Positions 1 through 31,269 of a stretch of 31,269 nt of DNA are shown piece by piece. The stretch comes from Cellulosilyticaceae bacterium. Lineage in GTDB: Bacteria; Bacillota; Clostridia; Lachnospirales; Cellulosilyticaceae. The notes below the pieces were generated by a model. The model was not told the DNA's origin. It made no database searches and saw nothing but the letters and a program-made list of their open reading frames with translations. The stretch is from assembly GCA_051650265.1 (NCBI GenBank), contig JBOFIR010000037.1, positions 1 through 31,269 on the forward strand. The letters run 5' to 3'. How positions within the stretch are numbered: position 1 is the stretch's first letter; the number at the start of each line of letters is the position of its first letter. The translations under genes were made by a program, and so were the position numbers.

Positions 1-1188
1 CAGACCAGTAGCAAGACGATGAGTGTAATCACCATGACGTTGATTGTTGCCATCTGTGGGTATATGGGTGTGGTTTATTTTTGTGGCATTAATATGGGGC
101 ACTTGGCAGAGCGCATGGTGTTTGATTTGCAGATGGGAAATATGTATACCCCTGTGTCAGATGAGGCGCTGCTCTCAGATACACGCTACGATATTGTGCG
201 AGAATTTCTAGATGAGCAGGGCATCGCGGTCAAGGATGATGTGTATTTTGAGACGTATCTGCCTCAGAAAGAGCAGTTTCACCAGCGGGTGAAATATGAT
301 TTTCCATTTTCAGCGATTGCACTAAGTGATTACAATGCGCTACTGAATATGCAGGGACTACCACCTATAGACTTGGCAGAGGATGAGTTTGCTACCCAGT
401 GGTATGCCCTAGCCAGTGATAGGGAGATTGCTGACTTTGTACAAGCACATCAAGTCTTAGAGACAGACAATGGTACGCTAAGGCTGGCTGAAAATCCAGT
501 ATATACGTATAAGCTGAGTAACAATCTGTATAATGCGTATACTTCTGGTATTTATATTATCCCAGATCATATGGTAGAGGGGCTGCTGGCTGTAGAGCAG
601 CAGCGAGCGATCAATCTGATAGAACCACTGCCCTATGACAAAGGTGCGAAGCTCGGGCAGCTATTTGATACGTATTATGCCAAAGAAGCTGAGGCGTATC
701 ATTTGCAGCAAACAGCCTTAAAACAACGGCAAGCACCCCTCCCTATTTATCATTTGAGAGCCAAAAGTGTGGAGGTTAGTGATGCCAAAAGCTACAACTT
801 CATCATGCAGTCAGTCGTTTTGTGTGGTGCCACAGTTCTTTTGGTCATTTGCTTCACGATGTTGGCGCTGCAACAGCTCTCTGATGCCACTCATTTCAAA
901 TACCGCTTTGGTGTACTCAGGAGGCTGGGTGTCGATGAAGCACGCATCAACCGTCTGATTCAAAAGCAGCTCGGGCTATGGTTTGGGCTTCCTATAGGAT
1001 TTGGATACTGTACGGGGCTGGCGATTTGTCTAGCTGTGATGTTTGGATGGGTGAATGAGACGAGAGCTTATATTGGGTTTGGGACACTGTTGATTCAAGT
1101 GGGTGCAATTGCGTTGGTATTAGGGATTTTATTTACCTGTTACTATATAGCGACGTATTTGTTGTTTAAGAGAATAGTGAACAAGTAG
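1..1188 (+). CDS. ABC transporter permease, FtsX/MacB-like C-terminal half (5' partial; the reading frame is open to nt 1)
   Basis: Frame 1 is open from the window edge, so the M at 19 is internal. Translation shows TM segment - large extracytoplasmic domain - 3 C-terminal TM helices, the FtsX-type permease topology. Stop TAG 1186-1188, followed by a terminator hairpin. Confidence 0.55.
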   Translation, partial: QTSSKTMSVITMTLIVAICGYMGVVYFCGINMGHLAERMVFDLQMGNMYTPVSDEALLSDTRYDIVREFLDEQGIAVKDDVYFETYLPQKEQFHQRVKYDFPFSAIALSDYNALLNMQGLPPIDLAEDEFATQWYALASDREIADFVQAHQVLETDNGTLRLAENPVYTYKLSNNLYNAYTSGIYIIPDHMVEGLLAVEQQRAINLIEPLPYDKGAKLGQLFDTYYAKEAEAYHLQQTALKQRQAPLPIYHLRAKSVEVSDAKSYNFIMQSVVLCGATVLLVICFTMLALQQLSDATHFKYRFGVLRRLGVDEARINRLIQKQLGLWFGLPIGFGYCTGLAICLAVMFGWVNETRAYIGFGTLLIQVGAIALVLGILFTCYYIATYLLFKRIVNK

Positions 1189-1192
1189 CACA

Positions 1193-1233
1193 AAAGGATA
1201 AATCTTAACAAAAGAGATTTATCCTTTTTGTTA
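1193..1233 (+). terminator. Rho-independent terminator
   Basis: Perfect 13-bp inverted repeat aaaggataaatct / agatttatccttt with 9-nt loop and T-run (ttttt) immediately 3'. Followed by ~100 bp of AT-rich sequence (candidate promoter region for the downstream operon, not pinpointed). Confidence 0.6.
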
Positions 1234-1342
1234 TAAAAAAAATAAAAAATAATTAATTTTATATATAAAAAATGTTCAAAAAATTATAAGATAAGGTGAG
1301 AGTAAAATAAAGTCAAAATAAAAGTAAAAAGGAGTGAGCAGT

Positions 1343-2314
1343 ATGACACAAAGAGAGAGATTTATCAAAACATTAAAAGGTGAAAAGATAGGAGGTCAGG
1401 TGCCACACTTTGAGCTGGTATTTTTCTTGACCATGGAGGCTTTTGGCAAGGTGCATCCTTCACAGAGACATTATGGTCAGTGGAACCAGATGAGCTATGC
1501 AGAGAAAAAACTACATATATACGATATGGCAGATCTTTATATTGAGACAGCAAGACGTTATGACCATGATGCGATTTTTGTGCATCCCAACCCAGGGGAC
1601 TTTGACAACGTGCAGTGGCTTCTTGAGACGATTAGAGAGAAGACAGGCGATACGTATTATCTGATGATGCATGGTGACCCAACTTGGTCGATCCCATCAG
1701 GAGATGACATGATGGACTTCGCAGCACAGATGTATGAGGAGCCGGAGAAGCTCAATGAGATTTCTCAAAGACGTGTGGAGCAATCCCTTGCATTCGCAAG
1801 CAAGCTAGATGCCAAAGGGCATCTTTTAGATGGCTTTGCCTTATGCTCTGACTACTGCTTCAACGTGAATCCATTTTTCAATGAAGAGAAGTTTGATGAG
1901 CTGATCGTGCCTTACCTTGCAGAGGTGATCAAAGGCTATCGTGATCTGGGGTATTATACGATCAAACATACAGATGGCAATATCATGCCGATCCTTCAGC
2001 AGATGGTGGACTGTAAGCCAGATGCCCTTCACTCACTTGATCCACAAGGTGGCGTTGATCTTGCAGAGGTCAAGCGGTTGTATGGGGATCAGGTCACACT
2101 TATTGGTAATGTCAACTGTGGTTTGCTTCAGACAGGGACAGAGGAAGAATGCCGTAGTGATGTGCTACGTACCTTAAAGCAAGGTATGGAAGGAGGCAAA
2201 GGCTTTATTTTCTCAACGTCTAACTGTGCCTATACAGGCCTACCACTTGAGCGATATGAGATGATGGTAGACTTGTGGCGTGAATATGGTAACTATGACA
2301 ACCAAAAGTGGTAA
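1343..2314 (+). CDS. Uroporphyrinogen decarboxylase (URO-D)/MtaA-fold family protein
   Basis: ATG 1343 preceded by AAAGGAG at 8 nt spacing (track start 1334 is GTG 9 nt upstream). N-terminus MTQRERFIKTLKGEKIGGQVP matches the MtaA/URO-D family start (ER-x-L-x-GE-x-D-VP). The MtaA Zn ligand motif H-x-C is not seen; IKHTDGN is present instead. 25 nt upstream of the sulfatase, with RBS AAGAGGAG. Confidence 0.5.
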   Translation: MTQRERFIKTLKGEKIGGQVPHFELVFFLTMEAFGKVHPSQRHYGQWNQMSYAEKKLHIYDMADLYIETARRYDHDAIFVHPNPGDFDNVQWLLETIREKTGDTYYLMMHGDPTWSIPSGDDMMDFAAQMYEEPEKLNEISQRRVEQSLAFASKLDAKGHLLDGFALCSDYCFNVNPFFNEEKFDELIVPYLAEVIKGYRDLGYYTIKHTDGNIMPILQQMVDCKPDALHSLDPQGGVDLAEVKRLYGDQVTLIGNVNCGLLQTGTEEECRSDVLRTLKQGMEGGKGFIFSTSNCAYTGLPLERYEMMVDLWREYGNYDNQKW

Positions 2315-2338
2315 TTCAAGCAAAAGAGGAGCGAATCA

Positions 2339-3729
2339 ATGACGAACATTGTTTTTATCTTAATAGATGATATGGGCTGGAAAGACCTAGCCTGCTATGG
2401 CAGTACATATTATGAAACACCTGAGATTGATAAGCTTGCCAAGGGCGGCATGCGCTTTGATCAGGCTTATGCAGCTTCTCCTGTGTGTTCACCCACTCGT
2501 GCGAGTATCATGAGTGGGAAGTATCCCGCGAGAGTACAGGTTACTGATTGGATTGGGGCATCGGCTAGAGGTCGCCTTATTGATGCACCTTATGTAGACC
2601 ATCTGCCTTTGGCAGAGAAGAGTCTGGGGTCTGCCTTGAAGGAGAATGGCTATGCCACCTGGCATGTGGGCAAGTGGCATCTAGGTGCCAAGCCGTACTA
2701 TCCAGACCAGCATGGTTTTGATGTGAATATCGGGGGCAATCACGCAGGGCACCCACACCATGGCTACTTTAGCCCTTATCAGCTAGAGAATCTAGAGGAG
2801 GGACCTGATGGCGAGTATCTAACAGATCGCCTCACCGAGGAGAGTATCACACTCATTCGTAATAGAGATAAGACCAAGCCTTTCTTCCTCAATTTGTGGC
2901 ACTACACAGTGCATACACCGGTACAGGCAAAGGCTGCAGATATTGCTTACTTTGAAGAGAAGGCGAAGCGTTTGGGATTAGATCAGCAAGTCGCACTGGT
3001 AGAGGGAGAGCATTTCCCTTGTGAGCACAAGAAAAATCAGCGGGTAATGCGCCGCGTTGTCCAGTCAGACCCAGCCTATGCAGCTATGATCTACAATCTA
3101 GACTGGAACGTTGGGCGATTGATGCAGGTCTTAGAAGCAGAAGGGATCTTGGAGGATACACTGATCATCTTCACTTCGGACAATGGTGGCCTTGCCACAG
3201 CAGAAGGTTCACCCACATGCAATGCCCACTGAGTGAGGGCAAAGGCTGGATGTATGATGGTGGTGTGAGAGAGCCGCTCATAGCTTATTGGAAGGGGACC
3301 ATCGGATCAGATAGCCTCAGCCATCGGTTGGTCACAAGCCCTGATTTTTATCCAACGTTCTTGGAGATAGCAGGTGCACCACTACAGCCTCAGCAGCATC
3401 AAGATGGTGAGAGCTTTGCGAACACGCTTAGGGGAGCAGCAGGGGAGAGACAGCAGCCCCTATTCTGGCACTACCCTCATTATGGCAATCAAGGTGGCAC
3501 ACCGTACTCAGCCATCCGAGATGGGGCATATAAGCTCATTTATTTCTATGAAGACGAGAGCGTTGCACTCTATGATCTCACACAGGATGTAGGGGAAACA
3601 CATAATCTAGCAGATCAGATGCCAGAAGTTGTAGAGGCACTTCTGGTAACCTTAAAGAAATGGGTGGTTGAAGTTGATGGGAGAATTCCAGTTACAAACC
3701 CAGCCTATACAGACAGGGATCATCTTTAA
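2339..3729 (+). pseudogene. Cys-type sulfatase (arylsulfatase family), frameshifted
   Basis: N-terminal ORF 2339-3232 carries the sulfatase signature LIDDMGW...CSPTRASIMSGKYP (FGly motif C-S-P-T-R, Cys codon ~2486). Sulfatase-like sequence continues in the +2 frame (3217-3729: PLSEGKGWMYDGGVREPL...). The frames are joined by restoring one C in the run aatgCCCact (3225-3227). Frame-1 stop TGA is at 3230-3232. Confidence 0.65.
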
Positions 3730-4600
3730 TATACAGAAGTTTTCGGTCCATGATGGACCAGGAATCCGTACAACGGTGTTTATGAAAGGCTGCCCCCTTC
3801 GCTGTAAGTGGTGCCACAACCCAGAAGGACTCGCTAAGAGACAGCAGCTTCAGTATATGGCAACCCAGTGTATTGGCTGTCAGAAGTGTGCACAGGTGTG
3901 TCAGCAGGGTGTGCATACATTTGGGAACCAAGTCCATCTCGTGGATGCTAAGAAGTGCACGCTCTGCGAAGCCTGTATGGCGGCGTGTCCTGCGCAAGCA
4001 CTTGTAAGATGTGGGGATGTGATGACGGTGCAGCAGGTGATGCAGGAGGTTCTAGAAGATCAAGTTTTTTATGGGGAAACTGGCGGCGTGACTTTCTCGG
4101 GGGGCGAGGCTTTGATGCAAAGTCCTTTTGTAACAGAGGTCTTAAGCGCTTGTAAAGCAGAAGGGATCCATACAGCCATTGATACATCAGGGTATTGCAA
4201 ATGGGAGGATCTTGAGCGGACACTGCCGTATTGCGATTTGTACCTGTATGATATCAAGAGTCTCAATCTGGCAAAGCACAAGGAGTTAACAGGGGTGGAA
4301 CCCACTTTGATCTTAGAGAATCTAAAGCGCCTGGATGCAGCGCAAAAGCCCATATGGATCAGGGTACCTGTTATTGGTGGCTTGAATGCCAATGAGCAAG
4401 AGATGCGGGAAATTGCCCAGTTCATCAAATCACTAAGCCATGTGGCGCAGACAACTTTGATGCCCTATCATGTGCTTGGTAAAGAAAAGTATCAGACATT
4501 GGGGCGGGTCTATGACTATGATGCAAGTGAGCTTGTGACACAGGAGATGCTTTTGAGTTATCAGGCCATCTTTGTGTCTGAGGGGATTTTATTAAAATAG
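3677..4600 (+). CDS. Glycyl radical enzyme activating enzyme (radical SAM, PFL2-class with ferredoxin-like insert)
   Basis: GIIFNIQKFSVHDGPGIRTTVFMKGCPLRCKWCHNPE is the hallmark Gly-rich + CxxxCxxC N-terminus of PflA-like activases. Two additional CxxCxxCxxxC clusters (CIGCQKCAQVC, CTLCEACMAAC) are typical of activases of GDH/CutC-type GREs. Start is ambiguous: TTG 3668 (track) or ATG 3677. It overlaps the sulfatase 3' end, which stops at 3729. Confidence 0.85.
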   Translation: MGEFQLQTQPIQTGIIFNIQKFSVHDGPGIRTTVFMKGCPLRCKWCHNPEGLAKRQQLQYMATQCIGCQKCAQVCQQGVHTFGNQVHLVDAKKCTLCEACMAACPAQALVRCGDVMTVQQVMQEVLEDQVFYGETGGVTFSGGEALMQSPFVTEVLSACKAEGIHTAIDTSGYCKWEDLERTLPYCDLYLYDIKSLNLAKHKELTGVEPTLILENLKRLDAAQKPIWIRVPVIGGLNANEQEMREIAQFIKSLSHVAQTTLMPYHVLGKEKYQTLGRVYDYDASELVTQEMLLSYQAIFVSEGILLK

Positions 4601-4615
4601 AGGTGAGGGTCAGGG

Positions 4616-6808
4616 ATGAATCGTACAGCTTTTTTAAGAAAGGTTACTATCAACAATGAGAATAAGATGATGCGCCGTGTGATGCCAGATGATTGGTCGG
4701 TAGCAGACAAGGCATGTAGCTTGATGGAAAGAAGAGCCTATGCAGTAGCGAAGGTACTTGAAGAGATGCCGCTCTATATAGGGGAGCAAGAATTGATCGT
4801 TGGTACAAGAACGATACTTGGTAGACTAGGTTCAGGCAAAGAACCAGAAGGGATCTCAGACTTTTGTGATGCAGTATTGCCAGCGTATGTTAATCAGCAG
4901 GATATAGACTTTTTTGGTTTTCATGCACCGCATCTGAAGACCCATGCTGCAGGTGATTATGGGATTATCCTACGCAAAGGGATTGATGGTGTTATTGCAC
5001 AGGCGAGGGAGCAATTAGAAGGCGAAATGCTTGAAGACCAAGCTGATTTTCTAAAAGCAGTGATCATCTGTTATCAGGGGCTAAGTACACTGATCAAGCG
5101 CTATAGTGACTATGCCCTGTTGTTGGCTACCCAAGAAGTGGATGCCACAAGAAAGGCGGAATTAGAGACTATTGCAACAGATTGTGAGTGGCTAGCCCAT
5201 CAACCCGCCCATGATTTTAAGCAGGCGTGCCAGATGCTATGGTTTGCGCATTTGACAGTCATGGTAGAAAATTTTGGGCTTATGAGCTATGGGAGGGTGG
5301 ATCAGGTACTTGCGCCTTATCTTGGAGTGATGCCAAAAGAACAAGCGCAGCAGTACATCGATTGTTTACTTCTTAAGATGTATGACCAGGTGGATCTCAA
5401 GGAATGTTACTATGGGACACATTCCTCACAGCCCAATATAACGATTGGGGGGATTACACCTGAGGGAGAAGATGCTATCAATGAGGTGACTTATTTACTC
5501 ATTGAAGGAAAGAAGCATACCAACCTACCTGACCCACAGTATGCTATTCGTATCCACAGCAAAAATCCTGAGCAGTATGTAGAGGCTGTCTGTGAACTTG
5601 CAGTAAAAGGTATCAATTGTGTCTCTTATTATAACGATGATCTTTGGATTGAGAGTATGTGCCATGCGGGCATATCACGGATACATGCCAATGACTATGC
5701 CTTTGATGTATGCCAAGATATGACAGTGGCTGGGAAGGGGGATTTTTGTGCATCTGGTGATATTTCACTCCTGCGTACCCTGCTTGATTATCTAGAAACT
5801 GTGTCTGCAGAATGTACTTGGGAGGTCTTATATGAGGGATTCAAGACACTTGCTATTCAAAAGATGGAAGAAGTGATTGGGCGATACAATCGTACACTAG
5901 AAGCCTTTATTGCATTTCATGAAGGCGATAGACAGAGGTATGTAGATCAAGTCAAAGCAGGTGAAGTCGGGCAGACTTTAGGATGGAATACATCTCTCAT
6001 GGCACCTATCCCTTTTACTTCAACACTATTTGAGGGGTGTATGGAGACCGCTACAGATTTGACACGAGTAGGCTGTCTACTCAAACATAGGGGCTTTTAC
6101 TTTATGGGGCCAACAGAGACCCTCAATGGGTTAAGTGCGATCAAATACTGTGTTTATGAGAAGAAAATGCTGAGTCTAGAGCAGGTCATTGCGGCCTATC
6201 AGTCAAATTATGAGGGGTTAGAAGGAGAGGTCATCAGACAGCACCTCCTTCATGCACCCAAATGGGGAAATGATGATGATTTTGTTGATCTACTTGCCAA
6301 AGATTTGTTTGAATCAGTCTGCCAAGAGGTGAGCAAACATCAGACACCAGATGGTGGGGTACATCTAGCAGGTCTGCATCAGGCACATCCTGTAGGTGAT
6401 GGCAAGTACTACGGCGCGACACCAGATGGTAGGCGTGCAGGTGAGCCCCTTACAGTATCTTTGTCACCTGCCAATGGGACAATGAAAAAAGGACCTTTAG
6501 CAGCGCTCAAATCTGTGGCAAAGCTTGATCCGAATTGTTGTCAGTGGAATAGCTGTTTCATGCTACAATACTTTAGTTCTGTCTTTGAAGGCAATGAGGG
6601 AATCACCAACTTCAAGAAGTTATTAGAAGGTTATTTTGCAATAGGTGGGATGCAGCATCAGCCCAATGTAGTAGATGTGGGTGCACTCAAGGCGGCACAA
6701 AGGGAGCCTGAAAAGTATAAGGATCTTATTGTGAGGATGTGGGGTGTTTCTGCCCACTTTGTAGACCTTACCAAAGAGATTCAAGATGAACTCATTAATC
6801 GTTTCTGA
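4616..6808 (+). CDS. Glycyl radical enzyme (PFL2/glycerol-dehydratase-like fold), divergent, substrate unassigned
   Basis: N-terminus RAYAVAKVLEEMPLYIGEQELIVGTRT resembles the GRE N-terminal region. C-terminal Gly-radical domain GGMQHQPNVVDVGALKAAQREPEKYKDLIVRMWGVSAHFVDLTKEIQDELINRF aligns to GG-Q-NV...PE-Y-DLIVRV(A/S)GYSA-F-L-KE-Q-E-I-R. Candidate thiyl loop NDYAFDVCQDMTV lies ~344 aa upstream of the radical Gly (Cys366, Gly710), consistent with GRE spacing. RBS GAGGTGAGGG. Confidence 0.8.
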   Translation: MNRTAFLRKVTINNENKMMRRVMPDDWSVADKACSLMERRAYAVAKVLEEMPLYIGEQELIVGTRTILGRLGSGKEPEGISDFCDAVLPAYVNQQDIDFFGFHAPHLKTHAAGDYGIILRKGIDGVIAQAREQLEGEMLEDQADFLKAVIICYQGLSTLIKRYSDYALLLATQEVDATRKAELETIATDCEWLAHQPAHDFKQACQMLWFAHLTVMVENFGLMSYGRVDQVLAPYLGVMPKEQAQQYIDCLLLKMYDQVDLKECYYGTHSSQPNITIGGITPEGEDAINEVTYLLIEGKKHTNLPDPQYAIRIHSKNPEQYVEAVCELAVKGINCVSYYNDDLWIESMCHAGISRIHANDYAFDVCQDMTVAGKGDFCASGDISLLRTLLDYLETVSAECTWEVLYEGFKTLAIQKMEEVIGRYNRTLEAFIAFHEGDRQRYVDQVKAGEVGQTLGWNTSLMAPIPFTSTLFEGCMETATDLTRVGCLLKHRGFYFMGPTETLNGLSAIKYCVYEKKMLSLEQVIAAYQSNYEGLEGEVIRQHLLHAPKWGNDDDFVDLLAKDLFESVCQEVSKHQTPDGGVHLAGLHQAHPVGDGKYYGATPDGRRAGEPLTVSLSPANGTMKKGPLAALKSVAKLDPNCCQWNSCFMLQYFSSVFEGNEGITNFKKLLEGYFAIGGMQHQPNVVDVGALKAAQREPEKYKDLIVRMWGVSAHFVDLTKEIQDELINRF

Positions 6809-6907
6809 GTTTTTTCTTCAAAAAGTTAGACCTTCTACACCAATTGGCGCTATAATAGATGGTAGAATAGTCTAATTTTGGGATAACACCAATAAGGTGG
6901 ATAAAGT

Positions 6908-8113
6908 ATGGAGGTAGGAGTGATGATGGTACTAGTGGTACTTAGCATAGCTGCTCTAGGGGTTGCAGCTTGGCAATATCATGAGCGACAAAAACTCCAG
7001 AGAAGGTTAGTGATTTTAGAGGCTATAGAAGAACTAGGGGAGCGATTCAATAGCCAATTAAAACTCAGTCAGTTAGTAGATCATATTGTGAAGACGCTAA
7101 AAAGGGAAATCGCTGCTGATATGGGTGCGCTGTTCTTAGTCAATGATGAGGGGAATAAGTTGGAACTACAAGTTGCACTTGGAAACAATGATGCACAAAT
7201 CGGGGAAAATTATTCACCACTAGGGGATAAGATTGCTGATTGGGTAGCGCATCATGGGGAGAGTGTGAATCTCAGAGACGCTATGACCAATGAAGTGATT
7301 AGGAACTGGTATGCGCAGGAGGTGGCGAGCTCACCGTATGAGTATGCATTGCTGACACTACCGATCAAAGATGATCACAAAGTAATCGGGGTCTTACAAT
7401 TTATCAATAGTACACCGAGGCGTGTGTTTGGAGAAGAAGACCAAAGCTTTGTAGAGGAAGTCATCCGAAGAAAAGTGGTGATGAGTCTGGAAAAGGCACA
7501 GCTCTATGAAAAGCTACGTACCACTTTTGTAGACTCTATACGTACTGTAGCGAGTGTTATTGATGCGAAGGATAAATATACCATAGGGCATTGTCACAGG
7601 GTAGCCGACTATGCCATACGTCTGGGGCGATATATGGGGCTTGAAGATGAAGCGATAGAGGATCTAGAATATGCGGCAATTCTTCATGATGTGGGTAAGA
7701 TTGGTATTAGTGATATGATCTTGAATAAGGCAACAAGCCTGACTCAGGAGGAATATGAACTGGTCAAACAACATCCTGTATTGGGCGCTGAGATTTTGAG
7801 CAAGATTACGACCCTCAAGGAAGAAGTGGTATGGGGGGCAAAGTATCACCATGAACGCTATGATGGTGGTGGTTATGGAGAGGGACTGAGTGGCAAGGAG
7901 ATCCCGCTTTATGCAAGGATTATCGCAATTGTAGACGCCTATGATGCCATGGTTGGCGATCGGGTGTACCACAAGGGGATTGCACCTGAGGAAGCCATTA
8001 CAAGGCTGCTAGAAGGCAAGGGGACACAGTTTGATCCGGCTCTTACCAATTTGTTTGTTCAGATGATTCGAGCAACTGAGAGAAGTAGAACACATACAAA
8101 AAGATCTTGCTAA
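6908..8113 (+). CDS. GAF domain-containing HD-GYP phosphodiesterase (c-di-GMP)
   Basis: N-terminal TM helix, GAF-like region, then HD-GYP motifs HDVGKIG, HHERYDGGGYGEGL and IVDAYDAM. Confidence 0.75.
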   Translation: MEVGVMMVLVVLSIAALGVAAWQYHERQKLQRRLVILEAIEELGERFNSQLKLSQLVDHIVKTLKREIAADMGALFLVNDEGNKLELQVALGNNDAQIGENYSPLGDKIADWVAHHGESVNLRDAMTNEVIRNWYAQEVASSPYEYALLTLPIKDDHKVIGVLQFINSTPRRVFGEEDQSFVEEVIRRKVVMSLEKAQLYEKLRTTFVDSIRTVASVIDAKDKYTIGHCHRVADYAIRLGRYMGLEDEAIEDLEYAAILHDVGKIGISDMILNKATSLTQEEYELVKQHPVLGAEILSKITTLKEEVVWGAKYHHERYDGGGYGEGLSGKEIPLYARIIAIVDAYDAMVGDRVYHKGIAPEEAITRLLEGKGTQFDPALTNLFVQMIRATERSRTHTKRSC

Positions 8114-8130
8114 GCAAGGTCTTTTTTGTT
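8101..8130 (+). terminator. Rho-independent terminator overlapping the stop codon
   Basis: aagatcttgc-taag-gcaaggtctt stem (10 bp, one G.U) followed by ttttttgttt. Confidence 0.5.
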
Positions 8131-8222
8131 TGCTGGTCTAAAGGTGAATACACCCTAATACAATGGGTAGTGGGCAAATGTGAAACTTTGCGCCATAAAA
8201 CGTGTATAAAGGGGTGATTGGT

Positions 8223-10247
8223 ATGACATTAGCAATCATTATGATCGCAACACTTGTAGGCATCATTGTATTACTGTGGTTACTGGGATTCAAAATTATT
8301 CGAAATGATCGTGTAGGAATTGTTGAGAAATGGTGGTCAACGAAAGGTTCTTTGAAAGAGCAGATTATCGCACTAGGCGGCGAAGCGGGTTATCAGCCAG
8401 AGCTTCTTCGTGGTGGGATTCACTTTAGATCCCCACTCTTTTACAAAGTACATATTGAGCCGCTTGTGACTGTGCCACAGGGCAAGATGGCCTATGTCTT
8501 TTCAAGAGATGGACAGGTGCTAGAACCTACGCAGACATTGGGGCGTGTGGTTCCAGCGTGCAACAACTTTCAAGATGTACGGGCATTCCTCACTGGTGGG
8601 GGACAAAAAGGACCGCAACGTGGGATTATCCGTGAGGGAACCTATGCTTTTAACTTGGCGCAGTTTGTCATCATCACAGAAAACAAGACCTATTATCTCA
8701 AGATGGGTAACCGTGAGGAACAAGCGGACTTAGCTGAGATGGCGCAGCTCATTGCGATGAGAGGTGGTTTCTCACCTATAGTGATTCAAGGGAATCAAGA
8801 CCAAGTAGGAATTGTCACAGTACATGATGGGCCATCTCTAGGAAGAGATGATATTATTTGTCCAACAGTAGGTGATGATGCCAATGCAGAGCACTATCAT
8901 AACAACTTCCAAGATATCAATGCTTTCTTAGCCGCAGGTGGCTACCGTGGTAGACAGCTTCAAGTCTTAGCAGACGGAACATACTTTATCAATAGACTGT
9001 TTGCAACGGTTGAATTTATCCCTAAGGTAGTGATACCAGTAGGATTTGTAGGTGTTGTTGTCTCTTACACAGGGGCCAAGGGAGAAGACTCTTCTGGTAG
9101 CGATTACAAGCATGGTGAACTGGTCAAGAAAGGGTATAGAGGGGTGTGGAGTGAGCCACTTATGCCCGGGAAATATGCTTTTAATATCTATGCAGGGAGC
9201 ATTATTCAGGTGCCTACTACCAACGTCATCCTTAAGTGGATTAGCAATCAAACAGGGAATCATAAATATGATGAGAACTTGACAGAGGTCAGCCTGATTA
9301 CAAAGGATGCATTTGAACCGAGTTTGCCACTTTCTGTTGTCTTCCATATTGATTACCGCAAGGCGCCTTATGTGATTCAGCGATTTGGAAACATCAAGAT
9401 GCTAGTCGATCAAACCCTCGATCCAATGATCTCTGCGTACTTCAAGAATGTTGGGCAGACCAAGACGCTGATCGAGCTCATCCAGCAGCGTAATGAGATT
9501 CAGGCACAAAGTTCTGATGAGATGAAAGCGAAGTTTGATCACTACAACCTAGAGCTTGAAGAAGTACTGATCGGGACGCCTGGGGCCTCTAAGTCAGATA
9601 ATAATATCGAGACGATCCTCACGCAGCTCCGTAGTCGCCAGATTGCCAAAGAGCAGTTAGACACTTATGAAACACAACAAAGAGCAGCGGAGAAGGAAAA
9701 GGAACTTAAAGAAGCTGAAGCTGTTGCCAAACAACAGACAGCCCTTACAGAGTCTGATATCAACATTCGTATTCAAGAAAATCAAGGTAAGGCCGAGCTG
9801 ATGAAAGCAAGGCAAGATGCAGAGAAGATCCAAAGACTCTCCGAAGCAGATGCTTACAAGATCAAGCAGCAGTCAGAAGCGGAAGCGTATCGTATCAAGA
9901 TCACTGCATCAGCAGATGCTGACAAGGAAGCACGCGTGGGGATCTCCAAGGCGATTGCAGCCAAGGAGCAGGTCAGTGCCTATGGTGGACCACAGTATAA
10001 GGTTATGGGTGATGTGATGGGCTCCTTTGCGACAGCCATCAAAGAAGGGCAAATCGATATTGTACCTAAGACTGTGGTCAATGCAGGAGGGGAAGGCAGT
10101 ACTGGTAATGCCTTTGAATCACTCATTATGCTACTTCTAAGTGAGAAGCTTACAAGCCTCAATGATTCAGAAGTAAGTATGGAGTCTCCGCAGGTTGAGC
10201 GCATCAAACAAGAAATATTGAGCCAAATAGCTGAGCAAAAAGAATAG
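8223..10247 (+). CDS. Flotillin-like SPFH/band-7 domain protein with long C-terminal coiled coil
   Basis: ATG 8223 with AAAGGGG RBS (track GTG 8202 is 7 codons upstream). N-terminal TM (LAIIMIATLVGIIVLLWLLGF), SPFH-like core, then an Ala/Glu/Lys/Gln-rich heptad-like region (AEKEKELKEAEAVAKQQ...EADAYKIKQQSEAEAYRIKI) as in FloT/YqiK-type flotillins. 674 aa is long for the family. Confidence 0.5.
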   Translation: MTLAIIMIATLVGIIVLLWLLGFKIIRNDRVGIVEKWWSTKGSLKEQIIALGGEAGYQPELLRGGIHFRSPLFYKVHIEPLVTVPQGKMAYVFSRDGQVLEPTQTLGRVVPACNNFQDVRAFLTGGGQKGPQRGIIREGTYAFNLAQFVIITENKTYYLKMGNREEQADLAEMAQLIAMRGGFSPIVIQGNQDQVGIVTVHDGPSLGRDDIICPTVGDDANAEHYHNNFQDINAFLAAGGYRGRQLQVLADGTYFINRLFATVEFIPKVVIPVGFVGVVVSYTGAKGEDSSGSDYKHGELVKKGYRGVWSEPLMPGKYAFNIYAGSIIQVPTTNVILKWISNQTGNHKYDENLTEVSLITKDAFEPSLPLSVVFHIDYRKAPYVIQRFGNIKMLVDQTLDPMISAYFKNVGQTKTLIELIQQRNEIQAQSSDEMKAKFDHYNLELEEVLIGTPGASKSDNNIETILTQLRSRQIAKEQLDTYETQQRAAEKEKELKEAEAVAKQQTALTESDINIRIQENQGKAELMKARQDAEKIQRLSEADAYKIKQQSEAEAYRIKITASADADKEARVGISKAIAAKEQVSAYGGPQYKVMGDVMGSFATAIKEGQIDIVPKTVVNAGGEGSTGNAFESLIMLLLSEKLTSLNDSEVSMESPQVERIKQEILSQIAEQKE

Positions 10248-10252
10248 ATCAG

Positions 10253-10296
10253 AAAGAGCCCCATGAGTGAATAATCATCACTTATGGGGCTCTTTT
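10253..10296. terminator. Bidirectional rho-independent terminator between convergent genes
   Basis: 18-bp stem with 1 mismatch (aaagagccccatgagtga / tcacttatggggctcttt), 7-nt loop, A-run 5' and T-run 3'. Lies between the flotillin stop (10247) and the aminotransferase stop (10309, minus strand). Confidence 0.7.
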
Positions 10297-10308
10297 CAAA
10301 GTATGTAT

Positions 10309-11499
10309 CTATTTATTTTTGTAAAACTCAGCGAGTTGTGTGAAAGCTGGAAGTGAGCGTTCAATCTGAGCGTAACTTGTGCAGTATGCAAGGCGTACAT
10401 AGCCAGGGCAACCAAAAGCTGAGCCTGGAACAAGTAAGAGATTGAAGCGTTTGGCATCTTCACAGAATTGCTTATCATCTGCAATTAAGCTTTTTGGAAA
10501 GAGGTAAAATGCGCCTTGTGGCTTGATACACTCAAAGCCAATGCTTGTAAGGTGATTGTAGAGCAGGTCACGGTTGCGCTTATAGATGTTGACATCTACT
10601 TCATTGCCAAGACATTTGGCGATCACACGCTGGAAGAGTGATGGGGCATTGACAAAGCCAAGGATACGGTTGGCAACGTTGAGGGCGCCCATCATATCTT
10701 GGAAGTGATCCATCTCACCATGTGCGACGATGTAGCCGATACGCTCACCAGGTAAAGAAAGTGACTTGCTATAAGAGTAACCGATGAAGCTATTACGGTA
10801 GTAGCTGAGTATGTATGGCACTTTGGCATCATCATATACAAGCTCACGATAAGGTTCATCTGAGATGAGGTAGATACTTGTGCCAAGTGCTTGTTGCTTT
10901 TCTTCAAGTACTTGTGCAAGACCACGTAGTGCTGCATCAGAATAGATCACCCCCGTTGGATTATTTGGTGAGTTGATGATAACTGCTTTGGTACGCGCTG
11001 TGATCAGTGTAGCGAGCGCCTCAAGGTTTGGCTCAAAGGTCTCTGTGTCAGCAGGAACTACGACAAGTTTGCCATCGAAGTTGCTCACGTAATTGCGATA
11101 TTCACCGAAGAATGGTGCGAAGACAATCACTTCATCCTCTGGGTTCAGAAGCGTTTTGAGGAGGATGTTGAGGCCACCAGCAGCGCCGCATGTCATGACG
11201 ATATTGTCTACGCCAAGAGATACACCATGCAGGTTGCTTAAGTGCGCAGCAATGTCTTGGCGCACATCCTCATAGCCAGAGTTGTTCATATAACCATGAA
11301 CGAGGTTTGGTGTCTCTTGACTTAGGATCTCAGAGATGGCAGATGTAATTGCCTCGGGTGGTTCTACGTTAGGGTTGCCTAAGCTAAAGTCAAAAACATT
11401 CTCTGCGCCGTGAATGGCAGCAAGGCGTTTGCCTTCTTCGAACATGGCGCGGATTGTAGAACTTCCTGCCTCAAGTGTTTGCATTTTGTTTGATATCAT
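10309..11499 (-). CDS. PLP-dependent aminotransferase, class I/II (aspartate/aromatic aminotransferase-like)
   Basis: SYSKSLSLPGERIGY contains the S-x-S-K...G-x-R PLP-lysine motif, with an N-terminal aminotransferase fold. Start chosen at MISNKMQTLEAG (ATG complement 11497-11499), with AAAGGAG 7 nt upstream. The track's 30-codon upstream extension lacks an RBS. Confidence 0.8.
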   Translation of the reverse strand: MISNKMQTLEAGSSTIRAMFEEGKRLAAIHGAENVFDFSLGNPNVEPPEAITSAISEILSQETPNLVHGYMNNSGYEDVRQDIAAHLSNLHGVSLGVDNIVMTCGAAGGLNILLKTLLNPEDEVIVFAPFFGEYRNYVSNFDGKLVVVPADTETFEPNLEALATLITARTKAVIINSPNNPTGVIYSDAALRGLAQVLEEKQQALGTSIYLISDEPYRELVYDDAKVPYILSYYRNSFIGYSYSKSLSLPGERIGYIVAHGEMDHFQDMMGALNVANRILGFVNAPSLFQRVIAKCLGNEVDVNIYKRNRDLLYNHLTSIGFECIKPQGAFYLFPKSLIADDKQFCEDAKRFNLLLVPGSAFGCPGYVRLAYCTSYAQIERSLPAFTQLAEFYKNK

Positions 11500-11672
11500 A
11501 TGAATACTCCTTTGGTAAAATACTAAATTATTAAAAACATTATAGCATATTATAAACAAAAATAGAGAGGACGTTTTACCCAAAATCCACACAAAGCTTT
11601 GTTTTTAATGTTATATAATTAATAAAAAGTGTATTTTAATTCACAGATAATATATTTTGAAAGTCAAATCAT

Positions 11673-11701
11673 TTGATATTCAAACTAAATTGTGCTATAC
11701 T
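11673..11701 (+). promoter_or_regulatory. Sigma-A-type promoter for degV-family gene
   Basis: TTGATA - 17 bp - TATACT with TG at -15/-14 (tgcTATACT), 35 nt upstream of the ATG at 11736. Confidence 0.45.
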
Positions 11702-11735
11702 CATTTCAATGAAAAGAAATTAGGAGGATTACCTG

Positions 11736-12602
11736 ATGAAAATTAAATTGATTACAGATTCGGCATCTGATTTGCCGTTAAATTATATTGAAGCAAATGA
11801 TATTGCAGTAGCATGCCTTGAGGTGAATATCAAGGGAGAGTTTATCAAAGACGATTTTGGACAAAGTTTACCGTATGCGCGTTTCTATGAGTTATTGCGC
11901 CAGGGTGAACTTACAAGTACATCACAGGTGAACATCCATACTTTTGAAGAGTTATTTGAAGGGTATGTCAAAGAAGATTACAAGATTATTTATATTGGTC
12001 TTGCAAGTGTGCTGAGCGGAACGGTAGGTAGTGCCACTGCAGCAAGAGCAAATATCTTAGAGCGCTACCCAGATGCAGACATTTCAGTGATTGATTCAAA
12101 GAGTGCATCATTAGGTGAAGGGCTCTTGGTATGTAAGGCACATGAGATGATTAAGGCAGGGTGCCCAAAAGAGGAGATTGTAAATTGGTTAGAAGCCAAT
12201 CGTTCAAAGGTTATTCATGCCATTACTGTGGATGATTTAGGATTCCTCAAAAGAGGTGGGCGCATCTCAGCGGCTACAGCTGTAGTAGGTGGACTTTTAG
12301 GGATCAAGCCAAGTATCAGTTTTGATGATGAAGGCCATGTCATCCCAGGGGCAAAGCTTAAAGGTAGTAAGAATGCACTGAGATATTTGGTGAATCAAGT
12401 GGTTGAGAAAGGTGTTAATCTTGAAGATCAGACATTATTTATCTGTCATGGTGATGTAGCAGATCGTGCTCAGACACTCAAAGAGATGATCCTTGAAAAA
12501 GTAAATGTAAAAGATATAGTCATTGGTCATATCGGTACAGTGATTGGTACACATGGGGGACCAGGTGCAATGGCTGTTATGTTCTTAGGAGAAAAGCGTT
12601 AA
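11736..12602 (+). CDS. DegV family (fatty-acid-binding, EDD fold) protein
   Basis: MKIKLITDSASDLP N-terminus and length (288 aa) characteristic of DegV/DUF194. RBS AGGAGG. Confidence 0.8.
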   Translation: MKIKLITDSASDLPLNYIEANDIAVACLEVNIKGEFIKDDFGQSLPYARFYELLRQGELTSTSQVNIHTFEELFEGYVKEDYKIIYIGLASVLSGTVGSATAARANILERYPDADISVIDSKSASLGEGLLVCKAHEMIKAGCPKEEIVNWLEANRSKVIHAITVDDLGFLKRGGRISAATAVVGGLLGIKPSISFDDEGHVIPGAKLKGSKNALRYLVNQVVEKGVNLEDQTLFICHGDVADRAQTLKEMILEKVNVKDIVIGHIGTVIGTHGGPGAMAVMFLGEKR

Positions 12603-12614
12603 TATAGAATGAAT

Positions 12615-12656
12615 AAGGATATAAACACCTGAGTGTGTTTATATCCTTATTTTGTT
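12615..12656 (+). terminator. Rho-independent terminator
   Basis: Perfect 14-bp stem aaggatataaacac / gtgtttatatcctt, 6-nt loop, attttgttt tail. Confidence 0.7.
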
Positions 12657-12831
12657 TGCCTTTTAGAAAGCATTGGGATAAAGAATCATTTAAAATGTAT
12701 AAATATACTTTGCGAAATATAGCAGATATTTAAGGAATGCTAGTGATAATAATAGACAAGATTTTTTTACAAGGGTATAATAAATGCAGAATAAGTAGAA
12801 AAAGATCAATATATGGAGTGGAGGAATAGAG

Positions 12832-15123
12832 GTGAGGCTATCAACAAAGACGACACTGATTTTTTTATTGACAATGTTGATTAGTGGCGTTGCTTATGTA
12901 TTAACGGGTACATACCTGGCAGGCTATTTATATAAAGGTGAGACAACACGTATTACAGGGATTACTGGTAGTGTCATGAGTAGAGTGGATAGTGAAGTAG
13001 TTAAGCTGACGGGAAAAACAAAAGATTATGCATCATTAATTGGAGCAGCCCGCAGAATCCAGAGCCAGTTTGGTGTTGATGGGTTTAAAGCACTTCAGCT
13101 AGAGTCACCCTTTAAACAAGATGAGATTGATTTTAAGCTTTTTCTCACGCCAGAATTTGAAGTGCAACAAATATATGGAGAGTTGGGACAGTATGAGCAA
13201 GAGGAACTTGAAAAAATTTTAGCCCAGGTACAGCCTATGATTAATCCGAGTGAGCCGGGAGTGATTAATAGGATGATCGGTACGATATCCGATCCGTATT
13301 TTGTGGGGGTTGTTCCTTTGTTTTTTGAGGATTATAAAGTAGATGGGTACTTCGTGTTGGTGGAGCACTTTGGTCAAACAAAAATATCTGAGATTGGCGC
13401 ACGTATGATGAGAGAGTTGAATCTTGTGACGACATATGATAAGGACTCAGCACAGGTTCAAGAGCTAAGAGAAGGTGTGAATGTGGCGATTGTCTATGAT
13501 GCAGAGACTGTGCGCAGCTACTATCAACTGTCATGTACAGGCGTTGGGCAGCCGTACTATATTGAGTTAGTAGAGCCGCTTGTGATCTGGCTTCTAACCA
13601 AGGGGAATATCGATATTGTAATCGGGCTTGTAACGGTCTTCTCACTATTGATTTTTTTAGGGTTATGGAGGGTAATGGACCAGGTAGTGGTTCAGCGCCT
13701 AAGGTATATGACAGATGCAATTAATTGTATGCGTGAAAGTTCTGATTTGACGGTTAGGCTGGAAAAAGGGACTGCAAAGGATGAAATTGCTGAGCTTGCT
13801 GAGGGAATCAATAATATGGTAGAGGCACTAGAAGAAAGCCATAGCCTTCTGGTAGCCAATGAACAAAAGTACAGCCAGTTGGCCAAGTATGATAGTTTAA
13901 CAGGACTTTATAACCGCTATCGGATCACTTATCTCATGGAAGAAATCAAAATGCCATACACAGTATATTTTGTGGATATTGATAACTTCAAAGAGATCAA
14001 TGATGCCATGGGACATAATATAGGTGATGAGGTCATTTGCGAAGTTGCTAAGCAGCTGAAAAGTTTTATTGATAGACATACAAAGGTAGCACGTATCGGC
14101 GGAGATGAGTTCGTGATCTTAAGACTCGGAAGCTTCAGTGAAGAAGCGCGGGAAGCCTTCGCCAAAAGTCTTCTTGGGAGTATCAATCGTGTTTATAGCT
14201 TTGGTAATTATACCTTTGAGATCAATGGAAGTATGGGAATTAGTTATTACCCAGAGCATGCAGTGCAGCAGAAGAATTTGCTGCGCTATGCAGATATTGC
14301 AATGTACCATGCCAAGCAACATGGTGGCAGAATTTATAGTGTTTTTAGAGCAGAGATGTTAGAAGAAATAGAGCTTGAGGCAGAACTAAGAGAAGCGATT
14401 ACCAAAGATGAGTTCAACGTGTTTTACCAACCGATCTATGATATGCAGGCGGCACGCATCATGGGGGCAGAGGCTTTGGTAAGATGGGAAAAAAATGGTG
14501 AGTTGATCTCACCTATCAAGTTCATCCCTCTTGCCAAAAAGACAGGAGATATTGCATTAATTGATCAGATAGTTCTTGAACAGGCATGCCAGTTTTGTAA
14601 AAGACAGCGAGAGCTTGGTAAGGTCAACTTTGAAGTTTCCGTCAATGCCTCTTATCGTTGGCTTATGCAGGCTGATGTGATGCAATATATTGATTATGCT
14701 TTAGATGAGGCAGGCCTTCCACCACAAGCGCTTAAGTTAGAGATTACAGAAGATGAAGTCATGGATAATCCAAAACAAGTGATTGCACTACTTATGCAGA
14801 TCAAGGCCAAAGGAATCCGTATTGCACTAGATGACTTTGGGGTGGGTTATTCTTCCTTTAATTATATCAAGATGCTACCTATTGATGTACTCAAGATTGA
14901 TAGAAGTCTACTCTTAGAAGTAGAGCAAGATAATAAGACAAAATCCATTATTGAGACGATGATTATGCTTTCTCACACACTTGGTTTGGAGGTTGTGTGT
15001 GAAGGGGTGGAGACATCGGAGCAAATGAACTTGTTACAAACTATTGGATGCGATAAAATCCAGGGGTACTTGATTAGCAAGCCTGTTCCCGAACAAGCAT
15101 TTTTATTATTGGAAAATAAATAA
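12832..15123 (+). CDS. Membrane sensor diguanylate cyclase/phosphodiesterase (periplasmic sensor-HAMP-GGDEF-EAL)
   Basis: Two TM segments bracketing a ~230-aa extracytoplasmic domain, then a HAMP-like segment. GGDEF domain with intact RIGGDEFVIL. EAL domain with EALVRW, DDFGVGYSS, KIDRSLL and EGVET all intact. Confidence 0.85.
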   Translation: MRLSTKTTLIFLLTMLISGVAYVLTGTYLAGYLYKGETTRITGITGSVMSRVDSEVVKLTGKTKDYASLIGAARRIQSQFGVDGFKALQLESPFKQDEIDFKLFLTPEFEVQQIYGELGQYEQEELEKILAQVQPMINPSEPGVINRMIGTISDPYFVGVVPLFFEDYKVDGYFVLVEHFGQTKISEIGARMMRELNLVTTYDKDSAQVQELREGVNVAIVYDAETVRSYYQLSCTGVGQPYYIELVEPLVIWLLTKGNIDIVIGLVTVFSLLIFLGLWRVMDQVVVQRLRYMTDAINCMRESSDLTVRLEKGTAKDEIAELAEGINNMVEALEESHSLLVANEQKYSQLAKYDSLTGLYNRYRITYLMEEIKMPYTVYFVDIDNFKEINDAMGHNIGDEVICEVAKQLKSFIDRHTKVARIGGDEFVILRLGSFSEEAREAFAKSLLGSINRVYSFGNYTFEINGSMGISYYPEHAVQQKNLLRYADIAMYHAKQHGGRIYSVFRAEMLEEIELEAELREAITKDEFNVFYQPIYDMQAARIMGAEALVRWEKNGELISPIKFIPLAKKTGDIALIDQIVLEQACQFCKRQRELGKVNFEVSVNASYRWLMQADVMQYIDYALDEAGLPPQALKLEITEDEVMDNPKQVIALLMQIKAKGIRIALDDFGVGYSSFNYIKMLPIDVLKIDRSLLLEVEQDNKTKSIIETMIMLSHTLGLEVVCEGVETSEQMNLLQTIGCDKIQGYLISKPVPEQAFLLLENK

Positions 15124-15125
15124 AC

Positions 15126-15166
15126 AAAAAAAGACAATACATGCACAGCGGGTATTGTCTTTTTTG
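15126..15166. terminator. Bidirectional rho-independent terminator
   Basis: aaaaaaagacaatac / gtattgtcttttttt perfect 15-bp arms, 11-nt loop. Sits between convergent GGDEF-EAL (+) and TPR (-) genes. Confidence 0.7.
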
Positions 15167-15169
15167 TTG

Positions 15170-16024
15170 CTAAGGATATAAGGCTTGCAGGTCAGGGTCT
15201 TTAAGGCTATAAGGACCAAATTCTGCATAGCGGGTTATTGCTGCATCAAGATCCGCTTGACTTTGTTGGAGCTGGCCCGCAAGTGCATAAAAGCAGGCAC
15301 GGTTATAATAAAGAAAAGCTTGATCGGTCTCGGTGATGCCTTCAGAGAGTATCTGGATCCCAAGCTCAAGCTGCCCGAGATCTTTGTAGACTACAGCAAG
15401 ATTGAGATAGGCATAAGGATTATGCGCATCTTGCTTGATGGATTTTTGGTAGCAAGTGATTGCACGGTCAAACTGAGAAAGTTTGCCAAAGGCAACACCC
15501 ATATTGAAACATGCCGTAGGGTGATTAGGTGAGATGCGTAGTGCTTCTTTGAAGTACTTGTAAGCAAGCTCATAGCGTCCGCACTCTTCGTAGATGGAGC
15601 CAAGGTTGGTCAGTGCCCAAAAGTCTTCGGGTACTAGGCGAAGAGTCTCTTCATAGGCAGTAATGGCTGCATCGGTTTGACCTACTTGGTCATAGGCACC
15701 TGCAAGAAAGAAGTATGCACGGTCAAAAAGCGGATTAATAGCAATGGCTGCTTCATAGTAAGGAATCGCCTTGTCATAGGCTTCTTGGTCGTCATAAATA
15801 ATGCCGATCCCATAGTGAGCTAGGTGGTTTTCAAGGTCTAAAGTTAAGACATGCTCATAGGCAGCAAGCGCCTCGTCTTCCTTGCCAAGATCCTGATAGA
15901 TGAGTGCCATCTCAACCAGTAGATCAGGATCTTTTGTCTGTTGGAAGGCTTGTGTATAGTAGTGAAGCGCTTTAAGTGGTTTTTCCTCCAAAAGCGCTTG
16001 TTCTGCAAGGAGATCATAATTCAT
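15170..16024 (-). CDS. Tetratricopeptide repeat (TPR) protein
   Basis: Repeated A-x-x-x-Y...A-I-x-x-x-P 34-aa TPR units across the whole 284 aa. GAGG RBS upstream of ATG (complement 16022-16024). Confidence 0.7.
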   Translation of the reverse strand: MNYDLLAEQALLEEKPLKALHYYTQAFQQTKDPDLLVEMALIYQDLGKEDEALAAYEHVLTLDLENHLAHYGIGIIYDDQEAYDKAIPYYEAAIAINPLFDRAYFFLAGAYDQVGQTDAAITAYEETLRLVPEDFWALTNLGSIYEECGRYELAYKYFKEALRISPNHPTACFNMGVAFGKLSQFDRAITCYQKSIKQDAHNPYAYLNLAVVYKDLGQLELGIQILSEGITETDQAFLYYNRACFYALAGQLQQSQADLDAAITRYAEFGPYSLKDPDLQALYP

Positions 16025-16077
16025 AAGTTACCTCATTTGATAGATACTGTGTCGGTTTTAGTCTTAGTATAGCAAAA

Positions 16078-17601
16078 TTATTTGATCGTCACACCTATTA
16101 TTTTATTACCACGTGGTGCAACGACGATGGTATTGCCAAAAATAGCAGGCGTTGCTTCAATATTGCTACCCAAATTGATACGGTGAAGTTCTTTTCCAGT
16201 GAGACCATCTAGAAGAAACATATTGCCTGCGGCGTCACATTGGATCAGATAGCCTGTGCCTTTGCTATCGTAGACAGCAACAGGGGAAGACCACATATAA
16301 TGGGTCATCTCTTTGGTCCATACAGTCTTGCCTGTACGTTTATCTACGGCGATCATAAGGCCTGGCTGCATCCCCTTGTAGCGTGCAATAGAGAAGAATA
16401 CCAAGTCTTTGAGGTTATTTTTGCCAAGTGTAGGAGAAGCTAACATCCCGCCATTGACAGCTTTGGAGCCAATGATGGATTTGCATGGAAAGGTCTGCTT
16501 CCATACTTCTTGTCCTGTGTGTCCATTGAGCTTACGAATAGTACAGGTCCCAGAAGTGCCTTGGAAGTCTACTTCATTGCCTGTGTAGATATAAGGAATC
16601 CCATCTTCTACCTCCAAAAGTACTGTAGCATCAGTATCGTCACCGCTATCAAAGGTCCAAAGAGGCTGAAGTGTGTGAAGATTGACACAGGTCACATGGC
16701 CACTATTATCCGCAAAGTAGACGAGATTATCATGGATCGCGACGGAGCTTTCAATTCCTTTTTGTGGGGCACTGCTGATACCATACTTGAGTTTGTAGAC
16801 AGTCGGATTGAGTGAGATTGTGCCTTTGGTCTTGTTATAATTGGTCATAAGTTTGACCACATAGAGAAGGCCATTCTCGCCACCTACAATCAATGTATCA
16901 TTGATGCCGTCCACAAGTGCGGAAGAATCAAAGGCTCCCCAACCACGGCCTGCTACTTTATCGATCCCATTAATATGATACAGACGCTTGCCATCGATCA
17001 GGCTATAGATGTTGTAACCAATACTACCTTTTTCAGGAATTCCTTCACCTACATACAGAAGAGGATAGCCACGGGGATCAATGGAGAGGCTTCCTTTGAT
17101 GGGGTTACCGATCTTGATACTTGGGCGCGTAGGCTTGCCTGTTGCAAGATCAAGAAAGTAGATATAGCCAGAGAGTGAGGCATAGATGACCTCTACGAAC
17201 TGCGGATTGTTCTTGTATTCTGGATAGAGGTTCATGTGAACCTTTGTTTCTGCAGGCCACTGAATAAGAGAGGGTTGGCCTGTCCACCCTGCACCACCAC
17301 CCCAGCTGCTGCTATGGGTTGTAAAGCTCCATTTTTTCTCAAGTTGCTTTAGTCCAGGGGTAACGGTACCATAGCTCCCACCATCACGGTGTGGACCACC
17401 GCGAAAGGTGAAAACGCCTGGGATTTCACCATAGCTTTCTGAGAGTTTGACCTTAGGGAGTTTGCTGGTATCTTTCATCAGATTATTACCTTCATAGACT
17501 TTGTAGGCAATTGAAGTTTTGGGAGAGGCAAAAACAAGTGAGCTAGTAGTAAGTGTCAGGCAGATGAGTAGTGAGCAGATGGTGCGTAGTGATTTCTTCA
17601 T
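16078..17601 (-). CDS. Secreted PQQ-like beta-propeller repeat protein
   Basis: Start taken at MKKSLRTICSLLICLTLTTSSLVFA (signal peptide; ATG complement 17599-17601) rather than the track's 60-codon upstream extension. Body shows repeated hydrophobic-G-x-x-D-G...W propeller-blade patterns typical of PQQ/BamB-like repeats. Confidence 0.6.
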   Translation of the reverse strand: MKKSLRTICSLLICLTLTTSSLVFASPKTSIAYKVYEGNNLMKDTSKLPKVKLSESYGEIPGVFTFRGGPHRDGGSYGTVTPGLKQLEKKWSFTTHSSSWGGGAGWTGQPSLIQWPAETKVHMNLYPEYKNNPQFVEVIYASLSGYIYFLDLATGKPTRPSIKIGNPIKGSLSIDPRGYPLLYVGEGIPEKGSIGYNIYSLIDGKRLYHINGIDKVAGRGWGAFDSSALVDGINDTLIVGGENGLLYVVKLMTNYNKTKGTISLNPTVYKLKYGISSAPQKGIESSVAIHDNLVYFADNSGHVTCVNLHTLQPLWTFDSGDDTDATVLLEVEDGIPYIYTGNEVDFQGTSGTCTIRKLNGHTGQEVWKQTFPCKSIIGSKAVNGGMLASPTLGKNNLKDLVFFSIARYKGMQPGLMIAVDKRTGKTVWTKEMTHYMWSSPVAVYDSKGTGYLIQCDAAGNMFLLDGLTGKELHRINLGSNIEATPAIFGNTIVVAPRGNKIIGVTIK

Positions 17602-17722
17602 TTGTAACACATCCTTTATAAAAATATACTTTAGTTTAAAGATTAACATATTAATACCTAAGTTTCCAGAAAATGTAAGATCCTTACCTCCAAAATGTCG
17701 AAGAAGGTAAGGGTCTAAGGAT

Positions 17723-17905
17723 TTAGCTTGCGTATTGAATCCAGTAGTATAGGACATAGATCCAGCTGAGTAAGCCGTGGACAATCGCCCATGGGATGGA
17801 TTGCCAAGTAGTGTAGGACAAAATCATGGCTAGGCAAGAACCAAAAGAAATGCCTGCTTTGACAGTTTTGTCGATATGGTAATGCTTTTCGTAGTTATCG
17901 CTCAT
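17723..17905 (-). CDS. Small hydrophobic protein (60 aa), unknown function
   Basis: MSDNYEKHYHIDKTVKAGISFGSCLAMILSYTTWQSIPWAIVHGLLSWIYVLYYWIQYAS, with two predicted TM helices. Strong RBS AAAGGGGGAG 5 nt upstream of ATG. Confidence 0.4.
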   Translation of the reverse strand: MSDNYEKHYHIDKTVKAGISFGSCLAMILSYTTWQSIPWAIVHGLLSWIYVLYYWIQYAS

Positions 17906-18076
17906 AGAATCTCCCCCTTTCAAAGAGCAATATTTTATTATTATATATTATAATAAAATATTCTGTAAATATAAAAACGATTTTTAGAGACAGTGAATCG
18001 TCCTATCGACCTAGAAAGGGATGTGTTACAATGTGAAGAGCATGTATCAAATAAGAGAGCGAGGAAGGAGTAACCC

Positions 18077-18607
18077 ATGCGCTATGTGATTGTTTCAGAA
18101 GTAAGAGGTGCAGCAGGTATTTTTAATAACAACTTAAGAAAAGAAGTTTTGGAGCAGTTTGGCGCAAGATCTTCTAAGCTTCCAGCACATATCACACTCA
18201 AAGCGCCTTTTGAATACGATGGTGATTTGAAAGCGCTTGATGCAATCTTAGAGCACTTCGTCAGTAGGGAGTGGGCACAGCCATACCAGGTGGCGGGTTA
18301 CAATCATTTTGATGATCGTGTGATCTATATGGATGTACAAATGTCTAGCACAGGTAAGGCGATGCACGACCGATTGATAGAGGTTATGGGTGAGTTGCCT
18401 TATATTCACTATACCGAGACAGATGGCAAGGATAAGGTGTTTCATGTGACCATCTCTTCAAAGAAGATTCAGGGTATTTATACCCAGCTATGGGATTATG
18501 TGCATGAGTATCCTTGCATATTTGACTGTTGGTTTGATAATATCACCATCTATCGATGGGGAAATAATACATGGGAGTTGGACAGACGTTATGAGCTTGA
18601 ATTGTAG
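18077..18607 (+). CDS. 2H phosphoesterase superfamily protein (LigT / 2'-5' RNA ligase-like)
   Basis: Two H-x-T-x motifs (HITL near the N-terminus, HVTI near the C-terminus) at the spacing typical of the 2H fold. RBS GGAAGGAG. Confidence 0.6.
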
Positions 18608-18857
18608 AGAAAAATGTGGGGCGTGTTGTATTGCACCGTCCATTAGTTCCCCAATTCCAGGGATGGAGAAGGGGAAGCCGGCAGGCGTGCCTTGTATCCA
18701 ATTGGATGAAAATCTCAGATGTAAGATTTTTGGAGATCCACGTAGACCAAAGGTGTGTGGTGGATTGCAGCCTAGCCATGATATGTGTGGCAAAGACTGT
18801 GAGCAGGCGATGGCTTACTTGTCGGAACTAGAGAAAATGACAAGTCCAGACGCTTAA
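18591..18857 (+). CDS. YkgJ/UPF0153-type cysteine-cluster protein (CxxCxxCC putative metal-binding domain)
   Basis: [17 protein letters not shown]... carries the CxxCGxCC signature plus 6 further Cys. ATG 18591 overlaps the upstream gene by 17 nt. The track's longer ORF from 18498 runs through the preceding gene and is unlikely. Confidence 0.5.
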
Positions 18858-18919
18858 TATTGAGCAATAAATTAAAATAATGTAAAATAAGATGAACAAA
18901 TATTAAAGGTGGAGGCATT

Positions 18920-19960
18920 ATGGAACTAACGATTAACAAACAATATGTACTTGATACAGCGAAGAAGATATTATTATGCGATAGCCCGAGTGGTTTTTGC
19001 TATGATGTGATGGCTATTATCGATGAGATCGCAACAGGGTTTGGTTATGCATTTGAAACCACACAAAAAGGTTGTGGGATCATCACGATTCCAGGTCAAA
19101 AAGAGGGTAAAGTGATCGGACTTTCTGCACACGTAGATACGTTAGGTGCTATGGTTAGATCGATCAGTGGAAGTGGCACACTCAAATTTACTTTGATTGG
19201 TGGGCCGATCGCGCCAACACTTGATGGCGAGTACTGTACAGTTCGTACACGAGATGGCAGACGCTATACTGGGACATTCCTTAGTACAAGCCCAGCAGCG
19301 CATGTGTATGGTGATAGCAGTAGCAAATCAAGAGATCCTCAAAATATGGAAGTGCGTCTTGATGAGGTTGTGACATCAAAAGACGACGTAGAAAAGCTTG
19401 GGATCATGTCAGGGGACTTTATCTTTATTGATCCAAAGACAACGATCACAGAGAGTGGTTTTATCAAATCACGCTTTATTGATGATAAAGGAAGTGTTGC
19501 AGCGCTCATGGGCTTATTAGAAGCGCTGAGTACACAAAAGATTGTACCAACTTATACAACGAAGATCTTTATTTCTGTGTATGAAGAGGTTGGTCATGGT
19601 TCATCTTATATTCCTGCAGATATTACAGAGATGATTGCAGTGGATATGGGATGTATCGGTGATGATCTTAATTGCAGTGAGTATGATGTTTCTATCTGTG
19701 CCAAAGATTCTGGGGGACCTTATGACTATCAGATGGTAACAAATCTTGTAGAGCTGAGCAAAGCATATGAAATCAAGCACGTCATTGATATTTATCCAAT
19801 GTATGGCTCAGATGTAGGGGCGGCGCTAAGAGGCGGCAACAATATCAAAGGGGCACTCATTGGACCAGGTGTCCATGCATCACATGGTATGGAGCGTACA
19901 CACTACACAGCGTTAGAAGGCACGATTGCCCTTCTTTATCGTTATCTGATCCAGGAATAA
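18920..19960 (+). CDS. M42 family metallopeptidase (FrvX/deblocking aminopeptidase-like)
   Basis: SAHVDTLGAMV and DDKGSVAALM metal-ligand motifs, size (346 aa) and overall M42/M20 pattern. Confidence 0.65.
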   Translation: MELTINKQYVLDTAKKILLCDSPSGFCYDVMAIIDEIATGFGYAFETTQKGCGIITIPGQKEGKVIGLSAHVDTLGAMVRSISGSGTLKFTLIGGPIAPTLDGEYCTVRTRDGRRYTGTFLSTSPAAHVYGDSSSKSRDPQNMEVRLDEVVTSKDDVEKLGIMSGDFIFIDPKTTITESGFIKSRFIDDKGSVAALMGLLEALSTQKIVPTYTTKIFISVYEEVGHGSSYIPADITEMIAVDMGCIGDDLNCSEYDVSICAKDSGGPYDYQMVTNLVELSKAYEIKHVIDIYPMYGSDVGAALRGGNNIKGALIGPGVHASHGMERTHYTALEGTIALLYRYLIQE

Positions 19961-20017
19961 TTCTAGAGGGCGTGCAATAAATATAGCAACGAAGTAACAT
20001 AAATGGGGGGCGTTAGG

Positions 20018-20998
20018 ATGCATCAAGAGAGAATGAGCGCATACCTAGATAGACAAAAGAAGTTCAGCGGTGTGGTACTCCTTGCAAAAGGACAAGACAT
20101 TGTTGGGACTTATACAGCGGGGTATGCAGACCCAATAAAGCATGATCCCATTACCGAGGAGAGCCAATTTGTATTACCTGGCATCTCTAAACTTTTTGCA
20201 GTGCTTGCAGTCATGAATCTGAGCAGAGCAGGGGCAATTCGTAAGGAAGACCTGGTCAAGAAGTATGTGCCACAACTTGATAATGGTAAGGGCATCAATA
20301 TTGCGCATCTTATGAATCACACCTCTGGCATTGCGGATTTCATAGGAGAAAAAGAGATAGACTGCTATACGCAGCAACAGCCATGGCAGATTGTCAAAGC
20401 AATGATTGAGAAGAAGCCACGTTTTGACCCAGGCAAAAAATGCATGGAAAGTACAACAGACTACTTATTTTTGGCACATATCATAGAAGTGATTACAGGT
20501 GAGCGGTACCGTGATTTTGTAACAAGAGAGATCATGACACCACTAGGCCTCAAACATACATGTTTTGTAGAGGATACACCGCAGCATCTAGTGCGTGCTT
20601 ACCAAAAAGGAAAAGCGCAGGATCTCATGGATGCGTCAGTGCTTCTTGGGTGGAGTGATGTGGTCTCTACCGCAGAAGATTTGTTTAGACTCAGATGTGA
20701 GATTGAGGCAGGGAACTTCATCCCTTATCGTATGATAGAGGAGATGGAGAATCCTATAGGCAGAAACCGGTATGCAGATGCCTATAGGGTAGATGAACTG
20801 TGGAAAGAGAAATGCGTATACCTCATGGGAATGCAGAGTAGTGGTTATGGTGCCTACATGGCGAAATACAAAAATACAAATTATCTCACAATCGTTCTTA
20901 GTAGCGAGGCGGGAAAACTTGAGCCACAAGTAGTGGAGCAAGGCATGATGGAGAAGGTAAGAAATGAAAGGTTATCCTTTTTTAAAAAGATGGTATAA
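20018..20998 (+). CDS. Beta-lactamase-fold (serine hydrolase family) protein, probably catalytically degenerate
   Basis: ATG 20018 with GGGGGG RBS. F-x-L-P-G-I-S-K-L-F aligns to the family motif F-x-I-G-S*-x-S-K-x-F but has Gly at the nucleophile Ser position. No clear Y-x-N second motif. Confidence 0.5.
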   Translation: MHQERMSAYLDRQKKFSGVVLLAKGQDIVGTYTAGYADPIKHDPITEESQFVLPGISKLFAVLAVMNLSRAGAIRKEDLVKKYVPQLDNGKGINIAHLMNHTSGIADFIGEKEIDCYTQQQPWQIVKAMIEKKPRFDPGKKCMESTTDYLFLAHIIEVITGERYRDFVTREIMTPLGLKHTCFVEDTPQHLVRAYQKGKAQDLMDASVLLGWSDVVSTAEDLFRLRCEIEAGNFIPYRMIEEMENPIGRNRYADAYRVDELWKEKCVYLMGMQSSGYGAYMAKYKNTNYLTIVLSSEAGKLEPQVVEQGMMEKVRNERLSFFKKMV

Positions 20999-21006
20999 CT
21001 AAAGCA

Positions 21007-21042
21007 AAAGCGGTCATCCGAGTTATGGATGAACCGCTTTTT
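21007..21042. terminator. Bidirectional rho-independent terminator between convergent genes
   Basis: aaaagcggtcatcc / ggatgaaccgctttt stem (1-nt bulge) with flanking A- and T-runs. Overlaps the last codons of the minus-strand PHP gene. Confidence 0.6.
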
Positions 21043-21880
21043 GTTTGAGGTAAAGCCCCTCAAGAATATCGTAGGTGATGGCAAGTGAGCCATAACCTGA
21101 GCCAATCTCAAGATTAGGCTTGTTGATGCCGTGGAAATCGCTACCGCCTGTTGGTACAAGGTTGTACTTGAGGCAGAAGTTTAGAAGCATCACACTTTCT
21201 TCACTACTGTATTTGGCATAGATGGCTTCGAGACCATCAAGCCCTGCATGCATGAGATCCTTGAGAAAGACATCGAGTTCTTCTGTGCTAAAGCCATACA
21301 GAAGAGGGTGTGCAATGACAGCAATTCCGCCGGCTTCGTGAATGAGTGCGATACACTCCTCATAAGCCATGCTTTGCTTTGGTACATAGGCAGGTCTACC
21401 TGATGAGAGGTATTTGCTAAAAGCTTCATCCATGCTGGCCACATAGCCTTTTGCAAGGAGTGCACGGCCAAAGTGGGCACGTGTCAAGATGCTGTCCGCA
21501 TCGCCTTGGCTACGAAGGTCAGCCATTGTAATATCAAGACCAAGATCTTGCAGCTTTTCAAGCACAAGATCATTTCTACGGTCACGTTCACGTACGAGTG
21601 CTTCAAGTCTACCAAGAAGCTGAGGGTGGTTGGGATTAATATAGTAACCTAATACGTGGATTTCTTTTGATCCATAGTGAGCTGTAAGCTCAATTCCTGG
21701 AATAACTGTAAGATCTACAAGTTTCCCGGCGTCGATGCAAGTCATCACCCCTGAAGTGGTATCGTGATCAGTAAGTGCGATTGCACTGAGTCCTTTGGCT
21801 TTTGCATAAAAGGCAAGTTCGCGAGGGGTGAGTGTGCCATCTGATGTTGTTGAATGTACATGTAAGTCAATTAATTGCAT
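21023..21880 (-). CDS. PHP domain metal-dependent phosphoesterase (TrpH/YciV-like)
   Basis: MQLIDLHVHSTTSDGTLTPREL...ALTDHDT is the canonical PHP N-terminal His/Asp metal motif. RBS AAGGAGG. Confidence 0.75.
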   Translation of the reverse strand: MQLIDLHVHSTTSDGTLTPRELAFYAKAKGLSAIALTDHDTTSGVMTCIDAGKLVDLTVIPGIELTAHYGSKEIHVLGYYINPNHPQLLGRLEALVRERDRRNDLVLEKLQDLGLDITMADLRSQGDADSILTRAHFGRALLAKGYVASMDEAFSKYLSSGRPAYVPKQSMAYEECIALIHEAGGIAVIAHPLLYGFSTEELDVFLKDLMHAGLDGLEAIYAKYSSEESVMLLNFCLKYNLVPTGGSDFHGINKPNLEIGSGYGSLAITYDILEGLYLKQKAVHP

Positions 21881-21979
21881 AGTACGCCTCCTTAAATATC
21901 AATATATTTTATCATACTTCTGAGTGGTTGTACGTAAAATAAGAATAGGAATAATTTTTCGAGTAAAGGGGGGGAGAAG

Positions 21980-22390
21980 ATGAACAAGCACAAACATAGC
22001 AAAAAAATGCAGTTTGACATACCTGTCGTCGGGATGACACTACTTAAAGCGAATGTGATGGCATTTGCACTCACGGCAATCTTTATTATTTTTACTTCAA
22101 TCATGCTTACATATACCAATATTGGACCAAGTTTTGAAAAAGCAATTGTAATGGTTGGGTGTATGGCTGCTGCATTCTTAGTAGGATTCGACACTGCAAA
22201 AGTTGATACGCGAAATGGTTACAAGTGGGGCGCTATTGGCGGGATAAGCTATCTAGTAATATTCCTAATCATAGCAGCACTTACACAAGGCATGAGCGCA
22301 CTCAATATGGGTTATTTGTTTACTTTAGCAATACTTATCGTACTCAGCAGTGGTATAGCTGGTATGATTTCCGTCAATTCTCAAAAATAA
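21980..22390 (+). CDS. Small integral membrane protein (4 predicted TM helices), unknown function
   Basis: Strong RBS GGGGGGAG 6 nt upstream of ATG. Hydrophobic 136-aa product. Confidence 0.5.
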   Translation: MNKHKHSKKMQFDIPVVGMTLLKANVMAFALTAIFIIFTSIMLTYTNIGPSFEKAIVMVGCMAAAFLVGFDTAKVDTRNGYKWGAIGGISYLVIFLIIAALTQGMSALNMGYLFTLAILIVLSSGIAGMISVNSQK

Positions 22391-22401
22391 CCTTCTACTG
22401 T

Positions 22402-22429
22402 TTGCAAAACTAGCAAGATATGGTATAAT
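22402..22429 (+). promoter_or_regulatory. Sigma-A promoter for the SCIFF operon (-35 TTGCAA, 16-bp spacer, extended -10 TGgTATAAT)
   Basis: TTGCAA 22402-22407, TATAAT 22424-22429 preceded by TGg. About 30 nt upstream of the SCIFF ATG, with RBS GAGGAGGG. Confidence 0.55.
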
Positions 22430-22459
22430 GAAGCAGGTTTATTGCGAGGAGGGAAAAGA

Positions 22460-22597
22460 ATGAAACACGTTAAAACTCTTAATACTAAAAACTTAAAAAA
22501 CAGTGCAGCTAAAGGTGGTTGTGGTGAGTGTCAAACATCTTGCCAATCAGCATGTAAAACATCTTGTACTGTAGGAAATCAAGCTTGCGAAAAATAA
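22460..22597 (+). CDS. SCIFF (six cysteines in forty-five residues) ranthipeptide precursor
   Basis: Not in the ORF track. Hand translation gives MKHVKTLNTKNLKNSAAKGGCGECQTSCQSACKTSCTVGNQACEK (exactly 45 aa, TAA 22595-22597). Leader ends in GG and the core has six Cys. RBS GAGGAGGG 7 nt upstream. Immediately followed by its radical SAM maturase. Confidence 0.85.
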   Translation: MKHVKTLNTKNLKNSAAKGGCGECQTSCQSACKTSCTVGNQACEK

Positions 22598-22613
22598 GTT
22601 TTGATTAAAACAA

Positions 22614-22650
22614 AAGGCTATCGGCGTCAAGTTGGTAGCCTTATTTAATT
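22614..22650 (+). terminator. Weak intrinsic terminator/attenuator hairpin between SCIFF precursor and maturase
   Basis: 7-bp stem aaggcta / tagcctt with 15-nt loop, followed by atttaatt. Confidence 0.3.
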
Positions 22651-22682
22651 ATTCACATCATAGATGCAGAAAGGAAATCGAC

Positions 22683-24038
22683 ATGATTCATAAATTTAAA
22701 TTTGAAAACTCAAATATCGTAATGGATATTCATAGTGGCGCGGTACACCTTCTTGACGAAGTTGCTTACGAGATCGTAGAAGATGTACTTGCTTTAGCAA
22801 AAGACGAAGTATTAGGTAAGTATCAAGACCAGTTCCAGCAAGATGATCTGCTTGAAGCAGTTGAAGAACTCCTTGAACTCAAAGAGCAAGGAATGCTTGG
22901 AACAGAAGATACATATAGAGATCTTGTACCAGCATTCATGGATAGACAACCTGTAGTTAAAGCACTTTGTCTTCACGTAGCACATGACTGTAACCTCAAA
23001 TGTAAGTATTGCTTTGCAGGAGAAGGGGAGTACCATGGCGAGCGTGGCATGATGAGCGCAGAGGTTGGTAAAGCTGCGATCGATTTCCTTGCAAAAAACT
23101 CAGGTAATCGTAAAAATATCGAAGTAGACTTCTTTGGTGGAGAGCCACTTATGAACTTTGATGTTGTCAAAGAAGTTGTAGACTATGCAAGAAGCATTGA
23201 AGCAGAAGCTGGCAAGAACTTCAGATTTACAATGACAACAAATGGTGTACTCTTAAGTGATGAGATCATCGACTACCTCAATGAGCATATGCACAATGTG
23301 GTACTAAGTCTTGATGGTAGACCAGAAGTCAATGACCGTATGCGTCCAACATGCAATGGCAAAGGAAGCTACGATGTGATCCTTCCAAAGTTCAAGAAAC
23401 TTGTGGAAAAAAGAGGTGGTAAACAATACTATCTTCGTGGAACATTTACACACCACAACCTTGACTTTGCAGCGGATGTCACACATATGGCAGATCAAGG
23501 ATTCGGTGAAGTATCTGTAGAGCCAGTTGTTGCACCAACTGAGATGGACTACGCACTTCAAACAGGTGATATCAAACTCATCTGCAAAGAGTATGAAAAA
23601 CTTGCAAAAGAGATGCTTAGAAGACACAAAGAAGATGGCGAATGCTTCAACTTCTTCCACTTCATGATCGATCTTACAGGTGGACCATGTGTACACAAAC
23701 GTCTTGCAGGATGTGGTTCAGGGACAGAGTACCTTGCAGCAACACCAAATGGCGAACTTTACCCATGTCACCAATTTGCTGGTATGCCAGAATTCAAGAT
23801 GGGTGATGTATGGACAGGCGTAACAAATACTGAGCGTCGTTGTGAGTTCGAAAAATGCAACGTTTATAGCAAAGATGAATGTGCAAATTGTTGGGCGAAA
23901 TTCTACTGTAGTGGTGGTTGCGCAGCGAACTCATACCATTTCCATGGGCATATCAATGACACTTATGAGATTGGTTGTGAGCTTCAAAAGAAGCGTATTG
24001 AATGTGCAATTGGTCTAAAAGCTGAGCTTTGTGACTAA
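22683..24038 (+). CDS. SCIFF radical SAM/SPASM maturase (CteB-like thioether-forming enzyme)
   Basis: ATG 22683 with AAAGGAAA RBS (the track start at TTG 22632 lies inside the hairpin). CNLKCKYC radical-SAM CxxxCxxC motif near the N-terminus. C-terminal Cys-rich SPASM region (GGPCVHKRLAGCGSG...CANCWAKFYCSGGC). Product is 451 aa. Confidence 0.85.
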   Translation: MIHKFKFENSNIVMDIHSGAVHLLDEVAYEIVEDVLALAKDEVLGKYQDQFQQDDLLEAVEELLELKEQGMLGTEDTYRDLVPAFMDRQPVVKALCLHVAHDCNLKCKYCFAGEGEYHGERGMMSAEVGKAAIDFLAKNSGNRKNIEVDFFGGEPLMNFDVVKEVVDYARSIEAEAGKNFRFTMTTNGVLLSDEIIDYLNEHMHNVVLSLDGRPEVNDRMRPTCNGKGSYDVILPKFKKLVEKRGGKQYYLRGTFTHHNLDFAADVTHMADQGFGEVSVEPVVAPTEMDYALQTGDIKLICKEYEKLAKEMLRRHKEDGECFNFFHFMIDLTGGPCVHKRLAGCGSGTEYLAATPNGELYPCHQFAGMPEFKMGDVWTGVTNTERRCEFEKCNVYSKDECANCWAKFYCSGGCAANSYHFHGHINDTYEIGCELQKKRIECAIGLKAELCD

Positions 24039-24044
24039 TTAGAT

Positions 24045-24073
24045 TTGACTAAATTCACTAGCAATTATATAAT
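24045..24073 (+). promoter_or_regulatory. Consensus sigma-A promoter for secDF (TTGACT - 17 bp - TATAAT)
   Basis: TTGACT 24045-24050, TATAAT 24068-24073. RBS AAGGAGGAG upstream of the ATG at 24111. Confidence 0.55.
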
Positions 24074-24110
24074 CATTGTAGTGAGTTTTTAAACTAAGGA
24101 GGAGTAGAGG

Positions 24111-25382
24111 ATGAAAGGGAACAGCAAGACAAAACTCAAAAGTATTCTCGCTCTTATACTCGTTGTAGCAGTGATTGCGGTGAGCGTCGTCGTTGCTTAT
24201 ATGGGGGTAGGGGAAGATAATACGCTTGGGATTGAGAACATCAGATTAGGGCTTGACCTTCAGGGCGGCGTGAACATTATCTATGAAGCTGCTATTGAAG
24301 ATCCTACAGAAGATGACATGCGTGCAGCGCAAGCTATGATTCAAAACCGTCTTGATAAAGAGAATTATACTGAGGCGGAAGTTGCGATTGAGGGAAGCAA
24401 CCGTATTAGGGTAGATATTCCTGGTGTAGATGATCCTCAAAAAGCAATCAATGAGATTGCTGCAACAGCCATGTTAGTTTTCTATGATGGTGAAGGCAAA
24501 GAAGTCCTTGCAGGAAAGAATATCTCTAAGGCAGCAGCAGCGATGGCACCAAATAGCTTGGGTGTACAAGAGCCTGTTGTAAGTATTGAAATGGACAAAG
24601 AGGGTGCAGAGCTCTTCTCTGAGTTCACTAAAAATAATATTGGTAAGCCAATCATCATTACACTTGATGGTGTCGTGATTAGCCAAGCAAACATCCAAAG
24701 TCATATCAGTGATGGTAAAGGGATGATCTCAGGTAACTTTACACCAGAGTCAGCACAACAACTTGCAGAGCGTATTGAAGCAGGTTCACTGCCATTTGCA
24801 CTCAAGCCAATTTCTTCAAATGGTGTAGGGGCAAAATTAGGTATTGGCGCACTTAACACAAGTGTTAAAGCGGGTGTGATTGGTTTCATCTGTATCTTAG
24901 TATTCATGCTTATATTATTTAAAGTCAATGGTATTGCAGCGAATATCGCGCTTACATTCTATGTAGCCATTGTACTGATGATCCTCAGCTATACAGAATC
25001 AACGATGACATTACCAGGTATTGCAGGTTTTATCCTCTCCATCGGTATGGCAGTTGATGCCAACGTCATCATCTTCACACGTATCCGTGAAGAGCTTGAA
25101 AATGGTAGAAATGTACGTGCAGCGATTGATGCAGGTTTTGAAAGAGCACTCAATGCCATCGTAGATGGTAACGTGACAACGATGATGTCAGCTGTCGTTC
25201 TTTATGTTTTAGGAACAGGCCTCATCAAGAGCCTTGCTATGACACTGATTATTGGTAACGTGGTAGCCCTTTTCACAGCGCTTACAGTAACACGTTATAT
25301 TATCAAACTATTTGTAGGAATTGGAATCAAAAATCCTGTATGGTTTGGTGCAAGAAAAAAACGTCAGGTGAAGGAGGCATAG
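24111..25382 (+). CDS. secD: Protein translocase subunit SecD
   Basis: N-terminal TM, periplasmic domain with LGLDLQGGV motif, 6 C-terminal TM helices. Immediately followed by secF. Confidence 0.85.
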   Translation: MKGNSKTKLKSILALILVVAVIAVSVVVAYMGVGEDNTLGIENIRLGLDLQGGVNIIYEAAIEDPTEDDMRAAQAMIQNRLDKENYTEAEVAIEGSNRIRVDIPGVDDPQKAINEIAATAMLVFYDGEGKEVLAGKNISKAAAAMAPNSLGVQEPVVSIEMDKEGAELFSEFTKNNIGKPIIITLDGVVISQANIQSHISDGKGMISGNFTPESAQQLAERIEAGSLPFALKPISSNGVGAKLGIGALNTSVKAGVIGFICILVFMLILFKVNGIAANIALTFYVAIVLMILSYTESTMTLPGIAGFILSIGMAVDANVIIFTRIREELENGRNVRAAIDAGFERALNAIVDGNVTTMMSAVVLYVLGTGLIKSLAMTLIIGNVVALFTALTVTRYIIKLFVGIGIKNPVWFGARKKRQVKEA

Positions 25383-25385
25383 TTC

Positions 25386-26309
25386 ATGAAATTTATTGAA
25401 AACAGAAAGAAATTTTATGTGCTTTCACTCGTAGTCATTCTTGTAGGGTTACTTGCTATGCCTTATCATGCAATCAAAGGTGATGGTATGCTGAACTACG
25501 ATATCGAGTTCAGAGGTGGTACTGTTATGCAACTTGAGATTGGACAAGATTTTGATATGAATGAAGAGATCAGACCTTTAGTGATCGAACACTTAGGGGA
25601 TCCAAATCCAAGACTCCAGATGGTAACAGGTGAACAACAGGTCATCGTAACCACACAACCTACAGAGGTTGCGCAAAGAGAAGCATTAGTTAAAGCCATC
25701 AAGGATAAATACAAAATGCAAACAAGTCCGATGCTTTCAGAGAACTTTGTATCCCCAAGTATTAGTCCCGAGATCAAAGCCAAAGCAATCGAAGCAGTTG
25801 TATTAGGATCAATCCTTATGCTGATCTATATCAGTATCAGATTCAAAGATCTTAAGTTTGGGACAAGTGCTGTACTTGCACTCGTGCATGACGTTCTTGT
25901 GATGTTGGCGGTGTATTCATTATTCCGTATCCCAATCAACAATTCATTCATTGCAGCGATGCTTACTGTAATCGGTTACTCAAACAACGATACAATCATT
26001 GTATTTGACCGTATCAGAGAGAACAGAGGACGTATGAAAGCAGATGATACAACGCTGATCAATGCGAGTATCAATCAGACTTTAGCACGTTCAATCTATA
26101 CAAGTTTAACAAGTTTAGTCATGGTGACATTACTCTACATCTTCGGTGTAGAGTCAGTGAGATCATTTGCATTCCCACTCATGGTTGGTATTGCTGCAGG
26201 AACTTATTCATCAATCTTCGTAGCCAGCCCACTCCTCTTTGAGATGAGAAAATGGGAGCGTAACAAAAAGCAAAAACAAAAGCCAGAAGCGAAAGCAAAA
26301 AAGGCATAA
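25386..26309 (+). CDS. secF: Protein translocase subunit SecF
   Basis: N-terminal TM, DIEFRGGT motif, C-terminal multi-TM domain (RND-like). Starts 4 nt after the secD stop. Lys-rich C-terminal tail. Confidence 0.85.
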   Translation: MKFIENRKKFYVLSLVVILVGLLAMPYHAIKGDGMLNYDIEFRGGTVMQLEIGQDFDMNEEIRPLVIEHLGDPNPRLQMVTGEQQVIVTTQPTEVAQREALVKAIKDKYKMQTSPMLSENFVSPSISPEIKAKAIEAVVLGSILMLIYISIRFKDLKFGTSAVLALVHDVLVMLAVYSLFRIPINNSFIAAMLTVIGYSNNDTIIVFDRIRENRGRMKADDTTLINASINQTLARSIYTSLTSLVMVTLLYIFGVESVRSFAFPLMVGIAAGTYSSIFVASPLLFEMRKWERNKKQKQKPEAKAKKA

Positions 26310-26317
26310 AGTAAAGG

Positions 26318-26373
26318 ATAGCATATCAAATCACATGTGGTCTAGCATAGTGAAGCGATATGCTATTTTTTTG
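26318..26373 (+). terminator. Terminator-like hairpin after secF
   Basis: atagcatatc / gatatgctat 10-bp arms followed by ttttttt. The loop is long (29 nt) and may form additional internal structure. Confidence 0.4.
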
Positions 26374-26534
26374 TAGATCACGCCGTTAATATTCTGTATA
26401 AAGAAGCATTTTTCCAGTTGCAACCGAAGAGCAACTAAAAGTAGCGTTATAGTTGGTAGTGGCAACCACAAAATATTGGTATAGTAACCATAAGAAAGGA
26501 AAAGTCAAATATTAGAAAATCCCTTGGTGAAGTT

Positions 26535-26717
26535 TTGAAACAACACCGAATAGCGTGTAACATGACCCAAGAGTTTGTTGCAGAGGCAATTGGGGTCAGC
26601 AGACAGGCAGTATCCAAGTGGGAGAATGGTACATCGGACCCAAGCACATCGAATCTCATTGCACTGGCAAGATTATTCAAAATCTCTACTGAAGAGCTAC
26701 TGCACGAAGTGCAATAA
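26535..26717 (+). CDS. XRE-family helix-turn-helix transcriptional regulator (60 aa)
   Basis: LKQHRIACNMTQEFVAEAIGVSRQAVSKWENG is a classic Cro/C1-type HTH. Start is uncertain (TTG 26535 with weak GGTGA RBS, or ATG 26568). Confidence 0.5.
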   Translation: MKQHRIACNMTQEFVAEAIGVSRQAVSKWENGTSDPSTSNLIALARLFKISTEELLHEVQ

Positions 26718-26776
26718 ACGGGCACAACATAAGGTTTGAAAATTTAGAGCACACATAAAAAAAGGAAAGCGTGATC

Positions 26777-27004
26777 ATGAGAAAACAGCAAAAATGGCTG
26801 GACTTTGCAAAGGTGCCTGCGTACTCTGAATTGGGGCAGGTAATCGCTCAGTACAACTATATGGGTACCCGTGGGGAAAGCTATTCTTGGCTCATGCGTA
26901 TACTTCCTCCAAGTTATCGTATGTTTCAACCGCCTGCGGTACTTTATGATAGTATGATTTTTGTAGCAAATGCGAGCCCGACGCAAATAATCACACAAAA
27001 ATAG
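26777..27004 (+). CDS. Hypothetical protein (75 aa)
   Basis: ATG 26777 is 9 nt after AAAGGAAAG. No recognisable motif. Followed by a terminator hairpin. Confidence 0.35.
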   Translation: MRKQQKWLDFAKVPAYSELGQVIAQYNYMGTRGESYSWLMRILPPSYRMFQPPAVLYDSMIFVANASPTQIITQK

Positions 27005-27007
27005 AGG

Positions 27008-27047
27008 AAGAACCCATGGATCACAGCCTTGGGTTCTTTCTTTGTGT
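27008..27047 (+). terminator. Rho-independent terminator
   Basis: aagaaccca / tgggttctt 9-bp stem, 13-nt loop, tctttctttg tail. Confidence 0.4.
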
Positions 27048-27140
27048 GCAAAACCTCTAAAAGTAATGGGTAAAATTGGACAAAAATGATAATTCTTTTC
27101 GAATGAATACTTAAAAATAGATAAATAATAAATAGTATGG

Positions 27141-27211
27141 TGAATGAAAATGAATGAATCTGACTAGAAATGAATAAATAGTGACCGAAAATGATTGAAA
27201 ATGACTGAATG
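27141..27211 (+). promoter_or_regulatory. Array of ~7 direct repeats at 10-bp phasing upstream of fruR (candidate DeoR/FruR operator)
   Basis: tgaatgaaaa | tgaatgaatc | tgactagaaa | tgaataaata | gtgaccgaaaa | tgattgaaaa | tgactgaatg. Lies 34-104 nt upstream of the fruR ATG. Confidence 0.4.
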
Positions 27212-27244
27212 TGCGTGTAGAATAGAGATAAGGAAGTGATAACC

Positions 27245-27997
27245 ATGTTAACAGAAGAAAGACAACAATTGATTTTGCAAAGGCTGAGACAACAAGGCAG
27301 TGTCAGCGTTGGTGAACTAGTGGAGTTGTTTGAGACGTCAGAGTCTACAATCAGGAGGGACTTGACTGCTTTAGGTGAAAAAGGACAACTCAAAAAAATA
27401 CATGGTGGCGCTATGCTCAGTGAGGGGGTTGCCTCTCATGTAGAGTATCGCATGGATCATAAGCAGGGGATGAATCCCGCCCAGAAGGAGCGCATTGCAA
27501 GACATGCAGCAAAGTTTATTCGGGATGGGGATGTGATTTATCTCGATGCAGGAACAACAACAGAACTTATGATTGAGTATATCAATGCAGATAATTTGAT
27601 TGCGGTGACCAATGGTATTGGTCATGTGACAAAACTTCTCCGTAAGGGGATTCAGACAATCATTATAGGTGGGCAGGTAAAGGCTACTACAGAGGCAATC
27701 GTAGGTGTTGGTGCAATAGGGGACCTAGATAAGTATCAGTTTACTAAAGGTTTCTTTGGTGCCAATGGTGTAGGTAGCCAAGGGTATACGACACCTGATA
27801 TGGAAGAGGCTATGGTCAAGGAAAAAGCCATGCAGCACTGCAATGAAGCCTATGTGTTAGCAGATAGTAGCAAGATTGGTAAAGTGAGTTTTGTACGCTT
27901 TGCTCAGATTGATGAAGCGACACTCATTACCAATGATAAAGTGGATAAGAAATTACATGAAAAGACAATGATAATAGAGGTGGACAGCAATGATTAG
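27245..27997 (+). CDS. fruR: DeoR-family transcriptional repressor of the fructose operon
   Basis: N-terminal HTH (LILQRLRQQGSVSVGELVELFETSESTIRRDL), C-terminal DeoR sugar-phosphate-binding domain. First gene of the fruR-fruK-fruA arrangement. ATG 27245 is 7 nt after AAGGAAG (track start GTG 27236). Confidence 0.8.
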   Translation: MLTEERQQLILQRLRQQGSVSVGELVELFETSESTIRRDLTALGEKGQLKKIHGGAMLSEGVASHVEYRMDHKQGMNPAQKERIARHAAKFIRDGDVIYLDAGTTTELMIEYINADNLIAVTNGIGHVTKLLRKGIQTIIIGGQVKATTEAIVGVGAIGDLDKYQFTKGFFGANGVGSQGYTTPDMEEAMVKEKAMQHCNEAYVLADSSKIGKVSFVRFAQIDEATLITNDKVDKKLHEKTMIIEVDSND

Positions 27998-28898
27998 TAC
28001 AGTAACTTTAAATCCGTCTATTGATTACCTAGTGAAGGTCGATCATTTTAAAGTGGATGCAGTCAATCGCACACAAGAGGAGCAGATGTTTCCTGGTGGT
28101 AAGGGAATCAATGTATCGATTGTACTGAGTAACTTAGGGATTCCAAATAAGGCACTAGGATTTATCGCAGGATTTACAGGCGTTGAAATCACAAGAATGG
28201 TAGAAGCATCTGGGGTATCAAGTGAGTTTATCCAGTTAGAAAAAGGCTTATCACGTATCAATGTCAAACTCAAAAGTGATGAGGAGACAGAGATTAATGG
28301 CAATGGCCCAGAAATTACAAGTGAGCATATTTGTGCGCTTTATGCACAAATTGAAGCATTGACATCAGGTGATGTATTGGTACTTGCAGGAAGTATTCCA
28401 AGCACAGTGCCAAGTGATATCTATCAGCAGATTATGCATGATTTTGCACACAAGAACTTACGTATCGTAGTGGATGCAACAAAGGATCTTCTGATGAATG
28501 TATTGCCTCTTGGCCCATTCCTTATCAAGCCAAATCATCATGAACTTGGAGAACTCTTTGGGGTGACGATCAAGGATCAAGATGAGGTGGTGACCTATGC
28601 CAAGAAGCTTCAAGAAAAAGGTGCAAGAAATGTACTTGTTTCTATGGCTGGTGATGGTGCGGTATTGGTAACAGAAGATGGGCAGGTTATGAAACATACA
28701 GGTCTGAAAGGTCAAGTGAAAAACTCAGTCGGTGCAGGTGACTCTATGGTTGCAGGTTTTGTTGCAGGTTATGTACAGACTGAGAAATTTGAAGAAGCTT
28801 TCAAGATGGGGATTGCGGCAGGAAGCGCATCTGCGTTCTCTGTAGAACTCGCAACGAGAATAGAGGTGGAGGCGCTTCTAGGACAACTTTCAATATAA
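27990..28898 (+). CDS. fruK: 1-phosphofructokinase (PfkB family)
   Basis: MISTVTLNPSIDY N-terminus, GAGDSMVAGF (ATP-site GAGD motif of PfkB ribokinase-like kinases). Overlaps the fruR stop by 8 nt. Context is between fruR and fruA. Confidence 0.85.
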   Translation: MISTVTLNPSIDYLVKVDHFKVDAVNRTQEEQMFPGGKGINVSIVLSNLGIPNKALGFIAGFTGVEITRMVEASGVSSEFIQLEKGLSRINVKLKSDEETEINGNGPEITSEHICALYAQIEALTSGDVLVLAGSIPSTVPSDIYQQIMHDFAHKNLRIVVDATKDLLMNVLPLGPFLIKPNHHELGELFGVTIKDQDEVVTYAKKLQEKGARNVLVSMAGDGAVLVTEDGQVMKHTGLKGQVKNSVGAGDSMVAGFVAGYVQTEKFEEAFKMGIAAGSASAFSVELATRIEVEALLGQLSI

Positions 28899-28931
28899 AA
28901 GAGGACCAAAGACAGCAAAGGAGATGACAGC

Positions 28932-30821
28932 ATGAGAATTGTAGATTTAATCAAACAAAGTGGCATGAATCTTGCCTTCGAAGCGACAAGCAAGAATGAT
29001 GCGGTAGACAAGCTCGTAAACCTAATGAACGCTACAGGTGCACTTGCAGATAAGGAAGGCTACAAAACGGCAATACTTACAAGAGAAGATCAAGGAAGTA
29101 CAGGTATTGGGGATGGGATTGCTATTCCACATGCCAAGACAGCAGCGGTCAAAGTACCAGCGCTTGCAGTTGCAAGAAGTGTAGAGGGTGTAGAATATGA
29201 TAGCTTGGACGGCGCGCCAGCGAAGCTCTTCTTTATGATTGCAGCACCAGCAGGTGGTGAGAATGTGCATCTTGATGTGCTTTCAAGATTGTCAACAATT
29301 CTGATGGATGAAAATTTCATTGCAGATTTGATGAAAGAGCCAACAAAAGAAGCTTTTCTTACGTGTATTGATGCCAAGGAACGTGAAAAGTTCCCTGTAG
29401 AAGAAGCTGAGGTGCCTACGCAGGCAAAATCTGAAGGCTATACAGTGCTTGCAGTGACAGCATGTCCAACAGGGATCGCACATACTTATATGGCAGCAGA
29501 AAGTCTTCAAAACAAGGCAAAGGATAAAGGAATTGCACTTAAAGTAGAAACTAACGGGTCAACAGGTGCCAAAAATGCGCTGACACAAGCAGAAATTGAT
29601 GGGGCGACATGTATTATTGTAGCAGCAGATAAGAAGATAGAGATGGCACGTTTTGACGGCAAGAAAGTGATTATTACCAAAGTTGCTAATGGGATTCATA
29701 AGGCAGATGAGCTTCTTGAGCGTGCAGTAGCAGCAGATGCTCCTGTTTACCATCACCAAGGTGAAGGGAAGGCCACGGCGCATGAAGCGGAGCAAGAGAG
29801 CTTTGGTAGACAAATCTACAAGCATCTGATGAATGGCGTATCTCACATGTTACCATTTGTAATTGGTGGGGGATTACTCATTGCACTGGCATTCTTATTT
29901 GATGACTATGCCATCAATCCAGCCAACTTTGGATCTAATACACCATTTGCAGCATTCCTCAAGAGTGTAGGTGATACCGCATTTGGCTTTATGCTACCAG
30001 TATTAGCAGGTTATATTGCCATGAGTATTGGTGAAAGACCTGCGTTAGCAGTTGGTTTCGTAGGTGGTATGTTGGCAAATACAGGAGGTGCAGGATTCTT
30101 AGGTGCACTCTTAGCAGGTTTCATTGCAGGTTATTTAGTGAAAGGGCTTGGTAAAGTTTTTGGTTACTTACCACAGTCATTAGAAGGCATCAAGCCAACA
30201 TTACTTTATCCTTTGTTTGGAACACTCCTTATTGGAGCGATCATGATGTTTGCTGTGAACCCACCTGTAGCGGCGGCAAATGCAGCTATTACAAACTTCT
30301 TAAATAGCATGGGAACAACAAGTCAGGTGTTGTTAGGAATCGTTGTAGCGGCGATGATGGCGATTGATATGGGTGGCCCAATCAACAAAGCAGCTTATGT
30401 ATTTGGTGTAGCTTCACTAGAGTCAGGCAACTTTGCCATTATGGCAGCGGTAATGGCTGGTGGTATGGTACCACCTCTTGCAATTGCCCTTGCGACAACA
30501 ATCTTTAGAAGTAAGTTCTCTAAGAAAGACAAAGATGCAGGTCTTACAAACTACATCATGGGGCTCTCTTTCATCACAGAAGGCGCCATTCCTTTTGCAG
30601 CAGCTGATCCACTTCGTGTGATTCCATCAGCAGTAGTAGGAGCTGGTGTTGCAGGTGCACTTACTATGATGTTTGGGTGTGCACTACGTGCACCACATGG
30701 TGGGGTATTTGTACTACCGGTTATAGAAAACCCATTTGGCTATGTGATTGCAGTTGTTGCAGGTGCACTTGTAGGTGCTATCATGCTAGGACTACTCAAG
30801 AAACCACTGGACGAAAAATAG
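28932..30821 (+). CDS. fruA: PTS fructose-specific EIIABC component
   Basis: IIA domain (GIAIPHAK phospho-His region), IIB (CPTGIAHTYMAAE phospho-Cys motif), then a C-terminal multi-TM IIC domain. 629 aa. Confidence 0.85.
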   Translation: MRIVDLIKQSGMNLAFEATSKNDAVDKLVNLMNATGALADKEGYKTAILTREDQGSTGIGDGIAIPHAKTAAVKVPALAVARSVEGVEYDSLDGAPAKLFFMIAAPAGGENVHLDVLSRLSTILMDENFIADLMKEPTKEAFLTCIDAKEREKFPVEEAEVPTQAKSEGYTVLAVTACPTGIAHTYMAAESLQNKAKDKGIALKVETNGSTGAKNALTQAEIDGATCIIVAADKKIEMARFDGKKVIITKVANGIHKADELLERAVAADAPVYHHQGEGKATAHEAEQESFGRQIYKHLMNGVSHMLPFVIGGGLLIALAFLFDDYAINPANFGSNTPFAAFLKSVGDTAFGFMLPVLAGYIAMSIGERPALAVGFVGGMLANTGGAGFLGALLAGFIAGYLVKGLGKVFGYLPQSLEGIKPTLLYPLFGTLLIGAIMMFAVNPPVAAANAAITNFLNSMGTTSQVLLGIVVAAMMAIDMGGPINKAAYVFGVASLESGNFAIMAAVMAGGMVPPLAIALATTIFRSKFSKKDKDAGLTNYIMGLSFITEGAIPFAAADPLRVIPSAVVGAGVAGALTMMFGCALRAPHGGVFVLPVIENPFGYVIAVVAGALVGAIMLGLLKKPLDEK

Positions 30822-30830
30822 ATAAACGAT

Positions 30831-30880
30831 AAAAAAGCGATGTTACAACGCTCATAGAGGGCTGTAACATCGCTTTTTTA
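30831..30880 (+). terminator. Rho-independent terminator of the fru operon
   Basis: Perfect 17-bp arms aaaaaagcgatgttaca / tgtaacatcgctttttt, with T-run. Confidence 0.75.
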
Positions 30881-31003
30881 TGGCACTTTTAAATAAGACA
30901 AGGCATATGATAGAGTAAACATCTTTTATAAGTTAAAGGTGTAGTTAGGATTAAGTTGAAGAGAAAGTGTCATAAATAAAGTGGTGAATAACGGGGGATT
31001 GCT

Positions 31004-31269
31004 ATGAAAGTTGTTATTAAGAGTAAATTCAATGTACCGTATACACAGTTTAATAATCCATTTGTTGAGAAGAGACTTACAAAAGACTGGATAGCTTATC
31101 GCTTATCTATCTTTATGAAATATACTTACGCAAGTCTAGTAAGGCAGTACAACCAAGCGTTTAAGGCGTTTATTCAATATGATCCTGTAAGTGAAAGGTT
31201 ACTGAGGGAAGAACTGGAAAAGTATCCGAAACTGAATGATAATATTATATTTACCCCAGACTTTGATCA
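31004..31269 (+). CDS. Hypothetical protein, 3' partial (possible rhamnosyltransferase-like N-terminus)
   Basis: ATG 31004 with ACGGGGGA RBS. Open to the window end. KFNVPYTQFNNPFVEKRLTKDWIAYRLSIF weakly resembles the RFN-x...W-x-x-R-x-x-LF start of putative rhamnosyl transferases. Low certainty. Confidence 0.35.
   Translation, partial: MKVVIKSKFNVPYTQFNNPFVEKRLTKDWIAYRLSIFMKYTYASLVRQYNQAFKAFIQYDPVSERLLREELEKYPKLNDNIIFTPDFD

Follow-up and report, generated by a model that had tools for sequence, protein, structure and literature searches.

Glycyl radical enzymes (GREs) enable gut and rumen bacteria to perform difficult chemistry without oxygen. To our knowledge, every newly characterised GRE clade so far has opened up a metabolic route not described before (choline, hydroxyproline, isethionate, anhydroglucitol). 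The locus described here lies on a 31,269-nucleotide contig of a Cellulosilyticaceae bacterium, the whole of which is called the window in what follows. It raises the question of whether a GRE and its activase form one pathway with the two genes upstream of them, a sulfatase gene and a gene of the URO-D/MtaA superfamily. An earlier note, made from the sequence alone, had taken the four genes most simply for one transcription unit and suggested, as a hypothesis, a desulfation-coupled pathway. Our preferred reading, to which we give a probability of about 0.6, is that activase and GRE are a two-gene unit of an uncharacterised GRE clade with a likely C5 substrate, and that the URO-D-like gene and the sulfatase are a lineage-specific juxtaposition.

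Layout and boundaries of the locus

The features of the region, all on the + strand, are as follows.

1186..1233, +, intrinsic terminator ending the upstream gene and marking the 5′ edge of the block (hairpin with U-run)
1343..2314, +, URO-D/MtaA-superfamily protein, 323 aa (Pfam PF01208)
2339..3232, +, sulfatase N-terminal ORF, 297 aa (PF00884, C-S-P-T-R motif)
3224..3226, +, frameshift site, 1-base deletion (three C where orthologues imply four)
3217..3729, +, sulfatase C-terminal ORF, 170 aa, in another frame (SGSH_C)
3677..4600, +, GRE-activating radical SAM enzyme (TIGR02494; alternative start TTG 3668 possible)
4616..6808, +, GRE, 730 aa, C-Q-D clade (PF02901, PF01228)
6827..6856, +, promoter-like site between the GRE gene and the next gene (TAGACC-18-TATAAT, 10/12 matches, consensus match only)
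6908..8113, +, GAF-HD-GYP c-di-GMP phosphodiesterase (HD_5 and GAF domains)
8098..8126, +, intrinsic terminator (13-bp stem with U-run)

The earlier note is confirmed in part, its four genes lying at the coordinates that it gives. The four genes are co-directional and tightly spaced, with terminators on either side, and each is preceded by a GGAG-type ribosome-binding site. Their junctions measure 24 nt, a 53-nt overlap and 15 nt, where 25 nt, an overlap and 15 nt had been given. The terminator said to precede the block is a strong U-run hairpin (dG -19.8 kcal/mol; z -8.5, with 0/200 shuffles folding equally well), missed by the consensus terminator scan because it is AT-rich. The sole downstream consensus terminator (8098-8126) lies, as claimed, beyond the GAF-HD-GYP gene. 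Co-transcription of the URO-D-like gene, sulfatase, activase and GRE is compatible with this spacing and these terminator positions, and on the layout is probable. There is no need to include the HD-GYP gene in the unit, since the promoter-like site separates it from the GRE gene; a tblastn search found no GAF-HD-GYP homologue beside the GRE at any of 82 GRE loci.

The glycyl radical enzyme and its activase

The activase, assigned to the PFL2 class in the earlier note, scores 365.5 bits with TIGR02494 (cut-off 174.35) and has Radical_SAM and Fer4 domains. The motif CPLRCKWC and two ferredoxin-like Cys clusters are present, all Cys motifs being retained. The gene adjoins that of the GRE, as befits the cognate radical SAM activase found near members of the GRE superfamily.

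The 730-aa protein matches PF02901 (PFL-like ten-stranded barrel) with 371 bits and PF01228 (C-terminal glycine-radical domain) with 76 bits. It had been called divergent, with profile-HMM classification proposed as a check. Classified in this way it falls under all NCBIfam equivalog cut-offs, and so outside every characterised GRE family (bits/cut-off: PFL2-3 (TIGR01774), 365/678; HypD, 323/1100; CutC, 309/1050; HpsG (NF048011), 308/1000; PFL, 117/994). Its identity to every solved GRE is 22-27%, the best solved match being glycerol dehydratase (GD; PDB 1r8w) at 26%. The AlphaFold model (pLDDT 89, pTM 0.90) superposes on GD, 1,2-propanediol dehydratase (PD) and CutC with TMq 0.78-0.81.

G710, the radical glycine (in VRMWGVSAHF), falls on the corresponding Gly motif of GD in the alignment and is Gly in 55/55 clade members; the catalytic C366, invariant in the clade, aligns with GD C433 on the Cys loop. 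This loop reads C366-Q367-D368, with Asp in 54/55 members, and is not C-x-E. These four residues and H110, Q272, H588 and H591 are kept in 54-55 of 55 members, and the window GRE retains 119 of the 123 columns whose conservation among 54 relatives is 96% or more. Its nearest homologues share 42-50% identity with it and have a length of about 730 aa; a search of 5.8 billion proteins gave none above 50%, which leaves the window GRE a singleton. Among the best 141 matches from an exhaustive search of 1.84 billion representatives, only about 13 align with C-Q-D, and the others have C-x-E or a different third residue. A 2026 review of the GRE superfamily finds C-x-E kept in all characterised eliminases and isomerases (a group comprising GD, PD, CutC, HypD, IslA, HpsG, YbiW/PflD and HplG) and describes no enzyme like those with C-Q-D. 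By its sequence, the GRE sits in a clade that is both discrete and uncharacterised.

The clade is found in Oscillospiraceae, Christensenellaceae and related Clostridia, with 76 loci among species-representative genomes and many metagenomic clusters besides. Cultured carriers are Paludicola sp. MB14-C6 and Christensenella intestinihominis AF73-05CM02, which make the clade directly testable. In Paludicola the GRE homologue has transposases on its flanks and a split FGGY gene.

Gene neighbourhoods and the two upstream genes

Partners were counted at 68 clade loci besides that of the window, sulfatases being counted within 7 kb, and neighbours were searched by tblastn at 82 GRE loci. The activase is the only constant partner, a homologue adjoining the GRE in 50 of the 68. 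Several others recur: an FGGY (XylB-like) kinase (13/68), an Fe-alcohol dehydrogenase (Fe-ADH; 8/68), a DeoC aldolase that passes its equivalog cut-off (5/68; 196.8 against 117.3 bits), adenine deaminase (5/68) and xylose/ribose-type ABC transporters with a XylF-like solute-binding protein (5/68), and also fucosidases, rhamnosidases and melibiases. DeoC-FGGY-FeADH cassettes are spread over the whole clade tree and also stand beside P0002 and P0003, the nearest two relatives. Neighbourhoods are otherwise heterogeneous, many loci consisting of activase and GRE with no recognisable partner. The 31-kb contig itself carries no DeoC, FGGY kinase or Fe-ADH gene.

The two upstream genes of the window have a different distribution. 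A sulfatase occurs in 3 of the 68 loci, which are scattered on the tree and do not form a clade. In one (L009) five same-strand sulfatases, together with GH95 and GH97 enzymes, surround activase and GRE, and in another (L055) one same-strand sulfatase lies directly upstream of the activase. The activase-adjacent sulfatases at both belong to other subfamilies, about 33-35% identical to that of the window. URO-D-family genes were found at 2 of the 82 loci (L061, directly upstream of activase and GRE, and L036), each 24% identical to the window's. The earlier note had called the pairing of sulfatase and URO-D-family gene with a GRE unusual; GRE-sulfatase adjacency recurs in L009 and L055, while no other locus of the 82 has both genes.

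The URO-D-like protein fits its Pfam family (PF01208, 82.6 bits against a gathering score of 23.9) over model positions 160-346 only, the C-terminal half of that model. It scores far under both equivalogs tried, HemE (21.7 against 303) and MtaA (30.2 against 400), and where MtaA has the zinc motif H-x-C (H-I-C) it has H-T-D. The sole solved-structure match is MtaA (4ay7), a weak one (E 0.005) covering query residues 201-289 only, and neither a corrinoid protein nor a cobalamin riboswitch was found near the gene. The protein has more than 6000 homologues, the best 72-79% identical, and none of 20 loci of its orthologues (64-79% identity) holds a GRE, activase or sulfatase. The gene is probably outside the GRE system.

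The sulfatase had been described as one gene of the Cys type. The type is right: the N-terminal ORF matches PF00884 with 157.8 bits, and its CSPTR fits the C/S-x-P-x-R of type I (S1) sulfatases. The single gene is not, for the window copy lacks the uninterrupted reading frame of type I sulfatases and is split by the 1-base deletion at about 3224-3226 into ORFs of 297 and 170 aa, of which the second corresponds to the last part of the sulfatase domain (SGSH_C, 73.8 bits). The 297-aa fragment is annotated by NCBI as protein P0269. With one C added to the C-run at 3224-3226 the two ORFs join into a protein of 463 aa, in which the junction sequence SPTCNAPLSEGKGW is identical to that of intact orthologues of 458-459 aa. 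The rebuilt protein matches over its full length a GalNAc-6-sulfate sulfatase of gut Clostridia (PDB 6ust, 4.5e-177) and an S1_16 kappa-carrageenan sulfatase (PDB 9fo1, 7e-132), sharing with both the Cys-type C-x-P-x-R and differing in the frameshift of the window copy. N- and C-terminal identities to orthologues are 85%/67%, and between intact orthologues 85%/68%; with ratios so alike, the frameshift either arose recently by mutation or is an artefact of assembly. If it is the latter, the window sulfatase may, on its sequence, be functional. In the three other contexts where its nearest orthologues (76-79% identity) occur, the gene stands alone, and no GRE is nearby.

The frameshift also bears on whether the region has any coherent function, or is a decaying or recently rearranged patch in which a newly acquired activase-GRE module happens to lie by a dying sulfatase. 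Along with the broken gene, that account would cover the isolation of the window GRE among known proteins, the setting of the Paludicola homologue between transposases, and the unequal GC content of the genes (0.40 vs 0.48-0.50 vs 0.44-0.46). Sulfatase decay is limited to a single indel, however, the remaining genes of the contig look intact, and the GRE and activase keep their catalytic residues, highly conserved positions and Cys motifs as given above. We consider decay of the region improbable.

A dedicated pathway, in which the sulfatase would cleave a sulfate ester to give an alcohol, the GRE would eliminate or dehydrate that product, and the URO-D-like protein would decarboxylate or handle a methyl or acyl group, draws on the operon-like spacing with no internal terminator and on the settings of L009, L055 and L061. 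The sulfatase translation has no signal peptide and would therefore act on imported sugars, in the compartment of the GRE. Against this pathway stand the frameshift and the low identity of the sulfatases and URO-D-family genes seen beside other GREs. No anaerobic sulfatase-maturing enzyme (anSME) was found on the 31-kb contig, to which the search was confined; its only SPASM radical SAM gene (22632-24038) encodes a SCIFF maturase (TIGR03974, 722 bits; anSME model, 110 against a cut-off of 349). The orthologues of the two upstream genes adjoin no GRE at the 20 URO-D-like loci and in the three sulfatase contexts, and the neighbourhood comparison that the earlier note had proposed gives no co-conservation of its four-gene unit, which is part of what the note itself had named as counting against it. 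The desulfation-coupled pathway is not a conserved unit, because the sulfatase and URO-D-like gene do not accompany the GRE elsewhere, and we regard it as unlikely. The 53-nt sulfatase/activase overlap, the tight spacing and the recurrence of a sulfatase just ahead of the activase in L009 and L055 could mark a true functional connection in some of the genomes. Sulfatases, like the glycosidases of other loci, would at most be interchangeable feeder enzymes. If accepted, a sulfatase-coupled, URO-D-containing pathway would mislead annotation, the comparative data making these neighbours incidental.

Proposed function and comparison with known systems

The functional unit on this reading is the activase-GRE pair, and the GRE clade is a genuine lead. 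It is widespread, departs from C-x-E, and recurs beside DeoC, a pentulose-type kinase and an alcohol dehydrogenase. Because of the FGGY kinase, DeoC and Fe-ADH partners, and from neighbourhood alone, the likeliest substrate is a C5 sugar or polyol; the clade GRE is probably a radical dehydratase or isomerase acting on such a compound and feeding DeoC.

As a member of its family, the activase would generate a 5′-deoxyadenosyl radical and place a radical on G710 of the GRE. The radical would move to C366, and the thiyl radical would take hydrogen from a carbon that bears a hydroxyl in a sugar-like substrate. D368, in place of the general-base Glu, may deprotonate that hydroxyl, as the analogy of GD and YbiW/PflD suggests, while the adjacent C-O bond breaks, giving a deoxy-carbonyl product. 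In other genomes this product appears to go to the XylB-like FGGY kinase, DeoC and Fe-ADH; a C5 sugar or polyol would become a 2-deoxypentose, then be cleaved to glyceraldehyde-3-phosphate and acetaldehyde.

Only tentatively do we go on to suggest an undescribed GRE reaction for the whole C-Q-D clade, a radical dehydration in which a C5 sugar or polyol yields a 2-deoxypentose that XylB-like kinase and DeoC convert to those two products, plugged in some genomes, the window's included, into loci for sulfated or fucosylated glycans. Candidate substrates would be ribitol, D-arabinitol, ribose (by RNR-like loss of the 2-hydroxyl, then reduction by Fe-ADH) or the corresponding phosphates. If true, this would be a new anaerobic route from C5 to C3 and C2.

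The nearest solved structures and sequences are GD (C. butyricum, PDB 1r8w) and PD (R. inulinivorans 5i2a; 9rco), so that the GRE might be a variant glycerol or 1,2-propanediol dehydratase disposing of fucose- or rhamnose-derived propanediol without a microcompartment. They share with it the GRE barrel fold (TMq about 0.80) and an activase type with two auxiliary clusters; the Cys and Gly loops of GD align, and GD H164 is retained as H110. Fucosidases, rhamnosidases, a GH95 enzyme, a FucO-like Fe-ADH and FGGY kinases in clade loci point the same way. Yet GD and PD are no more than 24-27% identical to it, the TIGR01774 score is well under its cut-off, and the clade enzymes are about 55 residues shorter at the N-terminus. 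GD and PD have C-V-E where the clade has C-Q-D, and GD substrate-site residues are replaced (S282 by L/F, Y339 by Q272, E435 by D368, D447 by variable residues, Y640 by H588), with Q272, H588 and H591 invariant in the clade. The FGGY kinase is XylB-like, not FucK-, RhaB- or GlpK-like, and the aldolase is DeoC, not FucA. GD and PD are partnered by 1,3-propanediol dehydrogenase or microcompartment genes, whereas aldehyde dehydrogenase and shell genes were not seen in clade loci, whose partners are sugar kinase and DeoC. A variant of these dehydratases is, in our judgement, a poor prospect.

For the preferred reading, an activase-GRE unit with a likely C5 substrate, two other known systems are informative. 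The C-S lyases IslA/IseG and HpsG are GREs of organosulfur metabolism and offer the closest parallel to a GRE locus connected with sulfur, but they cut sulfonate C-S bonds, for which a sulfatase is unnecessary, and the window GRE is far under the HpsG cut-off. The GRE isomerases YbiW and PflD (PDB 8id7, 8id0) convert 1,5-anhydroglucitol-6-P or 1,5-anhydromannitol-6-P to 1-deoxyfructose-6-P, which passes to an aldolase yielding glyceraldehyde-3-phosphate and a small carbonyl compound (2026 GRE review). They are 22-24% identical to the window GRE and keep C-x-E; their substrates are sugar derivatives, and their aldolase logic is like that suggested for the clade by the FGGY-DeoC-FeADH partners.

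Layout of the gene block

The window corresponds to the full length of a MAG contig of 31,269 bp that is labelled Cellulosilyticaceae bacterium (protein match P0001, 100% identity). The earlier note described four co-directional genes, which are found at the coordinates below, but the sulfatase is split into two open reading frames (ORFs), a split that the note missed.

1343-2314, +, URO-D-family protein (PF01208, 82.6 bits, covering only the C-terminal half of the model)
2339-3729, +, type I sulfatase (PF00884, SGSH_C; Cys-type CSPTR motif; without signal peptide)
~3677-4600, +, activase (AE) of a glycyl radical enzyme (GRE) (TIGR02494, 365.5 bits, cut-off 174)
4616-6808, +, GRE, 730 aa (PF02901, 371 bits; PF01228, 76 bits)

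Successive genes are separated by 24 nt, overlap by 53 nt and are separated by 15 nt, with a ribosome-binding site at each junction. The upstream gene ends at a strong U-run hairpin (1186-1233; dG -19.8, z -8.5). The next consensus terminator (8098-8126) lies 3′ of a GAF-HD-GYP gene, and a promoter-like site (6827-6856) is found between the GRE gene and that gene. For a riboswitch or RNA leader 5′ of the block, no Rfam family reached threshold across the whole window; the sole sub-threshold match is the terminator hairpin itself.

Elsewhere on the contig are two c-di-GMP turnover genes, GAF-HD-GYP (6908-8113, directly after the GRE gene) and HAMP-GGDEF-EAL (12832-15123); in L108, one of the other loci compared, a GGDEF gene likewise lies 3′ of the GRE homologue. 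A 681-aa SPFH/Band 7 protein (8202-10247) has a long C-terminal extension (residues ~500-681) without Pfam or NCBIfam match, and a fructose-type operon (27236-30821) encodes a DeoR regulator, a 1-phosphofructokinase-like PfkB kinase and a PTS EIIA-EIIB-EIIC protein.

Sulfatase and URO-D-like genes

Sulfatase ORF 1 (2339-3232) encodes 297 aa before its stop codon and ORF 2, in another frame, 170 aa (3217-3729). Adding one C to the C-run at 3224-3226 yields a 463-aa protein whose junction, SPTCNAPLSEGKGW, is the same as in intact orthologues. Intact 458-459-aa sulfatases from Niameybacter/Holtiella and related metagenomic contigs share 76-79% identity with the rebuilt protein, which also matches PDB 6ust (GalNAc-6-sulfate sulfatase, 4.5e-177) and 9fo1 (kappa-carrageenan sulfatase S1_16, 7e-132). 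Identities N- and C-terminal of the frameshift are 85% and 67% for the window sulfatase, and 85% and 68% among the intact orthologues themselves. The segment past the frameshift is not over-diverged, and therefore the lesion is a very recent change or else an error of assembly. The remaining contig genes appear intact.

No anaerobic sulfatase-maturing enzyme gene was found on the 31,269-bp contig. One candidate, the radical SAM/SPASM gene at 22632-24038, was rejected as a SCIFF maturase (TIGR03974, 722 bits) with its SCIFF-type precursor peptide (...GGCGECQTSCQSACKTSCTVGNQACEK) encoded directly 5′, at 22442-22597.

In the three different contexts where the closest sulfatase orthologues occur, they stand alone, with neither a GRE nor a URO-D gene present. 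The closest one has a PL8 polysaccharide lyase (chondroitin/hyaluronate lyase type) 5 kb upstream (locus L105, 1-2622), which would suit a sulfatase acting on a substrate of the glycosaminoglycan type.

For the URO-D-like protein there are more than 6000 homologues, with 72-79% identity for the best, a much higher degree of conservation than the GRE shows. Against the HemE and MtaA models the protein scores one tenth of the cut-off, and it lacks the MtaA zinc motif, with H-T-D instead of H-x-C. Genes for orthologues at 64-79% identity lie either between ddl and the rpmG-secE-nusG cluster or among arrays of paralogues accompanied by an AraC regulator; at 0/20 of these loci did tblastn detect a GRE, an activase or a sulfatase in the surrounding 8 kb. 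Nor was a URO-D-sulfatase pair conserved without GRE found among the orthologue loci compared. URO-D-family genes do occur near the GRE in L061 and L036 and are only 24% identical to that of the window. The PF01208 family is abundant in Clostridia: Eisenbergiella-like contigs (L083/L084, 3677-8972) carry four such genes by an AraC regulator, three tandem and one divergent, with one product 77% identical to the window protein.

The two upstream genes have histories of their own. The desulfation-coupled pathway of four genes proposed earlier therefore fails the note's own criterion of co-conservation, given the lack of GRE-block genes around URO-D-like orthologues and the stand-alone sulfatase orthologues; what survives of that interpretation is a novel, uncharacterised GRE. 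The feature of note is the AE-GRE module of the C-Q-D clade.

The C-Q-D clade and its genomic partners

The GRE does not reach any of the curated NCBIfam cut-offs (PFL2-3, 365 vs 678; HypD, 323 vs 1100; CutC, 309 vs 1050; HpsG, 308 vs 1000), and its best homologue in a collection of 5.8 billion proteins is only 50% identical. Almost all of the top 120 matches are ~730 aa long and 41-50% identical; their sources are Paludicola, Christensenella, Merdivicinus and Oscillospiraceae MAGs. The catalytic loop of this clade is C366-Q367-D368, and the radical glycine lies within R-x-W-G710-V-S-A-H-F. Searched exhaustively, 1.84 billion cluster representatives yielded 1430 GRE-like proteins at <=1e-30. 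C-Q-D occurs in only ~13 of the 141 best full-length matches, all at ~370 bits or more, below which the canonical C-x-E predominates. Some GRE-like representatives (P0408, P0411, P0424, P0427, P0443, P0448, P0475 and P0496) have Thr or Ala at the radical-glycine position, matching the aminoacyl radical enzymes reportedly described in 2024.

Of 123 columns with at least 96% conservation across 54 relatives, the window GRE retains 119, and its four changes are conservative; it is an intact clade member. Its sub-cut-off scores bear out the earlier claim of a divergent GRE, and it lies outside the characterised families; the clade is discrete, novel and uncharacterised.

We compared 76 loci from species-representative genomes plus further contigs, calling ORFs, clustering them and annotating the clusters.

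Partners of the GRE clade, counted over 68 distinct non-window loci
Activase: 50/68 (most others are truncated contigs)
FGGY kinase, XylB-like (325 bits): 13/68
Fe-alcohol dehydrogenase (FeADH): 8/68
GntR regulator: 6/68
DeoC, true equivalog (196.8 vs 117.3 bits): 5/68
Adenine deaminase, true equivalog: 5/68
Ribose/xylose-type ABC transporter, XylF-like binding protein: 5/68
GH29 fucosidase: 4/68
GH78 rhamnosidase: 4/68
Melibiase: 4/68
Sulfatase: 3/68

One recurrent architecture, [GntR]-DeoC-FGGY-FeADH-AE-GRE, is also that of P0002 and P0003, the two nearest relatives of the window GRE. In Christensenellaceae a second recurrent order is XylF-like SBP-ABC-permease-FGGY-AE-GRE-sensor kinase-regulator; the classical xyl operon carries xylose isomerase where AE-GRE stands. 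Members linked to DeoC, FGGY and FeADH are found throughout a neighbour-joining (NJ) tree of the clade, on which the window GRE forms a deep branch by itself. Extra neighbour clusters (GH13-like, Opp-type ABC transporter, WYL regulator, ABC-2 permeases) gave no functional clue.

Several loci have features of their own. The contig carrying P0003 (L109) encodes a second, 688-aa GRE paralogue between FeADH and activase (3774-5840; GntR-DeoC-FGGY-FeADH-GRE2-AE-GRE). In Paludicola sp. MB14-C6 (L001, CP133133.1), transposase genes (Transposase_mut x3, DDE_Tnp_1, Y1_Tnp) flank DeoC-FGGY-FeADH-AE-GRE and the FGGY kinase is broken into two ORFs, which suggests that the cassette is mobile and may be decaying. 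L015, L017, L018, L020 and L059 have a true adenine deaminase (TIGR01178, 653 bits) just downstream of the GRE, and L108 has an adenosine deaminase near it (10635-11675); together with DeoC, these deaminases hint at a connection with the breakdown of nucleosides or ribose.

Sulfatases adjoin the activase in two arrangements, AraC-sulfatase-AE-GRE (L055) and, on one strand of an uncultured Oscillospiraceae bacterium (L009), AraC-?-sulfatase-sulfatase-AE-GRE-sulfatase-sulfatase-GH95-sulfatase-GH97. These activase-adjoining sulfatases are of different subfamilies, ~33-35% identical to that of the window; a single 63%-identical copy lies five genes downstream in L009. A subclade of sulfatase-linked GREs was rejected, as the window, L009, L055 and L026 are scattered on the NJ tree. 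Members of the clade have in some cases been recruited into sulfated-glycan loci, and equally into loci that contain fucosidases, rhamnosidases, GH31, melibiase or heparinase-like genes. This pattern fits exchangeable enzymes that feed a shared GRE step, and does not fit a fixed sulfatase-GRE couple.

Putative reaction and comparison with characterised GREs

Family membership, catalytic residues, a cognate activase and the neighbourhood statistics are shown by the analysis. By analogy with the GRE paradigm, the radical of the activated enzyme would move from G710 to C366, which would take a hydrogen from a hydroxyl-bearing carbon of the substrate; D368 would remove the proton of that hydroxyl, the vicinal C-O bond would then break, and return of the hydrogen would give a deoxy-carbonyl product. 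Gene partners suggest that this product or its phosphate may reach DeoC, in keeping with a 2-deoxypentose derived from a pentitol or a pentose, and that FeADH would handle acetaldehyde or a keto intermediate. We give this tentative substrate assignment, drawn from the gene partners, a probability of roughly 0.2-0.25. Sulfoquinovose and anhydro-sugars, considered as candidate substrates on account of Merdivicinus GH31 neighbours and the S1_16-like sulfatase, were set aside.

A June 2026 review of the superfamily has C-x-E retained by all characterised eliminases and isomerases and mentions no GRE linked to sulfatase or URO-D. The clade was not found described in literature on GREs linked to sulfatases, FGGY kinase plus aldolase, deoxyribose or sugar alcohols. 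The best solved relatives of the window GRE are B12-independent glycerol dehydratase (1r8w), 1,2-propanediol dehydratase and CutC, at 22-27% identity, and in a confident AlphaFold model (pLDDT 89, pTM 0.90) it shares their barrel fold (TMq ~0.8). When residues are mapped onto glycerol dehydratase, H164 is retained in the clade as H110, whereas S282 is replaced by L or F and D447 by a variable residue, and Y339, E435 and Y640 by the invariant Q272, D368 and H588.

Follow-up and report, generated by a model that had tools for sequence, protein, structure and literature searches.

The window, which is the whole 31,269-nucleotide stretch of DNA that was analyzed, carries a full-length gene for a 730-aa glycyl radical enzyme (GRE) at 4616..6808; this gene and its sites lie on the forward (+) strand, as do the activase, sulfatase, and URO-D-like genes and the ribosome-binding site described below. 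A gene for a radical SAM glycyl-radical activating enzyme precedes it (3668..4600). The activase scored 365.5 bits against TIGR02494 (cutoff 174), matched Pfam Radical_SAM and Fer4, and has two ferredoxin-like Cys motifs downstream of its CX3CX2C (3791-3814). The activase gene ends 15 nt from the GRE start. Because its stop codon is at 4598-4600 and a ribosome-binding site read from the sequence, GAGGTGAGGG (4600..4609), is separated by 6 nt from the start codon (ATG, 4616), the two genes are, judging from the sequence, tightly coupled. Directly upstream of the activase is a sulfatase gene (2339..3729; Pfam Sulfatase and SGSH_C) in which a 1-nt frameshift near 3217-3232 has broken the reading frame into two ORFs; the gene possibly belongs to the same operon. 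The two ORFs are 63% and 48% identical to an intact sulfatase (L007:17521-18912; L numbers denote loci of the GRE family) that is also the neighbor of a family GRE.

Upstream of the sulfatase, we found a gene for a URO-D/MtaA-like protein (1334..2314; Pfam PF01208, E 3.8e-23) with an MtaA-like match; it has weak relatives near two other family loci, and its link to the GRE is uncertain. The ORF at 19..1188 showed a weak FtsX-like permease match and no tie to the GRE, and neither this ORF nor the URO-D-like gene gave further informative family or PDB matches. A scan of positions 1000-7200 returned 12 promoter-like sites, compared with 11.4 expected in shuffles, and 8 terminator-like sites, compared with 4.0 (about 2-fold), none of which was downstream of the GRE. 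One promoter-like site of note was located downstream of the GRE at 6827-6856.

The GRE matched the PFL-like Pfam domain (PF02901) over residues 107-587 with an E-value of 1.4e-110, and the glycyl radical domain (PF01228, Gly_radical) over residues 616-716 (6461..6763) with an E-value of 3.4e-21, covering profile positions 5-106 of 106. The AF2 model (pLDDT 91.9, pTM 0.92) was matched by Foldseek to glycerol dehydratase, propanediol dehydratase, CutC, HypD, PflD, and YbiW at TM 0.80-0.83, the value for glycerol dehydratase (1r8w) being 0.82. The Pfam match, the model, and the Foldseek matches identify the ten-stranded alpha/beta barrel of the PFL-like proteins. A Cys lies on the mid-protein finger loop (Cys366, corresponding to Cys433 of 1r8w; Cys in 140 of the 141 nearest representatives), a C-terminal domain carries a Gly at a hairpin tip (Gly710, corresponding to Gly763 of 1r8w), and a cognate radical SAM activase is encoded nearby, all of them features of the GRE superfamily. 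The initial annotation had called the ORF a GRE of 730 aa that departs from known GREs in both its Cys loop and its Gly loop, and whose C-terminal domain aligns with the glycine-radical domain; the ORF length, the Pfam matches, and the alignment to 1r8w agree with this.

The GRE missed the NCBIfam equivalog cutoffs of all named members. It scored 365 against TIGR01774 (678-bit cutoff), 323 against HypD (1100), 309 against CutC (1050), 308 against HpsG (1000), and 284 against HpfG (1000). The source annotation names the protein pyruvate formate-lyase (PFL; formate C-acetyltransferase), which does not fit: PFL has an adjacent Cys-Cys pair (Cys418/Cys419), whereas the residue before Cys366 is Val (Leu in relatives), and the TIGR01255 score was 116.7 against 994. 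The sulfatase neighbor raised the possibility of an IslA/HpsG-like sulfonate C-S lyase, but the scores did not favor this.

The putative thiyl Cys is in the Cys loop Y361-A-F-D-V-C366-Q367-D368-M369 (5696..5722), in which Cys366 is encoded by TGC at 5711-5713, Gln367 by 5714-5716, and Asp368 by 5717-5719. Using phmmer, YAFDVCQDM was paired with YGIIGCVEP (Cys433/Glu435) of the B12-independent glycerol dehydratase 1r8w, and DSSP analysis of the AF2 model described the loop as a short turn flanked by two strands. The initial annotation had placed Cys366 (codon ~5711) within NDYAFDVCQD, whose first residue is 359, and the codon position and the alignment to the GCVE loop of glycerol dehydratase bear this out. 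The initial annotation had raised, against its own reading, the possibility of a canonical GCVE-type loop at another site; this was rejected, since phmmer alignment to 1r8w revealed no second such loop in the protein. The reported replacement of the V-E dyad by Q-D is real, but the base is shortened rather than lost, as Asp keeps a carboxylate at Cys+2. The side chain of Asp is one methylene shorter than that of Glu, and Asp is presumably able to serve as the base in GREs. According to a June 2026 review (PMC13450708), all characterized GRE eliminases and isomerases (glycerol and propanediol dehydratases, HypD, CutC, IslA/IseG, HpsG/HpfG, HplG, YbiW, and PflD) retain CXE, whose Glu is hydrogen-bonded to the substrate hydroxyl. 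The window GRE has C366-Q-D368 instead, with Asp in 119 of 120 relatives, which marks C-x-Asp for C-x-Glu, at the sequence level, as one of the real departures of the clade from the characterized eliminases and isomerases.

The Gly loop, with the putative radical Gly, is R707-M-W709-G710-V711-S-A-H-F715 (6734..6760), where Trp709 is TGG at 6740-6742, Gly710 is GGT at 6743-6745, and Val711 is at 6746-6748. RMWGVSAHF, starting at residue 707, was paired by phmmer with RVAGYSAQF (Gly763) of 1r8w, and in the AF2 model the loop forms the tip of a hairpin between strands 705-707 and 712-714. The GRE fingerprint RVxG[FWY]x6-8[FL]x4Qx2[IV]x2R, quoted in PMC13450708 and PMC11528403, does not describe the sequence R707-M-W-G710-V-SAHFVD-L718-TKEI-Q723-DE-L726-IN-R729. 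Residues R707, G710, L718, Q723, and R729 fit, whereas M stands at the V position (L in most relatives), V at [FWY], and L at [IV] (M or F in relatives). The Trp before the radical Gly had been considered non-canonical. We do not share this view, because the Trp occupies the variable 'x' of RVxG[FWY] and is shared by a wider clade of short GREs (about 735 aa), which account for 31 of the 141 nearest representatives and for the most part otherwise read RVWGF. Val in place of Tyr after Gly710, also pointed out in the initial annotation, is indeed unusual (9/141). The unusual positions of the loop are Val at +1 and Leu/Met at -2. The radical Gly itself is not replaced by Ala, Ser, or Thr, as it is in the aminoacyl radical enzymes (AAREs); it is Gly in all 120 homologues.

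Three other sites are of interest. His110 (4943..4945) aligns with His164 of glycerol dehydratase, the proposed general acid of these dehydratases; it is invariant in alignment A1 and is His in 110 of 141 representatives. The clade-specific His-rich segment G586-L-H588-Q-A-H591-P592 (6371..6391) belongs to a strand lining the active sites of GREs, with His588 corresponding to Tyr640 of glycerol dehydratase. Its G586, H588, H591, and P592 are invariant in alignment A1; GxHQPHP is not seen outside the core clade, and the shorter GxHQ is common to the core and sister clades. The third site is the patch D638-PNCCQWNSC647 (6527..6556), described earlier as a second Cys-rich cluster, DPNCCQWNSC. The patch is present from residue 638, but column counts across homologues show that it is not conserved: most homologues have Leu at 641 and Ile/Val at 642, and a metal site at an 'extra Cys cluster' was rejected on this ground. 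Q643-W644-N645 and C647, on the other hand, are invariant or nearly so in the family. QWN is restricted to the core and sister clades, other GREs having xNG, and C647 is invariant in the core clade alone.

The variant residues were shared by a whole group of proteins. Among 120 GRE homologues with 42-50% identity, the closest of which is from Paludicola (50%), C366, Q367, and G710 were each present in 120, and D368, W709, and V711 each in 119. LCQD and R[LM]WGV occur together in the 120 database relatives and in all full-length family GREs at about 78 genome loci (about 70 at the species level), and unrelated GREs within the same loci retain RVAGY/GCVE. The hosts are Clostridia of human gut, chicken gut, and rumen. 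Thus, the unusual traits are features of the family and not one-off changes, and we regard the window GRE as a real, uncharacterized variant of the oxygen-sensitive GREs, belonging to a conserved clade from gut and rumen bacteria. The suggestion of a new functional subclass is upheld insofar as the departures mark a conserved, functionally unannotated subclass. No curated model covers the R[LM]WGV/LCQD clade, and a full-text literature search, in which subscription journals were partly covered, found no paper on it, although such absence is not proof.

The two motifs can be arranged in a series, from RVAGY/GCVE through RVWGF/DGCxE, RVWG[YF]/DACQD, and RVWGV/D[LQ]CQD to R[LM]WGV/DLCQD. Val after Gly was found solely with Leu, Val, or Gln before Cys (9/9), whereas a bulky residue before Cys was found in 4 of the 132 others, counts that rest on few independent lineages. 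The two loops may be apposed in the barrel center, for which the alignment to 1r8w, the full-length fold match, the hairpin-tip structure, and this covariation are indirect evidence. Our best reading is that the rewritten loops would be a co-adapted repacking of two loop tips and not a loss of function: bulky Leu/Val would take the place of Gly before Cys, small Val that of Tyr/Phe after Gly, and Trp would sit before Gly.

Gene context was counted in 70 non-redundant family loci. In 51 of these, an activase gene was no more than six ORFs away from the GRE, usually immediately upstream. Other neighbors included FGGY kinase (15), Fe-ADH (9), DeoC (6), and an XylF-like ABC transporter (5). The operon DeoC-FGGY-FeADH-activase-GRE was found in L001, L013, L019, and L031, and with a GntR gene inserted in L074; the closest homologue, from Paludicola, is among these. 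The DeoC proteins scored 196, 195, and 169 bits, above the deoxyribose-phosphate aldolase equivalog cutoff of 117, and the kinases are XylB-like, one of them scoring 479 bits (cutoff 380). In the sister clade, the orders GRE-activase-AKR-DeoC-FGGY-GH116 and GRE-GRE-activase-AKR-FGGY were observed, the same module as in the core clade with shuffled order and a non-orthologous reductase. About 80% of family loci have no kinase and aldolase nearby, and other contexts include sulfatases, fucosidases, rhamnosidases, heparinase-like genes, adenine deaminase, and Opp transporters. Because the neighborhoods are heterogeneous and most loci do not have the kinase and aldolase, the family may not be isofunctional. 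At the GRE locus of the window, kinase, aldolase, and reductase are absent from the visible neighbors, which are the frameshifted sulfatase and the URO-D-like gene; the contig starts 4.6 kb upstream of the GRE.

The GRE fold and its domains, the conserved motifs, the link to an activase, and the recurring gene module are all observed, and we conclude that the protein is very probably active as a GRE and represents a distinct clade. The evidence somewhat favors C-O chemistry of an elimination or isomerisation type, with a substrate derived from sugar, and the best overall explanation, a functional GRE of a distinct, conserved, uncharacterized clade that acts on a sugar-derived substrate by a radical dehydration route, has about an even chance of being right. 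In this mechanism, Gly710, at the R-M-W-G-V hairpin tip, would lose a hydrogen to the adjacent activase, and the radical would pass to Cys366 on the presumably apposed D-V-C-Q-D loop. The Cys366 thiyl radical would then take a hydrogen off a hydroxyl-bearing carbon of a carbohydrate-derived substrate. Asp368, in place of the Glu of CXE, would deprotonate the hydroxyl to give a ketyl radical, His110 would protonate the neighboring hydroxyl so that it leaves as water, and the hydrogen would return from Cys366; the roles given to Asp368 and His110 follow those of Glu435 and His164 in glycerol dehydratase (PMC13450708).

The substrate would be a sugar alcohol (a pentitol or pentitol phosphate is probable), dehydrated to a 2-deoxy-aldose. 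The FGGY kinase and deoxyribose-phosphate aldolase would turn the 2-deoxy-aldose into glyceraldehyde-3-phosphate and acetaldehyde, and the alcohol dehydrogenase or aldo-keto reductase would supply the polyol or remove the aldehyde. We regard a specific conversion of polyol to 2-deoxy-sugar as tentative. More speculative still is the idea that the clade and its RVWG/CQD sisters are the signature enzymes of an undescribed anaerobic route from pentose through pentitol and 2-deoxypentose to phosphorylation and a DERA-type split, with an Asp base and a Trp/Val-flanked radical Gly. Because Asp is the shorter base and several pocket residues of glycerol dehydratase are replaced, the chemistry might differ from simple dehydration.

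A less likely explanation is that the GRE is a YbiW/PflD-type isomerase or ring-opening C-O lyase, so that the FGGY kinase would act first, the GRE would convert a phosphorylated anhydro- or cyclic sugar to a deoxy-keto/aldo-sugar phosphate, and a DeoC-family enzyme would cleave the product. YbiW and PflD do act on sugar phosphates and feed an aldolase (PMC13450708), the family neighborhoods show the same kinase-plus-aldolase logic, the model matched 8id0, 8yjo, and 8id7 at TM 0.80-0.83, and the invariant His588 and His591 could bind phosphate. However, YbiW, PflD, and HplG keep CXE where the clade has CXD, the scores do not favor PflD/YbiW over the dehydratases, and the reductase of the module fits the polyol route more easily.

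It is similarly unlikely that the window enzyme, and those of loci like L007, act on a breakdown product of sulfated glycans (for example, a deoxy-hexose, a sulfated sugar, or a polyol thereof), the family being multifunctional and the kinase/DERA module serving some members only. The sulfatase directly upstream in the window suggests this, as do L007, where five sulfatases, GH95, and GH97 surround the activase and GRE, the sulfatases in L054 and L024, and the fucosidase and rhamnosidase genes that recur in family loci. Against it, the putative active-site positions H110, Q272, C366, Q367, D368, H588, H591, W644, and N645 are invariant whatever the gene context, arguing for one substrate class; moreover, L024 carries the DeoC-FGGY-FeADH module as well as its sulfatase, and the window sulfatase is frameshifted.

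We consider it highly improbable that the GRE is a dead or decaying homologue that lost its canonical fingerprint and Glu base, even though two positions of RVxG[FWY] fail, CXE is absent, the scores are below every NCBIfam equivalog cutoff, and the neighboring sulfatase is frameshifted. The variant residues are near-invariant in 120 clusters and about 70 species-level loci, the Gly and Cys are kept, the GRE reading frame is unbroken and lies next to an intact cognate activase gene, and a full barrel is predicted at high confidence. The window GRE departs at 6 of the 140 positions with at least 95% conservation, mostly conservatively (family median 2, maximum 20). For this reason, and given the adjacent activase, we do not favor the earlier alternative of a 'catalytically altered' GRE in the sense of an impaired one. 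An assembly or sequencing artefact, conceivable for a metagenome-assembled genome with a homopolymer frameshift 1.4 kb upstream, is refuted by conservation, since identical motifs occur in independent assemblies and in the isolate genomes of Paludicola sp. MB14-C6 and Christensenella intestinihominis.

GREs are sorted by the RVxG[FWY] fingerprint, and eliminases and isomerases also by CXE. Because a sizeable, conserved, activase-bearing clade breaks both motifs, motif-based mining under-counts GREs. The recurrent FGGY kinase, deoxyribose-phosphate aldolase, and reductase neighbors provide a concrete hypothesis for a new carbohydrate pathway in organisms such as Christensenella, which attract interest with regard to host health. 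With its Trp and Val flanks, the clade offers a natural experiment on how the environment of the Gly loop tunes radical installation and stability. If the pentitol route is true, it would give gut and rumen Clostridia a glycyl-radical alternative to the 3+2 split of phosphoketolase; the enzyme would be the first GRE eliminase shown with an Asp instead of a Glu base and the first with a radical Gly shown to be flanked by Trp and Val, and two motifs for recognizing and classifying GREs would be loosened.

Among known systems, the glycerol dehydratase of Clostridium butyricum (PDB 1R8W/1R9D) and 1,2-propanediol dehydratase (5I2G, 9RCO) gave the best sequence match (E 3e-93) and fold match (TM 0.82). 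Glycerol dehydratase shares the barrel, the Cys and Gly positions, the His (164, here 110), the carboxylate at Cys+2, and the adjacent activase with a ferredoxin domain. The window GRE differs in being about 26% identical and about 57 residues shorter, mainly by an N-terminal deletion between residues 67 and 109. In the clade, G-C-V-E is changed to L/V-C-Q-D and R-V-A-G-Y to R-L/M-W-G-V, and the pocket residues His281, Ser282, Tyr339, and Tyr640 are represented in the window GRE by a gap, Leu, Gln272, and His588, respectively.

YbiW/PflD (PDB 8ID7, 8ID0) are GREs of sugar catabolism with comparable fold scores, and their product goes to an aldolase; the family loci likewise pair a GRE with a phosphorylating enzyme and an aldolase. 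These enzymes convert 1,5-anhydroglucitol/mannitol-6-phosphate to 1-deoxyfructose-6-phosphate, keep CXE and RVAGY, are 765-810 aa long, and are partnered by PTS and transaldolase-type aldolases, whereas the partners of the clade are an ABC transporter, an FGGY kinase, and a DeoC/DERA aldolase, with no sign of an anhydro-sugar substrate.

The GREs of the wider, uncharacterized short 'RVWGF' clade (e.g., P0132-P0145, P0166, P0207, and P0224) are about 710-745 aa long, have Trp before the radical Gly, and often have Asp two residues before Cys. Unlike the window clade, they retain Glu at Cys+2, have a Gly in front of the Cys and an aromatic residue behind the radical Gly, and are without HQPH and QWN. 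Finally, the AAREs (PMC11528403) resemble the clade in being PFL-like homologues that fall outside the 'universal' fingerprint and are paired with activases, and AAREs form radicals. The AAREs swap the Gly itself for Ala, Ser, or Thr, whereas the clade keeps the Gly and alters its neighbors and the base of the Cys loop.

The glycyl radical enzyme (GRE) of the window is encoded by an ORF of 730 codons (4616..6808, + strand), in which Pfam matched residues 107-587 to the PFL-like domain (E 1.4e-110) and residues 616-716 to Gly_radical (E 3.4e-21). The source MAG (Cellulosilyticaceae) labels the product merely "pyruvate formate lyase family protein", and the protein scored below every cutoff of the NCBIfam equivalog models. 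Re-reading of the ORF and its codons showed that the motif coordinates in the initial annotation were exact: NDYAFDVCQD starts at residue 359, DPNCCQWNSC at 638 and RMWGVSAHF at 707, and the codons, all on the + strand, are TGC at 5711-5713 for Cys366, TGG at 6740-6742 for Trp709, GGT at 6743-6745 for Gly710 and 6746-6748 for Val711. Among solved proteins, 1r8w, a B12-independent glycerol dehydratase, was the top relative (E 3e-93). Residue-by-residue alignment with this enzyme matched the Cys loop YAFDVCQDM to YGIIGCVEP (Cys433, Glu435), the Gly loop RMWGVSAHF to RVAGYSAQF (Gly763) and THAAGDYG to GHVSVDYG (His164), showing that the two loops, described initially as non-canonical, are real. 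We also looked for a second, canonical GCVE-like loop across the whole GRE, and none was present.

Relatives of the window GRE were sought in 5.8 billion clustered proteins, with at least 120 matches. The 120 listed relatives were 41-50% identical to it, mostly about 730 aa long with a few truncated or longer, and came from Paludicola, Christensenella, Merdivicinus, Oscillospiraceae and other gut and rumen Clostridia. R[LM]WGV was found in 118 of these 120, the remaining two reading RMWGVAAHF and RIYGISAHF. Column by column, C366, Q367 and G710 were present in all 120 listed relatives, and D368, W709 and V711 in 119 each. Scanning genomes, one for each species, yielded 79 loci, and in every full-length family GRE among them LCQD (or VCQD or QCQD) occurred together with R[LM]WGV, whereas unrelated GREs sharing those loci retained RVAGY/GCVE, RVSGY or RVCGW. 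The window GRE deviates at 6 of the 140 positions with at least 95% conservation in the family (family median 2, maximum 20), mostly by conservative changes (M/L, V/L, I/L, Y/C, A/P, T/P). This number lies within the family range, so the window GRE is an ordinary, apparently intact member and not a decaying copy. The initial proposal of a new subclass or a catalytically altered enzyme is partly supported: the distinct conserved subclass stands, and impaired catalysis is not favoured. The extra Cys-rich patch DPNCCQWNSC is present, but its Cys-Cys pair, which is Leu and Ile/Val in most family members, is unconserved noise; Q-W-N and C647 of the same patch are invariant or almost so.

When 1.84 billion representatives were searched exhaustively with HMMER, 5,715 GRE-like clusters emerged (1,430 at E <= 1e-30), and the 141 nearest GRE representatives, each of at least 600 aa, were aligned for motif comparison. 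They form a graded series. The core clade (the window GRE and P0012, P0078, P0119 and P0121-P0123, at 40-48% identity to it) has the Cys loop Y[GA]F[DG]LCQD, the Gly loop R[LM]WGVSAHF, and the further signatures H110, Q272, G[ILV]HQPHP and QWNxC. Sister clades (P0126-P0130, 34-39%) carry D[AWQL]CQD, RVWG[YFV], GxHQ and QWN, with RVWGV in P0129 and P0130. A wider set of short GREs of about 710-745 aa (e.g. P0132-P0145, P0166, P0207 and P0224, 33-36%) has DGC[WQSTYV]E and RVWGF, and most other representatives (about 30-36%, about 790-810 aa) have GCVE and RVAGY. Trp precedes the Gly in 31 of the 141 representatives, whose median length is 735 aa vs 793.5 aa in the others. Asp occupies Cys+2 in 18, 13 of them with Trp, and Val follows the Gly in nine, every one with Trp and CXD. 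By these counts Trp709, initially taken as non-canonical, fills the free "x" of RVxG[FWY] and is a clade trait and no anomaly; what truly sets the family apart is Leu/Met at -2, Val at +1 and Asp in the Cys loop. The V-E dyad is indeed replaced by Q-D, as first noted, but the carboxylate is not lost, because the Asp at Cys+2 is a conservative change. From these alignments, the window GRE belongs to a distinct conserved subclass, whose Cys loop is of the CXD type and whose Gly loop leaves the fingerprint at two positions. In eight of the 141 representatives the radical-Gly column itself differs, being Thr in six (P0168, P0184, P0187, P0203, P0208 and P0235) and Ala in two (P0171 and P0256). These read RVSTYSAYF, RVAAYSAYF and similar, which marks them as putative aminoacyl radical enzymes (AAREs), as in PMC11528403.

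The structure of the window GRE was predicted with AlphaFold2 from an alignment of 40 family sequences (mean pLDDT 91.9, pTM 0.92). In the model, Gly710 is the tip of a hairpin flanked by strands 705-707 and 712-714, and Cys366 lies within a short inter-strand turn. A Foldseek search of the PDB with this model returned GREs only, with full-length TM scores of 0.80-0.83 for glycerol dehydratase, propanediol dehydratase, CutC, HypD, PflD, YbiW and HplG. The short length of the clade is mostly due to a deletion of about 43 residues at GRE residues 67-109 (4814-4942), between the stretches that match glycerol dehydratase 48-78 and 163 onward, and the model drops to low confidence only at residues 74-80, inside this region. 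Val at +1 occurred only with Leu, Val or Gln before the Cys, and not with Gly/Ala (9 of 9 representatives), whereas a bulky residue preceded the Cys in just 4 of the 132 representatives without that Val. The pattern at residues 365 and 711 would fit a size trade-off in which the tips of the Cys and Gly loops compensate for one another, and hence contact, but is suggestive only because few independent lineages are involved. Homology and this covariation together are suggestive of apposition of Cys366 and Gly710.

The GRE gene is preceded by a glycyl-radical activating enzyme gene (3668..4600; TIGR02494, 365.5 bits vs cutoff 174), whose product contains CX3CX2C plus two Cys motifs of the ferredoxin type. 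Its stop codon (4598-4600) is followed by the ribosome-binding site GAGGTGAGGG and then the GRE ATG at 4616. Upstream of the activase, a sulfatase (2339-3729) is split into two overlapping ORFs by a 1-nt frameshift near 3217-3232. One more C in a CCC run restores ...N-A-P-L-S-E-G-K-G..., i.e. the lesion is a 1-nt deletion, arising from a homopolymer error in the MAG or else marking a true pseudogene. An intact orthologue is found in an Oscillospiraceae family locus (L007:17521-18912), with 63% identity to the N-terminal ORF and 48% to the C-terminal ORF. A URO-D/MtaA-like gene lies beside the sulfatase, upstream of the GRE operon genes. ORF 19-1188, the C-terminal part of a membrane protein similar to FtsX-type ABC permeases, is probably cut by the contig start and probably unrelated to the GRE; it matched nothing in Pfam and NCBIfam and only weakly PsdB in the PDB (E 0.03). 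A promoter-like site (6827-6856) lies 3' of the GRE, followed by genes of cyclic-di-GMP signalling, a GAF-HD-GYP phosphodiesterase (6908-8113) and a HAMP-GGDEF-EAL protein (12832-15123), for which no evidence of a tie to the GRE was found. The window also holds a SCIFF system, with a six-Cys precursor peptide (22460-22597, MKHVKTLNTKNLKNSAAKGGCGECQTSCQSACKTSCTVGNQACEK) followed by its radical SAM/SPASM maturase (22632-24038; TIGR03974, 722 bits vs cutoff 425).

Gene context across the family is heterogeneous, with one recurring module. Within six ORFs of the GRE at 70 non-redundant family loci, we counted an activase at 51, an FGGY kinase at 15, an Fe-alcohol dehydrogenase (FeADH) at nine, DeoC at six and an XylF-like sugar ABC system at five. 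The operon DeoC-FGGY-FeADH-activase-GRE occurs at L001/L002 (Paludicola, the closest listed homologue, 50% identity), L013, L019 and L031, with an inserted GntR regulator at L074 and in rearranged order at L024, and L040 unites an ABC transporter, DeoC, FGGY, activase and GRE in a single locus. The DeoC proteins scored 196 and 195 bits vs the deoxyribose-phosphate aldolase equivalog cutoff of 117, the kinases are XylB-like (one at 479 bits vs 380), and the binding protein is XylF-like (374 bits, under the 389 cutoff). In the RVWGV sister clade the order is GRE-activase-AKR-DeoC-FGGY-GH116 at L086/L087 (DeoC 169 bits vs 117) and GRE-GRE-activase-AKR-FGGY at L085. The module is common to both clades, independently, with its order shuffled and a non-orthologous reductase, which is good evidence that it forms a functional unit. 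The tandem GRE genes of L085 (5763-7997 and 8001-10235, with a single activase) recall the layout reported for threonyl radical enzymes, and the P0126 contig has two GRE genes about 4.6 kb apart with no activase called. About four fifths of the family loci are without the DeoC-FGGY-reductase module, and no kinase, DeoC or reductase partner was found at the window locus, where the contig starts just 4.6 kb upstream of the GRE. In other contexts the neighbours are, for example, fucosidases, rhamnosidases, heparinase-like genes or adenine deaminase. At L007 (5965-18912), five sulfatases, GH95 and GH97 surround activase and GRE, in what looks like a sulfated-glycan utilisation locus centred on the radical enzyme. 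All putative pocket residues are invariant across these differing contexts, which argues tentatively for a single substrate class.

We infer a substrate for the clade from the simplest chemistry, as follows. A pentitol, imported as such or made by the reductase from an imported pentose, would be dehydrated by the GRE at its terminal diol, as by glycerol dehydratase, to a 2-deoxypentose; the kinase would phosphorylate this to the 5-phosphate, which DERA would cleave to glyceraldehyde-3-phosphate and acetaldehyde. It is equally conceivable that the kinase precedes the GRE, which would then be a YbiW/PflD-like enzyme for a phosphorylated substrate. The subclass, so far unstudied, is almost certainly active. 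Two motifs used to classify GREs are broken and the pathway hypothesis is concrete and testable, and the subclass therefore matters for GRE and gut-microbiome enzymology.

A superfamily review of June 2026 gives the GRE fingerprint as RVxG[FWY]x6-8[FL]x4Qx2[IV]x2R and reports that CXE, whose Glu is hydrogen-bonded to substrate, is kept by all six C-O eliminases, CutC, C-S lyases and three isomerases (PMC13450708). It describes whole GRE clades as still unannotated and mentions no CXD enzyme. Full-text literature searches, including literal motif strings and incomplete in coverage, returned nothing on the R[LM]WGV/LCQD family, which supports, without proving, that it is uncharacterised. In glycerol dehydratase, Glu435 takes the proton from C1-OH, and His164 donates one to the departing C2-OH (PMC13450708). 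The window clade likewise has the radical Gly/Cys pair, the dehydratase His as H110 and, at Cys+2, a carboxylate, whereas in the rest of the pocket His281 is deleted, Ser282 is Leu, Tyr339 is Gln272, and Tyr640 is His588, with His591 close by. Because other pocket positions are replaced by polar residues, we infer that the altered pocket may suit a larger polyhydroxylated substrate. The AARE survey covered deviations at the Gly itself and not at its flanks (PMC11528403), whereas the window family keeps the Gly and departs at its flanks.

What the first reader, a model, noticed from the sequence alone, without database searches (positions are those of the whole stretch)
22402..24038. Unannotated 45-codon SCIFF ranthipeptide gene plus CteB-like radical SAM/SPASM maturase directly upstream of secDF
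The ORF track, which lists only longer ORFs, misses the gene at 22460-22597. Its translation fits the SCIFF family in exact length, GG leader end, and six Cys.

- **Crosslink residues.** Cys32 and Thr37 are present, as needed for a CteB-type Cys-S to Thr-C-gamma thioether.
- **Maturase.** The next gene has CNLKCKYC plus a SPASM Cys cluster.
- **Status of the family.** SCIFF was defined bioinformatically and is essentially Clostridia-restricted. The physiological function of the mature peptide is still unresolved.
- **Local context here.** It has a dedicated near-consensus promoter, a hairpin between precursor and maturase, and the essential secDF immediately downstream with its own TTGACT-17-TATAAT promoter.
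Basis: partly seen in the sequence, partly recalled or inferred. Interest (0 to 1): 0.7.

Follow-up and report, generated by a model that had tools for sequence, protein, structure and literature searches.

The report
Ordinary SCIFF peptide and maturase operon
This is a textbook copy of the SCIFF system, a 45-residue cysteine-rich peptide gene followed by the radical-SAM enzyme that cross-links it; it occurs in nearly all Clostridia, public records already annotate it, and its position in front of secDF is the family norm.

Summary

- **Peptide gene.** 22460-22597 (+) encodes a 45-aa SCIFF peptide (TIGR03973 85.7 bits, cut-off 50). The exact sequence is in NCBI as [quoted passage not shown].
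- **Maturase.** 22683-24038 (+) is its ScfB maturase (TIGR03974 722 bits, cut-off 425). It is 58% identical over its full length to the crystallised CteB. NCBI already names the identical protein, on a contig of the window's length, a SCIFF maturase.
- **Selection.** Across 77 related loci, core residues 19-38 never change, while every one of those codons uses 2-4 synonymous forms. The small ORF is therefore a real gene under strong selection.
- **Regulatory signals.** All three have comparative support. An extended -10 promoter precedes the peptide gene in 73 of 76 loci. A stable hairpin follows its stop codon in essentially all 77 loci, with unrelated stem sequences and often a T-tract. The secD promoter is identical in 13 relatives.
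- **secDF adjacency.** This is not local. secD directly follows scfB in 67 of 80 related genome loci and in 51 of 64 informative metagenome loci, and sometimes overlaps it.

The parts
21980..22390 (+). TIGR04086 / DUF3792 small membrane protein (136 aa). It is a frequent same-strand upstream neighbour of SCIFF genes; its function is unknown.
   Evidence: TIGR04086 scores 55.2 bits (cut-off 30) and PF12670 50.5 bits. A homologue lies directly upstream of SCIFF in 38 of 69 genome loci and 45 of 94 metagenome loci. The same block appears in L081-L088.
22401..22429 (+). Dedicated sigma-A type promoter of the peptide gene: -35 TTTGCA, 17-nt spacer, extended -10 TGgTATAAT.
   Evidence: An extended -10 (TGnTATAAT-like), mostly about 30-50 nt before the ATG, is present in 73 of 76 orthologous loci. 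The best match is at least 10/12 in 51% of loci against 8% of shuffles. Such sites are rare in the window.
22446..22453 (+). Ribosome-binding site GAGGAGGG, ending 6 nt before the ATG of scfA.
   Evidence: Read directly from the sequence. AGGAGG-type sites are conserved in the same place in relatives.
22460..22597 (+). scfA: the 45-aa SCIFF precursor. Residues 1-20 form the leader, ending in Gly-Gly; residues 21-45 form the core with six Cys.
   Evidence: TIGR03973 85.7 bits against a cut-off of 50, and PF13165 87.1 against 27. The leader aligns with the CteA 21-mer co-crystallised with CteB. Core residues 19-38 are invariant in 77 loci despite 2-4 synonymous codons per position. The exact sequence is annotated as SCIFF in NCBI.
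22614..22652 (+). Stem-loop (12 bp, 5-nt loop) plus a T-rich tail between scfA and scfB. It is probably a partial intrinsic terminator or transcript-stabilising 3' hairpin.
   Evidence: The terminator scan flags it. Minimum free energy is -21.7 kcal/mol, z -3.18. A stable hairpin occupies the same position in essentially all 77 loci, with unrelated stem sequences and often a canonical T-tract. Median z across loci is -3.4, and 81% fall below -2. No Rfam family matches.
22683..24038 (+). scfB: radical SAM/SPASM thioether-forming SCIFF maturase (451 aa). It has an N-terminal leader-binding domain, a CX3CX2C radical-SAM cluster and two auxiliary-cluster Cys sets.
   Evidence: TIGR03974 scores 722.3 bits against 425. 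The exception model not_ScfB scores 597.9, below its cut-off of 855. CteB (5wgg_A) matches at E 2e-181 over residues 1-448, with 57.8% identity; 13 of CteB's 14 Cys, including every radical-SAM and SPASM-region Cys, are conserved.
24045..24073 (+). secD promoter TTGACT-17-TATAAT, in the 72-nt gap after scfB. No terminator separates scfB from secD.
   Evidence: The same hexamers and spacing recur in 13 related loci whose flanking bases have diverged.
24111..26309 (+). secD (24111-25382) and secF (25386-26309), the conserved downstream neighbours of the cassette.
   Evidence: TIGR01129 336.7 bits against 244.4, and TIGR00966 289.3 against 160. secD directly follows scfB in 67 of 80 genome loci (gaps from -11 to 287 nt) and in 51 of 64 informative metagenome loci.

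Best explanation
This is a canonical SCIFF ranthipeptide cassette (scfA-scfB) in a Cellulosilyticaceae (Lachnospirales) genome, embedded in the conserved block DUF3792 - scfA - scfB - secD - secF.

**Shown here**
- Both genes are bona fide family members.
- The peptide gene is under extreme purifying selection.
- It has its own conserved extended -10 promoter.
- A positionally conserved hairpin separates it from the maturase gene.
- secD follows, with its own conserved promoter and no intervening terminator.

**Inferred from the characterised homologues CteA/CteB and Tte1186a/Tte1186**
- The N-terminal domain of ScfB binds the leader (residues 1-20).
- The radical-SAM cluster cleaves SAM, and the resulting 5'-deoxyadenosyl radical abstracts a hydrogen from a core threonine (Thr34 or Thr37).
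- That carbon is joined to the sulfur of Cys32, held at an auxiliary Fe-S cluster, giving a non-alpha thioether ring.

**Inferred from the anatomy**
- The hairpin terminates or stabilises most transcripts after scfA. Peptide mRNA would then greatly exceed maturase mRNA, as in many peptide natural-product operons.
- Read-through supplies scfB and adds to secDF transcription.

The role of the mature peptide is most likely a conserved regulatory or signalling one, as reported for solventogenic clostridia, rather than an antibiotic one.
For: - **Family membership:** HMM scores are above the curated cut-offs.
- **Homology to CteB:** the match is full length and the Cys ligands are conserved. The leader matches CteA.
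- **Existing annotation:** public records already carry identical proteins under these names.
- **Selection:** the core is invariant with synonymous variation at every codon in 77 loci.
- **Promoter conservation:**
- **Hairpin conservation:** the position is kept while the sequence is not.
- **secD promoter conservation:**
- **Synteny:**
- **No export or cleavage partner:** no C39 peptidase, ABC exporter or immunity-like gene occurs anywhere in the window. Together with a core identical across families of bacteria, this argues against a bacteriocin.
- **Chemistry and phenotype from the literature:** PMC8326336, PMC10114670, PMC8102284 and bioRxiv 10.1101/2025.02.12.637840.
Against: - Nothing contradicts the family assignment.
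- The chemistry, the acceptor residue, leader removal, export and physiological role are not testable from sequence.
- The literature itself disagrees on Thr34 versus Thr37, and on whether the other five Cys are modified.
- The window's hairpin has a weak T-tract (ATTTAATTAT), so termination efficiency may be low.
- A core sequence that is identical across orders fits poorly with a species-specific quorum signal.
Confidence: 0.93

Rival explanations
1. The cassette is functionally coupled to protein secretion. On this reading the cross-linked peptide, possibly with the DUF3792 membrane protein, acts on or travels through the SecDF-assisted translocon. Conserved adjacency, and in some lineages overlap, of scfB and secD would then reflect a shared pathway rather than inherited gene order.
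For: - secD directly follows scfB in 67 of 80 and 51 of 64 loci from two independent samples.
- The two genes overlap by about 11 nt in six loci, and are 0-30 nt apart in eleven more.
- No dedicated exporter or protease is present in the window.
- A DUF3792 membrane protein lies upstream in about half of all loci.
- The core is invariant across lineages, as expected for a partner of conserved machinery.
Against: - Conserved order among housekeeping genes is common without any functional link.
- About 20% of loci lack secD downstream.
- Here and in close relatives, secD has its own conserved promoter.
- The peptide has no signal-peptide features.
- The published phenotype concerns sporulation and agr regulation, not secretion.
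- No paper in the searchable library mentions SCIFF together with secD or a Sec translocase.
Confidence: 0.1
2. The peptide is a secreted antimicrobial (a bacteriocin-like sactipeptide or ranthipeptide).
For: Many radical-SAM thioether peptides are antimicrobial. The Gly-Gly before the core resembles double-glycine leaders.
Against: - No C39 peptidase/ABC exporter or immunity gene is present in the window.
- There is one copy per genome, and the core is identical across many genera, so there is no target-producer distinction.
- The review literature makes the same argument.
Confidence: 0.03
3. The 45-codon ORF is a chance open frame, and the radical-SAM enzyme acts on another substrate.
For: None, beyond the fact that the ORF is short and a length-filtered ORF list misses it.
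Against: - The HMM E-value is 1.4e-24.
- It has a strong ribosome-binding site.
- The amino-acid sequence is invariant despite abundant synonymous change in 77 loci.
- The exception model for orphan ScfB-like enzymes scores below its cut-off.
Confidence: 0.01

Closest known systems
CteA / CteB (thermocellin system) of Acetivibrio (Clostridium) thermocellus; CteB structure PDB 5WGG/5WHY
   Same: - The architecture is the same two genes.
- The maturase is 57.8% identical over 448 residues, and every radical-SAM and SPASM-region Cys of CteB is conserved.
- Leader residues 1-21 align with the co-crystallised CteA fragment.
- Cys32, Thr34 and Thr37 are present.
- Metagenome loci whose maturases are 66-70% identical to CteB also have secD downstream (L089, L115, L126, L171).
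   Different: - The host lineage differs (Cellulosilyticaceae, Lachnospirales).
- The leader differs at 6 of 21 positions.
- The window enzyme has six extra, non-conserved Cys (224, 301, 321, 387, 392, 450).
- No biochemical data exist for this orthologue.
Tte1186a / Tte1186 of Caldanaerobacter subterraneus (the first SCIFF studied in vitro)
   Same: It belongs to the same TIGR03973/TIGR03974 families. A single Cys32-Thr37 thioether was reported, and both residues are present here.
   Different: It comes from a thermophile of a different order.
[quoted passage not shown] 2020)
   Same: They belong to the same peptide and maturase family. These are the only members with a reported in vivo phenotype: sporulation genes down and agr up after disruption, with a quorum-sensing role proposed.
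   Different: They are in a different order (Clostridiales). A pangenome study places the characterised clusters in one of three large ranthipeptide groups, and whether the Lachnospirales group shares the function is untested.
PapA / PapB (freyrasin) and QhpD
   Same: Both are radical SAM/SPASM enzymes that form non-alpha thioethers. The window enzyme gives sub-threshold matches to both models: PapB 281 bits (cut-off 340) and QhpD 283 bits (cut-off 453).
   Different: The substrates and linkages differ: Cys-Asp C-beta bridges in freyrasin, and a protein subunit for QhpD. The scores fall below the cut-offs, so the window enzyme is not a member of either family.

Membership tests
SCIFF precursor peptide (TIGR03973 / PF13165) | The family HMM scores above the curated cut-off. 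| tested here: met
   TIGR03973 scores 85.7 bits against 50, and PF13165 87.1 against 27, each covering the whole model.
SCIFF precursor peptide (TIGR03973 / PF13165) | The peptide is about 45 residues long, with six Cys in the C-terminal half after a Gly-Gly. | tested here: met
   It is 45 aa, with G19-G20 and Cys at 21, 24, 28, 32, 36 and 43.
SCIFF precursor peptide (TIGR03973 / PF13165) | The gene lies immediately upstream of a TIGR03974 radical-SAM maturase. | tested here: met
   An 85-nt gap separates it from scfB. The same arrangement holds in 77 of 80 related loci.
SCIFF precursor peptide (TIGR03973 / PF13165) | The host belongs to class Clostridia. | tested here: met
   The nearest loci and proteins come from Cellulosilyticaceae, Niameybacter, Zhenhengia, Holtiella and Epulopiscium. 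Restriction of the family as a whole to Clostridia was not tested.
SCIFF precursor peptide (TIGR03973 / PF13165) | The ORF is a real translated gene, under selection at the protein level. | tested here: met
   Residues 19-38, 40, 41, 43 and 44 are invariant in 77 loci, with 2-4 synonymous codons each. Translation itself was not observed.
ScfB / CteB-type SCIFF maturase (TIGR03974) | The family HMM scores above its cut-off, and the exception model for orphan look-alikes scores below its own. | tested here: met
   TIGR03974 scores 722.3 bits against 425. NF040492 (not_ScfB) scores 597.9 against 855.
ScfB / CteB-type SCIFF maturase (TIGR03974) | A CX3CX2C radical-SAM cluster motif is present. | tested here: met
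   C103-NLK-C107-KY-C110 aligns with C102, C106 and C109 of CteB.
ScfB / CteB-type SCIFF maturase (TIGR03974) | A C-terminal SPASM domain carries the Cys ligands for two auxiliary Fe-S clusters. | tested here: met
   Cys 336, 344, 362, 400, 403, 409, 413, 432 and 441 all align with CteB Cys. The Pfam SPASM model alone scores below its gathering threshold (18.0 against 21.5).
ScfB / CteB-type SCIFF maturase (TIGR03974) | An N-terminal leader-recognition (RRE-like) domain is present. | tested here: inconclusive
   Residues 1-90 align without gaps to the N-terminal domain of the CteB crystal-structure sequence. No RRE-specific model or structure prediction was run.
[quoted passage not shown] | The mature product carries a Cys sulfur linked to a beta or gamma carbon. 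| not testable with these tools
   This needs MS/MS and NMR of the product. The donor Cys32 and both candidate acceptors, Thr34 and Thr37, are present.
Double-glycine leader peptides exported by C39-peptidase ABC transporters | A Gly-Gly cleavage site occurs together with a linked C39 peptidase/ABC exporter. | tested here: not met
   The Gly-Gly is present and invariant. None of the 26 larger ORFs of the window that were scanned matches a C39 peptidase or an ABC exporter. "GG leader end" therefore remains an inference about the cleavage site.
Intrinsic (Rho-independent) terminator / attenuator between precursor and maturase genes | A G+C-rich stem-loop is followed by a U-tract at a conserved position. 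| tested here: inconclusive
   The stem is strong (12 bp, z -3.18) and its position is conserved in essentially all 77 loci. The window's tail is only ATTTAATTAT, whereas many relatives have TTTTATTTT. Termination itself was not measured.

The most novel reading that the evidence does not exclude
The conserved block DUF3792 - scfA - scfB - secD - secF may be a functional unit. It shows overlapping scfB and secD in some lineages, no dedicated exporter or protease, and a peptide core identical across orders. On this reading the thioether peptide is a housekeeping factor that acts at the membrane with, or through, the SecDF-assisted translocon, rather than a free signal or antibiotic. No paper in the searchable library links SCIFF with SecD, SecF or a Sec translocase. 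The founding bioinformatic paper could not be read here, however, so the linkage may already have been noted.
Probability: 0.1. Interest if true: 0.6.

Novelty: already known. Interest (0 to 1): 0.13.

Why it matters
As a finding about this window it matters little. It is one more copy of a family described in 2011, with a crystal structure of a 58%-identical enzyme, and the identical proteins are already named in public records.

Three by-products of the check may help people working on the open question of what SCIFF peptides do:
- The core is invariant at the amino-acid level across 77 loci despite saturated synonymous change.
- A dedicated extended -10 promoter and a positionally conserved post-peptide hairpin appear to be family-wide regulatory features.
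- The cassette sits directly in front of secDF in about 80% of loci from two independent samples, sometimes overlapping secD, and follows a DUF3792 membrane-protein gene in about half.

These patterns argue for a conserved cellular role and suggest testable partners.

Tried and rejected
- **Alternative start codons.** The TTG at 22442 for the peptide and the TTG at 22632 for the maturase come from the mechanical ORF list. I rejected both. The family models and CteB align from the ATGs at 22460 and 22683, relatives conserve the MKH... and MIHKF... N-termini, and ribosome-binding sites precede the ATGs.
- **Known RNA families.** An Rfam scan of the whole window found nothing. The hairpin is therefore not a described riboswitch or small RNA.
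- **Primary papers.** Haft & Basu 2011, Bruender 2016, Grove 2017 and Hudson 2019 are not held. Chemistry statements rest on two reviews.
- **Literature on the secDF link.** Searches for SCIFF with secD or translocase found nothing relevant. One search was wasted because the term "SPASM" matched medical papers.
- **Streptomyces protein P0246.** This 957-aa protein shares the SCIFF peptide's 90% cluster. It is a clustering artefact, with only a 13-residue Cys-rich match.
- **queA-tgt-yajC neighbourhood.** I expected these genes nearby from memory, but they are absent from this window. A tgt-like gene precedes SCIFF in one metagenome locus.
- **Covariation statistics on the hairpin.** I did not pursue these. 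Within a clade the stems barely vary, and between clades they cannot be aligned. The argument therefore rests on positional conservation and folding z-scores.
- **Searches not run.** A third large protein search (with CteB) and a structure prediction were not run. Metagenome loci with 66-70% identity to CteB and the 58% identity to a crystal structure already answered those questions.
Full report
**1. What is in the sequence**

- **Peptide ORF.** ATG 22460 to TAA 22597 on the + strand encodes MKHVKTLNTKNLKNSAAKGGCGECQTSCQSACKTSCTVGNQACEK. It is 45 residues long, with Gly19-Gly20 and Cys at 21, 24, 28, 32, 36 and 43. Thr34 and Thr37 are both present.
- **Translation signal.** A GAGGAGGG ribosome-binding site ends 6 nt before the ATG.
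- **Maturase gene.** After an 85-nt gap, the next gene starts at ATG 22683 and ends at 24038. The mechanical ORF list extends it to a TTG at 22632, but family models and CteB align from the ATG.
- **Downstream.** secD (24111-25382) and secF (25386-26309) follow after 72 nt.
- **Upstream.** A 136-aa TIGR04086/DUF3792 membrane protein lies at 21980-22390 (+), and a divergent PHP-domain phosphoesterase at 21023-21880 (-).

**2. Family membership**

- **Peptide.** It scores 85.7 bits on TIGR03973 (cut-off 50) and 87.1 bits on Pfam SCIFF (cut-off 27).
- **Enzyme.** It scores 722.3 bits on TIGR03974 (cut-off 425). NCBI's exception model for ScfB-like orphan enzymes scores 597.9, below its cut-off of 855.
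- **Solved structures.** The best hit is CteB (5WGG/5WHY) at E 2e-181 over residues 1-448. Identity is 57.8%. The CX3CX2C motif (C103, C107, C110) and all nine SPASM-region Cys of CteB are conserved.
- **Leader.** The first 21 residues of the peptide align with the CteA fragment co-crystallised with CteB.

**3. It is already annotated**

- The identical maturase exists in NCBI on a contig of 31,269 bp, the length of this window. It is named [quoted passage not shown].
- The exact 45-aa peptide carries several NCBI accessions and the name [quoted passage not shown]. It is seen on 91 contigs.

**4. Is the small ORF a real gene?**

I collected 80 genome loci encoding relatives of the maturase (60-94% identity). 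A SCIFF ORF lies upstream in 77 of them.
- The peptides differ in the leader and at the extreme C-terminus.
- Residues 19-38 (GGCGECQTSCQSACKTSCTV), 40, 41, 43 and 44 are identical in all 77.
- Every one of those invariant codons uses 2-4 synonymous forms.
- The flanking proteins in the same loci are only 40-85% identical.

This substitution pattern is unambiguous evidence for strong purifying selection on the encoded peptide.

**5. Regulatory signals**

Consensus matches alone mean little. The loose scan found 15 promoter-like sites in the region against 13.1 expected. Two further tests give them weight.

There are 5 sites with at least 11/12 matches against 1.3 in shuffles. There are 3 sites with 10/12 plus TGnTATAAT against 0.3 in shuffles.

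*Conservation in orthologous loci.*
- An extended -10 element precedes the peptide gene in 73 of 76 loci, mostly about 30-50 nt before the start codon, with a cTTtxCAAA-like -35 region 17 nt upstream.
- The secD promoter TTGACT-17-TATAAT is identical in 13 Cellulosilyticaceae-type loci whose surrounding intergenic bases have diverged.

*The hairpin.* In the window it is a 12-bp stem at 22614-22642 followed by ATTTAATTAT. The terminator scan flags it, and it folds with z = -3.18.
- Essentially all 77 loci have a stable stem-loop shortly after the SCIFF stop codon.
- The stem sequences are unrelated between clades: AAGGCTATC..., AAGCTTTCAAC..., GCAGTGAC..., TAAGCTAAGC..., AGCGGGGAG....
- Median z is -3.4, and 81% of loci fall below -2.
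- In an 18-locus clade it is a textbook intrinsic terminator, GCAGTGAC-loop-GTCGCTGC followed by TTTTATTTT.
- No Rfam family matches anywhere in the window.

The most economical reading is a partial terminator, or a 3' stabilising hairpin. It would give far more peptide mRNA than maturase mRNA, as is common in peptide natural-product operons. This step is inferred, not shown.

**6. The secDF context**

I ran two.

*Genome sample.* secD and secF directly follow scfB in 67 of the 80 loci.
- Gaps run from -11 to 287 nt.
- The genes overlap in six loci and are 0-30 nt apart in eleven more.

*Metagenome sample.* I scanned with a degenerate pattern for the invariant core, which does not depend on similarity of the maturase or of secD. 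This gave 120 contigs.
- Their maturases are 48-64% identical to the window's, and up to 70% identical to CteB.
- Of 64 loci with a complete maturase and at least 1.5 kb downstream, 51 have secD next on the same strand.

*Other neighbours.*
- A DUF3792 gene lies directly upstream on the same strand in 38 of 69 genome loci and 45 of 94 metagenome loci. This is a lower bound, because the profile was built from close relatives.
- Loci carrying the identical peptide show the same PHP(-) / DUF3792 / SCIFF / maturase / SecD / SecF block.

*Caveats.* The arrangement is the family norm. Both samples are biased: the first towards relatives of this organism, the second towards human-gut assemblies. I could not stratify by taxonomy.

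**7. Mechanism and what is known**

According to a 2021 review (PMC8326336):
- In vitro work on Tte1186 and CteB found a single thioether between Cys32 and Thr37.
- The later study that defined ranthipeptides showed a C-gamma linkage but placed it between Cys32 and Thr34.
- The discrepancy, and the fate of the other Cys, remain open.

Both Thr residues are invariant here. The same review argues that the near-universal presence of SCIFF in Clostridia speaks against an antibiotic role, and lists quorum sensing as the reported activity.

Disrupting the pair in C. beijerinckii lowered sporulation-gene expression and raised agr expression (PMC8102284). A recent pangenome preprint finds one ranthipeptide cluster per species, conserved across clostridial orders.

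In this window I found no C39 peptidase, ABC exporter or immunity-like gene among the 26 larger ORFs scanned. The Gly-Gly is therefore a conserved feature, but its role as a cleavage site is only an inference.

**8. Verdict**

It is an already-known system in its usual genomic setting. Interest is low.

The one reading that would raise it is that the conserved DUF3792-scfAB-secDF block reflects a functional link to the Sec machinery. The evidence does not exclude this. I give it about 10%, because conserved order among housekeeping genes is common, one locus in five lacks the linkage, and secD keeps its own promoter here.

Noticed in passing
window 2339-3232 and 3217-3729 (+), with 3668-4600 and 4616-6808: A sulfatase appears split over two overlapping frames: Sulfatase domain, then SGSH_C domain, with a 16-nt overlap. 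This suggests a frameshift, a pseudogene or an assembly error. It is followed directly by a radical-SAM activase and a glycyl-radical enzyme (PFL-like plus Gly_radical).
   Followed up: no
L120 (core at 2277), L147 (10910), L161 (289), L204 (260): These SCIFF genes have a perfect core but no ScfB-like gene anywhere in the 5-14 kb held. They are orphan precursors. In L120 the gene is preceded by a tgt-like gene.
   Followed up: partly
L051, L056, L058, L061, L065, L073 (scfB/secD junctions, e.g. L051 7373-7383): scfB and secD overlap by about 11 nt in six Lachnospirales-type loci and are 0-30 nt apart in eleven more. This implies co-transcription and possibly translational coupling. In the window, by contrast, the 72-nt gap carries a promoter.
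   Followed up: partly
window 21980-22390 (+) and orthologous positions: A TIGR04086/DUF3792 membrane protein of unknown function lies directly upstream of SCIFF on the same strand in about half of all loci examined: 38 of 69 and 45 of 94. It may belong to the system.
   Followed up: partly
protein P0246 (cluster of the SCIFF peptide): A 957-aa Streptomyces FAD/Fe-S protein is filed in the same 90%-identity cluster as the 45-aa peptide. Direct comparison shows only a 13-residue Cys-rich match (E 0.05), so this is a clustering artefact.
   Followed up: yes
window 19-1188 (+) and 18077-18607 (+): Two sizeable ORFs have no family match. The 389-aa ORF was scanned against Pfam only, and the 176-aa ORF against NCBIfam only.
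   Followed up: no
window 26535-30821 (+): Downstream of secF lie a 60-aa XRE-type HTH protein and a fructose utilisation operon: DeoR-family repressor, 1-phosphofructokinase and PTS fructose IIABC. No terminator-like site was found on the + strand between secF and these genes.
   Followed up: no
window 22520-22575 (peptide residues 18-40): The SCIFF core (CX2CX3CX3CX3C) gives a weak match to the ferredoxin-type 4Fe-4S motif of epoxyqueuosine reductase (E 0.048). The spacing differs from the classical CX2CX2CX3C motif. This hints at metal or cluster binding by the unmodified Cys, and nothing more.
   Followed up: no
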